The notes beneath the pieces are model-generated. The model did no database searches and had not been told where the DNA came from. It saw nothing but the letters and a program-made list of their open reading frames with translations. From the NCBI GenBank assembly GCA_032718475.1, contig JAUCBJ010009049.1, forward strand, positions 7,460 through 71,459: DNA of 64,000 bases, in the 5' to 3' direction. This document shows positions 1 through 64,000 of the stretch, piece after piece; position 1 is the first letter of the stretch, and each line of letters starts with the position of its first letter. Made by a program: the position numbers and the translations under genes. The stretch is from Nemertoderma westbladi (Eukaryota; Animalia; Xenacoelomorpha).

Positions 1-3000
1 TGACAAAGTAAGCCCCGATAAATAATAGGACTCCAACTCAAAATCGGTGAAGACTTGATCTGTTTACCTTGGTTGATCGCTGTGAATTCTCGTGCGAAAT
101 ATCGCAATTGATAATGGCGAATGATATCAACTTCACAATGACCATACCCTCGGTATGGTATAGTCTTGTAGGAACGTCAGTTGGGCTTCCCAGTCCCTCC
201 ATTGCTCAGCTAACTTTTCTGGGATGGGGTCGTCCCATTCCAGTCCGGCTTGCCAATTGCTGCGGAGTATGATCCCAGCATGTAGGACTAATGAACTGGA
301 CTAATGAAACACAATGGGTCATACAATCGACTCATGGTCGATAAGCAAGTCCTCTTAGTGAGAGGTCTAGTCTGGTCGTTGGACCTTACACGTACCCTAA
401 AATTGTCGGTGTTAGGGTCCCAACTAAGTCCTAATACTTTGGTCGTCAGTAGAGGTTCTAGTTCTAAGTCCAAGTCACCTCCACTGCGATCCGTCGGGTC
501 AAATGAGTTCACCAGTTCGGGTTTGTTGGAAGCGAACTTCGTCAGGTGAAATCCGCCCTCGTCGAGACAATCCTGGAGTTGGTGTGCTACGGTTGTAGCG
601 CGCTCCAAGGTGTCACAACTCTTGAGGCCGTCATCCACGTAGAAGTCTCGTTCCACGGTCCAAACTACTTCTGGGTCAAATTGGTCTCGTCTGTCCAATG
701 CGGTCTACTTTAAGGCGTACATGGTGCAGTTGGGGCTGTCCCTGGCTCCGAAAACTCTTACCTGCATTTGGTAAGTTTCTGGCGGAAGTTCTAAATTTCT
801 GTCCGGATACCAAAGAAACCTCAAGCTGTCCCTGTCCCGCTCCAAAGCCTTAACCTGGTGAAACATGGCCTCTACGTCACAGGTGAAAGCCACTTTGCAT
901 TGTCTAAAACGCATTAGGACTCCCATGAGGTAATTATTCATATTCGGCCCGTCCATCAGTTCGCTGTTCATAGACATCCCTTGGTAAAGCGCGGCGCAGT
1001 CGTTGACTACACGCACCTTGCCAGGTTTGTCCGGGTGTCGAACAAAATGATGTGGCAGGTAATATGTCTGATCTGTGGTTACCTCGGGATTTAACATCCT
1101 AATGGCGTATCCCTTTTGGAGATACGTCTGAAGTTGTGCATTGTATTGCATATGGGCCGTCTCGTCTCGCAACAATCGCTGCCTTATTGATTTGAGTCGC
1201 CTCAAAGCAAGCGGGTAATTGTTAACGAGCTTAGGTTGTCCATTGCGCCACAATATGCCAACCTCGTAGTGGCCATTCGCGGTCTGGCGAATGGTATCTC
1301 TCATAATATTTAATGACCGTTTTTCATGTTCTGCCATAGCGGTCTCGTAACTACCGGGTTCTGCTGAGTCCTGTTCCAACCATTGAATGGTCCGTTCAGT
1401 CAGCAGTCAGTCAAGCACTGCTTGCACTGCGCTATGGTCCTCGTCCACGTCTTCGTCCGCTGCGGTGGCTAGTGTCAATGTGTCTGGTAGGCTCGCAAGC
1501 CTTCTGGTGTCACTAGTTGGCGTCGAATCGTTGTATGGCGGTTTGACAACCTCTTGATCTGTCGGTAGGCTCGCAAGCCTTCCAAGATCAATGACCGGTG
1601 TCGAAGCCTGGTGGGTGGGGTCAATGACCTTCGGATTTTTCGGTAGGCTCGCAAGCCTTCCAAAATCCTCGTTCATCGAGTCATCCACAGCAACAACCCT
1701 TTGGTCTTCAGTAGTCAATACAACCTGGTTTACTGCAAGTAGTTGTTAAGTCAGAGGTCCGTGTGGTCGTGTCCAGATCAGTTATGTCAGTATCGGTGGC
1801 GCCTGCGTTAGCAACGCAAGTCTGTCGTAGTGCCGTCTGTACAATTGGACCACAGGAGTGTGAAGGAGAATTATCTATCGTGTTAGTCAATAAACTACAC
1901 GTACTCAAAACGTCGTCCTCCTGGTCACTTACCTCTAGTGAACGTATTGGTGCTCTAGTATACCAACCTATGGGAGTTCTACATGCGTAGGGGTTGCCCG
2001 CTGTAATAACAGATGGGCGTGTCTCCCATACCTGATGTAAGTTAAACTGGTCTGTCACAATTAACATCGCGATGGAACGATAATTGACAGGACATTCCAG
2101 TATTCCAAGGTGTCGGAAATACTTACGATCTTCCGGTGATTGCTCTGGCACAGGGCCGAGCAAGTTACTAAAGTCCTTCATAGCTTCAAAGGTCAAATTT
2201 CTTACCGGAAGTAATGAGCGCTCCTCCTTGCTGTGTTCTGCTTTGGAAAGAAGAGTGTCTAAGGTTAGTTTTACTCTCGTCACAGGAATCGCTCTCTTAC
2301 CATGCATGCTGCTTACAGTATACTGAGCAGTCTTACCTTGACTCATGTCAGTAACCACGTCGGCTACTTGTTCGTCGACATAACTATGCGATGACGCAGA
2401 GTCTAAGATAGCGTATATACGCTTGCTCCCTCGGGTTCCAGTAATCTTTATAGGAATCACGCCAAACCCTTTCAATTGGTTCTGTGTGAGGAGTGTTATC
2501 AATGGCTGTTCCTCACCCGCATGCACGTAAAATGTGTCGTCTTCCTCCTTGTCCTCGTCCGATGATTCCGATTGATCCATACAATCCGTGTAGAAAGTAC
2601 GAATCTCGCGTGACGCACGCTCCTTATAAAGCGCGTCGCATCTAGCCGCTTTATCTGGATACTCTCGTCGAAAGCGTTTGGTCGGAGTATGACTCGTCGT
2701 GTGGAGTAACGCGTCGTGGTTGCGTCCACACTGAGGACATGTATCGTTGCTCGGGCAATCCTTCCGGACGTGTCCTGGCTTCATACATCTCCAGCAGGAA
2801 TCTAACAATCGAATCTGGAGTCTCCTCTCTTCGATTCCTAACTCCTTAAAAGCGCGACACCCACAAAGTTTATGTCCGCTATAATTTCTGCCGTTCCGCT
2901 TACAGTATGAGCATCCCACAAAGTCCGCCGGCAACTGTTGTCGTGGCTGTGTGGTGCCGATAGGCATCAGAACTTTAGAAGTCTCAGTAGGGGTGGCGTA

Positions 3001-3450
3001 GGTAACGGCTTTCGCGTTCGTCGGAAATGGTTTGGTCCGAGTCGGCGCAGAAATAGCTATCCCTTCTGCCGCGATATGGTGATCGGTATAGTTCGATCGA
3101 GTCTCAATCACGGCCTCCCGTGAAATCAGTTGGTAGACGTCGGTGAGTTTCAATAGCCCGCCGGCTTCTTCACGCTAGTACTCGATGCATCGCCATTCTC
3201 GTCGGACTCGATGGTGAAGTCGACCGATTATCCTAATAAGAACCGTTGGTGCGTTAGCTTATTCGAGTTGTCCAATGGACCGTAAAGTCCCTATAGCGTT
3301 CTGTATTTCGTCCGCGAGTCATAAAAGGTCGATCGGTTTCGAAATATTGCCTCCTCTGCAGAGGTCTTCTATAATGGATTTAGCCATGGCCACGTTACCG
3401 CCGTAAATCGAATACAAACGGTCATACACCAACTCAAAGGCATCTGGAAC
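1..3450 (-). mobile_element. BEL/Pao retrotransposon family B, copy 1 (partial gag-pol pseudogene, interrupted at 3450 by element A1)
   Basis: Near-identical to 29721-34708. Gag zinc knuckles (CWRCMKPGHVRKDC, CPQCGRNHDALLH), protease AILDSAS, RT FYVDDGL. A deletion of about 1.5 kb at ~145 joins the end of RT to the pre-integrase region. Contains stops and frameshifts. Confidence 0.93.
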
Positions 3451-4637
3451 TGTAAAAGCTTTTGCGGATATAATCAGTCCCTTTGCCCGCGAAGTACCGT
3501 GTAGGTGTTTTAGCGGACATAAAAGCCGTTCTTTCTGTATGTGTACTTTGGCGGACATAACAAGCCACTAATGCCGCAATATGCCAAAATCCTCTTAGCA
3601 TATTGTAGCCTTGATGACTCAGATTACGACATCTACCAGCTGGTTTGCTGACATGGAAACGGCCGTTGGCCCTATGGGTTCATTGTTCGGCTTAGCAGCC
3701 AATCGGGGCGATTTTCATTTTGTGTGTGGAGATAACTCTGCAAATCGTGCTGGGCAAGATCAGTGTTGGTTTTTTCCAACTTCCTGATGCCAGAACATCG
3801 GCTGTGGAATTATTCTAAGTTTCAGACTTTAGCCAAACATTAGTAGGCTTTGATTATAGAAACGTATAACTGTTATCCTGGCACCTGGCTCAACTCAAAC
3901 ATATCATACCATACCATACGAGTCAACAATTGGTACCAGTACCAGTACACACCGCATTATTTTACTGCTATTTACTGTCGGTTATTAATTGTATCAGTTG
4001 ATGGAATATTGTTATATTTGGAGAATATCGATAAATAACCATAAAACCCCAATCTTCTTGATATACTGAAGGTTAGAGACCGGTTACATATAACAATTGC
4101 GACTTACATTTTATTGGTTTGGAGTGAATCTAATGCTATTTCATAGGCACTACATGAGTCAATTGCTGTTCTCTTTATGTATGATCAAATTCAGTGACGG
4201 TCGGCAGATCAGTGTGCAGTATTGTGCGGTACCGGTAGTGTGCAGGAGTGTGACTGATAACAAAGCATCTCCTAAAGAATGCGCCTTATACGTGAATCAT
4301 AAGCCATACCGTTGTGTTTATTATAAATCATAACTCTGTTTATATATTTAGAGTGCCACGTCCTAAAGGAACTGTTAATATTTCCCGAAAGTGAATAATA
4401 TTAGTCAGAGATTATATATTAACGATCAATCGAATAATACAGTAGGCTTACACCGCAATAAGGTCAAAGCATCCAAATCCAGTCTTCCGAGTATATCCAG
4501 CGGGTGAATGGTCGCGCATAGGCTGGCTTCGGCTAATGTAGTGTATCAAATACTTGTCATAGGCTAAAGTCGATTTACAAACTAAAAGACACCTGAAATT
4601 AGCGGGTTAAACTGCTAAAGGTCTAAAAGCACGAACA
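3451..4637 (+). repeat. 5' LTR of A1 (~1187 bp, TG...CA)
   Basis: Starts TGTAAAAGCTTTTGCGG and ends AAAAGCACGAACA, matching the termini of the A2 LTRs. The first ~380 bp are more diverged from A2. Confidence 0.88.
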
Positions 4638-4929
4638 ATAACAGTTATTGCTTCTTTATTGCAACGTAAGCAATAAAGTCGAAAGTCCGGTCGAACGGTA
4701 ACCTGTACCGGTACTGCTGTAGGCCTGTAGGCCCAACTGCCCGAACCGGTACTTATAGTACAGGTATATCAGTATTATTCGATTTTGATAATTATATACC
4801 GGTAGTTCTTGATACTTAATCAGGTACTGCAGCCCTGGTTTTTTATTGGGATTTTACTTATTTCTGTCAGTTTTATTTATTTGTAAGTTAATATTGAGCA
4901 GAAGACGTGTAAGCCTGCTCAGATTGTTC

Positions 4930-5515
4930 AGATAATTTGTAGGCTGGACTGTTGTCTGACTGTTGTTAGGTCTGAAGAGATTGCGGTGTGTGTAGAGTGT
5001 ATGTCCGATAAAGTACCAGTTAGGAATGTAGGGGCATCTTGAGTTGTAAGGTAAATCCCCCCCGAAAGAAAAAGTCGTACTACTAGGTTAGAACTCATAC
5101 TAACTAACCTTTTCGGAATCTGCATATACTGTAGTTTATTTAGGCTTGATAGTAGTCTGCCAACGTTTAGTCTGTATTTTGTTTGTGTAGTCTGTGCAGG
5201 TACCGTAATATTTATTATTCAGACAATTTGTAGGCTGGATTGTTGTCTGGCTGTTGTTAGGTCTGAAGAGATTGCGGCGTGTGTAGAGTGTCTGTCCGAT
5301 AAAGTACCAGTTAGGAACGTAGGGGCATCTTGAGCTGTAAGGTAAATCCCCCCCCGAAAGAATAAGTCGTACTACTAGGTTAGAACGCATACTAACTAAC
5401 CATTTCGGAATCTGCACATACTGTAGTTTATTTAGGCTTGATAGTAGTCTGCCAGCGTTTGGTTTGTATTTTGTTTGAGTATTCTGTACGGGTAGCGTAA
5501 TATTTATCATTCAGA
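4930..5515 (+). repeat. ~290-bp tandem duplication in the A-family 5' UTR (also at ~39495-40070 in A2)
   Basis: Two copies of TTTGTAGGCTGGA...GGTCTGAAGAGATTGCGG...AAGTCGTACTACTAGGTTAG...TAATATTTAT. Boundaries approximate. Confidence 0.8.
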
Positions 5516-6847
5516 GTTTATGCGATTATTCGTAACATTCATATCCCCAAGTTTATTCCTACAGTAATTGTGCTTGTTATACATACCGTTATAGTTAAAT
5601 TAACCCCGGTACTACATCAGGGCTGCTCGGCGTAGGTAAAGACTGGTGATTTTGTGCTCTGGTCACTCCGGCAGATACCGTGGTTCTTTTAGCTGTACAA
5701 GTATTTTTAACTGCTGGTTATTTGTTATACAAGTACTTGTACCTAATTTAGGGTTTAGTGTACAGTGCTTTCCGAAGGTAATTAGTGTGTAGGCAGTATA
5801 TTTGTGTTATAAAGTGGTTAATAGGCACGTTGGCTCTGGTAGGCCATGGTAATTAACTTCTAGGTGGGAACACTCCGTGAAACATAACGTAGTACTTATA
5901 GCGATACGGCTATAAGTTGTCAGACGGTGGTATTTTCCTATCTGGACAACGCAATATATTTACTACTGCATATTATTTTCAAATACCGTAGTATCCTGTC
6001 CGTTGTAATAACCAGATGTTCTAACCCTTTGTTAGGCTGGTTTGTAGATTCCCTGTAAAATTAACCCTAAAAATTCGTAAGTGTAATTTTTTGTGTTTAT
6101 TTAGAGATTGTTATCTCACCCGTATTGTACGTAATCTGTAGTAATAAGTAACTTAGGCATGTATAATTATTTGTTTTAGTGTCCAACAAGTAGCACCGCA
6201 CTGAGAGCATATAGCTTATGTGCAGTAACTCCTTCTCAGAAATAATAACATTTATTTCAAATATTGTAACAAAACCCATTAAACGGGTATATATATATTA
6301 TAAATCAACTCAAATAGATTTATAAAATAGTAGGCCTGTCATACAACAATTAGGTCTTAATATCAGTTGGACTACTGCTTAAATAACGGTAATAAAGTAA
6401 AGTAAAGTAACTAAGTAACCCTTAAAATTCAGAAATTCAATTATTCTAAAATAATTGACATACTGGTATTTACAATAGGCTTATTATATTTATTCTATAA
6501 ATCTAAACTGAAATTATATACCGGTATTCTGTAATTAATTCTAGTCTATAATTATACTTATATATACTATAAGTGTAAGCTGTATACCGGTATTCACGAT
6601 AGGCTTATTATATATTTATATATATTTGTGCTGAAATTATATACCGGTATTCTGTGACAAACCTAGTCTGTAATAATACTTATATATACTATAAGTGTAT
6701 ACCGGTATTCTAAAATATTGTGTATATATATCACGTTACACTGAGTCACAGTATCGATAATTAATTACTAGGCTAACAGTCATACTGAATTACTAGACTT
6801 GCTTTAACTGTAATTATAGCAGTAGGCATTCAACTGTACAAACAAAC

Positions 6848-9800
6848 ATGTCTGACACAAAGCAGAACCTGTCAGACAGTCTCATAGATATAACCATCTG
6901 TGACCCAGACAGGAGTGTAGAACGTGTGAGACCAAAGTTCAACTCACCTCCTACTGTAAGAAAGGTCATCCCTCCAGTAGTAGTATCAGACCCTAGGCTA
7001 ATCCAATACCGTAGGTCTATCATAGGCACCCGGGCTCAAGTCAAGCAAGATCAAGAAGCAGAAGCAGCTGTCAAACAGCAGCAACACCCTAGCCAGGAAC
7101 TTATTTCTCAGCGGCCTGACAGCTCCAGTAGTTCGGATACTGTAGAGCTGACATCCGAGCGCGGAGCAAAGATGGCAGATGCGGTTTATTCGGATTCTCT
7201 TCTCATCCTTCCTGCAGCCGTACTCACTAGGGTATTGATTGCGGTGGATGAACACCAAATTTATTGGGCAAGAGGTAGGCGATCCACCAAGGATAGTTAT
7301 ACGGGATACACAAGGGAGGAACTGAAGTCTATTGTCGAGTCGCAATGGAACTTCCCCGAACCCGGACTCCCATTTGACTTATCAGAAGCTGCCTGGGCAG
7401 AGCTGGCTGAGCGCACAGCCCATAGAGAATCAACAGACACTACCCTCTCTCAAGTGGAAAGCGAAGTGACAGCAGAGAAACCGCAGACGAGGGACGCTAT
7501 AGACATCTATCTGTCAGACTATCAAAGATTTCTAGGTGATGAAGAGTTGAGGAGACGGCTGGCTGGACTTCGCCCTAATAGTGAAGGAGCCAAGCTTGTG
7601 TTGGACGAAATAGATGTGTAAATGTTAGCTGCAAACCAAGCTAAATTTGATGAATGCCTCCGCATCGCTAGAGTCCAAGAAGAACAAGTGAAGAAAAAAC
7701 GTATAGAAGACAGAAAGACAGCAGCAGCGGCAGAGGCAGAAGCGGAAAGAAAGGCGGCGATAGCAGCGGAGGACATAGATCTCGTCTAAGTAGGCGTAGA
7801 AGAACGTCTCACTGTCAGAAATTGCCTAATTTGCCCCCAGCTGTTAGAAGGCAAATAGCTAGCACAGACTTAGGAAGTACAGAACCCACAGACCAAATTA
7901 TTAGGGCAGTAAGACTCCCTACTATAGTAGATGAGCCTGAAATAATTAGGCCTGTTCTTGAAGCCACCCCTTCGGTGATAGAGACACATGTACTCCCCGA
8001 ACCTACCTCTAAATTCCCTTTGCATAGCACTAAATTGCCTGTGCCCAGCGGAACAGCCAATGAGACAGTTCCTGTCCTGGACTCCGAGCGAAATATCCAT
8101 GATTTTTCGCCTGTTGTTTCCCGTCCACCCGCTACTATGTTGGCGACACCCGCTTCAGCGGTCGAGTGGGTGGATGAGAGACGGCGGGGGATGGATCTCC
8201 TGCTCGGGCAGATGCAGGAGACTGTTCAGCAGTTCAAGGGCACAGTAAGGGAAAGTAGGTTAGAGTTGCAAGAAGTGCAGCAAAGTATTGCGTTAGAACG
8301 CGATAAATTAGTAAATATACAAAAGGGTATACCACCACCCCCTGTAACCATGTGTCAACCTGTTAGGTCTGAAGTATTTCATGCGCAAGGTGTGGAGCCT
8401 ACACGCATCTATACTGCTAGTGAATTAGAAACTCCTATAGTAAACCCTATTAAGGGTAATTATAAACCTGTTGATAATAATATTCCATATAGACCTGATG
8501 ATAATCCGAGAAATTTATATACCGATAACTCGATATTAAATAACACGATGGCCCAAGAAAGCTTTACGCGTCAAATGGCTAGAACCGAAGCCCGTCAAGC
8601 GGTCAAAGTTGGAGAGATCGTCAAGTTCAATGGAGATGAGATGAAAAGGTTACCTTTTAATGAATATTACAAAGATAACATACAGAACTCTGTACTATCT
8701 AACGGAGAGAAACTTAGATTCCTCAGCGAGTGTTTGGAAGGACCTCCCAAGTTAATGGCGTTAAAGTTTATTGGACATCCAGATGGATTAAAACAAGTTT
8801 GGGATACATTAAACATCAGGTATGGTAATAGGAATAACATAGCTAGGTATTTGTATGCAAAATTGGTAGCCCCCCGAAAGTTCATTAGTAGCGGGATTAT
8901 AGAGTTTTCCGATGAGATTCAGGAGGTCTGTAGACAATTAGATTGGCTAGGTAAGTCTCATGAATATCAGAGTTCCATGGTTATTGGAGCCGTGGCCTCT
9001 ACTTTACCAAAGGGTGGAGTAGGTACACGCTGGGACAAGAAAGTGTTATATATGATGGAGCAAAAACGACGAGACCCTACCATGGCTGATCTCATGTCAT
9101 TCTTAGATGGAGAAGTAAAATTACAACTCCTAAAGCAGTCCAGAGAGAAAACACCAGAAAATAAGGTAAGTGAGAAACCCGTTTCTAGGAGAAAGGTAAC
9201 ACCAGTGTGTTATATCGACAACGGCAAAAGCCAAGCTTCTCAAGAAGAGGACAGGAAAGACACTGAAAGATCTTACACCGACAGTGAGTCCCCTTAACTA
9301 CTCTTGACAGACAACCATCTTGGAAAGCACCAACTTCCAACGTATAAATCCGATAATTTCCCATAGTGCAGTTGAGAGTCCACGGTCCTGACAAAAGTTA
9401 TATAGTGAACGCCCTCCTTGACTCTGGCAGCACAGGAACATTCATCGACAAAGAACTAGCCAAAGACATCTTTGCTGGACAACCCAAGTTCCGAACTAAG
9501 TTAAACATGTCAGGAATTATGCAGGTTTGGAAATCTACAATAATTGCAGATTATTATGTAGGTGCATTGTCCACCCCCCAGGATGAATTAGGAGAACACA
9601 GTATAAGGTCAGTAAAAATGGTGGCGATAAAGAACTTGGCTACCAGCCAAGTGGAACCTTATAACTGGGACGAGGACGAGTGCACCCAGCAGCTTAAGAT
9701 ACCTAGATTCAACACAGACTACCCTGGAGTGCAAATACTCATCAGCCAAAACGCGCATGAGGCACTAGAGACATTGGAGAAACGGCCTGCTCAACCGCAA

Positions 9801-12800
9801 CCACTACAAACCTATGTGGGAAGAACTAGAGTAGGTTGGTACTTTGCTGGCCCTTCAAAAGTTAATGCTTACTTTAACCAGCGTTTCAGACATGTCTGAA
9901 GTTATAAACTGCAAAAACTAATTTCTGCAATGCAAAGAAATTAAAGCTTTTAATTAAATGAAAATAGCAAATATTTGTTTACCTCTTAAATTAGAAAGCT
10001 TAATTTATTAAAATTGATAAAAAAATGTCAAATATTGAAATATAATTAAGAAACGTCTCCATTGATCACAAAATAGTGTTTAAATAGAACCGTCACCGAA
10101 TATTCTAAAAACGCGAAAATCGGAGTGGAGAGGAAGCGAGCAGAGTGGAGTAGGGGGGGCGGGCCGTACCTGAAATCGCAAAGGGCCTGAGCGCGTGGGC
10201 GCGAGGATTGAATCAAGGTAAGAACCCGGGTTTTAAATGTGCAGGAAAAGCCAAAGAACGGGTCTACCAAGTAAAGGAATGGGAAGAGGAGAGCAGTGAG
10301 GTGGACGACCCAACTGAGGGAACACCATACTCCTCAGATAATGACGATATCCACCAACTCTTCGACGAAGAGAATGCAATCGACCTCCTTACGGAAAACG
10401 AAACTTGGCAAAACCAAGTGAACCTATGTCAACTCATTCGTCCATCAGGACAAATCAACTATAACGACGAACTGAATGACGTGATAGATCGCTACAATGC
10501 GAGGACTCGAGATGAACACGCCGTACGATTCTTTACTCAAGAGGCTGTAGAGCCCAACTCCTACGATAAGGCCCTATCGGTAGAAGAAGAAAGAGCCAAG
10601 CAGATCCAGGAGACAACTACACGTTTTCTTAAAGATCAAGGTAGATATGAAATCGGTCTACCATTTCGAAAGCGAGAACCTAAATTTATAAACAATCGAC
10701 CCTTGGCAGAGAAAAGAATTGCGCAACTACATCGACGCCTTACGGCAAATGCTTCAGCTAAAGAAATGTACAAAACTCAGTTGAAGAAATTTATTAACAA
10801 AGGATATGCGGAGCGAGTACCGGAAGAAACACCCATAACTGAGAGAACGTACTATCTAACACATCATTACGTTCCCAAACCCGGTAAACCCCATGAAGTC
10901 CGTGTCGATTTGACGGCTCCGCCCTATACATGGGCCAATCCCTCAATTCCGAGTTGTTACCAGGACCCAACTTACTCCAATCCTTGTTGGGAATACTCTT
11001 AAGATTACGACAATATTCCATCGCTTTCGCCTCCGATATAGAAGGAATGTTCTTACAAGTCAAGGCGCTGGATAGGGATTGAGACAGCCTAAGATTTCTG
11101 TGGTGGCCTGAAGGAGACCTCAACCAGAAACCGGTGGAGTACTGGATGACCATCCAGGCTTTTGGGATCATCCCAAGCCCTTCAAACGCCTGCTCAGTAG
11201 TGCGGACCACTGCTGATGACAACCGGGACGCCTTCTCTAAAGAGGTGATTGACAACATCAAACGGGATATATACATGGACGACAATTTAAAGTCCCTCCC
11301 ATCAGTAGAAGAAGCCATTGATGTCGCCAAAGGAACGGTAGAGTGCTTGAAAAGAGGTGGATTTCGATTGACTAAATTCACCAGCAACTCCCGTGAGTTT
11401 CTGGAATCGATTCCGGTAGAAGACCGAGGAGCAAAGGATCTAGACCTGATCAAGGACGATCTTCCAGAAACCAAGACGCTTGGTTTGAAATGGTACACAG
11501 AGAGAGATATCCTGTTTTTTCAGCTAAAACAGCAAGATAATCAAGTTCGGACTAAACGGATTTGTTTAAGTATCCTGAGCACTTATTTCGATCCATTAGG
11601 ATTTATTAGCCCAGTTATATTGATTGCTCGGAGTTTAGTACAACAAATGTGGCTTGAAAACCACTCATGGGACGATCCACTTAAGGGAGAACTATTAAAG
11701 AAGTGGATGAAATGGGAAGATTCTCTACCATCAATCGAGAACTTTATAATTTCACGTTCATATTTTGGACATGTTCTCCCTACGTATTCCTATCAACTCC
11801 ATGTGTTTGGAGATGCCAGCGATATGGGAATAGGTATAGTAGCATACCTCAGAGTTGAAACTCCGGATGGAATCAAAGACGCCTTGGTTACCTCTAAGGC
11901 CTTGATTAACAACAAGTTGAAGGTTCCTCGAGCGGAGTTAAAAGCGGCTCTATACGCTACAGCCATCAGCCGGAATGTAACAGGACAGATCGATTATCCA
12001 CTGGAGAAAACTGTTTATTTGACCGATGCTTTACTCGCGTTGGAGTATATAACCAATGAAGTCTCTCAGTTCAGCGTCTTTGTTACCAACAGAGTAGCCA
12101 TTATTCTTAGTCGCACGAAGATAGATCAATGGAGATATTGCCCTGGTACGATTAATCCAGCCAACATCGCCTCCAGGGGAGCAACTCCACAGGAACTGAT
12201 AGATACTCCAGACTGGTTCGGTGGACCCGACTTCCTGAGCAAGGAAGAGGATGAATGGCCTCCTCACCTTACTACGGCGGAGATTAGACAAGCCAAGGGA
12301 GCGGAGAAAGTCAAACCTAAAACCCGGGCGAGTAAATCAAAGTTATTTAAACCTGTGATAGATCTGTCGGTACTACACACTTCCGAAGACGACGCTTTGG
12401 ATCCACAATTCCCCGCCACAAATAATAAGTCTGTTGTGGAAATCAGAGAGAGAGATTGGAAATCTGGAACGCCAGACGTCTCGCAAGGACTCTCACCCCG
12501 GCTGCAGAGAGCGATACATCACTAGAATTCCTGGAATCGGCTCTGTAAGGCTGTTACATATTTAAAGCGATGTTTTCATCATCGCTCGCTTTGGAACTAG
12601 TAACACGATGAAATCTGATAAGGGAACAAACTTCATTGGTGCCAACAATGAAATCAAGGCTTACGTCAAAGATTGGAACCAAAGACAGGTGGACGATCAG
12701 CTAAGGGTAACAGCGTCTAGCTGGACCTTCAACGCCGCCAATGCCCCTTGGTGGGGAGGAAGTTGGGAGAGATTAATCAGGAGCGTGAAGACCGCATTTC

Positions 12801-13429
12801 ACTTTATAGTGCCGTGCCGCGCGTATCTCACCGACGAACTTTTGCGGACGTTAATGGAGGAAATCGCAGCCTATCTCAATGAGAGACCGCTTATGCCAGT
12901 CTCATCGAGTCCCGATTCCCTGGAAGTGCTAACACCCACGCACTTCCTACTGAAAAAACCTGTAGCCATGCTCCCACGATCGGAAATCACAGACAGAGAC
13001 GAATACTGCCAGCAAACTTGGCAACTTATGCAGTTGTTATCCCGTCGTTTTGCTGACCAATTCGAAAAACATTCTCTGCCCACGCTACAACTTCGAACTA
13101 AGTGGTTTGCGCAGCAAAAAAACGTCAGCGCCGGAGACATGGTCCTTATTATGGATTTAGATCTTCCACGTAAGCGGTGGCAGACAGGTCGTATTATCGA
13201 GACTCATATCTCGGATGATGGTTTAGTGCGATCGGTAGAACTCGTCGTCATGCAACGTAACTTTAAGAAACCGGGAATTGTCTTCGAGACGCAACAGCTC
13301 AACCGCCCAATTGGTCGTTTATGTTTACTGGAAAAAAACAGAGAACTCTCCGGAAACTATGGAAGGCAAGATACTCTTCCCACGATCACTTCCCTAATCC
13401 AACCAACATCTAGGGGCTCCCCAACGTAA
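6848..13429 (+). pseudogene. A1 gag-pol polyprotein, disrupted
   Basis: ORF pieces 6848-7621, 7822-9297 (DUF1759-like gag), 9366-9899 (protease ALLDSGS), 10208-11002, 11134-12525 (RT YMDDNL, RNase H LHVFGDAS) and 12608-13429 (integrase SDKGTNF, GGSWERLIRSVK). Deletions relative to A2 near 7395, 7775, 9275 and 12585. Confidence 0.92.
9857..10250. other. Foreign ~390-bp insert in A1 pol (absent from A2)
   Basis: Alignment to A2 breaks after GGCCCTTC and resumes at CCAAAGAACGGGTCTACCAA. About 25 bp of A sequence is missing and no TSD is visible. Confidence 0.75.
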
Positions 13430-15136
13430 TAACGTCAAGAGTGGGTGTGTGACTATATTATTTCATCTATTTTATTATTTTATATTTATATACCGGTATG
13501 TATTATTATGTAAATTTATTATAATCGTTTTTCTTTAATTTTATTTAGTAGAATGTTATTTTAGCGATTGTTTAGTAGATTTGTGCAATATATATTAGTG
13601 TTTATTACTTAATTACTTATATATTATATATTTAGTGCGACGGCAAGAAATAATTATTTTTCTCTTTCCTTACTGTCCGTATTATATTATAAATGCAAGA
13701 CTACAGTAAGATGAAATGTCCGTACTTATTAAAGAGACAGAGAGTGAGAGTAAATAACTCAGGTAATACGCTAATTGGTGCTATTATAACTAATTTTTTA
13801 GTGAACTCTGTTCTGAGTGATCGGTGGCACAAGGTGCTTGATCCAAGTTAAACGTAATTATTGTATTCGGAATACATTGTTAATTTTCCTTTATTTTCGT
13901 ATTTGGTGTAATTCTACTTTAATGTGCTGTGCTGTATTTCTCAAATTTAGTTTAGTTAGTTATACCTTGTATGTACAATGGATCATTTGTGTCCGAGATT
14001 ATAAATTAAATAAATTAAAGTACAATAAAGCTCCTACTATATTTAAGTATTATTGGTAGGCAGAGTATTAGGAATGCAAAGTTCAGATCCTCGTGTCTCG
14101 GCTAAACCAAGCTCTGGGTAGACCTTGGAAACGACTTCCCTCTTCACACTGACATTGCTTCGTGCGATATTGCTCTCATACCGTATATTAAATAATACAT
14201 ATAGTAGCGTGATGTCCCTTTAATAGTAGCGTAAAACGCAAAATAAACCTGTTAAACCTTTTGACCATCTGTAATTCTAGTCGATTAAGATATCGCGGTA
14301 CCCACCGCTATACTTGAAAGACAATAATTTAGAGTCAGTGGTTAACGTCCCCAGACAAGTTCTGGAATAAAATTGTGTCTATTCCAACATCAAATAATAA
14401 AATTTACGGGAATAAATTTAAATTCATCTCTTTTAATGAATTTGATAAATTGTCATTTTATACAATTTATAACATCCCCAAAATTCCATTAATTAATAGA
14501 TCATGGGAGCAGAGATTCACCCTATTAAGTGTATTAGAGTGTGAGAATCTCCAATATTGACTATATTATAGTCAATAGCCGATAAAATTCATAAAATCAT
14601 GTATAAAGAGGATATTGACAATTAAAGAATTACTATTAAATAGCAGCCCAGATCTGTATGCATGAGAATTACCCTAATTCTACTGCTAGATTTCCATAAT
14701 GTCACCATAGCAACAACCACGCTAGAATTAGAAGTGAGTTAAAAGAACAATAGAAAGTTTGCCCCATTGAATAGCACAGGGAATAAATAGCACACTGTTA
14801 GTATCCAAGGATACATAATAATAACGTGGCATTCTGGAAGGCACTGACTAACGGACAAATGGCCCGTTTGTGTACAATTGGTGACAGTTGTGTGGAATTT
14901 GTGCGTTTATAGGCGAATGTTACTACTCAAGTGTGTTTACAGTAGCGAGTCGCAATTGCGAAAGTAACCCTAACTCTACCGTAAGAACCTGAAGTGAATC
15001 TAAGCCTTTGGGATGGACAGTGGAGTGACTTGTGCCGGTTATCGTTGTCGTTGTGTAGCTACACGTTGGCGAAAACACAGCGACGACGGTACATCGGCGC
15101 TGAGGATCTTGCACTGTCCGGGGGCAGAGAGGGGTA

Positions 15137-16388
15137 TTCCACATCCTTCTTTCTTTTGCGGAGGATGTAGCAGACTTATCGGTTGCGACGGACTCCCGTC
15201 GCCCCTCTGTCCTACCAACTTTCCCCCGCCTCCCGGAACTTTCTTCAACCGACGAGACCGAATCCTCGGAGTTAACCTCAGATTCGCCCTCCTGCGGTCT
15301 CCTCCAACCCACTAATTTTACACCATGGGCATCGACTAAGTATGGCCCTATGTACAATCTTACACCCCTACACTCCCTTAAATCTGACAGTCCGTTGGCA
15401 ACCCCCCTCGCTCTCTCCTCGGCTAGTTCTCTCTGCCCAGAACACACTAGGTGATCAAAGTATCTGTTTGACTCACCTAGTCCTTTTGTCATCTTTACCT
15501 CGTCTATCCTCGCCTCCTCCTTAGCCTCCTTTAGTAGTTCCTGGGTCGCATTGTAGGCCTGTCGAAGTCGATCGGAAACCCCGACGTCCACGTCGCCAAC
15601 CTCTCCTCCATCTCTCCGGGTCCGACGTCGTACCGGCGGCCTCACCATCGCCGTTCCGGTGGGCCGTCCGTTGCCCTCGGCCTGTGGCGGGCCGGCGACA
15701 TCGGTACGTCAACCGTCGTGTGTCGACTCGTCTTTCTCCTCTCCTCTCGACTCGATCTCTCTTTGTAGACGGCTCCCCTCATCTTGGATCGCCGGATCCT
15801 TCGTCGACGGATCCGGCGTCGTGGGTTGATGCCGTCTCGCCGTGGCCTCGCGGATCGTTAGATCGTCGTCCGGGGTCTGCGGCGATGTCGTCTTTCCTTC
15901 TCTACTCATCTTCGTCTTTGGTGGCTGGCAGCCACAGTCTGTCAGGGCAGTTGGTTGGATCTAGTTCTATCACTGTGACGGGATCTACGGATCCCGGTTT
16001 ATCCGTTTGGGTTTTCTATCTACGTGTCCCCGCCGTGTATATGAAAAGGTTCGTTAAGAGTTCTGATGTTCGGTAATATGTATAAAGGTATAATATAGTT
16101 GATATAGCACAGTTGAATGGATGACACGGTTACCGGTAGATAAGTATTACATGTGATGGCGGTAGCGGACGGTGATAGAAGTCACCGTTCCACCCTACTG
16201 AACTGACTGAGTAGACTGAATGAATGCTGCATCGACCGGTAATATATATATTGCACGGGTTTGGCCGTTGTTACTGTACCCAGTCAATGCTGTCCCCCCA
16301 TTGGCTAATATCCCTGTTGGCGCCCTTTGGAGTGTTTCCGTTCACCCCAGCTATTCTCTCTCTGTCAGGGGAGTAACCCCTGACCCTT
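15137..16388 (-). mobile_element. Foreign ~1.25-kb segment, probably the 5' end (promoter plus first ORF) of an unrelated retroelement, replacing the start of A1 ORF3
   Basis: Alignment to A2 stops after GGGGTA (15136) and resumes at ATTGTTTAGAGAAACGTAAA. On the minus strand: terminal hairpin GTCAGGGG-TTACT-CCCCTGAC, CCAAT, TATATATA, TCAGT Inr-like motifs, then R/S/E-rich ORFs (15909-15709 and 15648 downward). Confidence 0.55.
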
Positions 16389-18027
16389 ATTGTTTAGAGA
16401 AACGTAAATTACAGCAACAAGTCCAATCGGTGAAGGAGTTGGCCTTGCCACAGTTCAATCAAGAAATCCAAAACCTCGAGGAAGACATCGAGCTTGGACG
16501 CACGTATTCTCTACAAGAGTTTTTAGATGAACGCCTACAGCGACAAGTTGAGGAAAACCAACTCGAGGAGAAACACACTGAAATGGATGAGAGAGAAGAA
16601 GCCTCTTTAGCACAACCCCAATCGTGACGATACAACCCCAACCGGTTGATATCAACATAAGATCACGAAATCTTATCGCTGACGCTCCTATGTTACAGCG
16701 TCCGCCAATCGAGGCCGCTCGTGTTGACGGTATACTCGTTGAACCTCCGGACAATCGAGCGGATCTTATCCGTCATATGGTGCACGATGTCAACATACGC
16801 GCTAGACCTTTACCGAACTCGTTTTATGGGATTAAAGACCACACTTATTACGTCAATCTGACTCAATATTATATGGTAAAACCTGAAGACCCGACACATA
16901 ATCTAAGGTTTCTACCGCTAATAAATCCTCTCGACCTTGTCGAACTCAAACAATTGCAGAAACATCTGGATCAGTTAGTGAAAGTAAACTCTTTCAGAAA
17001 ACCATACAACGTTTCTAGAATCGAGAAGGATACAACACCTCCGTATAATCTCGATGGATTTATTAAAACTCGATTAGTCCATTGGAATCTCGACGTATTA
17101 TTCGAAGAAGAGAGAATACAAAGATATGGAAATGTGGAGACGTATACCACTCAGTACCTGAAGTATAGTGATCTCCCTGACGCTAGCCAATGCGCCACTT
17201 TGTGGCATCCAGTAGGGATGACCCTAGAGAACGCCACCAAAGAGTGGAACAAAACTCTTAATGTCATTGAAATGTATGGAGTTGTCACCTATGATAACGA
17301 AGGTAGCGTTCCGGTCGGAGAATTAGGAACTACGCGCATGATACATATACGAGGATTAGCTGGTTCTACCCACGTGTTTACTCGAGCGTGTTCCGACGTG
17401 ATTGATTATTCTTTTGAGACTCTCACCGAAATACAAAAGAATCTCCGACATGGACAATTCGAACTCGCGCAGCGTTATGTCATTGACACCGAGCGCAAAC
17501 CGGCCATGGGTATCGATGGATCGATGTTACCCCAGCCCGTGCTCGAGATGTTGTTCAACGAAAGAATCCTTAAAATCGGCTCAGCTGTTTATGGAGATCT
17601 CCAAAACGACTTTCGGAATATGGAAAATATCCCATATCCTTTCGTGGATACTCAGCTGATTGCTCCCTGGGCAGAAGGCCGAGGTTTCTTCCGCACCATG
17701 TATGCCAATACGTCCAGCAGCATCACTAAAGTACAACGAACTTCCATCGGACATCTTGCCTTTCAGGAATACGGATGGAATTTCAAAGTCAGAAATCCTA
17801 TCAACTATCAACAAGTATATGGAGACCATTATTCTCGATTATACTTTGACGGACCATTGACCGCACCTGGTGTCGTGTATAGCTTCATGAGTGTTCCACT
17901 TCGTCCCTCCCTGGCTATATACACGATCTTTGAAAACACCGCACTTGCCGGTTGGCTAGCCGATGTGTGCAGTCGTACTATACGCGCCCATCCATTAATA
18001 CTTGAAACCAAACTCGCTAAGCTAGAT
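16389..18027 (+). pseudogene. A1 ORF3 fragment containing the DEDDy-type 3'-5' exonuclease domain
   Basis: ORFs 16220-16627 and 16624-gap. Motifs VVTYDNEG, LPQPVLEMLFNERILKIGSAVYGDL, FVDTQ, SIGHLA and IYTIFEN. Nearly identical to A2 ORF3. Confidence 0.82.
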
Positions 18028-18127
18028 NNNNNNNNNNNNNNNNNNNNNNNNNNNNNNNNNNNNNNNNNNNNNNNNNNNNNNNNNNNNNNNNNNNNNNNNN
18101 NNNNNNNNNNNNNNNNNNNNNNNNNNN
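18028..18127. other. Assembly gap (100 N)
   Basis: Run of N. Confidence 1.
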
Positions 18128-20010
18128 ATTGAAAATTCTATCTAGTAAAAATAAAAAAGCATTATTTAAATACGCTAAGAGCCGTACAACAAATCGTAGC
18201 TCTATAGCCCCCTTAAAGAAAAAGGATGGTTCCCTAGCAACCACTGACAAAGAAAAATGTGATTCAATACTCATCTGTCGGTAATGTAGATAATGGTGAA
18301 TTTCTTGTATTTAACCAGCAAACTGACGAAACTTTTGACATTCATTGCATTTCTGAATCTAAAGTTATTGATATCCTTGCTAAATTACAGTATAAATTTG
18401 GAGATACGCCAGACGACATTCCTGTTGCTACCTTAAAAATATTTAGATTTGAATTATGTTATCCATTGTGCATATTATTTAATGAATCACTCTTAACTGG
18501 TGCATTACCGAAGTGTTGGAAACAGGCCGATATTACATCTGTCTACAAAAAAGGCGATGCGTCCATTGGTGCTAATTATCGCCCTATTTCCATCACTTCT
18601 TCAGTCTGTCGTGTTCTAGTACAAATCATAGTTCATGAAATGTCGGGTTTTTTAAAAAGGAACAATTTAATAACAGATGAACAATACGGATTTATTAAGG
18701 GCCGTAGCACTACCACTCAACTTTTAGACTGCACCTATAATTGGGCAACTGCCCTTAATGCAAAATGTTTTACTGATGTAGTATACACAGACTATGCCAA
18801 GGCATTTGACTCTGTTGTGCCTAGTAAATTGTTACTTAAACTTAAATGTTATGGAATTACAGGTAATTTGCATCGCTGGTTTGCCAGCTATTTAACTGAT
18901 CGTGTTCAGCGAGTGAAAATAGGTGAAAGCTTTTCTAATTTTCACAAAGTTATATCGGGTGTAGCACAGGGTTCGTGTGTCGGTCCCCTATTATTTATTA
19001 TTTTCATTAATGATATGCCTACGCACCTTTCCGGTATTAATTCCAGGCTCTTTGCTGACGATACCAAGATATTTTGTGCTTTTCGTAATATTGATAACCG
19101 TATATTACTGCAGAAAAATCTTGATATTTTTTCCAGTTGGTCTAGTGATTGGCAGTTGAATTTAGAAGAAACAAAATGTAAAAGCCTCACCCTTGGTAAT
19201 GTAGCTATGCCTTCATCATATAGAATTAATGATACGCAACTTGCAAATGTTAATTCGTATCGCAATCTTGGAGTGATTGTGTATAAGGATCTTAAATTTA
19301 CAGAACATGTAATGACTATTACATCCTCTGCTTATCGGTCTATAAATAAAATATTTCGATGCTTTTTAACTTCTAACGTTCAGGCATTATTATGTGCATA
19401 TACAGCGTTTGTTAGACCCATTCTAGAGTACGCTAGCTGTGTCTGGAACCCATTTTATTCTGGCGCGCCATTTCTCGGCCTTACTGACAAAATTGAAGCG
19501 ACTCAACGTTATTTCACTCGTAGACTATTCTATGGGTGTAAGTTGGATTGTGACATGTGTTATGTAGATAGGCTTTCATTTTTAAATTTGCAACCGCTGG
19601 AAATACGTAGGATCCATATTGATTTGGTGTACACTTATAAAATAATGCATAATCTTTTAGACCTTGATCCTGAAAAATACCGATGATATTGTTACCAGTA
19701 TTTCTGTGGAGCAATTTAAACTAAAATTATTGAATGCGATCTCACTAAATACTGCAATTTTAATAGGAATTTGTAACTTGTTTCGTTGTAAATTTTTATT
19801 TCCTTTAAATACTTTGTGCAATGCGTTGCATATTTAATATTAATTGATATTTACTTAAGCTAGAGTATCAGTCGCCTCGTTTACCGTGTTAACCTTTTTA
19901 CTTTTGTCCTGGTCGGTACATTGTGCCTTTTATTGTGATTTTTAATGTTGTCTGTGCGCTACTCTAACTGGAGTTATCTCCGAATAATATATCTTATCTT
20001 ATCTTATCTT
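18128..20010 (+). mobile_element. 3' part of a CR1-clade non-LTR retrotransposon ending in an (ATCTT)n tail
   Basis: RT ORF followed by a 3' UTR and the tail ATCTTATCTTATCTTATCTT at ~19991-20010. Confidence 0.85.
18259..19686 (+). CDS. LINE ORF2 reverse transcriptase (5'-truncated, CR1-like)
   Basis: Motifs NYRPISITS, QYGFIKGRST, YTDYAKAFDSV, SGVAQGSCVGPLLFIIFIND, FADDTK and FVRPILEYASCVWNP. Confidence 0.9.
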   Translation: MIQYSSVGNVDNGEFLVFNQQTDETFDIHCISESKVIDILAKLQYKFGDTPDDIPVATLKIFRFELCYPLCILFNESLLTGALPKCWKQADITSVYKKGDASIGANYRPISITSSVCRVLVQIIVHEMSGFLKRNNLITDEQYGFIKGRSTTTQLLDCTYNWATALNAKCFTDVVYTDYAKAFDSVVPSKLLLKLKCYGITGNLHRWFASYLTDRVQRVKIGESFSNFHKVISGVAQGSCVGPLLFIIFINDMPTHLSGINSRLFADDTKIFCAFRNIDNRILLQKNLDIFSSWSSDWQLNLEETKCKSLTLGNVAMPSSYRINDTQLANVNSYRNLGVIVYKDLKFTEHVMTITSSAYRSINKIFRCFLTSNVQALLCAYTAFVRPILEYASCVWNPFYSGAPFLGLTDKIEATQRYFTRRLFYGCKLDCDMCYVDRLSFLNLQPLEIRRIHIDLVYTYKIMHNLLDLDPEKYR

Positions 20011-20509
20011 AAACCTATTTCTGAAACTCTGATGACTAAATACTTGGGGCTGTAGATTGATTCTGACATGTCTTGGAAAACACAAACTAACTATATAGTA
20101 TATACACAAAAAAATATCAAAATCCATTGGAATATTTTACAAGTTACGTTATGTCCTTCCGCGGCAAATATTGCGTATGCTTTATTTTACATTAATCCAC
20201 CCTTACATCTTTTTTATGCTCTTATAGTTTGGGGTAACACATCATTCTTTCATTCACCCACTCAAGGTGTGTGTTAATAAAGTACTAAGAGATATATTTT
20301 CCGACTCCCGATCCTCAGCTACTCAACTTTACAAAGAACTATGGATTCTACCAATTGAAAAGTTATACATACAGCAAGCCATGCAAGTAGCTACGGTAAT
20401 GTTTGATATATCCAACAATCCCGGCAATTCAAGTCTCTCTAATTTATTTTCAAAGGTCTCTGACATTCACCCATATAATACGAGAGCGACATGACAACAT
20501 CGAAAAATT
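20011..20509 (+). pseudogene. Older L2/Crack-like LINE ORF2 C-terminal fragment (left part)
   Basis: Degenerate KYLGL.IDSDMSWKTQ, Y...VWGNT, LYKELWILPIEKLY and HPYNTRA motifs. It continues into the first satellite unit (NYYLPNVRLVVAHRS). Confidence 0.75.
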
Positions 20510-21411
20510 ACTATCTCCCTAATGTCCGTCTCGTTGTTGCTCATCGCTCTTTACTATCTCCCTAATGTCCGTCTCGTTGTCGCTCATTGTTCTTTACTAT
20601 CTCCCTAATGTCCGTCTCGTTGTTGCTCATCGCTCTTTACTATCTCCCTAATGTCCGTCTCGTTGTTGCTCATCGCTCTTTACTATCTCCCTAATGTCCG
20701 TCTCATTGTCGCTCATCGCTCTTAACTATCTCCCTAATGTCCATCTCATTGTCGCTCATCGCTCTTTACTACCTCCCTAATGTCTGTCTCATTCTTGCTC
20801 ATCGCTCTTTACTATCTCCCTAATGTCCGTCTCGTTGTCGCCCATTGCTCTTTACTATCTCCCTAATGTCCGTCTTGTTGTCGCTCATCGCTCTTTACTA
20901 TCTCCCTAATGTCTGTCTCGTTGTCGCTCATCGATCTTTACTATCTCCCTTATGTCCGTCTCGTTGTCGCTCATCGCTCTTTACTACCTCCCTAATGTCC
21001 GTCTCGTTGTCGCTCATTGCTCTTTACTATCTCCCTAATGTCTGTCTCGTTGTCGCTCATCGCTCTTTACTACCTCCCTAATGTCCGTCTCGTTGTCGCT
21101 CATCGCTCTTTACTACCTCCCTTATGTCCATCATGTTGACGCTCGTCGCTCTTTACTATCTCCCTAATGTCCGTCTCGTTGTCGCTCATTGCTCTTTACT
21201 ATCTCCCTTATGTCCATCTCGTTGTCGCTCATCGCTCTTTACTATCTCCCTTATGTCCATCTCATTGTCGCTCATCGCTCTTTACTATCTCCCTAATGTC
21301 CGTCTCATTGTCGCTCATCGCTCTTTACTATCTCCCTTATGTCCGTCTCATTGTTGCTCATCGCTCTTTACTATCTCCCTTATGTCCGTCTCATTGTCGC
21401 TCATCGCTCTT
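20510..21411 (+). repeat. 43-bp minisatellite, left arm (~21 units)
   Basis: Unit ACTATCTCCCTAATGTCCGTCTCGTTGTCGCTCATCGCTCTTT. Confidence 0.97.
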
Positions 21412-23288
21412 TGTTGTGTCCCCTACGGTAAGGACTACCCGACAGCCTACAAATCTACTAATCAAGCTATAGGATATCTCTAACCGTAGAGTCCAGTAGT
21501 ATACCGCTTACCAGATCCTAGTAACGATGTATCTTACTATGAGACTCTAGTAATGAAACGGGCTCGTACAGTATCTGACAACAAATCCCAGTCCAGGATA
21601 TCTAAACAAACAGACACAATACACAAACTACTACTGGCGAGGAGCAGAGCCTGGTGTCTATTCTATGTACGCGAGTGGGTCTAATGCCTATGAACTAGAC
21701 AGAAGGATACCTGTCCTCTAACCGGTATGGCAGATGTACAGTTACAGTAACAGACCAAACTCACGGGAAAACAATCCCCGCGCAGCGAATCCTAACTATC
21801 GCTGACAGTCCTAAATACCGTAACTTGCCGCGGTGTGATTTATATGGTTTATATACGAGCTAGGTGGAACACAGCCCTAGCGTAACAATACTGATTACCC
21901 TTGTCTGAATCAGCCTAAGAATGGTCGTGCCTAAATGTCGTGCATAACTGATGCCCTGTACGAAATCAGTCTAAAAGGGTCGTGTCTAACGTACTATACT
22001 GCTGGGTAGAAAACAACAGTTTAATAACGAATAATGAAATACAGAAAATCCTCCCCTTTTGCCGTAACTAAATATCAGATCCTAATTCTACAAATACAGA
22101 TAAATTCTGCCTAAATCTAAAGTGCGCTATCTAGTAGGAACTCTAAGGGTAAATATGTTTTAGGGCGTGTGTGTGTGGGTGTGTTACAAATAAAACAATT
22201 TTGGTGAACGTCGTTTCACTAGGTTTTAGTGATTTCCTGACTAAAATAATACCGAGCGCTAGCTACTAAAATAAACTAGTCGCGTTTGTAGAACTTTATA
22301 CTCACAAAATGACGTCAAAGCTCTTTCCTTCCTATCCACAACTCAACTGGGCAACCACGGTGTTAGTAACTACACCCGTGATCGGCACAAATACCAGATT
22401 CTGGTTGTAAGATAAGAAATAGGGATTAATTGCTACCGTAAGTTAGCTGATCTGGTATACAAATTTGATTCTAGAATTTTGTTGCTGCGGTAGTTAGCAG
22501 CAAATACCTATCAGTACGTGGCAAGGCGCGGTAGGATATTAATAAACCTCCCTAGGCCAAGCGGTGTGCCGGTAGCTGAAATGCTCCTTGCCTGATCAAA
22601 TAACTAACTCCAGGAGGAAGGGGGGGGGGGGGGTACTAATGTATGTTCACAAAGCGAACCGGTACCAAACAGTCAGTACTAACAAATCACTAAATTATGG
22701 AACGTATGCTGTCCGTACCTAATATGTACTTGCGTACTGACGAACGGCAATAGCTCACGTTTGTACCTGTAACGCATATAGGTGTTCCAAGGGTTTGTAG
22801 GGCTGACAAGAAAAGGGGGGGGGGGGGTTTCTGCCTGAAATATAATTATTTGATCCTAAATTTTGCGGCGTGCCAGAACGGCATCACGCTCACCCTGATC
22901 TATAGGTCTTACGGCGGGCAAGGGCGTCGAACAAAGTCTTACCTTCCTCATAAAGCGGGCGCTGCATGGCAAGTCGGAGTATTTCGAAGGGCGAAGGGGG
23001 TGTGCGGTCGAACTAATGTGGGCGCTAGCGTGTTGTGGACATCCCTTCCCTGCGTTGCTGACGGCCTAACTGTTTAGGCTGAAATCCTCCCGATGTTTGG
23101 CTGTCCCGAAGTCGGACCAAAAGAAAACATGTTCAGGAGTTTGCAGTATATTTACAGTTTAGATTCGAGCAAAGATTATCTAACAGAGTTTCAACAAGAA
23201 ACCAAAAAGTAATAAAACTAAAAGAGTAACGTTAGGGATAAAGTATCCAGTCAAGAATGATAGGTGATAACCGAAGGCAAACCAGCCC

Positions 23289-23532
23289 TTATATACTAAA
23301 TATCGCACATGGAAACCAAACAGAATTTTTCACAGCTTCACAATTGAGCAATGAGACGCTCTGTGCCCTATGATTGGCCCAGCTCATCGTTCAATGTTAA
23401 CCGGCCCTTACACTAATCTGGGACACGGAATCCTAGCAGAAATTTTCATAGCCTCACATTTGAGCAATAAGATAATTTATGGCCTATGATTGGCCTGGCT
23501 CATCTTTTGATACGTTGTACGCATCTCATTGG
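23289..23532 (-). promoter_or_regulatory. Putative LTR U3 Pol II promoter: three CCAAT boxes (two in a ~120-bp duplication) and TATATAA
   Basis: Plus-strand ATTGG at 23373, 23489 and 23528; TTATATA at 23289-23295. The same motifs occur in the 5' LTR. Confidence 0.55.
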
Positions 23533-23568
23533 TCCACCAATTTGCTCCAAATGAAAATAAATGGCCCC

Positions 23569-23651
23569 AAAATACAAATTTCCCGACCGGGAATCGAACA
23601 CGTAACCTATCTGTAATGCAACCAACGCCTTAACCATCTGACCACTACGCC
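23569..23651 (-). ncRNA. tRNA-derived / SINE-head-like Pol III cassette in the B LTR (second copy 59213-59295)
   Basis: Sense sequence GGCGTAG-TGGTCAGATGG (A box)-TTAAGGCG...GTTCGATTC (B box)-CCGGTCGGGAAATTTGTA-TTTT (terminator). The 3' half resembles tRNA-Glu/Gly. It has no acceptor stem, so it is not a functional tRNA. Confidence 0.6.
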
Positions 23652-23795
23652 ACGAGAGTAACTAGGGGCTTTATGTGTACAATATGAATAGGCAATATTA
23701 CATTACTGTAACTTAATCAAAATGCGTCGGATTTTCGAAAGTTTTTACGTTAAAGTTAAACTACAAATGCTATCTTATAGTGAAATAATTCATCA

Positions 23796-23803
23796 CCGCT
23801 CCA
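23796..23803 (-). promoter_or_regulatory. Short polypurine tract of B2 (TGGAGCGG)
   Basis: Abuts the 3' LTR. The same GGAGCGG core abuts the A2 3' LTR. Confidence 0.65.
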
Positions 23804-24657
23804 TGAAAACAGTAAGTAGGACTGTTTTCACCAATCGAAATACGAACTTATTTACAAATATTTCTAAATCTACTGGTAGGGCCTAAAATATAAAATAATC
23901 ACTATCTAATTATTGCATACTTAATATTGCAGGTATGGCGTAAATACAATCCATCGTACATACAAAATACAAATTTTACTAATTAACTTTAGTACATAAA
24001 ATGCTTTCGGTTATCAAGGTAAACAAATGAAACAAATTAGATCAAACAAATTAGAACAAACAAACAAATAATTTCAATCTCTTGCAGTAAATCTTTATAT
24101 TGTAAATATACATAATAAACTTCCACCAAATTAAATCAGTTCAAATATAAAATAAACATAATGCGCTAATAATTTCCAAATAAGTATTAAAGTGTCCTCC
24201 TGACGAGCTGAAAAGTTCGTCCTGCTGGTCTGGATGTCTTCTCCTGAGCACTAATTGCTAACGGTAGGCTCGCAAGCCTTCCTTCTCTATCTTGCTCCTC
24301 CAAACCAACGTCCAAAACATAATGTCCAATATAAATATCCAAATATAATATCCAAATATAATATCCAAATGAAACATCCGAATATAAATATCCAAATTGG
24401 TAGGCTCGCAAGCCTTCCTTCTTCTCTCTTCCTATTCCTTTGCTGAGTGGGTCGTCCACGTCCTCTAGTGCGACTGGATGGTGGTCGAGGTCGAACTGGG
24501 CTTGGACTTCGGCGTCGAGTTGTCGGTGGTTCCAAAATGCTAGGAAATGGGACGACGGGAGTTTCGCACATCCATCGTACGCTCAATCCTCTAAATCCTC
24601 GTCCGATTCCAATCGTCAATTTAACATCGGACGAGTCTCTACAACGCTGGGAGGAAG

Positions 24658-25674
24658 TCAAAATGGTGAGACTATTCCGTCCGCTGACACCTCGCTCTCT
24701 GACGTCGTTTGAATCCTAAAGGGTTCCGGCAAAGCGTATCCTGTCCCTCCGCGTGGTTCTCTAGCAAGGGAAACTGTACCCCGAGTCATCCGGATTTGCG
24801 ATTTTGATGTCATCCTCTCGGCGACATTTACTACCATCTTTATCTCTTGTCCGGCCTTTTGGGCTTTGAGTATATGGAATTGCTGATCATCCTGTGGGTG
24901 ACGTGTCCTCTCCGCTAGTGGTGTGGCCTTGAAGCCAGTCTCACGCAAAACGTCTGTCTCGTCTAGAATACACGAGGTTACGCGTTTGTGATAAAATGCG
25001 CTCCTGTATGCCCAAGCTATCGAATGCCAGGCTCCTTGATTACGCTGTTCAACTCGCAATTTGTCGAATTCCCCGGCGGTAATCTTGTTCACCACAGTTT
25101 GAAAGTTCCAAGTGTTCTTGTTGTCGGGGTGTACCTGTAGAAAGTAGTCCCGCACAACCTTAAATCCGCTATCCAGAGGCAATATATCCAGCACCTCCAA
25201 CAATTCATCATACTGAGGCATAGCCGATACGTATCCTTTGTTTGACATTATGAGAGGGTTTACGGCCCAAAATCCCAAATGTGCTCTCATAGGAAAACGG
25301 CGTCGCTGTGTAGATACATGCTCGTCTGCTAGATCCTCCCAATGGTCGAATAGCTGTCGAACGATTTTAACTGACATGTGCTCATAGGAAACATCTCTAA
25401 GTTGACATTCAGATGCCCTATGGCCCTTAATATTACAAAACGTGCACTGCGCCACGAAACGCCAGCAAGTGTAGAAAGTGTGCGAACGTTGATCCCCACA
25501 CCAGTTACATACCAACTCCGGTAGAGATATGTGCTTCGCTCTGCATTTCTTTGCGTGGTGGCCAGTTGCCCCGCATCTGCCGCAAATAGTGTTGGCAGGG
25601 TACCAAACTTGCTCATAGATGAGATCTCCGATGGGACGAGCGCTACCGTCCACGTGATAATTCTCATCCTTCAC
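24658..25674 (-). CDS. B2 ORF3 C-terminal part: triple zinc knuckle plus a conserved helical domain (frameshifted from 25664-27757)
   Basis: Motifs CGRCGATGHHAKKC, CNWCGDQRSHTFYTC and CTFCNIKGHRASEC. HWEDLADEH...LGFWAVNP aligns with A2 AWEANADLH...EGVYAFHP. An R/P-rich tail probably continues to ~24400. Confidence 0.8.
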   Translation of the reverse strand: MKDENYHVDGSARPIGDLIYEQVWYPANTICGRCGATGHHAKKCRAKHISLPELVCNWCGDQRSHTFYTCWRFVAQCTFCNIKGHRASECQLRDVSYEHMSVKIVRQLFDHWEDLADEHVSTQRRRFPMRAHLGFWAVNPLIMSNKGYVSAMPQYDELLEVLDILPLDSGFKVVRDYFLQVHPDNKNTWNFQTVVNKITAGEFDKLRVEQRNQGAWHSIAWAYRSAFYHKRVTSCILDETDVLRETGFKATPLAERTRHPQDDQQFHILKAQKAGQEIKMVVNVAERMTSKSQIRMTRGTVSLAREPRGGTGYALPEPFRIQTTSESEVSADGIVSPF

Positions 25675-27757
25675 CGAGACATAACGGATGTCGCTTTAGG
25701 GTTCTAGATACTATGTCGGCGATGAAACAAACGTTGACCGAAGATTCTATCGCTAAGTAGTATTGCAAGATTATCTGTGGAGGTGAAGTAATCGCCCAAT
25801 ACATGCAAACTCGCCACTTTAACTGTGACTCGAACTCGTTTACGCCGGGGGTATCTCCCTCTCCATATACGTCTGTGTACTTGCTCCTCCTACTCTCCTT
25901 ATAATCCCAACTGAACATTAGATATGAGATATAACCCGTCCCAGTTTTTAGCGTGTTATACTCCCTAAAGTATCCTTGCTCAATAGCCCAAAGCAACAAT
26001 GGTCTATTATCCACGTATGGCGTAGACAGTTGATCCTCTTCCGTGGGCATTCCCGCGAAATCGCTAATAAGGTCATCCCGTACACCGGATCCGATCTTGA
26101 CGATGCTCTTGTCCAACACAACGTCTCGCACGGCCTTTGGCAACATCCTAGCTTCTATGCTACAAGCCAGGTCCATGGATTTAACTATCCGTTTTATCAT
26201 CGCGTGTCTTTGCGTCGTTCCTTCCGGCATAGGCATCTTTCTATCGCTCCTCTGTCGGCTGAAGACATGTAACACGCCGTCTGGTGCTCTAATCTGTATA
26301 GTTTTCGAAGTGAGGCTTTGCTGATGGCTTCCTCCTTCATTGTCGTAAAACATATAACCATTCTCCTTTAGAGATTGGCTGGTCACGTCCCAATCGTCGA
26401 GTAAATCGTCGATAGGGTTCCAAATTCTTCCAATTGACTTTTCGTCATCGAAGCTAATGGGTTTACCGGTCCAATTGGTCGCGATATCGGTGTCGGTCTC
26501 AAATGTTCCAACTCCGATCCATAATCGAATCGTTCTAGTCAGATATCCTCGTAAGATGCAAGGTGCGATATCCGTCCCCGCGCGATCCACTTCCTTAAAG
26601 TCCGTAATGTGTGGAGGCACGTTGCGTACGATTTTTTGGACTATTATTTTATGCAACTCGGTTGACTCTAGCACATCACCGAAGGTAACCGATGGGAGGA
26701 AATCCAGGTTCGAGATGATCTCCGGGTGTTCAACTATGGGAATCTCGTAAGTTGTCTCCTTCCGGGTCGGTACACTAATAGGAAAGCTAGTCGGTCTCGC
26801 AACTGGTACTATCGTTCCAGCAGAATGGGATTGAGGTTCTCGCGTTATCTCGACATGAGGTATCTGTAGTCTCTGCGACAAACGCTGAGCAAAGGTGATA
26901 CTATCGAAGAGCTCGGGTGTCATCTCCTTGGGTTCGGTTTGATCGTGGGATATCCAATAGAATGGTAGGCTCGCGAGCCTTCCGCCGAACTCCTCGATCT
27001 CGCCTTTCTCGTACGCCTTGTACGCCCTGTAGAGGCTCAAAGCTTCCCGTTTCTCTCTTGTCGACTTATTAGACTCGTCCACTACCATGCTGTAGACATC
27101 TGGTTCGACTAATCTAGGTTCGTTAATAACGATCTCACCCGCGTTCGGTCCACTCATTTTAAACGAATCGTACGGATTCGTCAAAGGGTATCCGCCTTCT
27201 TGGTAACGCAGACTTTGGTGGTATGAGCATCGCGCTAATATCGGCTCGGGGTTCTCTGAGTTCAATCTCATAGGAATTGCGTTATCTTGCTCGCGCATAC
27301 ATGCTCCACATTTGTAAAACAGTTTGTATATGGAAAACGCGTCCTTTGTCTCTGGATCTGCTCCTCGAGCGCGTCTATAAAGATGCATTCCTTCGAATTC
27401 ATCCCTGGCTGCAGGTAAGGGTTCATCTACCGTCAAATATTGCAGCGTATGATATAATCGGCGTATTTTGGTGTCTGGATCCTCGCAAATGTCGCTAGCG
27501 TCGCATAACGCATCGTAGGGATATAACGCATTGAACTCAGCGCGTATCTCTTCCGTTCTTTTGTTATATGCGTCCAACCGCTGTCGCGTAACATTCGGGT
27601 CCGCCTTGGATTTAGCGAACTTGGCTGTACTTCTGGCCATACTCTCCACTCCAAACACACTAAAGTTTTTAGCTCCATATCGATTGAATGGCGCCTGGTG
27701 CTCTTGTTCTTGCGTAAACCCTTGATGTAACTCCTTATTCATCTTCTCCGCCATCAT
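25664..27757 (-). CDS. B2 ORF3 N-terminal part: CxxC..CxxH zinc finger plus DEDDy (WRN/RNase D-like) 3'-5' exonuclease
   Basis: Exo I YMFYDNEG; Exo II LPKAVRDVVLDKSIVKIGSGVRDDL; YVDNR; Exo III LQYYLAIES. N-terminal RLYHTLQYLTVDEPLP, CGAC...CSYH. Confidence 0.8.
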   Translation of the reverse strand: MMAEKMNKELHQGFTQEQEHQAPFNRYGAKNFSVFGVESMARSTAKFAKSKADPNVTRQRLDAYNKRTEEIRAEFNALYPYDALCDASDICEDPDTKIRRLYHTLQYLTVDEPLPAARDEFEGMHLYRRARGADPETKDAFSIYKLFYKCGACMREQDNAIPMRLNSENPEPILARCSYHQSLRYQEGGYPLTNPYDSFKMSGPNAGEIVINEPRLVEPDVYSMVVDESNKSTREKREALSLYRAYKAYEKGEIEEFGGRLASLPFYWISHDQTEPKEMTPELFDSITFAQRLSQRLQIPHVEITREPQSHSAGTIVPVARPTSFPISVPTRKETTYEIPIVEHPEIISNLDFLPSVTFGDVLESTELHKIIVQKIVRNVPPHITDFKEVDRAGTDIAPCILRGYLTRTIRLWIGVGTFETDTDIATNWTGKPISFDDEKSIGRIWNPIDDLLDDWDVTSQSLKENGYMFYDNEGGSHQQSLTSKTIQIRAPDGVLHVFSRQRSDRKMPMPEGTTQRHAMIKRIVKSMDLACSIEARMLPKAVRDVVLDKSIVKIGSGVRDDLISDFAGMPTEEDQLSTPYVDNRPLLLWAIEQGYFREYNTLKTGTGYISYLMFSWDYKESRRSKYTDVYGEGDTPGVNEFESQLKWRVCMYWAITSPPQIILQYYLAIESSVNVCFIADIVSRTLKRHPLCLGEG

Positions 27758-27789
27758 ATACGCGTATATATGGTTACGTTGTTACGTTG

Positions 27790-27820
27790 CTACTAGATGA
27801 AACACAAAATAGAGGTTAGA
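27790..27820 (-). promoter_or_regulatory. Putative splice acceptor for ORF3
   Basis: Sense CTAAC (branch point)-CTCTATTTTGTGTTTCATC-TAGTAG, about 35 nt before the ORF3 ATG. Confidence 0.55.
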
Positions 27821-28487
27821 TGTGAGGTGACTTAGAATTTGTCGGCTTTTGGCTCAACTTTGCTCTAAACCCCAACCCATTTGCCTAATGACTTCGGGTT
27901 TGCGTGATTTCGCACTGGCTCCTAATCCAAAAAATTGTGCCGATAAAAAATGAATTCCGGGTAAACTAGCCGCGAGTCTAAAATACTCACCTTCAATTTC
28001 CCAAACTACATTCTTAAAGAAATAATGCAGTCGAGAATTATTTGGTCTAAATAATAGTAGACACGACTACGTAGAACAAGGCCGATTTTCTTTTTCCAAA
28101 AGAAATTTATCGGTAGGCTCGCAAGCCTTCCATCCGCTCTTGTCCTCCCTAATTTTAATTTTTATCTAGCTGTAGTCTAGAATTCGTATTCACTGGAGAA
28201 TCATTTTTCTTAAATTTAAATCCAACTAAATGGATTTGTCTAATAATTTTTGAAAAATTGTCTCTCTTGTAGGTTCCAAGTGGAATTCCATTCCTACTGT
28301 ACACACAATCCCGCTCCTATGTGATACATAAGGGTACTACCCTCCATGTTCACGTATAAAGACAATGGAATTCCACCGCTGTCTCTATCTACAGTGAAGA
28401 GGATTACAAATGCACATACAGTAATACAAAATACTAAATGACTAAAATACGGTAAGGCTATGTGGCGGCCATCAAGGGTCCCACATC

Positions 28488-31400
28488 TTATTTACTAATA
28501 TTGGGTGGAGATTTGTAGTCTCCTGTCTCGTTTCTAGTCTCCTCAAGGAGTACGAGATGTTGTACAGGCCTATCTACAGTACGTCCGTCGATAGTCCGTA
28601 CAGTAACTGTCCTTATTACACCAGATGTAGGGTGTGTGGTCAAAATGACTCCGGTCAGCCAAAACCGTCTTTTCAGATTGGCTTCAGCCAATAAAACATG
28701 GTCACCACGTCTCAAACATCGGGTATTATGATACCAATTTGTTCTGGACGAAATAGAGGGCAAATAATGTTTCTGCCATATTTCCCAGAATTTATTTGCA
28801 AGCAATTGAGTGATTTTCCAAGCTTTGTTGCCATATCCGTCGCTATTAACGGGTACCGAAATGGGCAACAATGTCGTCGGCGCCTGCATAAGCAGGTGCG
28901 CTGGTGTCAAGGCAAACTGTACATCGTTATTGTCTGGGATCAAAGCGATCGGTCTAGTATTTAAAGTCGCTTCGATTTCTATTAGTAACGTCGTCAGTTG
29001 GTCGTCTGTCAATATGTGTTGCGTCGGGATTACTTTAGCCATAGCTGTTTTAATTGAGCCAATCAGCCTTTCCCAAACTCCGCCTCTCCACGGACTGTCT
29101 GGGGTATTAAAATTCCAAACAATACGGTGAGGACGTAGTTCCTCGGAAATCAGGTTTTGGTCCAACTTCCTTAAAGCTCTGGTTATTTCGTTCCGTGCAC
29201 CCACAAAGTTTGTCCCTTGGTCGCAATAAATGGATTTGACCAATCCACGTCTAGCGATAAATCGCCGTAAGGCTAGGATAAAGGCATTGGTGGTCAGATC
29301 TATCACATGCTCTATATGGACAGCTCTGCTGGCCATGCAAGTGAAGATCAATCCCCAACGTTTTACCTGTACCCTTCCGCGTTTCGCGATTATGGGTCCA
29401 AAACAGTCTATCCCTGTCTCAGTGAAAGGGGGTCTAAACGCCTGTAATCTCGATAATGGTAGTTCACTCATTTCTTGGTGTCCTATCCGCGCGTGCACCT
29501 TCTTACAAATCATACAGTTCCGTGTTACCGAACTTAGTGCCTTGCTAGGCCTAATCAGTACAAACCTCGATCGTAAATGTGACAGACAGTGGTGTCTACC
29601 CACGTGTTTGAGTTGTACATGTGCGTCCAGTATCATAGCGTGCTGTAATTCATGGTGTTGCGGTATGATGATAGGATACCTAAAGTCAAGTGCAAAGTCG
29701 ATGTTCTGGAGTCTGAACTTGTGACAAAGTAAGCCCCGATAAATAATCGGACTCCAACTCAAAATCGGTGAAGACTTGATCTGTTTACCTTGTTTGATCA
29801 CTGTGAATTCTCGTGCGAAATATCGCAATTGATAATGGCGAATGATATCAACTTCACAATGATCAACTTCCTCTAAGGTAAGTCTTCTAGGAAAGTCGCG
29901 TTTGCCTCTGGCATATTGTCTCAAACGTTTGAGCCATGCTAACTTGCGGCACGCATCAGTCCATGATCTAGTTAGGTTTACTATCCGGTCAACGTGAGTG
30001 TTAGTGACGTCATCAGGTAAGGTATAGTTGTAATGTGGATACTTGTCTGGACTTGGTAGGCCCACGGGCCTTCCGGTAGGTTTGTCTGAGTCCCCAAGTA
30101 TGTCAATCTCCACGGTCTTACCTTTACCGTCCGCTCCTAGTGTGTCGACTGGCAGTAACGGTTTCAACTCTACAGTGTTAGTGTGTTCCTGTGAGCCTGT
30201 AAGCTTTCTAACCTTAGCCACACATTTACCTGTAGGTGGTAAGTTAAGTACTTTCTTTGAGCGAAGTGTAATTGCTGTGGCTACACCTTTGTCGTCCAAA
30301 GAAGTCAAATTCGGTAAATTTCTAAAAGTCCGCTCCAGTGGGTCCTTTAATGGAGTGTCTAGTAGACAGTCTGGCGAAATGTCCGGTGAACAGTCTGGTG
30401 AGACGTCTGGTGAGACATAGCGCGGAACATCCGGCGAAATGTCCTGTTGTCGGTCCCAAAAGGTGTCTGGCGTAATTTCTGTCAGAAAGTCTGGTCTAAA
30501 GTCTGGTGGACAGTCTGTCGAGATGTCTGGTGGAAAGTCTGGTGAGACGTCCGGTAGACAATCTGTCGAGAGTTCCATAAAACAATCTGGCGAGCAATCC
30601 GGAGAACAATCTAGTATTGCTTCTGGTGAATAATCTGGCGAGTAATCTGGTGAACAATCTGGCGAAATGTCTGGTGAAATCTCCTGCGGAACATCCGGTG
30701 AAAGATTCGTACAAGCGTCTGGTCGAGATTCTGGTGAGACGTCTGGCGTAATGTCAGGTCTAGCGTCCAGGTCATCAGATTTCGTCCGTCCTTGTTTCCT
30801 CTTGACCTTGGCGTTGGCTTTCGCTTTAGATTTGACAACCTTGTCGATTTTTATCTCGGCACCCTCTGGTATGGTATTGGTTGTCGCGTCAAATAACGGT
30901 GGCCATTCGTCTGATGGTCGCTGTAGGAAATCGGGTCCTTGAAACCAAAAGGATTTATTGTCCGGTTTACAAAAGTCAAGCTGTTGCATCCCCCGTGACG
31001 CGATGTCAGCTGGGTTCAGCTTCCCTGGACAGTGACGCCAATCTTGTTTGAGCGACAAGTCTAGGATTTCAGCCCGTCTGTTGGCTACGAAAGTCTTGAA
31101 CTCAAACGTCTCGTTGTTTATGTACCAAAGTACCAACGTCGCGTCCGTCCTTCAAGTTAGCCTCCAGCTCGCGTTGAACTAGACTGACAATATCGGTGGA
31201 TATCGTCCCGGCTTGCAGCTCTCCACGAGGTACAGTCATATACTTCAACGGCATTGTTGTAGCCTTTGAAGTAACGAGAGATACATTGTAGCTGTCCGAT
31301 GTCACTTGTCGTCTAAGGTATAATGTAACCCCCAATCCATCCTTGCTAGCGTCACTAAAGCTGTGAAGCTCTAAATCGACAGGAAAGGTGGTCTGCAAAG

Positions 31401-34400
31401 GAAAATATACCCTTGGTATGGTATAGGCAAGTAGGAACGTCAGTTGGGCTTCCCAGTCCCTCCATCGCCCAGCTAACTTTTCTGGGATGGGATCGTCCCA
31501 TTCCAGTCCGGCTTGCCAAATGCTGCGGAGTATAATCCTAGCATGTAGGATCACTGGACTAATGAAACACAACGGGTCGTACAATCGTCTCATGGTCGAT
31601 AAGCAAGTCATCTTAGTGAGAGGTCTAGTCGGGTCGTTGGACCTTACACGTACCCTAAAATTGTCGGTGTTAGAGTCCCAACTAAGTCCTAATACTTTAG
31701 TCGTCGGTAGAGGTTCTATGTCTAAGTCTAGGTCCCTTCCGCTGCGATCTGTTGGGTCGAATGAGTTTACCAGTTCGGGTTCGTTGGAAGCAAACTTTGT
31801 CAGGTGGAATCTGCCCTCAGCGAGACAATCCTGGAGTTGGTGTGCTACGGCGTAGCGCGCTCCAAGGTGTCACAACTCTTGAGGCCGTTATCCACGTAGA
31901 AATCTCGTTCCACGGTCCGAACTACTTCTGGGTCAAATTGGTCTCGTCTGTCTAATGCGGTCTGCTTTAAGGCATACATGGTGCAGTTGGGGCTGTCCCT
32001 GGCTCCGAAAACTCTTACCTGCATTTGGTAAGTTTCTGGCGGAAGTTCCAAATTTCCATCCGGATACCAAAGAAACCTCAAGCTGTCCCTGTCCCACTCC
32101 AAAGACTTAACCTGGTGAAACATGGCCTCTACGTCACAGGTGAAAGCCACTTTGCGTTGTCTAAAACGCATTAGGACTCCCATGAGGTAATTATTCATAT
32201 TCGGCCCATCCATCAGTTCGCTGTTCATAGACATCCCTTGGTAAAGCGCGGCGCAGTCGTTGACTACACGCACCTTGCCAGGTTTGTCCGGGTGTCGAAC
32301 AAAATGATGTGGCAGGTAATATGTCTGATCTGTGGTTACCTCGGGATTTAACATCCTAATGGCGTATCCATTTTGGAGATACGTCTGAAGTTGTGCATTG
32401 TATTGCATATGGGCCGTCTCGTCTCGCAACAATCACTGCCGTATTGATTTGAGTTGCCTCAAAGCAAGCGGGTAATTGTTAACGAGCTTAGGTTGTCCAT
32501 TGCGCCACAACATACCAACCTCGTAGTGGCCATTCACGGTCTGGCGAATGGTATCTCTCATAATATTTAATGACCGTTTTTCCTGTTCTGACATAGCGGT
32601 CTCGTAACTACCGGGTTCTGCTGAGTCCTGTTCCAACCATTGAATGGTCCATTCAGTCAGCAGTCGGTCAAGCGCTGCTTGCACTGCGCCATGGTCCTCG
32701 TCCACGTCTTCGTCCGCTGCGGTGGCTAGTGTCAATGTGTCTGGTAGGCTCACAAGCCTTCCGGTGTCACTAGTCGGCGTCGAATCGTCATGCGGCGGTT
32801 TGATACCCTCTTGATCTGTCGGTAGGCTCGCAAGCCTTCCTAGATCAACGACCGGTGTCGAAGCCTGGTGGGTGGGGTCAATGACCTTTGGATTTTTCGG
32901 TAGGCTTGCAAGCCTTCCAAAATCCTCGTTCATCGAGTCATCGACAGCAACAACCCTTTGGTCTTTGGCAGTCAATACAACCTGGTTTACTGCAAGTAGT
33001 TGTAAGTCAGAGGTCCGCGTGGTCGTTTCCAGATCAGTTACGTCAGTATCGGTGGCGTCTGCGTTAGCGACGCAAGTCCGTCGTAGTCCCGTCTGTACAA
33101 TTGGACCACAGGAGTGTGAAGGAGAATTATCTATCGTGTTAGTCAGTAAACTACACGTACTCAAAACGTCGTCCTCCTGGTCACTTACCTCTAGTGAACG
33201 TATTGGTGCTCTAGTATACCAACCTATGGGAGTTCTACATGCATAGGGGTTGCCCGCTGTAATAACAGATGGGCGTGTCTCCCATACCTGATGTAAGTTA
33301 AACTGGTCTGTCCCGATTAACATTGCAATTGAACGATAATTGACAGGACATTCCGGTATTCCAAGGTGTCGGAAATACTTACGATCTTCCGGTGATTGCT
33401 CTGGCACAGGGCCGAGCAAGTTACTAAAGTCCTTCGTAGTTGCAAAGGTCAAATTTCTTACCGGAAGTAATGAGCACTCCTCCTTGCTGTGTTCCGCTTT
33501 GGAAAGAAGAGTGTCTAAGGTTAGTTTTACTCTAGTCACTGGAATCGCTCTCTTACCATGCATGCTGCTTACAGTATACTGAGCAGTCTTACCTTGACTC
33601 ATGTCCGTAACCACGTCGGCTACTTGTTCGTCGACATAGCTATGCGATGACGCAGAGTCTAAGATAGCGTATATACGCTTGCTCCCTCGGGTTCCGGTAA
33701 TCTTTATAGGAATCACGCTAAACCCTTTCAATTGGTTCTGAGTGAGGAGTGTTATCGATGGCTGTTCCTCACCTGCATGCACGTAAAATGTGTCGTCTTC
33801 CTCCTCGTCCTCGTCCGATGATCCCGATTGATCCATACAGTCCGTATAAAACGTACGGATCTCGCGCGGCGCACGCTCCTTATATAGCGCGTCGCATCTA
33901 GCCGCTTTATCTGGATACTCTCGTCGAAAGAGTTTGGTCGGAGTATGACTCGTCGTGTGGAGTAACGCGTCGTGGTTGCGTCCACACTGAGGACATGTAT
34001 TGTCGCTCGGGCAATCCTTCCGGACGTGTCCTGGCTTCATACATCTCCAGCAAGAATCTAACGATCGAATTTGGAGTCTCCTCTCTTCGATTCCTAACTC
34101 TCTAAAAGCGCGACACCCACGAAGTTTGTGTCCGCTATAGTTTCTGCCGTTCCGCTTGCAGTACGAGCATCCCACAAAGTCCGCTGGCAACTGTTGTCGT
34201 GGCTGTGTGGTGCCGATAGGCGTCAGAACTTTAGAAGTCTCAGTAGTGGTGGCGTAGGTAACGGCTTTCGCGTTCGTCGGAAATGGTTTGGTTCGAGTCG
34301 GCGCTGAAATAGCTATCCCTTCCGCCGCGATATGGTGATCAGTATAGTTCGATCGAGTCTCGATCACGGCCTCCCGTGAAATCAGTTGGTAGACGTCGGT

Positions 34401-37361
34401 GAGTTTTAATAGCCCGCCGGCTTCTTCACGCTGGTACTCGATGCGTCGCCATTCTCGTCGGAGTCTATGGTGAAGTCGACCGATTATCCTAATGAGAACC
34501 GTCGGTGCGTTAGCGTATTCGAGTTGTCCTATGGACCGTAAAGTCCCTATAGCGTTTTTGATTTTGTCCGTGAGTCGTAGAAGGTCGATCGGTTTCGAAA
34601 TATTGCCTCCTCTGCAGAGGTCTTCTATAATGGATTTAGCCATGGCTACGTTACCGCCGTAAATCGAATACAAACGGTCGTACGCCAACTCAAAGGCATC
34701 TGGAACACCAATAAAGGTTTCCGCTAATCGTTTCGGCTCACCAGACAGGACTTGGAGCAAGTAATTAAACTTCTCCGTCGAGGTGAAAGCACACTTAGCG
34801 ATCTGGGACTCGACATAGTCTACCAGTGTACGCCAGTGTTTTGCGTTGCCAGAGAACTTCGGCGGTTGCTGTGCCGGTAATCCGTGTCTAGCCGCGAATT
34901 TCGCAATCTCGCTAACCAAATCCAACTGTCCGCGTCCCTGTTTGGTGGCGTCGTCCAGTCGTTCCCTTCCGTCGGTAGGAATTATTAACGGGATCTTCTT
35001 CTCGATGGGTCGGAGTCTGTCTAGTCTCCTGTTCTCTCCTCGGTGGTCGATGTTGTCTAGGTTGTTCCAATTCCACGCTGGTTCGTGATCGATCCGACGG
35101 TTGCGCTTCGAGTCGTTCCTCGGGTTGAGCTAGTCTATCTGTCATCTCGGTGAATTGTTTGGCGCTGATCGTTTCCGCTGGTCGCAATGTGGGTTTCCAA
35201 ATGGGTGTTTCTCGTGGTGGGTTGTCGACGAATTGATTTGTCGATCGTTCCTCTCGTTTGTAATCTGTCGCCGCTGCTGCCGCTCCAGTACGGAATACTT
35301 CCCGTTCCGTCGACTCTGAGTCACTGGATGAGTCGCTGTCGTCCGGATAAGGTGGTTGGCGGATTCGCGTCCGGCATATTATTCTCGAGCGCGTTCGTTG
35401 CGTTCCGGGATCCACGGTTCTCCGACGTTCGGTAGGCTCACAAGCATTCCACGAAGTCGTAGGTCTTGTCAAACATGGTTCGATCCTGTGAGTACTACCC
35501 ACATCCGTCCTTCTCCGTTGTTTGGTAGGCTCACAAGCTTTCCACGAAGTCGTAGGTCGCGTCGAACTCTGTGTCAATGGTTGAGTAAAGTGGTCAGGTT
35601 TCGTAGTCGGTCTATAAATAACTGGGTTCGCGCAGCACGTCACAGGTTTAACTGCTAACGGCTTACTTACCTGTTTAATTGACATAAATGCAGGTTCCTC
35701 CCTTCCTACAAGTAGACTACGACTTACTGTAGGTGGACTAGTTATGTTACCTGCTAAAATTGGCAATGAAGTTGCCCTAGGTTGCGGTATTTCTGTCACA
35801 ACAAACCTGTTACCTTGCGTCGAGCGCACAGGCGTTATTTCTTTAAGTTTTGTGACAAAGACTGGTTTTATTCTAGTCGTGGGTTTGAGCATAGGGATAA
35901 CTTGTGGAAAACGTTTACAATAATCCTCTACGAACTCCTCTCCTCTATCTATCGCTCCCACACTTCCTTCCTCAAGACGCTTCTGAATTCCGCAATATCG
36001 AGCTTCCAAACGATTCAGAGCAGACAAGTCGTGTCCGGCTCGGGATCTTACAGATCTATCTCTCGCGTCGAGTTCGAGGTCCTCTTGCGCGTTCGCTGCC
36101 TCATGCGATCTACGATTAAATTCGAACTGTAGCTGCATTTCCCTTTTGCGTCGATCCGCTACTTGTTGTTGTGCTGCTAGTTCTGCTTCCTGTATGGCTA
36201 AACGTGATTTTAATTGACGTGCCTCCAACTGAGCACGTGCGTCAGATGTCGCCTTCTGCCGTGCTAACTCGTCAGCTGCTGCAACTCGTGTTAACTCGTC
36301 AGTTGCTACCCGTCGTGCTAACTCGTCGGTAGCTGCCGCCGCGGCTGCTTCTCGCGCTAAGTCTTCCTCCAATCTTCGCATCTCCGAAGCCTCAAATTCG
36401 GCTTACGCTTTGAGTTGCGCAATTCTCGCCTTGTCTTCTCTACGTTGTCTCTCTCCCTCGATAGCGATCGGTGTCATCTGTTGTTGCGCTTCTTCCTCGG
36501 CGACTTGTTGTCGGCGTGCGACTTCCTGTTGTTGTGAGTAATTACGGATGCTGTTCTACTAACGTCGCCAACGTCGCTCCGCATGCTAACGAACAATCTA
36601 TCCATGGGTGGAATATGGTAGGCTCACAAGCCTTCCGTAGTGAGAACTTCCGTCGTCCCTTGCGGTTCGACTTCCGGTTCTTTGATCGGTACGCCGCATC
36701 TACGAAGAAAATTGGTGAGCATCCCTAACCTCCCGTCCAGGCAGTATAGTTCTTCTTCCTCCTCGGGTTGTAACAACGCGTCCGAAACTGACTCACCTAG
36801 CATTTGGTCGAGCTGCTCCTGTTGAGCCAATCTTATTACTGACTTAAACTGAATAATACTTTCTCTCGCACTCACTAACTTATCTATTATCTTTACCTGG
36901 GTCAAGTTGTCGCCACGCAACTCTGCGAGTTCGTGTAAACCTCTAAGTTTATCTACGGAAACATGTACCCTACTTTCTATCCTTACTTGTAAGGTGTAGA
37001 ACTCGTATCTCGACATCGGGGCGGTTAACTCGCGTAAAATGCGAAAACCTTCTCCGAGGTTTCGAGTAATCTGGGCCATGTGTCCTCCTATACTTCTAAT
37101 AACGTTCTCCTGGCTTCCAGTCGAACTTACCATGTCTGGTTCCCGCGATCTAGTCTGCGGGACGGTAAGGAAATCTTCGATTCTGCCATTGCCACGCATT
37201 GCGGCTTCCGGTATTTCCGTTCGGGGTACCGGTGACGCAAGCGGTGTGACATCGGTGGAATCTCGGGTTCTCCTTCTAGGTTCGTCTACTGTCGATCTGT
37301 CCGGGTCGCACGAGTCATAGTCGGTAGGGGGGTATCGCTTCGAATGTGGTGTGTCACTCAT
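28488..37361 (-). pseudogene. B2 gag-pol polyprotein (~2950 codons), disrupted
   Basis: ORFs 36624-37361, 34912-36381, 32433-34925 (gag, zinc knuckles, protease AILDSAS), 31845-32432 (RT with YVDD mutated to YVDN), 31102-31611 (RNase H LHSFSDAS) and 28488-31136 (HHCC, GIDCFGP, CDQGTNF, GGVWERLIGSIK integrase). Confidence 0.93.
30360..30765 (-). repeat. Degenerate 12-bp coding repeat ((S/T)PDx)n in B pol between RNase H and integrase
   Basis: Translation ...ISPDISPDCSPDYSPDYSPE...VSPDVSPDCSPDISPD. Confidence 0.85.
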
Positions 37362-37424
37362 GTCTTATTATATATGTCAAGTACGGGTAATAAAATGTCA
37401 AAATGTCGAAATGTCCAAATGTCA

Positions 37425-37434
37425 AACTTACCTT
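37425..37434 (-). promoter_or_regulatory. Putative splice donor (AAG|GTAAGT) 70 nt upstream of the B gag ATG
   Basis: Plus strand ACTTACCTT is a perfect consensus donor on the sense strand. Confidence 0.5.
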
Positions 37435-37951
37435 GATATATATATGTCATATATATACCCTAACCGGTACAAATAAATCAACGAAATATATAATAAAATA
37501 AGTAATAATCTAGCCTACCGGCTAAATTTGTACGAATAAGTGAGATAATGGTATACGTTGCCAAAATGTAGATCAACAAGTACAAATAGTAGGCAAAACA
37601 GCAACATCTAACGGGAAAAATATGTACCAACAACACTACTAATCAGACAGTGAAACCCACAAATTTTGAGTACTACTGTGCTTTCTAATTTTGAAATAAT
37701 ACGAGTCATAAAACCTACGCTCCTTTGATCCTCCAGTCGTACAAATTCCCAAATACAAACCGGACGTGGGTCGTTCCGTTTTCGGCGGCGCGGACAAATT
37801 TTGTGTATCCCAAACATTGCGAAAAGCTGTCTGATCTTCGAAGCGGTCCAGAAATGAGTCCTTGAGTGCTGAAAAGTCGAAGGTGAGAGTTTTACTTCTA
37901 CTCTACGAAAAATCTTCCTAGGTACCGATACAAATTGGTCATTAAACCCTA

Positions 37952-39165
37952 TATAAAAGCTTTTGCGGAATTGCCCGGTTATTTTCCTTATTTTTTTCGT
38001 AAAATACTCTGTAGTTGGTTTAGTAGGCGTAAGAGGCCGTATTATTGCTGTATCGGTGTTTTTTAGAGGACCTAAGAGCTATTTCTTCCGTATTGTGTAC
38101 TTTGGAAGACATGGTTGGTGATTCTATGGCAATTCTGTGACGCAAAATGGCTAGATACTCTTGAACAGTAGTTACTATGACGACGGTTAACAGCTGATAT
38201 GCATACGTGTCGATTTTCTTTGTTCTACGGTGCCTCTTGGTTCAGTCAACCAATCAGAGCGTTTTTACTGCTCTTGTAGAGAAATTTCCTAGAAATCACG
38301 CAATGCATTATGGGCAATGTTTACATTCTGTCCTAAGCCATGAAAGAACGGCTTTTGGAATATTTGTGCTTTTCTGCTTTTAGCCTAACACTAGTAGGCT
38401 TAATTATAAGGACATATATCCGTTATCGACTGGCAATACACACTGGTATCACTGGACTCAACCTGCATATATCTTATCGTACATACTTTTATATTGTTAT
38501 ACTGCTATTTACTGTCGGTTCTTCATTATATGGTTGATGAAATATTATATTGAAATAACGAGAAATAATCCCAAAACCCCAATATTCTTGATATACCGAA
38601 GGTAAGAGAGACCGGTTACATATAACGATTGCAATTTATGTTAAAGTGGTTTGAAGTGAATCTAATGTTATTTGATAGACCCTACATGAGTCGGTCTGTG
38701 TTCCTTTTATATGTGACTAAAATCAGTGAAGATCGGCAGATTAGTGTGCAGTATTGTGCAGCATTGTGTATGAGTGAGACTGATAACGAAGCATTTCCTA
38801 AAGAATGCGCCATATATGTGAATTATAACTAAGCCATATCGTTGCGTGTAGTTTAAGTCATAACTCTGTTTATATAGATAAAGCGCCACGTCCTAAAAGA
38901 ACTGTTAATATTCCCCGAAGGTGAATAATATTGTCAGAGATTATATAATACGATCAGTCGAATAATACAGTAGGCTTACATAGCAATAAGATTAAGCCGT
39001 CAAACTCAATCTCCCGGGTATATCCAGCGGGTGAATGATCGCGCACGGTTTGGTTTCGACTAGTGTAGTGAATCAGATACTTGTCAGAGGCTAAAAGCGA
39101 TTTATTATCTAGAAGACATCCTAATTTGGCGGGTTAAACTGCCAAAGGTATTAAAAGCGCGAACA
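37952..39165 (+). repeat. 5' LTR of A2 (1214 bp, TA...CA)
   Basis: Direct repeat of 55574-56785 with about 15 differences by manual count. Confidence 0.95.
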
Positions 39166-39234
39166 ATAATGGATATATAGCTTCTTTATTGCAGTAAGCA
39201 ATAAAGTTGAAAGTACCGGTCGACTGGTAAATCT

Positions 39235-39325
39235 GAACCGGTACTGCTGTAGGTCTGTAGGCCCAACTGCCGGAACCGGTACTGCTGTAGGTCTGTAGGC
39301 CCAACTGCCTGAACCGGTACTGCTG
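39235..39325 (+). repeat. 37-bp tandem repeat (~2.5 copies) in the A2 leader
   Basis: GAACCGGTACTGCTGTAGGTCTGTAGGCCCAACTGCC repeated; A1 has ~1.3 copies. Confidence 0.75.
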
Positions 39326-41412
39326 TATAAGTACATTAGTATTATTCGATTTGATTGTTATACCGGTAGGTCTTAGTACTTAATCGGGGAACGGCCGCCC
39401 TGGTTTTTTATTGAGATTTTACTTATTTCTGTCAGTTTTATTTATTTGTAGGCCAATATTGAGCAGAAGGCGTGTAAGCCTGTTCAGATTGTACAGAGAA
39501 TTTGTAGGCTGAGCTGTTGTCTGACTGTTGTTAAGTCTGAAAGACTGTAGTGTGTGTAGAGCGTATGTCCGAAAGAGTGCCAGTTAGTAAGTAGGGGCTT
39601 CCAGTGTTGTGAGGTAAACCCCCTCTTAAAGAATAAGTCGTACTACTCGGTTAGCGCACATACTAACTAACCATTTTGGAGTCTGCATATACTGTGGTTT
39701 ATTTAGGCTTGATAGTAGGCTGACAGCGTTTGGTCTGTACTTTGTTTGTGTAGTCTGTACGGGTAGCGTAATATCCTTATTTAGATAATCTGTAGGCTGA
39801 ATTGTTGCCTAGCTGTTATTAGGTCTGAGGGATTGCGTTGTGTGTAGAGTGTATGTCCAATAAAGTGCCAGTTAGTAAGTAGGGGCTTCCAGTGTTGTGA
39901 GGTAAACCCCCTCTTAAAGAATAAGTCGTACTACTCGGTTAGCGCGCATACTAACTAACCATTTTGGAGTCTGTACATACCGTAGTTGTTTAGGCTTTAT
40001 AGTAGTCTGTCAGCATTTAGTCTGCATTTTGTTTGAGTAGTTTGTACGCGTTGCTTAATATTTATTATTCAGAGTTATGCGATTATTCGCAACATTCATG
40101 TCCCCAAGTTTATTCCTACAGTAATTGTGCTTGTTATACATACCGCTATAGTTAAACTAACCCCAGTACTACATCAGGGCTGCTCGGCGTAGGTAAAGAC
40201 TGGAGATTTTGTGCTTTGGTCACTCCGGCAGATACCGTGGTTCTTTTAGCTGTTCAAGTATTTTTAACTGCTGGTTATCTGTTTTATAAGTACTTGTACC
40301 TAATTTAGGGTTTAGTGTACAGTGCTTTCCGAAAGTAATTAGTGTGTAGGCAGTATATTTGTGTTGTAAAGTGGTTAATAGGCACGTTGGTTCTGGTAGA
40401 CCGCTGTAATTAATCTCTAGGTAGGGACACTCCGTGATACATAACGTAGTACCTATAGCGCTACGGGTATAGGTCGTCAGACGGTGGTATTTTCCTATCT
40501 GGACAGCGCAGTATATTTACTATTACTTATTATTTTCACATACCGTAGTATCCTGTCCGTTGTAATAACCAGAAATTCTAACCTTCTGTTAGACTGGTTT
40601 GTAGTTCCCTGTAAAATTACCCTAAAATTTCGTACGTAATATTTTGTTGTGTTTAATTAGAGATTAAATCTCACCCGTGTCTTATCATAAGTAATTTGTA
40701 GATAAGTAACTTAGGAAGTAGAATTATTTGTTTTAGTGTCCTATAAGTAACACTTCACTGAAAGCGCACCGCTTTGTGTAGTGATTACTTCCCGGAAATA
40801 ATAACATCTATTTCAATATTGTAACAAAACCCTCATACGGATATATATATATATATTATAAAATAAAATCAATTAAATCTATTTATAAATAGTAGGCCTA
40901 TTATACAACCTTTAGGTCTTAAAATCAGTTGGACTACTGCTCAAGTAACGGTAATAAAGTAAGTAAAGTAACCAAGTAACCCTAAAATTCAGGAATTCAA
41001 TTATTTAAAATAATTGACATACCGGTATTTACAATAGGCTTATTATATTTATTTCTATAAATTTAGGCTGAAATCATACCGGTATTCTGTAATTAATATA
41101 GGCCATAATTATACCTATATATACTATAAGTGTAGGCTGTATACCGGTATTCCAGATAGGCCTATTATATACTTATATATATTTGTGCTGAAACTACATA
41201 CCAGTATTCTGTAACAAATCTAGTCTGTAATAATACTTATATATACTATAAGTGTATACCGGTATTCTACTATATTGCGTGTACATATACAGCTACACTG
41301 AGTAGCAGTATAGGTAATTGATTACTAGGATAGCAGTGATACTGAATTACTAGACTTGCTTTAACTTTATTTATAGCAGTAGGTATTCAACTGTATAACT
41401 GTATAAACTGAA

Positions 41413-44400
41413 ATGTCTGACACGCAGCAAAACCTATCAGACAGTCTCCTAGATACAACCATCCGCGACTCAGATAGGGGTGTTGAACCGTCGAGACCTA
41501 AGTTCAGCTCACCTCCTAGTGTAAGGAAAGTCATCCCTCCTGTAGTAATATCAGACCCTAGGCTAATCCAACACCATAGGTCTATCATCGGTACGCGGGC
41601 CCAAGTTAAGCGGGATCAAGAAGCAGCCGTCAATCAGCAGCAACCCCCTAGCCAAGAACCTAGTTCTCAGCGGCCCGATAGCTCCAGTAGTTCGGATACT
41701 GTTGAGCTAACGCCCGAACGCGGAGCAAAAATGGCGGATACAGTTTATTCGGACCCCCTTCTTGTTCTTCCGGCAGCAGTACTAACTACGGTGTTAGTTG
41801 CGGTGGAGGAACACCAACATGATTGGGTTAGAAGTGGGCAGTCGACCAAAGATAGTTATGCGGGATACCTGAGGGAAGAACTGATGTCTATTGTCGAGTC
41901 ACAGTGGAACTTCCCCGGACTCGGACTCCCGTTTGACTTATCGGAAGCCACCTGGGATGATATACACCGGATGGGAGTGGCCAAGGACACCGTAGATCCA
42001 GCTGTTTGGAAGAGGTCAGCAGCTGGATATGTACAAGGGTTCTTCGGCTCTTTGGAGCGATTAGAAGAACAGCTGTTTCGACAACAACGAGGACCTCAAG
42101 AGCAGGAAAAGCTGCTTTATCAAGTACGTGAAAGAACTCTACGCATTAGACTAATCCTATCGGCTTTTGAGGAAACATCCAAAAGAAAGCAGGACACGTC
42201 ATTGCAAGTCGCTGTCAAGACTTGGTTCCAGCGGGTGAGCCTCAAGGTTCAAGAAACAGCCAAGTGGAAAGCTCAGTTGGCTGAGCGCCCCTACCACTAT
42301 GAAGAATCAACCGACGCCACCTTTTCTCAAGGGGAAAGCGAAGTAACAGCAGCAGAGAAGCCGCGAACTAAAAACGCTATTGACATTTATCTGTCCGACT
42401 ATCAGCGATTCCTAGGAGACGAAGAGTTGAGGAGACGGTTGGCTGGACTTTCCCCTAATAGTGAAGGAGCCAAGCATGTGTTGGACGCAATCGATACGGA
42501 AATGTTAGCTGAAGACCAAGCTAAATTTGATGAACGTCTCCGCATAGCTAGAGCCCAGGAAGAACAAGTAAAGAAAAGGCGGATAGAAGACAGAAAGGCA
42601 GCATCAGTAGCAGCGGCAATGGCAACAGCAGAAGCAGACAGAAAGGCGGCAGAAGCAGCGGCCGAAGCAGACAGAAAGGCAGAAAGAAAAGCGGCAGAAG
42701 CAGCAGCCGAAGCGGACAGAAAGGCAGAAAGAAAGGCGGCAGAAGCAGCAGCCGAAGTGGAAAGAAAGGCGGCGGAGGCAGTGGCCGAAGCAGAACGGAG
42801 AGCGTCTGAAGAGACCACCCAACTAGAGTTGGAAAATCTGCAAGAGACGCAAGACAACATCAATAGACAGTTAACTGATAGTCGAATGAAGATGATGAGT
42901 CGATCTACTTCCAAACGCCAAGGCTATACATCATCGGAGGAAGGGGATACCACCGACCCTGAAGGCGGAGTAAGTAGATCTCGTCTCAGTAGGCGTAGAA
43001 ATACATCTCACCGTCACAAATTGCCCGATTTGCCCCCGCTGTTAGAAGACAAATAGCTAGCACAACCGTAGGTAGTATAGAACCCACAGACCAGATTACT
43101 GTAAACAGACACCCTACTATAGTAGATGAACCTGAAATAATTAGGCCTGTTCTCGAAGCCACCCCTTTGGTGCTAGAGACACCTGTACTTCTAGAACCTA
43201 CATTTAAATTCCCTTTACACAGCACCAAACTATCTGTGCCTAGAGGAACAGTTCCTGAAACAGTGTCGGTCTTGGACTCCGAGCGAAATATAAATAATAT
43301 ATCGCCCGTAGTCCCTCGTCTGCCCGCTACGACGTTGGCGGATCCCGCTTCGGCGGTTAATTGGGTAGACGAGAGACGGCGGGGGATGGACATTCTCCTC
43401 GGAAAGATGGAGGAGAATCGAGTACGCTCCTCCCAACAAGTCCGAGAGTTAGAAGGGACTGTTCAACAGTTAAAAGGAACTGTAAAGGAAAGTAGGTTAG
43501 AGTTGCAAGAAGTGCAGCAAAGTATCGCATTAGAACGTGATAAATTAGTCAATTTACAAAAAGGTATACCACTACCCCCTGTAACAATGTGTCAACCCGT
43601 TAGGTCTGAAGTATCCCATGCGCAAGGTGCGGAGCCTACACGCATCTATACTGCTAGCAAAGTAGAAACTCCTGTAGTGAACCCTATTAAGGGTAATTAT
43701 AGACCTGTTGACAATGATATCCCATCTAGACTGGATAATAATCCGAGAAATTTATATACCGATAATTCTCTATTCAATAATACGATGGCTCAAGAAAGTT
43801 TTACGCGTCAAATGGCTAGAACCGAAGCCCGGCAAGCGGTAAAGGTTGGAGAGATCGCCAAGTTTAATGGAGATGAGATGAAATGGTTACCTTTTAATGA
43901 ATATTACAAAGATAACATACAGGACTCTGTACTATCTAACGGAGAGAAACTTAGATTCCTTATTGAGTGCTTGGAAGGATCTCCCAAGTTAATGGCGTTA
44001 AAGTTTATTGAACATCCAGACGGATTAAGACAAGTTTGGGACACACTAAACATCAGGTATGGTAATAGGAATAATATCGCTAAATATTTGTATGCAAAAT
44101 TAGTAGCGCCCAGAAAGTTCATCAACAGTGGGATAATAGAGTTTTCCGATGAGATTCAAGAGATCTGTAGACAATTAGATTGGTTAGGTAAGTCTCATGA
44201 ATACCAAAGTTCTATGGTCATTGGAGCTGTAGCTTCTACTTTACCGAAGGGTGGTGGGGTAGGCACACGCTGGGATAAGAAGGTACTATATATGATGGAA
44301 CAACAACGACGGGACCCTACCATGGCTGATCTCATGTCATTCTTGGACGGAGAAGTGAAATTGCAACTCCTCTAGCAGTCCAGAGAGAAGACACTGGAAA

Positions 44401-47400
44401 ACAAGGTAAGTGAGAAACCCCTTTCCCGGAGAAAAGTAACACCAGTATGTTATACCGACGATGGCAAAAGCCAGACTTCTCAAGGAGAGGACAGCGGAAA
44501 AAACACTGACAGATCTTATTATGTCAATAAAATGCCTAAAGACCAGGTAAGTAAATCCAAGTCTCGACCCAATGACAGAAGGGAACCGGTAAGAAAAACC
44601 CCTCCTATGTCTCCTAAGAGAATTCAGGTGAGAAAGTCTGAAGAAAGAACGAGTGTGCACAATGTCACCCAAAATAAGGTCAGTAACATCAAACCTAAAT
44701 GTGTACTATGTGACGGGACTCACCGCTTGAATATGTGCGATGAATTCTTAAAGAAATCATTAAAAGAGAGACGGGAAGTCATGTGGGATAAGCGGTTGTG
44801 TTACAATTGCCTCAGACAAGGACATCAACGGCGAACCTGTTACTCTGACATAAGGTGTGCAAAGTGCGGTGCGAAGCATCACCTCTTGTTGCACACTGAA
44901 TTCGAGCGAACCAACCCGAGTCAGGTAAGTGATTCCGAATTACATGTCCAATTCAGTGATGTGAACGACACCGACCGAGGTTCTGAGATGGAAGGATTCT
45001 ATACGGACAAGTTCTCCGACGAAAACGAATCCTGCTATATGATAAATACCGCTGTGTATCGAGCGCTTATGTATGAAAAAAATACAGACAACGACCTTAC
45101 CTTAACTACTTCGGATCAATAACAATCTTGGAAAGCGCCAACTTCAAATGTAGGAATCCGAGAATTTCCTGTAGTCCAGTTGCGGGTCCACGGACCTCAG
45201 AAGAGCTATATAGTGAACGCCCTCCTCGACTCCGGTAGCACAGGAACATTCATCGATAAAGAACTAGCCGAAGACATCTTTGCTGGACAACCCAAGTTCC
45301 GAACCAAGCTAAAAATGTCAGGAATCATGCAGGTTTGGAAATCTACTGTAGCTGCCGACTATTATATAGGTGAGTTGTCCACTCCACAGGATAAACTAGG
45401 AGAATACAGTATAAGGTCAGTAAAAATGGTGGCAATAAAGAACTTCGCTACCACCCAAGTGGAACCTTATAATTGGGACGAAGATGATCATGCCCAACAA
45501 CTTAACATCACTAGATTCGACACCGATTATCCTGGAGTACAAATATTAATCGGTCAAAACGCGCATGAGGCGCTGAAGACATAAGAGAAACGACCTGCTC
45601 AACCGCAACCACTTCAGACCTATGCGGTAAGAACTAGAGTAGGTTGGTACCTTACTGGACCTTCCCGTAGAACACTCAGAGAAAGACTACCTCAAGATCG
45701 CGTCTGCCAAGTGAGTGAATGGGAAGATGATACTAGTGAGGAAGACGATCTAACTGAGGGAACTCCATACTCCTCAGATAACGATGACGTTCACCAACTT
45801 TTTGATGAGGAGAATACCATTGATCTCCTTAAGGAAAACGAGGCTTGGCAAAACCAAGTGAACCTATGTCAACTTCTCTATCCATCCGAAAGAGAAGCGT
45901 ATAATGACAAGCTAAATGACGTCATTGAACGTTATAATGCCAAGACTCGGGATGAACATGCCGTACGATTCTTTATGCAAGAGGCGGTAGAGCCCAATTC
46001 CTACGATAAGGCCTTATCGGTGGAAGAGGAAAGGGCCAAGCAGATCCAAGAGACAACTACACGTTTCCTCAAAGATCAAGTTGGTATGAAATCGGTCTAC
46101 CTTTCCGCAAGTGAGAACCGAAGTTCATCAATAACAGACCCTTGGCGGAGAAAAGAATTGCGCAACTCCATCGACACCTTACGGCAAATTCTTCAGCTAA
46201 AGAAATGTATCAAACACAGCTGAAGAAATTTATTAGTAAGGGATACGCGGAGAGAGTACCGGAAGAAACACCTGTAACTGAAAGAACGTATTACTTAACT
46301 CACCATTACGTTCCCAAACCCGGTAAACCACATGAAGTGAGAGTAGTGTTTGATGGCTCCGCTCTCTACATGGGCCAATCCCTTAACTCTGAATTGTTAC
46401 CCGGACCCAACTTACTTCAATCCTTGTTGGGAATTCTTTTAAGATTAAGACAATATTCAATCGCTTTCGCCTCAGATATAGAAGGCATGTTCTTACAAGT
46501 TAAGGTGCTGGATAGGGATCGAGATAGCCTACGATTTCTATGGTGGCCTGAAGGAGACCTCAACCAGAAACCGGTGGAGTACTGGATGACCATCCAGGCC
46601 TTTGGGATAATCTCAAGCCCTTCCAACGCCTGTTCAGTGGTGCGTACCACTGCGGATGACAACCGAGAAGCCTTCTCTAAGGAAGTGATTGACAACATCA
46701 AGCGGGACATATACATGTACGATAATCTGAAGTCCCTTCCATCAGTTGAAGAAGCCATTGAGGTCGCTAAAGGAACGGTAGAGTGCTTAAAAAGAGGTGG
46801 ATTTAGATTATAAATTCACCAGCAATTCCCGTGAGTTTCTGGAGTCGATCCCTGCAGAAGATCGAGGGGCAAAAGATCTAGATTTGATCAAGGATGATCT
46901 TCTAGAAACCAAGACACTCGGCTTGAAATGGGACACAGAGAGAGATATCCTGTTTTTCCAACTAAAACAGCGAGATAATCCAGTTCGAACCAAACGGATT
47001 TGTTTGAGTATACTGAGCACTTATTTTGATCCATTGGGATTTATTAGCCCAGTTATATTGATTGCTCGAAGTTTGGTACAACAAATGTGGCTTGAAAACC
47101 ACTCATGGGACGATCCACTTAAGGGAGAATTATTAAAGAAGTGGATGAAATGGGAAGATTCTCTGCCAGCCATCGAGGATTTTATAATTTCCCGTTCATA
47201 TTTTGGTCATGTTCTCCCTACGTATTCCTATCAACTCCATGTGTTTGGAGACGCCAGCGATATGGGAATAGGTATAGTAGCCTACCTGAGAGTGGAAACT
47301 CCGGATGGAATCAAAGTCGCCTTGGTTACCTCTAAGGCATTAATCAACAACAAGTTGAAAGTTCCTCGAGCGGAGTTAAAGGCGGCGCTATACACTACAG

Positions 47401-49595
47401 CCATCGGCCGGAATGTAACCGAACAGATCGATTATCCATTAGAGAAAACTGTCTATTGGACCGACGCTTTACTCGTGTTAGAGTATATAACCAATGAAGT
47501 CTGTCAGTTCAGCGTCTTCGTTACCAACAGAGTAGCCATCATACTTAGTCGCACGACGATGGATCAATGGAGACATTGCCCCGGAACGATTAATCCAGCA
47601 GACATCGCCTCCAGGGGAGCGACTCCAAAAGAATTGGTAAATACTCCCGAATGGTTAGGTGGACCCGACTTCCTCTACAGAGAAGAAGAAGAATGGCCTC
47701 CCCATCTCACAACAGCAGAGATTAGACAGGCCAAGGGAGCGGAGAAAGTTAAACCTAAAACTCGAGCGAGTAAATCGAAATTATTTAAACCTGCGGTTGA
47801 TCTATCTGTATTATTTACTTCCGGAGGTGATGCTTTGGATCAGAAACCCCCTGCCACGAATAAAGAAGTCTTGGAAATCCGTGACAAGGATTGGAAATCT
47901 GGAATACCAGATATCTCACAAGGACTCTCACCTCTCCTGCAGAGAGCGATCCATCACTACAGTTCCTGGAATCGGCTCTGTAAAGCCGTCATATATTTAA
48001 AGCGATGTTTTCATCATCATTACTCCAGGACAAAGACCAATAGTGATGATGCTCCATCGACATCTGCACGAGTCCATGTTGTTAAAGATCTTCCCAAATA
48101 CAAGATATCCGACAGGTTTCTAAAGGAGAAGATCAGTTACCAGGAGCATGATGAAACCAACAAACAGATGCTAAAACTCCTACAATGCTATGAGGATTCC
48201 GATAAGTATTTCCTGTTGTTGAGAAATCCGCAGATGCGCTTAAGGGATCGCTTCTCTAGTACAATGATAGATGGGTTAATACGTGTGGGAGGAAGGCTTA
48301 CTAACGCCCCATTATCCTTTGACACTAAGTTTCCCATACTCATTAGAAATCTTGATATACAAATCAAGATGATTGTAGATGTTCATGGTAAACTGTACCA
48401 TGCTGGTAGAGAACGAGTTCTTAGCGAAATTCGAACTCGCTACTATTTTTATAAACCCCGCAGAGCTCTGAACCAAGTTCTTAGGAACTGCATACCCTGT
48501 AGGAAAGCATTCAGTAGGCCTTTAACACAGCGAGAGGCAGAATTACCTAGGGAACGAGTAAGCTTCTATGAACCACCCTTTACTAATACCGGTGTGGATT
48601 TATTTGGCCCTATTGAAGTATATCGTGCCCGGACTATAGTCAAGAGATGGTGTGTCATCTTCGTTTGTATGACTTGTAGAGCTATCCATCTCGTTATGGT
48701 AAACGATCTATCTACCAACAGCTTCGTGTTAAGTTTACGACGACAGATCGCTCGCTTCGGAACTAGTAACACGATGAGATCGGATAAAGGAACGAACTTC
48801 ATTGGCGCCAACAACGAAATTCAAGCTTACGTAAAGGACTGGAACCAAAGACAGGTGGACAACCAGCTAAAGGTAACAGCGTCTAGCTGGACCTTCAACG
48901 CCGCCGACGCCCCTTGGTGGGGAGGAACTTGGGAGAGATTGATTAGGAGCGTGAAGACTGCATTCCACTTTATAGTGCCGTGTCGCGCTTATCTCACCGA
49001 CGAACTATTACAGACGTTAATGGAGGAAATCGCCGCCTATCTCAACGAAAGACCGCTTATGCCAGTCTCTTCAAGTCCTGATTCCCTGGAAGCGCTAACA
49101 CCCGCGCACTTTCTACTGAAGAAACCCGTAGCCATGCTCCCACGATCGGAGATCACAGACGGAGACGAGTACTGCCGTCAAACCTGGCAACTTATGCAGT
49201 TGCTATCCCGTCGTTTCGCTGACCATTTCGAGAAACATTATCTGCCCACTCTACAACTTCGAACTAAGTGGTTTGCGCAGCAAGAAAACGTCAGCGCTGG
49301 AGACATGGTGCTTATTGTGGACCCCGATCTCCCACGTAAGCGATGGCAAACAGGTTGTATCATCAAGACACATATCTCGAGCGATGGTTTGGTGCGATCG
49401 GTAGAACTTGTCGTCATGCGGCGTAACTTTAAGAAACCGGGGATAGTCTTTGAGACTCAACAGCTCAACCACCCAGTGGGTCGTTTATGTTTACTGGAAA
49501 GAGACAGAGAGCTCTCCGGAAACTATGGAAGGCAAGAAACTCTTCCCACGACCACCTCCCTAATCCAACCAACATCTAGGGGCTCCCCAACTTAA
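41413..49595 (+). pseudogene. A2 gag-pol polyprotein (~2730 codons), disrupted
   Basis: ORFs 41413-43056 (with an AEADRKAERKAAEA coiled-coil repeat), 43167-44375, 44532-45122 (CVLC..H..C, CYNC..H..C, CAKC..HH knuckles), 45180-45584 (ALLDSGS), 46142-46813 (RT with YMDD mutated to YMYD) and 46797-49595 (RNase H, HHCC, DDE integrase). Confidence 0.93.
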
Positions 49596-51252
49596 TATCG
49601 TTCGGAGTGGGCGTGTGACTCTATTATTTTATATTATTTTATTATTTTTATATTTCTGTATGTATTACTATGTAATTTTATTATAATCGTTTTCTTTAAT
49701 TTTTATTTTAAGTAGAATATTATTAGTGATTATTTAGTAGAATAGTGCAATATATTCGCGTTTATTGCGTACGTAATTACTTATATATTATATCTTTAGT
49801 GTGACGGCGAGAAACAATTATTTTTCTCTTTCCTTACTGTCTGTATTATATTATAAATACGTGACTACAGTAAGATGAAATGTCCGTACTTATTAAAGTA
49901 CAATAAAGCCACTACTATATTCAAGTATTATTGGTAGGCAGAGTATTAGGAATGCAAAGTTCAGATCCTCGTGTCTCGGCTAAACCAAGCTCTGGGTAGA
50001 CCTTGGAAACGACTTGCCTCTTCACACTGACATTGCTCCGTGCGATATTGCTCTCATACCATATATAATAATACATATAGTAGCGTGATGTCCCTATAAC
50101 AGTAGCGTAAAACGCACATAAATCTGTTAAACCTTTGACCATCTGTAATTCTAGTCGATTAAGATATCGCGGCACCCACCGATATACTTGAAAGACAAAT
50201 TCTAGAATCAGTGGTTAACGTCCCCAGACTAGTTCTGGAATAAATCGGTGCCCATCTCAAATATTAATTATTTAATATTTACAAATCTATAACTAAAATC
50301 TGTAAAATTCAGATCCTTTAACAATTCTGGTCGATTAAGATATCGTAGCACTTACCGATACTCTTAAAAAGACAATTTTCATAGAATTAAGGATCTCGTG
50401 TCCCCAGACATGTTCTGGAATCAAATCGTGTCAATTTTACTATTAAATAATAAAATTCACGGGAATAAATTTAAATTCATACCTTTCAATGAATTTAATA
50501 AATTGCCATTTTTACGCAATTTATAACATTCCCAAAATTCCATTAATTAATAGACCACGGGAGTGGAGATTTATCTTATCATGCGCATTAGTGTGCGAGA
50601 ATCTCCCAAACATAGTCAATAGCCGATAAAATTCATAAAGTCATGTATAAAACGGGATATTGACCATTAAATAATTACTATTAAATAACATCCCAGATCT
50701 GTATGCATTGGAATTACCCTAATTCTACCGCTAGCTTTGCATAATGTCACCATAGCAACAACCACGCTAGAATTAGAATTGAGTTAAAAGAACAATAGAA
50801 AGCTTGTCCCATTGAATAGCATAGGGAATAAATAGCGCAGTGCTAGTATCCAAGGATACATAATAATACAGTGACATTCTGAAAGGCACTGACTAATGGA
50901 CAAATGGCCCGAATGTGCGTAGTTTGTGACAGTTGTGTGGTATTTGTGAGTTTATAGGTGAATGTTACTGCTAAAGTGTGTTTACAGTAGCTAGTCGCAA
51001 TCGTGAAAGTAGCCCTAACTCTCCAAGGATAACCTGAAGTACATCTAAGCCTTTGGGACGGACAGTGGAGTGACTTGTGCCAGTTATCGTTGTCGTTGTG
51101 CGGCTACGTCGTTGGCGAAAGTACAGCGACAGCGGTACATCGGCGCTGAGAATCTCACACTGTCCGGGGGCAAAAGCGGGGTAGGCAGCGACGCCCGCTC
51201 GCCTAATATATACATAAACTCATTATAATATTGGTGAACTCTTATAGCAGAT

Positions 51253-54200
51253 ATGACTGAGTTGATAGAAGATGATCTTGGTATTAGGGAGCGATATACT
51301 CTACCTTTACAAGCGTTTGTCGATAGCTTGATACGCGGCGACGCTGATCCAACTACTACGGAGGACGATGGTCGTTATATCGAACCGCCAATGTCCCAGG
51401 AGCAACTTACGCGGGAATAGGATTATAGAAGGTTCACCGCTCGCTATACGCGTCGTAATGGTACGTATATGGACTTCTTAACTACTGGTCATCCTATCGA
51501 TTTACACGATACAGACGATATAGACACCGAAAGGGAAATGGTTTTATTTAAATATCATACCCAGCGGAGTCGAAACGATAAATCAAGAATAGAACACGAG
51601 AACTCTATTCGAAATAGACTCGAGAGGGAAGACGTTGAAGAACCGGATAAACGTAGCGACTTTAACGATTATCTAGAATTCCTGAGAGAGACCTATCTCA
51701 ATATTGCCAGCCAACAAAACCTCGAAACTCGATATCCTCAAGGTATACATCCAGATCCTATGATGGAACTCAAACGGCTCTATTTTACGATGATGTATCT
51801 TACCGCCGATCGACCGCTACCTGTCGTTCCAGATAGCTTCGAACAGATGGAGGAATATTGTAAAACTGGAGAGCGATCACCCGCGTTTCCCCTTCAAGAC
51901 GTGCGTCTTTGGTATTACTGCGACGAATGCCCTAGACCTAATCAGCAAATCGAAAGGCATAAACATCCGCGGAGACGTTGCGCTAAACACAGTTTTACGC
52001 GATATACTTATGGGAGTTTCGAGCGAAACCTTTTCGATGTATCACCTACGGTCGCACGCCTTAAACGATCTTTGAATAAACCCATGATCAGAGTTCCGGA
52101 ATACTTGGTCAAACCTCCTCATTCCCAAGTGAGACCTCAAACTTTCGATCCTAATAGTATTACGGATCCTCCCGAACTGTACTCACTGTTCAAAGATCTA
52201 GTGTTACCCGAACAGTTGATTGGTGGCACTCCGGTAGTGGGTTCGTTAGATATTCGCCAACCCTACCTAGCTGGACTAGGACGCGGTCATCTAATATCAC
52301 CGTTTAACCCATACAACCGTCCTGGCCTCCCTCCGATCCAACCTGTTGCGGAAGTCGAAGAGAGCGTGATACGAAATGCATTGGACGCTATTCGGCAGAA
52401 AATCGGAAAGGGAACTTACAATTGCTTGGAAAAACGTAAATTGCAACAACAAGTCCAAGCAGTGAAAGAACTAGCTTTACCCCAGTTTGATAGAGAAATA
52501 CAAAATCTAGAGGAGGACATCGAACGTGGACGCACCTACTCTTTACAGAAATTCCTGGACGAGCGCTTGCAACAACAAGCGGAGGAAAATCAGCTTGAGG
52601 AGAGACATATAGAACTGAATGAGAGGGAAGAAGCAGCTTTAGCCCAGCCAGAAGCTCAAATTCTCATGACGGATCTCTATTCTAAAACGATCCTCCACCC
52701 CTCGATGGTTCCTCATTTCAGAGACAAGCTCTTTGCTACGGTACAGCCTCAACCGGTTAATACCGATCTTAGATCTCAAGAGCTTATTGCGGACGCTCCC
52801 ATGTTACAACGTCCACCCATCGAAGCCGCTCGTGTCGATGGTGTACTCGTTGAACCTCCGTACAATAGAGCGGATCTTGTCTGTCGCATGGTGCACGATG
52901 TTAACATACGCGCTAGACCTTTACCGGACTCATTTTATGGAATTAAGGATCACCCTTATTACGTCAACTTAACACAATATTACATGGTAAAACCGGAAGA
53001 TCCTATGCATAGTCTGAGGTTTCTACCATTAATAAATCCTCTCGATCTTGTCGAACTCAAACAACTGCAGAAACATCTGGATCAGTTAGTTAAAATAAAC
53101 TCATTTCGAAAACCGTATAATATTTCTAGAATAGAGAAATAAATAATACCTCCGTATAATCTTGATGGATTCATTAAAACTCGATTAGTGCACTGGAATC
53201 TTGACGTGTTATTCGAGGAGGAAAGAATAAAACGATATGGAGATGTGGAAACCTATACTACACAATGCTTAAAGTATAGAGACTTACCCAATGCTAGCGA
53301 ATGCGCTACTTTGTGACATCCAGTGGGAATGACTCTCGAAAACGCCACTAAGGAATGGAACGAGACTCTTAACGTTATCGAGATGTATGGCGTTGTTACT
53401 TATGACAACGAAGGTAGCGTTCCAGCTGGAGAACTAGGAACTACGCAAATGATACACATACGAGGACTCGCTGGTTCTACCCACGTATTCACGCGAGCGT
53501 GTTCCGACGTGATTGATTATTCTTTTGAAACTCTTACAGAGACACAAAAGAAACTCCGACATGGACAATTCGAGCTCGCGCAGCGTTATGTCAACAACAC
53601 TGAGCGCAAACCAGCCATGGGTATCGATGGATCAATGTTACCTCAACCCGTACTCGAAATGTTGTTTAACGAAAGAATCCTGAAAATCGGCTCAGCTGTT
53701 TATGGAGATCTCCAAAACGACTTTCGGAATATGGAAAACATTCCATACCCTTTCGTTGATACTCAGCTGATTGCTCCTTGGGCCAAAGGCCGAGGTTTCT
53801 TTCGCACGATGTATGCCAATACACCCAGCGGCATTACTAAAGTACAACGGACCTCCATCGGACATCTTGCCTTTCAAGAATATGGATGGAATTTCAAAGT
53901 TGGAAATCCTATCAATTACCAGCAAGTATATGGAGATCATTACTCTCGTTTGTATTTTGATGGACCATTAACTGCGCCTGGTGCCGTAAATAGCTTTATG
54001 AGTGTTCCACTTCGCCCTTCCTTAGCTATATACACGATCTTTGAGAACGCAGCACTTGCCGGTTGGCTAGTCGATGTGTGCAGTCGTACCATACGCGCCC
54101 ATCCATTAATACTTGGAACCAAACTCGCCAAATTTATACGTTTCGAATGTTTCCGGCGCTTTCTGACTCCGTTCCGTAACGTCAATAGTCAGTTCAAGGA

Positions 54201-55496
54201 CCGCGCGCTGACCAAACTCAGTCTGAGAGACTCAGCTGCGGAGAAACTGAGTAGCGCTGGATTTGCCATTTTTCAAGACGTTTGTATACAGAACTTACAT
54301 TCATCTGTTATACAAAGACCCCGAATACCTACAGGTTATTCTGTCGTAGAAGTCCAGACAGTGGGTCCACTTACTGAGACAGACGCTCCCACATCAACTA
54401 TGCAGTTGGAGGATGAGCCAGTATGCTTGGAATCAGAAGCGATTCAGCCTACAGCTTCCCGGAGCAGCAATAATGATTACGTCTTAGAGTGGTATCAAGG
54501 TCCACAACGTCTCACAGCGTACGATTATCGACACGCGAACTATGTTTCTCGAAAACGTTGTCGATTATGCGCATCGAGAGACCACTTCACCCCTCTAGAC
54601 TCAGACGTACCCTGCTCCTATTTCCTCGAACAACTGATGATGGAAATATATTGTGCGTATTGCAGACTTAATAACTCTCATATTTTTGACGTCTGCCCAC
54701 AATTTATGACTCAATGTCACTACTGTCAACTTAAAGGACATGACAGTTACAATTGTCCCTTTAATCGCGATTTAGAGAGCGTAGACGAGATGATCACATT
54801 GCGATACATCCGAGCTTGGGAAGCGAACGCGGATTTACATTGCGAATCCCGACATCGCTATTACCCTGGATGCGCTTACGAGGGAGTTTACGCGTTCCAT
54901 CCTTATCTATTCGCGTCGATTGAACAGAAAACACGCGTACCGAGTTATGAGTTGATGAAGCGTGTTGGTGAATGTATTTCCACCAAGTTTGTTAGAAAAT
55001 ACCTTAGAAACGTTAACCCTAATGATATAACCTCATATCACTTGATCAATTTTATCCGTCAAGACCCTGAGTATGGCGATATCTTTGTGAACTCGCACCC
55101 TGAACTACAGGAAGTATCTCGGCGACCCTATGAATATTGAACCCGAGAACGCGAGCTGGAGAGAACCATTAAACCGAGAAAGTTTCTCACCACTCACGGT
55201 CCTCCCACCACTAGTGTCCAGACAGGCCGCGTCAGGTCCCGTCAGGGACCCGTGGGAGCTGCTGTCCTGAGACGCGCTCTAAAGGCTGTTAGACCTCGCT
55301 GAGGTTGATTTCAATCAACCAGGTACTTCGACGGGTGGGTATACCGATCGTAACCCTACACCTTCTGATGCAATTATATTGCACCCTTCGCCTAGGAGCT
55401 ACAGCCCTCCTAGTAAAGTGGCTCGCCCCAAAGAGAAAAGGACTCTTGCTAGCCTAAAGAAACTGCATAAACGCCGTCCGCGTAAGAAAGACTAAC
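51253..55496 (+). pseudogene. A2 ORF3 (~1400 codons): zinc finger, DEDDy exonuclease, triple zinc knuckle, basic tail
   Basis: ATG 51253, ORF 51469-53142 and ORF 53323-55140 share one frame, separated by nonsense codons. Exonuclease motifs lie at ~53390-54110 and knuckles at ~54558-54760. A C-terminal LKKLHKRRPRKKD* ends at 55496 after further disruption. Confidence 0.82.
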
Positions 55497-55565
55497 TGTT
55501 TAGAGTATCTTTATGTTTTAGAAACTGTGATTTTTATATTTTATAGACTGAAAATCCCATTTTCT

Positions 55566-55573
55566 GGGAGCGG
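55566..55573 (+). promoter_or_regulatory. Polypurine tract of A2 (GGGAGCGG)
   Basis: Immediately 5' of the 3' LTR. Confidence 0.65.
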
Positions 55574-56785
55574 TATTAAAGCTTTTGCGGAATTGCCCGG
55601 TTATTTTCCTTATTTTTTCCGTAAAATACTCTGTAGTTGGTTTAGTAGGCGTAAGAGGCCTATTATTGCTGTATCGGTGTTTTTTAGAGGACCTAAGAGC
55701 TATTTCTTCCGTATGTGTACTTTGGAAGACATGGTTGGTGATTCTATGGCAATTCTGTGACGCAAAATGGCTAGATACTCTTGAACAGTAGTTACTATGA
55801 CGACGGTTAACAGCTGATATGCATACGTGTCGATTTTCTTTGTTCTACGGTGCCTCTTGGTTTAGTCAACCAATCAGAGCGTTTTTACTGCTCTTGTAGA
55901 GAAATTTCCTAGAAATCACGCAATGCATTATGGGCAATGTTTACATTCTGTCCTAAGCCAGGAAAGAACGGCTTTTGGAATATTTGTGCTTTTCTGCTTT
56001 TAGCCTAACACTAGTAGGCTTAATTATAAGGACATATATCCGTTATCGACTGGCAATACACACTGGTATCACTGGACTCAACCTGCATATATCTTATCGT
56101 ACATACTTTTATATTGATATACTGCTATTTACTGTCGGTTCTTCATTATATGGTTGATGAAATATTATATTGGAATAACGAGAAATAATCCCGAAACCCC
56201 AATATTCTTGATATACCGAAGGTAAGAGAGACCGGTTACATATAACGATTGCGATTTATGTTAAAGTGGTTTGAAGTGAATCTAATGTTATTCGATAGAC
56301 CCTACATGAGTCGGTCTGTGTTCCTTTTATATGTGACTAAAATCAGTGAAGATCGGCAGATTAGTGTGCAGTATTGTGCAGCATTGTGTATGAGTGAGAC
56401 TGATAACGAAGCATTTCCTAAAGAATGCGCCATATATGTGAATTATAACTAAGCCATATCGTTGCGTGTAGTTTAAGTCATAACTCTGTTTATATAGATA
56501 AAGCGCCACGTCCTAAAGGAACTGTTAATATTCCCCGAAGGTGAATAATATTGTCAGAGATTATATAATACGATCAGTCGAATAATACAGTAGGCTTACA
56601 TAGCAATAAGATTAAGCCGTCGAACTCAATCTCCCGGGTATATCCAGCGGGTGAATGATCGCGCACGGATTGGTTTCGACTAGTGTAGTGAATCAGATAC
56701 TTGTCAGAGGCTAAAAGCGATTTATTATCTAGAAGACATCCTAATTTGGCGGGTTAAACTGCCAAAGGTCTTAAAAGCGCGAACA
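55574..56785 (+). repeat. 3' LTR of A2 (1212 bp)
   Basis: TATTAAAGCTTTTGCGG...AAAAGCGCGAACA, followed by the TSD CCCTA. Confidence 0.95.
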
Positions 56786-57057
56786 CCCTATGTACCTTTT
56801 CAAGTACCGAAAAGTAACACCGCACACACACGGCGTAAAACAAATTGCTACAAACGAACTATTAGCTAGTCAAATGTTAAATACGAAACTACTAGCTACC
56901 CTAAAGCCTACTGAAGCAGGGTTCGTTCTACAAATTACTAAATTTTACTAAATTTTTAGAATTTTTTATTTTACAATAGCTAAACTATATTTATATATAT
57001 CTCACCTTAAAATGCGCACGCACTTCCGGTCGAGATATTTAAATAAATATGCGTTAC

Positions 57058-59439
57058 TGTTGTGTCCCCTACGGTAAGGACTACCCGACAGCCTACAAAT
57101 CTACTAATCAAGCTATAGGATATCTCTAACCGTAGAGTCCAGTAGTATACCGCTTACCAGATCCTAGTAACGATGTATCTTACTTTGAGACTCTAGTAAT
57201 GAAACGGGCTCGTACAGTATCTGACAACAAATCCCAGTCCAGGATATCTAAACAAACAGACACAATACACAAACTACTACTGGCGAGGAGCAGAGCCTGG
57301 TGTCTATTCTATGTACGCGAGCGGGTCTAATGCCTACGAACTAGACAGAAGGATACCTGTCCTCTAACCGGTATGGCAGATGTACAGTTACAGTAACAGA
57401 CCAAACTCACGGGAAAACAATCCCCGCGCAGCGAATCCTAACTATCGCTGACAGTCCTAAATACCGTAACTTGCCGCGGTGTGATTTATATGGTTTATAT
57501 ACAAGCTAGGTGGAACACAGCCCTAGCGTAACAATACTGATTACCCTTGTCTGAATCAGTCTAAGAATGGTCGTGCCTAAATGTAACAATAACTGATGCC
57601 CTGTACAAAATCAGTCTAAAAGGGTCGTGCCTAACGTACAATACTGCTGGGTAGAAAACAACAGTTTAATAACGAATAATGAAATACAGAAAATCCTCCC
57701 ATTTTGCCGTAACTAAATATCAGATCCTAATTCTACAAATACAGATAAATTCTGCCTAAATCTAAAGTGCGCTATCTAGTAGGAACTCTAAGGGTAAATA
57801 TGTTTTAGGGCGTGTGTGTATGGGTGTGTTACAAATAAAACAATTTTGGTGTACGTCGTTTCACTAGGTTTTAGTGATTTCCTGACTAAAATAGTACCGA
57901 GCGCTAGCTACTAAAATAAACTAGTCGCGTTTGTAGAACTTTATACTCACAAAATGACGTCAAAGCTCTCTCCTTCCTATCCACAACTCAACTGGGCAAC
58001 CACGGTGTTAGTAACTATACCCGTGATCGGCACAAATACAAGATTCTGGTTGTAAGATAAGAAATAGGGATTAATTGCTACCATAAGTTAGCTGATCTGG
58101 TATACAAATTTGATTCTAGAATTTTGTTGCTGCGGTAGTTAGCAGCAAATACCTATCAGTACGTGGCAAGGCGCGGTAGGATATTAATAAACCTCCCTAG
58201 GCCAAGCGGTGTGCCGGTAGCAGAAATGCTCCTTGCCTGATCAAATAACTAACTCCAGGAGGAAGGGGGGGGGGGGGTACTAATGTATGTTCACAAAGCG
58301 AACCGGTACCAAACAGTCAGTACTAACAAATCACTAAATTATGGAACGTATGCTGTCCGTACCTAATATGTACTTGCGTACTGACGAACGGCAATAGCTC
58401 ACGTTTGTACCTGTAACGCATACAGGTGTTCCAAGGGTTTGTAGGGCTGACAAGAAAAGGGGGAGGGGGGTTTTCTGCCTGAAATATAATTATTTGATCC
58501 TAAATTTTGCGGCGTCCCAGAACGGCATCACGCTCACCCTGATCTATAGGTCTTACGGCGGGCAAGGGCGTCGAACAAAGTCTTACCTTCCTCAAAAAGC
58601 GGGCGCTGCATGGCAAGTCGGAGTATTTCGAAGGGCAAAGGGGGTGTGCGGTCGAACTAATGTGGGCGCTAGCGTGTTGTGGACATCCCTTCCCTGCGTT
58701 GCTGACGGCCTAACTGTTTAGGCTGACATCCTCCCGATGTTTGGCAGTCCCGAAGTCGGACCAAAAGAAAACATGTTCAGGAGTTTGCAGTATATTTACA
58801 GTTTAGATTCGAGCAAAGATTATCTAACAGAGTTTCAACAAGAAACCAAAAACTAATAAAACTAAAAGAGTAACGTTAGGGATAAAGTATCCAGTCAAGA
58901 ATGATAGGTGATAACCGAAGGCAAACCAGCCCTTATATACTAAATATCGCACATGGAAACCAAACAGAATTTTCCACAGCTTCACAATTGAGCAATGAGA
59001 CGCTCTGTGCCCTATGATTGGCCCAGCTCATCGTTCAATGTTAACCGGCCCTTACACTAATCTGGGACACGGAATCCTAGCAGAAATTTCCATAGCCTCA
59101 CATTTGAGCAATAAGATAATTTATGCCCTATGATTGGCCTGGCTCATCTTTCGATACGTTGTACGCGTCTCATTGGTCCACCAATTTGCTCCAAATGAAA
59201 ATAAATGGCCCCAAAATACAAATTTCCCGACCGGGAATCAAACACGTAACTTATCTGTAAAGCAACCAACGCCTTAACCATCTGACCACTACGCCATGAG
59301 AGTAACTAGGGGCTTTATGTGTACAATATGAATAGGCAATATTACATTACTGTAACTTAATCAAAATGCGTCGGATTTTCGAAAGTTTTTACGTTAAAGT
59401 TAAACTACAAATGCTATCTTATAGTGAAATAATTCATCA
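57058..59439 (-). repeat. 5' LTR of B2 (2382 bp)
   Basis: Repeat of 21412-23795, followed by the TSD CTCTT and resumption of the minisatellite. Confidence 0.95.
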
Positions 59440-60262
59440 CTCTTTACTATCTCCCTAATGTCCGTCTCATTGTCGCTCATCGCTCTTTACTATCTCCCAA
59501 ATGTCTGTCTCGTTGTCGCTCATCGCTCTTTACTACCTCCCTTATGTCCATCTCGTTGTCGCTCATAGCTCTTTACTATCTCCCTAATGTCCGTCTCGTT
59601 GTCGCTCATTGCTCTTTACTATCTCCCGAATGTCTGTCTCGTTGTCGCTCATCGCTCTTTACTATCTCCCTAATGTCTGTCTCGTTATCGCTCATCGCTC
59701 TTTACTACCTCCCTAATGTCCGTCTCGTTGTCGCTCATCGCTCTTTTCTATCTCCCTAATGTCCGTCTTGTTGTCGCTCATCGCTCTTTACTATCTCCCT
59801 AATGTCTGTCTCGTTGACGCTCATCGCTCTTTACTATCTCCCTTATGTCCGTCTCGTTGTCGCTCATCGCTCTTTACTATCTCCCTTATGTCCATCTCGT
59901 TGTCGCTCATCGCTCTTTACTACCTCCCTAATCTCCGTCTCGTTGTCGCTCATCGCTCTTTACTATCTCCCTAATGTCTGTCTTGTTGTCGCTCATCGCT
60001 CTTTACTATCTTCCTTATGTCCGTCTCGTTGTCGCTCATTGCTCTTTACTATCTCCCTCATGTCCGTCTTGTTGTCGCTTATCGCTCTTTACTATCTCCC
60101 TTATGTCCGTCTCATTTTCGCTCATCGCTCTTTACTATCTCCCTAATGTCTGTCGCGTTGTCGCTCATTGCTCTTTACTATCTCCCTAATGTCCGTCTCG
60201 TTGTCGCTCATCGCTCTTTACTATCTCCCTAATGTCCTTCTCATTGTCGCTCATCGCTCTTT
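59440..60262 (+). repeat. 43-bp minisatellite, right arm (~19 units)
   Basis: Same unit as 20510-21411, in register across the TSD. Confidence 0.97.
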
Positions 60263-60925
60263 CAAATTTCAGGGCGTCAAAATCTGGAATGACCTTCCCG
60301 AAAATTGAAATATATATTTACAAAACTTTTAAAAAAATACCTTCTTGATACGCCTAATTCTTAAATACAATATTTATTTCTGATTATTTAGTGTTCCAGT
60401 TCAGTATTTTTCATTCGTATATGTCAGTCAGTATATGTCAATTCAGTTCAATTTATACGCCTAATAAGTATTTACGGTACATATATATACAGTATATACA
60501 CAGAATACATATATTTTGAATACAATTTGGTATCCTAAATTCACGGTGGTTTTTGTCTTCGTTTTTATTATTTTTTCTCTATTTGCCTTCTATGCAATTT
60601 CTGTTTCGTGTTGATTGAGTTTGCCTCCTTTGTACAGTAAGTTGTCTTATAGATTTAACTTTATGGGTCAGTATGTATAAATATTTTCACTAATTTTATA
60701 TGTTAAATTACTTATGGACGCGTCGCAGTCCAGCACACTATTTCGAGTATTTCCGTGATACCCACGAACTAGTGGCACAAGCTACTAAGTGGAGCTCACA
60801 CGAATTCGGATTCACACCATAAATATTGTAAATCTATCTATCTTGTGTTTGTTATTATGTTGGTGTTGGGTCTATCGCTCCTTATTATGTTGGAATGAAA
60901 TAAAATTAATCAATCAAACAAAACA
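60263..60925 (+). mobile_element. Older L2/Crack-like LINE: end of ORF2 and 3' UTR
   Basis: The last satellite unit reads into ...HRSFKFQGVKIWNDLP, a typical LINE ORF2 end. An AT-rich UTR ends AATAAAATTAATCAATCAAAC. The 3' boundary is approximate. Confidence 0.7.
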
Positions 60926-60927
60926 AT

Positions 60928-61250
60928 CTACACTTTTGGGTTGCCCAGAATTGCCCATAAACATCTCCAACTCGACTATGGCGTAGCGGGATTCTGTTTC
61001 GTTCACAAACCAACTACAGCATTCAACGAGACGCAAATCTTCGCCATGGAGTTGGAGTGTACCCAAGGCCATGATTCCGGGATGCATCTGTTTGGAGCTG
61101 AATTTTCTTAGTGGGGTCGAATGATGCTAGAATAGGCCACGAAATCAGTCCAGCTTTAGTCGCAATGAATGCGCGTTCGTGGTCTGGAGTCCATATAAAT
61201 GGAGACCTCGCGCTTAATAGGGACGCAGTGAAGTTAAATGTGACACAAAG
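60928..61250 (-). pseudogene. Ty3/Gypsy RT-connection/RNase H fragment
   Basis: Minus-strand translation FIWTPDHERAFIATKAGLISWPILASFDPTKKIQLQTDASRNHGLGY...ETESRYAIVELE, with frameshifts. Confidence 0.8.
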
Positions 61251-61865
61251 TCATGTGAGAAAGGGTCCAATTGTTCGACTAACCCAACAAAACTTCTTAA
61301 GTCTGTTATGTTAGTTGGACACGTTGTGGGGTCTTCGAGCAGCACGTGTTCAAATGTTCAATGAAAGCACCTGTACGTAGAGTATGTAAGCTACTATAAA
61401 GTAAAATACTTAAATTCAAGCTAACCAATTATAGCACAAACAAATTATAATAACTGAATAAAACATATGTAAATTTATTTTTATATATATATAGCTCAGG
61501 CTGGGTACGACCTCAAAAACTTTTGGAATTTAACCAAGGTTAAGCGCACTTCTTCAGCACCCCAACAGGTCTGTGCTGAAGACTGGTCCTCACATTTCAA
61601 CTCCCTACTAACCCGGGATGTCGACACAAAACTTCCTGATTTATCTAGCCAGCCAGTCCCGGTTCTGGATCGTCCATTCGAAGCAGTGGAGGTGACTTCT
61701 GCCATTCTTACATACATTGCATGTATACATTACATAATATTTTTTATGTAATTATTATCTGATACATAATTAAATTACGACTGATGACTTAAAATATTAT
61801 ATTATATATATCATATTATATATCTGCCTATTGTTTGTTCCTGGTGTCTGGTTTTCGACAGGACT

Positions 61866-62753
61866 ATGTCTTCTGCTACCCGTAATAAAGAGAAAGGCAC
61901 TAAGAATGATTGGACAAATGATACAGTATGTTGCACGGAATGTAAACTAATATGGACTGATATTCGCTATGTTAAGTCTTCAAACACCGTCGACTCATTA
62001 ATACGAGGAAATTTTCTATGTGGAATGTGCAGCGCCGACCTGATCTCTAAACTTAGCGAAGAAATTGCCCAACTTCGGGGAAAAACAACCAATATTGAAG
62101 ATCGATTAAACAACGATGATGAAACTTCGCAGGTGGACCCAGATAGCAATAAACATGAACCGATGGGTACAGGTACATGGGCTGTTATGGCTTCGCGTCG
62201 AGGTAAACGGACAGGGGTTTCAATTCCAGCATCCACGGCCAATATAGCTCATGAAGTCCGGGAGGAAGTCCGCCGTCAATCAGACCAAAAAGGTAATCTT
62301 GTCGTTTCGGGAATGGAATTTCACTCAGGTGCGGGTGGTTCAAACGAGAATGACACGGCTGCAATTATAGAACTGGCGCTCGATATCGGAGTAAATCTTT
62401 CTCCCGATAATCTTAAAGTAAGACGTATCGGGGGAGACTAGAGAAAGATTCGAGTAACAAAAAATAGTGATTCAAGTCAACCTACATCCGAGGATACTTC
62501 AGCTCCAAAAAAGATAATCGTGACTCTCAGTGCAGAGAAAAGACGCCAGTTACTTCGTGCATCAAAGGATCTGCGTGATTCATCGCGTTTTGGCTCAGTG
62601 TATATCAACCCAGACTACACTCCGGCCGAAGCGTCAGCTCAATATGAATTACGCATTCAACTAAGGAAAATGCGCTTAGAGCAGCCAAACAAACGTTGGG
62701 TAATCAGGCGCAACGGAGTGGTTGAGTTAAAAGGAAATACAGACGCGGCTTAG
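61866..62753 (+). pseudogene. LINE (CR1/L2 group) ORF1 with one in-frame stop at 62439
   Basis: PHD-like CTEC...FLCGMC, coiled coil, NLVVSGM, VYINPDYTPAE...ELR...WVIRRNGVV. ORFs 61866 and 62520 are in the same frame. Confidence 0.8.
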
Positions 62754-62783
62754 AACCATGATGTTGTGGAACAAGTCGATTGA

Positions 62784-64000
62784 CTACCATCTGCAGCAAA
62801 CATCGATACAGTCATAAATGCAAGTAGTCCGCTAATAATAAGTAAACAAACTCACACCCCGATGCATAAACTGCTGAGTGTTTCCGCTAGATTGCGAACT
62901 GTTAACATGCCTTCTCCGGTTAACCCGCTGGTCTCTGTGTCTTCTTCGGGTAACCGGCTGGTCTCTGTATCTGCTCCAGTTAACCCGCTGGTCTCTGTGT
63001 CTGCTCCAGTTAACCCGCTGGTCACTGTGTCTGCTCAAGTTAACCCGCTGGTCTCTGTGTCTGCTCCAGTTAATCCGCTGGTCTCTGTGTCTGCTCCAGT
63101 TAACCCGCTGGTCTCTGTGTCTGCTCAAGTTAACCCGCTGGTCTCTGTGTCTGCTCCAGTTAACCCGCTGGTCTCTGTGTCTGCTCCAGTTAACCCGCTG
63201 GTCTTTGTGTCTGCTCCAGTTAACCCGCTGGTCTCTGGGTCTGCTCCAGTTAACCCGCTGGTCTTTGTGTCTGCTCCAGTTAATCCGCTGGTCACTGTGT
63301 CTGCTCCAGTTAACCCGCTGGTCTTTGTGTCTGCTCCAGTTAACCCGCTGGTCTCTGTGTCTGCTCCAGTTAACCTGCTGGTCTCTGTGTCTGCTCCAGT
63401 TAACCCGCTGGTCACTGTGTCTGCTCCAGTTAACCCGCTGGTCTCTGTGTCTGCTCCAGTTAACCCGCTGGTCTCTGTGTCTGCTCCAGTTAACCCGCTG
63501 GTCTCTGTGTCTGCTCCAGTTAACCCGCTGATCTCTATGTCTGCTCCAATTAAACCGCTGGTCTTTGTGTCTGCTCCAGTTAACCCGCTGGTCTCTGTGT
63601 CTGCTCCAGTTAACCCGCTGGTCTCTGTGTCTGCTCCAGTTAAACCGCTGGTCACTGTGTCTGCTCCAGTTAACCCGCTGGTCTCTGTGTCTGCTCCAGT
63701 TAAACCGCTGGTCACTGTGTCTGCTCCAGTTAACCCGCTGGTCTCTGTGTCTGCTCCAGTCAACCCGCTGGTCTCTGTGTCTGCTCCAGTTAACCCGCTG
63801 GTCTCTGTGTCTGCTCCAGTTAACCCACTGGTCTCTGTGTCTGCTCCTGTGAATACACTGGTTTCTGCAGCTGCGTCTGAAACAGTCTCAGCTACTGTGC
63901 CTCCCAGTGCACCTGTCACGAAGGACTTAATCAATATATGCGTATTAAATGCTCAATCTGTCAACAACAAGGCAGCTTTTATTAAGGACTATATGGTGGA
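62784..64000 (+). CDS. LINE ORF2 N-terminus: repeat-expanded leader plus the start of the APE endonuclease (runs off the window)
   Basis: The frame is open from after TGA (62781) to the end of the window, with ATGs at 62862 and 62907. It ends LINICVLNAQSVNNKAAFIKDYMV, an APE first-strand motif. Confidence 0.78.
62912..63862 (+). repeat. 30-bp tandem repeat (~31 units) encoding SAPVNPLVSV
   Basis: Unit TCTGCTCCAGTTAACCCGCTGGTCTCTGTG. Confidence 0.97.

Follow-up and report, generated by a model that had tools for sequence, protein, structure and literature searches.

How very long retroelements select, pair and copy RNAs of 15-25 kb is an open question; the size limits named in a review include transcript length, RT processivity and packaging capacity (PMC6431247). 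The locus analysed here, a 64,000-nucleotide stretch of the Nemertoderma westbladi genome (the window), gives this question a specific form: what is the role of a word of about 20 nt that occurs 11 times within the 19-kb LTR retrotransposon B? The word, 20-21 nt long, is likely a selected cis signal of family B that acts on the sense RNA.

The internal domain order of B is gag-PR-RT-RH-IN. Its DUF1759 gag, Peptidase_A17 domain and integrase with DUF5641 are those of the Bel/Pao class, and integrase database matches at 32-42% identity carry the identical Pfam set. Two direct LTRs, 98.3% identical, bound the element, with a 5-bp target duplication outside both. Nested in its 5' leader is an element of family A, a sister lineage of similar length that provides a control, and the window also holds B1, a truncated second copy of family B.

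57058..59440, minus strand: 5' LTR of B, motif-free; the target duplication flanks the LTR pair
37952..56785, plus strand: family A element, in the 5' leader of B; homologous ORF3, no dispersed 20-mer
32433..37364, minus strand: gag-protease region of B, three open frames; DUF1759 and three Cys/His knuckles
28488..32432, minus strand: pol of B, three open frames; RT, Peptidase_A17 (RNase H region), integrase H2C2, DUF5641
24658..27781, minus strand: ORF3 of B, two open frames; Cys/His N-terminal domain, 3'-5' exonuclease-like domain, three CCHC knuckles, conserved C-terminal domain
21412..23796, minus strand: 3' LTR of B, motif-free

A both-strand scan at up to five mismatches recovered exactly the 14 sites that a sequence-only reading of the window had listed (11 in B, three in B1), all in one orientation; the minus-strand matches were these same 14 sites. 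The word as first quoted is matched perfectly at 24263, 24399, 28112, 32821, 1564 and 1642, with one mismatch at 26964, 32743, 32899, 36617 and 1486, with two at 35431 and 35524, and with four at 30055. The B copies fall into seven clusters, all within the internal transcribed region; eight of the 11 lie inside open frames and three are non-coding.

36617..36636, minus strand: motif copy, N-terminal part of gag; phase 2; end point of the first gag frame in this genomic copy
35431..35543, minus strand: two motif copies (35431, 35524), gag region; 93-bp spacing; phase 1; each mismatched in the stem at motif position 5
32743..32918, minus strand: three motif copies (32743, 32821, 32899), protease-RT linker; 78-bp spacing; phase 0
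30055..30074, minus strand: motif copy, RNase H-integrase linker; C-G closing pair, loop CGUG
28112..28131, minus strand: motif copy, non-coding gap separating pol from ORF3; loop UGCG
26964..26983, minus strand: motif copy, ORF3 linker; phase 0; loop CGCG
24399..24418, minus strand: motif copy, 3' non-coding region; loop UGCG; same word as 24263 (20/20), flanks 8/30 and 5/30
24263..24282, minus strand: motif copy, 3' non-coding region; loop UGCG
1486..1661, minus strand: three motif copies of B1 (1486, 1564, 1642), orthologous to copies of B

In a weight matrix built from the 11 copies, the weakest copy scores 28.8 bits versus 9.6 for the best unrelated site in the window, and the chance expectation at up to four mismatches in 14.4 kb is 0.011. 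The motif edges are sharp. The word is better described as 21 nt long than as 20, the next position on the sense strand being a purine in 11/11 B and 3/3 B1 copies. A scan of A1 and A2 bore out its absence from family A. Within the window the word is also missing from the LTRs of B and from the region upstream of its gag frames, so that none lies in the 5' leader. The search for a motif of family A's own, with windows below 35% G+C or of low complexity skipped, found none at 18 nt with up to three mismatches in three clusters or at 14 nt with up to two mismatches in five clusters. No exact 7-10-mer of family A is as strong as the B motif, and motifs of the same shape are absent from A2 and number two, unrelated, in A1. 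Rfam covariance models gave no matches at E up to 5 in 21412-37951, and a tRNA gene search found none. Motif-like patterns in four viral and 14 metagenome loci were attributed to chance (a single copy each, and 0/18 with a tblastn match to B proteins), and no related loci were found in viral contigs. By eye, against consensus sequences, we considered and dropped a p53-type site, a mimic of a tRNA end and a target of small RNAs.

Copies from different clusters are 91% identical, versus 25-27% in their flanks. The earlier description of the flanks as mostly unrelated thus holds between clusters but not inside them, where identity is 46% on the left and 36% on the right (five pairs); the 32743/32821/32899 trio is an old tandem triplication with diverged flanks. 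The word was said to be read in different frames or not at all, which is correct, except that the phases number three rather than two. Being read in three phases and present in non-coding DNA, it is therefore selected as nucleic acid. The claim of a family-specific cis signal constrained at the nucleotide level stands on this, on the retention of the word while flanks diverge, and on codon comparison: all five phase-0 B copies use the same codons for Gly, Arg and the second Leu, and the 30055 copy alters three residues. Both facts also argue against a constraint on the encoded GRLASLP-like peptide, for instance a site at which a protease would cut the linkers. Five copies do share one phase and sit in interdomain linkers, as such a site would, but three others are in other phases and the three non-coding copies largely refute the idea, to which we give almost no credence.

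A functionless relic, in which template switching or repair merely spread a tiny stretch of DNA, would fit several features: a length of 21 nt preserves any reading frame, the copies sit in tolerant linkers and local duplicates, and two gag copies have broken stems. Contig variation around 30055 is also compatible with it (0 places in 20 motif bases versus 6 in 131 flank bases, a difference that is not significant, in a test with no power). Against it, tandem neighbours retain 18-20 of 20 motif bases, whereas in four of five pairs only 5-18 of 30 flank bases still match. Alignments of diverged contigs run across the 30055 motif and end 3-4 bases beyond it, and inspection by eye found no consistent target duplication around the copies. 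We regard a neutral origin as very improbable.

The predicted fold of the word is a 2-bp stem, an A.A mismatch, a 5-bp stem and a Y-G-Y-G loop, and the full hairpin is present in the predicted centroid fold of 9/11 copies in 60-nt context. The stems hardly vary: the seven clusters show a single compensatory event. This event, the swapped closing pair reported at 30055, is real and family-wide (no variant at 2% or above in family contigs of two studies), but it is a single event and one that a palindromic DNA site predicts too. The loops of the 11 B copies are UGCG (four), UGUG (four), CGCG, CGUG and UGCA (one each); G is constant at loop position 2 (11/11) and nearly so at position 4 (10/11). 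Loop changes had been offered as support for the hairpin. They are poor evidence because each of the three B1/B2 differences that fall inside a motif is a CpG transition, a class that exceeds its GpC counterpart 2.5- to 3.5-fold both in B1/B2 and in the LTRs of B. The UNCG tetraloop is a U-N-C-G loop usually closed by C-G, and the label "UNCG-like" proved ill-fitting: only four of 11 loops are of this type, one of 11 closing pairs is C-G, and the family-wide loop at 30055 is CGUG. Longer stems drawn from the flanks beat swapped flanks (P 0.001-0.014 on the sense strand, and significant on both strands), and a lower stem of this kind was rejected on comparison with 600 random B positions (P 0.09-0.15 for the 11 sense copies, 0.23-0.49 by cluster). 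Splice-donor-like words show no strand bias.

Is the word read as RNA or as DNA? We modestly favour RNA, for several reasons. Every copy in B runs in the orientation of the transcript (7/7 clusters), and positions 3 and 18 carry a fixed A/A asymmetry in 14/14 copies, so that no copy is perfectly symmetric. Copies are confined to the internal transcribed region and mostly to open frames, unlike the non-coding VANC motifs, and their clusters are evenly spaced along the element (no gap above 2.8 kb; post hoc P about 0.008). The hairpin recurs in most centroid folds, and the predicted self-duplex of the four canonical copies is stronger on the sense than on the antisense strand (-30.7 versus -22.9 kcal/mol). 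Finally, the recognisable candidate binders of the element are knuckles and an exonuclease-like domain. Other considerations weigh against RNA. Duplication preserves orientation whatever the function, even spacing may simply track linker positions, and the dyad by itself partly dictates the two loop Gs. The 5' leader, which is where the signals of retroviruses and Ty1 are located, contains no copy, the hairpin folds equally well on both strands (-7.6 kcal/mol), and family A, of similar length, lacks the motif.

A near-fixed 20-bp dyad is also the classic shape of a homodimer site in DNA. The word could accordingly be a double-stranded site for a dimeric protein of the element or the host that keeps the element body open or unsilenced, in the manner of VANC. 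Eight of ten position pairs are symmetric, the central G-C included, and both position-9 changes as well as the 30055 swap keep or improve the symmetry. Near-invariant stems fit base-specific reading, the raised CpG transitions make methylation-type silencing plausible, and the Cys/His domain at the N-terminus of ORF3 is uncharacterised. In related contigs, tandem copies of the word are separated by 26-30 unrelated letters, much as VANC motifs are described as accumulating by tandem repeats (PMC5735166). The single orientation, the A/A asymmetry, the motif-free LTRs and the eight copies in open frames are harder to reconcile with such a site, and the Pfam search of ORF3 recognised no DNA-binding family, nor any family beyond zf-CCHC. 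We consider a DNA site possible and, on balance, unlikely.

The specific pairing of ORF3 with the motif on the VANC model, suggested in the sequence-only reading, is unsupported. It is weakened because the sister family A has a homologous ORF3 without a dispersed long motif, and further by the resemblance of ORF3 to an exonuclease with zinc knuckles and by VANC motifs being described as 8-9 bp and non-coding. The VANC/VANDAL system of Arabidopsis, as described in PMC5735166, is alike in having a family-specific motif partly grown by tandem duplication and an accessory ORF. The carriers of that system are Mutator-like and encode VANC, an accessory protein that binds DNA sequence-specifically and demethylates it. 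VANDALs are DNA transposons, however, with short, non-palindromic, non-coding motifs (PMC5735166), whereas B is a Bel/Pao element whose word has 20-21 nt and lies largely in open frames, and whose sister family lacks the motif despite having the accessory ORF. B is set apart here by such features rather than by comparison with VANC sequences.

On the RNA side, the reading that we prefer, and to which we give somewhat less than an even chance, makes the word a signal on the sense RNA, by which Gag binds the roughly 17-kb genome RNA and RNA pairs with RNA along its length. The word would fold as a small hairpin on the sense RNA, to be read by the zinc knuckles of Gag, and the hairpins would re-pair as a duplex between RNA copies; dispersed along the RNA, it may thereby mark, pair and compact the genome for packaging. 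Copies would have spread by local duplication and template jumps and been retained wherever protein linkers tolerate them. Reading by Gag is suggested because loop positions G2 and G4 are those read by HIV-1 knuckles, which in pairs contact G2 and G4 of GGAG and GGUG tetraloops (PMC7599994). The NC sites in the psi and SD hairpins (PMC7599994) are likewise hairpins of about 20 nt with a tetraloop G at positions 2 and 4, and B encodes tandem knuckles; there is no sequence kinship, and the likeness is confined to the two loop positions.

Pairing between molecules also has precedents, as Ty1 and HIV are described as dimerising via hairpin palindromes that re-pair between RNAs (PMC6844567, PMC7599994). 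B shares with the HIV-1 DIS and Ty1 PAL1/PAL2 a hairpin pseudo-palindrome able to re-pair as an extended inter-RNA duplex; on the sense strand 18 of 20 bases are predicted to pair, and the duplex compares with two hairpins at -7.6 kcal/mol each, a predicted gain common to most palindromic hairpins. DIS and PAL signals are reported as few, mutually unlike and located at the 5' end, in the leader, with a 6-nt palindrome (PMC7599994, PMC6844567), whereas the B word has a 4-nt loop and occurs 11 times over 12 kb, never in the 5' leader. Its distribution is closer to the dispersed packaging signals described for RNA viruses (MS2, parechovirus, the HBV pregenome; PMC6281560), which are many small stem-loops with a shared motif along one genome RNA, within coding sequence; the 11 copies of B, in seven clusters and mostly predicted to fold, follow this pattern. 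The viral signals vary around a short recognition motif (PMC6281560), unlike the B word, which is nearly fixed over some 20 nt in an LTR retrotransposon whose Gag binding is putative. A more far-reaching reading, which we find doubtful and still well worth considering, is a genome-wide RNA barcode: a self-complementary 21-nt word every 1-3 kb, in linkers and internal non-coding gaps, that would zip up a pair of genome RNAs over their length or allow knuckle proteins of the element to distinguish family RNA from any other RNA.

The same RNA-side evidence would suit a self-mark, in which ORF3 or a host factor recognises the hairpin and the stability, export or localisation of the RNA depends on it. 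Such a mark might, for instance, shield the element RNA against small-RNA silencing or against the exonuclease-like protein that the element itself encodes. By sequence, ORF3 looks like an exonuclease plus zinc knuckles: the exonuclease-like assignment comes from Atlas (0.93, with PF01612 on 50% of the members of the best named cluster), a D-x-E motif is common to the A and B proteins, and P0121, a distant relative, also combines an exonuclease-like domain with knuckles. Exonucleases of the DEDDy class combine a DnaQ-like fold with acidic catalytic motifs. The DEDDy ORF3s of rotifer retroelements have been proposed to process retroelement RNA ends (PMC5408684). Pfam does not confirm the exonuclease (no match in either A or B; E 0.2 for P0121), the structure model is unusable (pLDDT 31.5), and family A again has ORF3 and no such motif; we hold this self-mark to be rather improbable. 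Word-index searches with ORF3 found nothing, a PDB sequence search found nothing relevant, and the Atlas leads for the knuckle region all scored below 0.9. The bdelloid Juno/Vesta LTR elements and the Terminons are described as having an accessory 3'-5' exonuclease-like ORF downstream of pol, as B does, and Terminons also bear RNA motifs, namely hammerheads (PMC5408684, PMC6431247). B differs from them in being Bel/Pao, in the three knuckles added to ORF3 and in a motif with no Rfam match.

In the literature titles and abstracts searched, which cover a minority of subscription papers, no such motif is described in an LTR element, and the literature search found no animal analogue of sequence-specific anti-silencing. 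A true barcode would mean that an animal LTR element carries a dispersed code, almost free of variation, for packaging or self-recognition; a true DNA site would be an animal analogue of that anti-silencing. Short, repeated and family-specific, the word is amenable to direct test with 20-nt oligonucleotides and small protein domains. As a separate observation, families A and B both look self-primed, resembling Tf1.

All 14 sites claimed for the 20-bp hairpin word were found at their quoted coordinates, 11 in element B and three in its truncated copy B1, and a scan of the window allowing up to five mismatches recovered none beyond these. The weakest copy scores 28.8 bits against the weight matrix and the best unrelated site in the window 9.6 bits; the number expected by chance at up to four mismatches in 14.4 kb is 0.011. 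An unbiased search for dispersed 18-mers recovered one family in B, which is the word, and none in A1 and A2, the two copies of the sister family A, in agreement with its claimed absence there. When two shuffles of B were searched, one gave a three-cluster match and the other none. A purine directly follows the word in 11/11 copies. The word is a real, selected, family-specific cis element of a giant Bel/Pao retrotransposon.

Two families of Bel/Pao LTR retrotransposons (Pfam DUF1759, Peptidase_A17, DUF5641) are nested in the window:
57058-59440 and 21412-23796, minus strand: LTRs of element B, 98.3% identical
37952-56785: family-A element (A2), within the 5' leader of B
1-3450: B1, truncated copy, 95% identical to B over 3.3 kb
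Element B is about 19 kb long excluding the nested family-A element; it is inserted in a 43-bp minisatellite (20508-21412 and 59434-60262), with a target duplication of 5 bp. A1 starts at 3451, inside B1. The integrase tree, comprising A2, B and 60 database matches picked from the top 60 by coverage, places A and B as sisters (support 0.997, 41% identity).

Across 50 between-cluster pairs, identity is 27% in the left flank, 91% in the word and 25% in the right flank, and tandem siblings show the same step at the word edges. The copies at 24263 and 24399 agree at 20/20 positions of the word and at 8/30 and 5/30 of the flanks, and the three copies at an exact 78-bp spacing at 18-19/20 and 6-18/30; flanks are close only in the sibling pair 35431/35524 (23/30 and 17/30). 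Five copies are in phase 0, two in phase 1, one in phase 2 and three outside open frames, an assignment that a decayed copy may mislead and of which the non-coding copies are independent. The three phases and three non-coding copies, together with identical degenerate codons among the phase-0 copies, support the claimed constraint at the nucleotide level, and we consider it improbable that the word lacks function or is held by peptide constraint. It is under selection as nucleic acid, and public contigs agree. Family B is abundant there (16,056 contigs of run X1 aligned over 14 kb), and among the 15 of 107 X1 contig joints listed, two word copies stand 26-30 unrelated letters apart, an arrangement not present in B. 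Among the diverged contigs listed at 30055, the alignment runs through the word and ends 3-4 bases past it in unrelated loose ends.

The sequence-only reading had described a compensatory change in the copy at 30055, a copy that falls in the stretch missing from B1 (corresponding to about 29898-31406). Contigs were aligned on 29990-30140 (176 from X1, 87 from X3, a run of another study, and one from X5, a run with another organism label); six places vary at a frequency of at least 2%, none of them within 30055-30074, so the C-G closing pair and CGUG loop are a feature of the whole of family B and not private to this copy. The difference between 0/20 variable places in the motif and 6/131 in the flanks is not significant. 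The X5 contig has eight differences, with positions given for four. The change is family-wide but a single event, expected from a palindrome in DNA and a hairpin alike.

The loop is almost as fixed as the stem (UGCG and UGUG four times each; CGCG, CGUG and UGCA once each) and follows the pattern Y-G-Y-G instead of the proposed UNCG-like one. Loop variants exist, as had been noted, but they are weak evidence for a hairpin, since the differences inside the word between B1 and B2 (element B in pairwise comparisons) are CpG transitions in 3/3 cases; at the place of 32743, the B1 loop is UGCG. Transitions between B1 and B2 affect 67/245 CpG vs 19/176 GpC, those between the LTRs of B 10/102 vs 3/109, and the CpG excess is slight in pol of A1 and A2. 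Given this, post-insertion decay probably accounts for much of the loop variation, and the support from loops and covariation is thinner than stated.

Folding does not discriminate between RNA and DNA, since the predicted energy of the 20-mer is -7.6 kcal/mol on both strands. Against the 20-bp dyad (8/10 pairs symmetric), the nearly invariant stems and the accumulation of copies in tandem, all of which point to a DNA site, stand the single orientation of all copies, the fixed A/A asymmetry, the G kept constant at loop positions 2 and 4, the LTRs without copies, the location of most copies in open frames, the regular intervals between clusters (at most 2.8 kb; P ~0.008, post hoc) and a predicted self-duplex, which U.G pairing makes stronger on the sense strand. 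Orientation is kept by duplication under either reading. We regard a DNA site as rather unlikely and the RNA readings, taken together, as fairly probable; the word is most likely read on RNA. Longer stems drawn from the flanks were significant against swapped flanks, not against random B positions, and were rejected.

Read on RNA, the word may act in the way of dimer signals or of dispersed packaging signals, with Gag a putative binder. Dispersed packaging signals are described in PMC6281560; HIV-1 zinc knuckles bind loop G2 and G4, and the DIS passes from kissing to an extended duplex (PMC7599994); Ty1 has PAL1/PAL2 (PMC6844567). The word misses one defining feature tested of each of DIS/PAL, VANC and UNCG. 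Rfam gave no match to it, and the literature search turned up no comparable motif described for LTR elements, which is limited evidence for novelty.

A VANC-like pairing of the word with ORF3, the accessory frame downstream of pol, had also been proposed. The DNA motifs targeted in the VANC system measure 8-9 bp and lie in tandem repeats of non-coding sequence (PMC5735166).
ORF3 of both families (24658-27781 (-), 51421-55140 (+) and 16591-18027 (+)) belongs to a rare family of accessory proteins.
ORF3 consists of a Cys/His N-terminal domain common to A and B (E 2e-10), an exonuclease-like domain (Atlas annotation score 0.93; no confirmation from Pfam or a structure model) and three CCHC knuckles. 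Among 1.84 billion proteins, one distant relative (P0121, E 2.7e-9) has the same exonuclease-knuckle order; DEDDy ORF3s, Terminons and element size limits are treated in PMC5408684 and PMC6431247. Both families carry ORF3, yet the A1 and A2 searches gave no comparable motif, so a fixed ORF3-plus-motif system is not established and the proposed pairing is unsupported. Gag, likewise with three knuckles, would be a simpler putative partner.

The 2.2-kb 5' leader of family A (39166-41400) contains tandem repeats of 38, ~290 and 122 bp, enriched in ACCGGT (9 vs 1.5 expected) and GTAGGC (9 vs 1.3); GTAGGC corresponds to one arm of the word of B. These repeats could be a shorter, VANC-like target.

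In B, A2 and A1, the internal region starts without a tRNA-type TGG primer site, and its first 11-12 bases pair with a site in the element's own LTR:
57047-57057 with 58413-58422: B
39166-39177 with ~38404-38427: A2
4638-4649 with ~3855-3878: A1
Of 40 shuffled queries each for B, A2 and A1, respectively, 1, 0 and 1 paired equally well at a length of 12 nt, and 0, 1 and 9 at 16 nt. By eye, two paired positions differ between A1 and A2, on both sides. The predicted pairing resembles that of Tf1, which self-primes with 11 bases (PMC7175516). No report of Bel/Pao self-priming was found in the literature search, and the accessible portion of PMC3601003 has nothing on Bel/Pao priming.

The RNase H-integrase linker of B is expanded by degenerate 12/24-bp repeats (30364-30678). 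A separate reverse transcriptase frame, likely of a non-LTR element (18238-19686, RVT_1, E 1.7e-28), closely follows the assembly gap at 18028-18127, and a 30-bp tandem array of 31 copies (62914-63847) has open frames on both strands.

Follow-up and report, generated by a model that had tools for sequence, protein, structure and literature searches.

Previously described elements

The BEL elements of C. elegans include Cer13, which carries an RNase D-like extra domain, and Cer7, which has a self-encoded primer. Each of the two features discussed here, an exonuclease-like open reading frame and self-priming, could thus already be precedented in nematode BEL elements, which could lower their novelty.

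According to the ICTV profile, members of the Belpaoviridae have genomes of 4.2–10 kb, LTRs of 0.2–1.2 kb, a primer site for tRNA-Arg or tRNA-Gly and, where a third gene exists, an env-like one (PMC8742986). Exonuclease ORF3s of retrotransposons have been known since 2017, and their function has not been demonstrated. The DEDDy-exonuclease ORF3s described are those of the Juno, Vesta and Athena/Terminon elements of bdelloid rotifers (Rodriguez et al. 2017, PMC5408684, in the part consulted here), and the rotifer precedent given in the preliminary description of this locus is thereby confirmed in print. Self-priming is known in Tf1/Tf2, Tj1 and the Tf1/sushi group and in the plant Tcn1 and TAR lineages (PMC7175516, PMC4600332 and PMC6317226, each in part). 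Both features are thus known singly; their pairing in a BEL/Pao-type element was not found in the literature, nor was a paper with an exonuclease ORF3 or with self-priming in BEL/Pao, in a search that covered few subscription papers.

Elements A2, B2 and A1

The window is the whole stretch of 64,000 nucleotides of Nemertoderma westbladi DNA that was analyzed. Element A2 is 18,834 bp long, is located at positions 37952–56785 of the forward strand and is flanked by the target duplication CCCTA. It is nested in the 5′ leader of element B2, which spans positions 21412–59439 on the reverse strand, measures 19,189 bp without A2 and has the target duplication CTCTT, also of 5 bp. The insertion site of B2 is a 43-bp tandem array. 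The element size of about 19 kb given in the preliminary description is borne out by both. A third element, A1, is inserted in B1 and has its 5′ LTR at positions 3451–4637 (forward strand).

The LTRs are 1.2 kb in family A and 2.4 kb in family B and end in CA. The 5′ and 3′ LTRs of A2 (37952–39165 and 55574–56785, forward strand) differ by 13 mismatches and 2 gap columns, and those of B2 (57058–59439 and 21412–23795, reverse strand) by 39 mismatches. A purine-rich GGAGCGG at 55567–55573 (forward strand), which is also present in B2, adjoins the A2 3′ LTR and is a putative plus-strand primer tract.

The gag-pol region of A2 (41407–49595, forward strand) is interrupted by stops and frameshifts. 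It displays a long N-terminal extension, DUF1759, knuckles, a protease motif, PF05380, an integrase zinc finger and DUF5641. DUF1759, PF05380, Integrase_H2C2 and DUF5641 are detected by Pfam in both families and in BEL/Pao order (protease, RT, RNase H, integrase); upstream of them, and in the expected succession, come the protease motif and the Y[VM]D[DN] motifs. The reverse transcriptase domain gave no Pfam match in the broken frames of A and B. A pol search shows that the closest relatives have the same domains, with 23–40% identity. Families A and B are classified on their domains as probable BEL/Pao-type elements; the pol search indicates affinity only. Membership of the Tf1/sushi group was rejected: the pol of Ty3/Gypsy chromoviruses is absent and the pol domains are those of BEL/Pao.

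Between pol and the 3′ LTR is a large open reading frame, ORF3. It starts 1.66 kb beyond pol in family A and 0.7 kb beyond it in family B, and is free-standing and not fused to pol. A2 and B2 are about twice the 10-kb maximum of the 4.2–10 kb profile, so that the described BEL/Pao size range is roughly doubled. A proposal of the preliminary description, that ORF3 is a proofreading enzyme that corrects the reverse transcriptase and permits a large genome, as ExoN does in nidoviruses, would account for this doubling. However, LTR elements of up to about 24 kb are known from plants, in a survey from which the word “exonuclease” is absent (PMC6317226). The extra length also derives largely from ORF3 itself, the long LTRs, the leader and the gag extension, ORF3 is not fused to pol, and the errors of RNA polymerase II would be beyond its reach. 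Proofreading is thus very improbable.

The third open reading frame

ORF3 of A2 (51253–55495, forward strand) has in-frame stops and a change of frame ahead of a basic tail. A single frame of 1295 codons extends from the ATG at 51253 to position 55137 and is interrupted by stops at codons 56, 630 and 688. A short run to a further stop follows, and the basic tail (55283–55495) is in a different frame. In B2 the ORF3 sequence (24658–27781, reverse strand) is split over two frames. Its open frame ends without a basic tail, and a basic stretch lies beyond it in another frame only. The basic tail of the preliminary description is therefore present in A2, but out of frame, and is missing from the open frame of B2. 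The A1 remnant (16391–18027, forward strand) corresponds to A2 ORF3 residues 391–468 and 489–961; its exonuclease-like domain is open, and it is truncated by an assembly gap. The nuclease-like stretches that are naturally open span 17197–18024 in A1 and 25667–26434 in B2.

Three regions of ORF3 are distinguished. An N-terminal block common to A2 and B2, with the motifs RLY.T..YLT.D.PLP and CxxC...C..H, is at positions 51745–52020 of A2 (forward strand) and shows no family match. The exonuclease-like domain follows at 53380–54108 (forward strand; about 25682–26374, reverse strand, in B2), and three Cys/His knuckles, the first with irregular spacing, are at 54559–54756 (forward strand; about 25405–25584, reverse strand, in B2). 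The A2 and B2 ORF3 sequences are 26% identical. BLASTP aligns them in three blocks that are collinear in both: the N-terminal RLY/CxxC block (35/103 identical, E-value = 6e-10), a central block (97/379, E-value = 7e-27) and the knuckle block (39/146, E-value = 1e-16). YDNEG, KIGS..DL..DF, P.VD and Y...E are found in all three copies. Thus the nuclease motifs are shared by three copies as originally stated, but the zinc-finger block and the knuckles by only two, since A1 has no N-terminal block and is cut off by the gap at 18028–18127.

ORF3 shows no strongly hydrophobic segment, in line with the lack of a transmembrane segment noted at the outset: the best 19-residue Kyte-Doolittle means are 1.32, 1.48 and 0.78. 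An env role was rejected on this ground.

A search of 1.84 billion proteins brought up a single relative with the same layout, P0122, which is considered here as a protein sequence only; its contig measures 9.4 kb. Word-based protein searches gave P0122 as the sole relative among 7,992 candidates and, with a 607-aa piece of A2, no relative among 4,199 candidates. Metagenome, viral and prokaryote contigs scanned for the locus also yielded no relative. Identity between families across A1, A2, B2 and P0122 is 21–32%.

The exonuclease-like domain

In A2 the Exo I residues are Asp (53404) and Glu (53410), the Exo II residue is Asp (53707) and the Exo III residues are Tyr (54031) and Glu (54043). 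When A1, A2, B2 and P0122 are aligned by E-INS-i with six bacterial PF01612 proteins, their D-x-E, D and Y-x3-E fall on the three motifs of the latter. The Asp-x-Glu of Exo I, which closes the first strand, is present in all four sequences in register with RNase D. The Exo II Asp is likewise found in four of four, and its region matches RNase D by profile. Exo III is Tyr-x3-Glu and not Tyr-x3-Asp in all four, which agrees with the earlier observation of a terminal Glu in both families and extends it to P0122. ORF3 is for this reason termed DEDDy-like and not a canonical PF01612 member, and catalytic activity is not assured.

Pfam shows no exonuclease match among the window pieces, PF01612 included, and P0122 scores 11.9 bits against PF01612 where the curated cut-off is 23.6; the nuclease assignment therefore depends on weaker but converging tests. 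Comparison by hhalign with RNase D and with mixed PF01612 alignments gives probabilities of 77% and 80% with P = 2e-5. The score of 39 compares with a maximum of 25 in 100 column shuffles, and the matches are confined to 39–63 columns of the Exo II region. With the subset of short standalone bacterial proteins, the profile comparison remained without a match (probability 0.1–0.2%). When 257 window frames are searched with an HMM built from 30 bacterial PF01612 domains, the A1 ORF3 ranks first and the A2 ORF3 second (E-values 0.002 and 0.003), and B2 is outside the top ten. A blind NCBIfam scan gave A1 a match to ribonuclease D TIGR01388 (E-value = 0.0026); B2 and P0122 had no NCBIfam match. 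Two ESM Atlas searches returned PF01612 in 25 of 30 and 24 of 30 matches, with scores of 0.93 and 0.92, where 0.9 is attained by 4–10 of 100 shuffled proteins.

Searches of PDB sequences with single window pieces or a three-sequence profile gave chance matches only, and the ORF3 profile gave one match, EXD2 (E-value = 0.63). AlphaFold models of ORF3, made from shallow alignments, have pLDDT values of 32 and 36. A Foldseek search with the low-pLDDT model had EXD2 on top (E-value = 1.9), and VIA-align reached a maximum Z of 4.3; neither is counted as evidence. As the structure predictions provided no usable model, the fold is inferred, and motifs and profiles together make it very likely that ORF3 carries an exonuclease fold. 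The original proposal, read as a DEDDy-like exonuclease with knuckles, is accordingly supported by the RNase D motif register, NCBIfam and the two language-model searches, but not by structure.

The EXD2 match, as the sole one among PDB sequences, bears on a possible role in end polishing, in which the nuclease would remove primers or clear strand-transfer intermediates and cDNA ends of bases added without a template. DEDDy enzymes accept single-stranded DNA besides RNA (PMC5408684, in part). However, among curated families ORF3 comes nearest to RNase D, and in descriptions of other BEL/Pao elements gag and pol are joined by env at most (PMC8742986). This role appears improbable.

The Glu in place of Asp in Exo III may also point to a catalytically weak or dead RNA-binding protein that, like Cer1 CERV or Egalitarian, exports, localizes or packages the very long RNA genome. 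For Cer1 an accessory export protein has been shown (PMC10309623, in part). The P0122 knuckles resemble those of the HIV nucleocapsid (E-value = 1e-4) and Air2 (E-value = 0.06), and the sequence TAGCAG directly upstream of the A2 ATG resembles, by eye, a 3′ splice site, both of which would suit such an adaptor. On the other hand, none of the four sequences has lost any of the four acidic residues or the Tyr despite an identity of 21–32% between families, which would be more typical of a working site, and an adaptor is considered unlikely.

Selection on ORF3

The dN/dS check called for in the preliminary description indicates strong purifying selection: for A1 and A2, the single copy pair compared, dN/dS in the nuclease part is 0.051 (95% CI 0.027–0.083, 272 codons). 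Over all 462 comparable ORF3 codons it is 0.05–0.09. Elsewhere in the same pair, RNase H has a value of 0.123, integrase 0.124, a reverse transcriptase piece 0.035 and gag 0.153, and wrong frames gave 2.1–2.5.

These values bear on the other function first proposed for ORF3, that of countering host silencing. ORF3 would bind the small RNAs of the host, or the precursors of these, and trim or degrade them, or it would act as a decoy of the host DEDD factors Mut-7/Nibbler, EXD1 and Maelstrom, and self-priming would be unrelated. Small-RNA factors are found in the wider family to which the domain belongs (PMC5408684, in part), and a free-standing open reading frame beyond pol suits a protein that acts in trans. 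The family is also highly repeated, with 22,610 and 7,192 contigs (contigs, not copy number) in two sets from public runs. In some of these contigs much of ORF3 is deleted, and such copies could depend on a protein supplied in trans. However, rapid evolution of at least some parts would be expected of a protein in conflict with the host, which the low dN/dS does not show, the primer anatomy described below is left unexplained, and no positive evidence appeared in the analysis. The two variants are jointly possible but rather doubtful.

Primer-binding positions

A primer site of the tRNA type is missing next to all three 5′ LTRs. A TGG start is found in none of three, which differs from the tRNA-Arg/tRNA-Gly profile (PMC8742986) and breaks its tRNA-primer rule, though a tRNA fragment of the host could in principle serve as primer. 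The primer position of each element instead pairs with a site in its own LTR over 11–13 bases, flush from base 1. In A2, positions 39166–39178 (forward strand) form 13 pairs, 12 of them Watson-Crick, with the candidate self-primer at 38414–38426 of the 5′ LTR (forward strand; 3′ LTR copy 56034–56046). In B2, positions 57047–57057 form 11 pairs with 58413–58423 (both reverse strand; 3′ LTR copy 22769–22779), and in A1 positions 4638–4648 form 11 Watson-Crick pairs with 3866–3876 (both forward strand). In the part of PMC6317226 consulted, self-priming is recognized by at least 10 LTR-complementary bases starting 0–5 bases past the 5′ LTR, and the 11, 13 and 11 pairs of A1, A2 and B2 agree with this.

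Flush pairing arises by chance in 2, 3 and 13 per 1000 shuffled LTRs for the three elements, and occurs at 2, 0 and 0 of 296 other leader positions. The A1 and A2 primer sites are homologous, and letters have changed in step on both pairing sides. In folded RNA that starts at the primer, the primer helix has pair probabilities of 0.65–1.0 (A1 and A2 only). The candidate primer lies 739–1355 bases from the LTR end. LTR identity is 20–68% upstream of the primer and 72–92% from about 80 bases downstream, which fits a transcript start near the primer. TATA-like words are located 445–540 bases (A) and 470–920 bases (B) downstream of the primer, by which the primer would fall in U3. In four of four public runs, similarity to A2 ends at 38425–38431, the primer 3′ end. 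This fits a dispensable trailer, but only 111 bases were compared, and part of the effect may be due to the A2 copy having diverged from those runs.

Since the primer sites pair with their own LTRs and display no usual tRNA signature, A and B elements very probably self-prime, by analogy with Tf1. A tRNA-like self-encoded primer was rejected: ARAGORN gave 0 genes at default settings and about 1000 meaningless calls in a relaxed run. Rfam gave two matches in positions 55500–59500, both by chance. A splice-made primer is not needed, as the primer is contiguous in the DNA of all three elements.

Possible role of ORF3 in primer maturation

The self-priming signature, which was absent from the preliminary description, offers ORF3 a third and more specific job. 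As the best of the mechanisms considered, we tentatively propose, at odds below even, that ORF3 trims the 3′ end of a self-made primer RNA. RNA derived from the LTR would anneal to the primer site; it might be released from the genomic RNA, as its 5′ end, by a cut within the 740–1350-base loop, or else come from an LTR transcript that is short or has been processed. Annealing would be chaperoned by the knuckles in a nucleocapsid-like manner, and the nuclease would remove the 3′ overhang until halted by the duplex. This would leave a 3′-OH at the LTR edge, the start required by the reverse transcriptase. RNase D trims the ends of tRNA precursors, and the same job is proposed here for ORF3. Processing of the 3′ end of element RNA was also suggested for the rotifer exonuclease ORF3 (PMC5408684, in part).

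Enzyme and primer are linked by co-occurrence alone, and A and B count as one case because their pol sequences, 35–40% identical, indicate common ancestry. Packaging of ORF3 is an extra assumption, as ORF3 is separate from gag-pol. The Tf1 primer is made by RNase H alone (PMC7175516, in part), which counts against the proposal. The full reading, to which we give a probability of about 0.3, is that in a giant BEL/Pao lineage the tRNA primer was replaced by an LTR-encoded primer RNA together with an element-encoded RNase D-like nuclease that matures it, with knuckles that are nucleocapsid-like. If true, this would be a priming route apart from both tRNA priming and the Tf1 RNase H cut, and DEDD exonucleases borne by retrotransposons would for the first time have a defined function.

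Comparison with known systems

A and B resemble the Belpaoviridae in the DUF1759 gag, PF05380, the H2C2 integrase, DUF5641 and LTRs ending in CA (PMC8742986; PMC3118150, in part). They differ from the profile in their 19-kb size, LTRs of 1.2 and 2.4 kb, self-complementary primer site and nuclease-like ORF3.

With the cellular PF01612 exonucleases (RNase D, EXD2, WRN, Mut-7) ORF3 shares the three Exo motifs in register. Unlike them, it has an insertion of about 40 residues ahead of Exo II and a Glu in Exo III, and it scores under every curated cut-off.

Tf1/sushi, Tcn1 and TAR, as described in the parts of the sources consulted, share with A and B a primer site complementary to at least 10 bases of their own LTR and not to a tRNA. 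However, those elements are Gypsy or Copia whereas A and B are BEL/Pao-type, and A and B add a nuclease gene and have the primer 739–1355 bases ahead of the LTR end.

The rotifer ORF3s, as far as the consulted part of PMC5408684 describes them, are likewise RNase D-like, occupy the ORF3 position and have no transmembrane segment. Their hosts are retrovirus-like lineages and Penelope-like elements and not BEL/Pao, and their motif, compared by description, is DEED where A and B have D-E-D-E. The A/B protein is longer than 1000 residues and contains an N-terminal Cys/His block and three knuckles. Primer sites are not discussed in that paper, and env-like and GDSL ORF3s within a genome did not depart from neutrality there, whereas dN/dS for A1 and A2 is 0.05. 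To the exonuclease ORF3s already described, the A/B case thus adds strong purifying selection and a candidate substrate, a duplex of 11–13 bases with a 3′ trailer.

Nested elements of the window

Four BEL/Pao-type LTR retrotransposon copies belonging to two families are nested within the window. A2, a family A copy at positions 37952–56785 (18,834 bp), has LTRs of ~1.2 kb with 13 differing positions and displays the target duplication CCCTA. It interrupts the 5′ leader of a minus strand family B copy, B2, which has 2.4-kb LTRs (39 mismatches) and the target duplication CTCTT; minus the A2 insert, B2 has a length of 19,189 bp. The other family A copy, A1, lies within B1; it starts at position 3451 and is cut off by an assembly gap. 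Family A is found inside family B twice, i.e. A1 in the B1 gag and A2 in the B2 leader. This could be coincidence where elements are densely clustered, or the elements may prefer such targets. A 43-bp tandem array hosts B2 and is present on both flanks (20508–21412 and 59434–60262).

Pfam matches the BEL/Pao set DUF1759, PF05380, Integrase_H2C2 and DUF5641 in the elements. The pol sequences of A and B are 35–40% identical, and the closest pol relatives, from many animal groups, show 23–40% identity. The reverse transcriptase motif is YVDN in B2 (31898, minus strand) and YVDD in B1 (641, minus strand); YVDN has been reported in C. elegans Cer7–Cer12 (PMC554778). The gag N-terminal extensions are very long and have Ala/Glu-rich repeats in A2 (41407–43056, plus strand) and B2 (34912–37364, minus strand), and those of both families have no Pfam match. 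Near the B LTR start (~59215–59300, minus strand), visual inspection shows a stretch similar to the A and B boxes of tRNA genes, which is repeated in the B2 3′ LTR; it has no tRNA match in Rfam. Following the assembly gap, positions 18238–19686 (plus strand) contain a non-LTR-type reverse transcriptase open reading frame (RVT_1, E 2e-28). Positions 62914–63847 consist of 31 tandem copies of a 30-bp unit, and upstream of them a frame of 217 codons that includes a Cys cluster (61788–62441) looks by eye like a LINE ORF1 fragment.

Structure and selection of ORF3

ORF3, the large non-env frame between pol and the 3′ LTR, starts in A2 at position 51253, 1.66 kb beyond pol. It has 1295 codons in a single frame with three internal stops, and its basic tail lies in a different frame. 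The A1 frame is open over two of these stops, thus they reflect decay of the A2 copy. The preliminary description listed the ORF3 motifs in three copies; the full list is present in two (A2 and B2), A1 having the middle portion only. The lack of a transmembrane segment was borne out, as no transmembrane-like stretch was found in ORF3. A2 and B2 align in three blocks in the same order, with identities of 34% (103 residues), 26% (379 residues) and 27% (146 residues). At 15137–16388 the A1 ORF3 region is interrupted by a 1.25-kb stretch that matches nothing else in the window.

Contigs from all four public runs tested cover all 30 bins of the region. Joints in public contigs (52614–55351; 51620–54460) bypass the nuclease domain together with most of the ORF3 frame, and ORF3-deleted copies exist as DNA.

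The conservation claimed for ORF3 holds as purifying selection, estimated from one pair of copies: A1 and A2 differ over 462 codons by 144 synonymous and 46 non-synonymous changes (dN/dS 0.069). The nuclease part (0.051, CI 0.027–0.083) is under tighter constraint than RNase H (0.123), integrase (0.124) and gag (0.153) and is near the reverse transcriptase piece (0.035). Wrong-frame controls gave 2.1–2.5. ORF3 is real and under selection.

Identity of the ORF3 domain

The ORF3 pieces of the window have no Pfam match. When 1.84 billion proteins were searched with a three-copy profile, one relative was found: P0122 (648 aa, E 3e-9), which displays the same nuclease motifs, three knuckles and a sub-threshold match (E 0.2) to the exonuclease family PF01612. 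In alignment with six bacterial PF01612 proteins, the D-x-E, D and Y-x3-E of A1, A2, B2 and P0122 are in register with the three motifs of RNase D; the default aligner misplaced the first, Exo I, and a mode tolerating long insertions placed it unaided. Both families have a ~40-residue insertion ahead of Exo II.

In profile-profile comparison the match, which spans Exo II only, has a probability of 77% for an RNase D alignment and of 80% for a mixed set (score 39, with 25 the highest among 100 shuffles); a short standalone PF01612 subset gave no match. With a bacterial HMM the A1 and A2 ORF3s are at the top of 257 window frames and B2 is outside the best 10. NCBIfam matches A1 to RNase D (E 0.0026) and gives no match for B2 or P0122. 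PF01612 is found on 25 of 30 and 24 of 30 language-model atlas matches, and the single PDB profile match is EXD2 (E 0.63). Predicted structures are at pLDDT 32 and 36, and the fold searches with these models carry no weight. The individual tests are weak and several share one Exo II stretch; all agree in direction. By sequence comparison, the domain very probably has a DEDDy-like fold. The DEDDy exonuclease assignment of the preliminary description is favored by the motif register, the profiles and NCBIfam for A1; against it are the silence of Pfam and the final acidic residue, which is Glu.

Signature of probable self-priming

None of the sequences after the 5′ LTRs of A1, A2 and B2 starts with TGG, as a site for a tRNA primer would. 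Their first 11 (A1), 13 (A2) and 11 (B2) bases pair with an LTR-internal site, and this places the partner's 3′ end flush at the LTR edge, the position required for the end of a primer. Equal pairing was obtained in 2, 3 and 13 of 1000 trials with dinucleotide-shuffled LTRs and at 2, 0 and 0 of 296 other leader positions. The A1 and A2 primer sites are homologous and both pairing sides change in step; the letters of the B pairing are different again. For A1 and A2, folding of an 800-base RNA that begins at the primer gives this helix with pair probabilities of 0.65–1.0. At the sequence level the pairing agrees with the published self-priming criterion (PMC6317226). It is a signature of probable self-priming, a feature absent from the preliminary description.

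A1/A2 LTR identity is 20–68% upstream of the primer and 72–92% from 80 bases downstream, a pattern that would fit a transcript start near the primer. Against this, TATA-like words lie downstream of the primer (445–540 bases in A, 470–920 in B) and would place it in U3. Likeness of public contigs to A2 stops at 38425–38431 in all four runs. Across public contigs, conservation of this LTR region is confined to a block of ~60 bases (38363–38427) whose end coincides with the 3′ end of the primer; the block may act as a core promoter or make up the body of a small primer RNA. Directly after the primer site, both A copies have a conserved hairpin (CTTTATTGC...GCAATAAAG; 39181–39208 and ~4655–4680), and a second lies near the U5 end. 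These are reminiscent of the structures beside the primer sites of Tf1 and retroviruses.

Possible function of ORF3

ORF3 may be a primer maturation enzyme, with a probability of about one in three. A self-made primer would require an exact 3′-OH. RNase D-like enzymes remove overhanging ends and would not go beyond a duplex; the ORF3 nuclease would likewise trim the primer overhang and halt there, and the nucleocapsid-like knuckles could anneal primer to primer site. The predicted exonuclease and the probable self-priming are linked by co-occurrence within one lineage only. Tf1 primes without any such enzyme (PMC7175516), which counts against this role.

The knuckles would also suit an RNA-binding export or packaging adaptor, like the CERV of Cer1 (PMC10309623), which is rather unlikely. 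A nuclease that polishes ends later in replication is improbable. Concerning the two roles proposed in the preliminary description, proofreading is very improbable, and plant elements attain ~24 kb (PMC6317226), which argues against it. The other, counter-silencing, is an alternative of somewhat lower probability than primer maturation.

Comparison with known systems

Cer13 of C. elegans is reported to have an RNase D-like domain and Cer7 a self-encoded primer. Among rotifer elements, Juno, Vesta and Athena have known DEDDy ORF3s, which show a DEED motif; their function is not demonstrated and no departure from neutrality is reported (PMC5408684). Reviews restate this account (PMC5718144, PMC6431247, PMC6338049). 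Self-priming is known for Tf1/sushi, Tcn1 and TAR (PMC6317226, PMC7175516, PMC4600332). The words primer, PBS and exonuclease are absent from a BEL/Pao survey (PMC3118150). In a literature search limited to the main texts of articles, mostly outside subscription journals, no paper with the present combination was found.

The observation is genuine: ORF3 is under selection, and the arrangement is unusual. All of the components are known singly from other classes of element; what is new is a 19-kb BEL/Pao frame, a multidomain ORF3 under strong selection and a self-priming signature together, and this combination makes the role of exonuclease-type ORF3s testable. The ICTV profile (PMC8742986) describes BEL/Pao elements of 4.2–10 kb whose LTRs span 0.2–1.2 kb and whose primer site is for tRNA-Arg or tRNA-Gly, whereas A2 and B2 are ~19 kb and have an LTR-complementary primer site.
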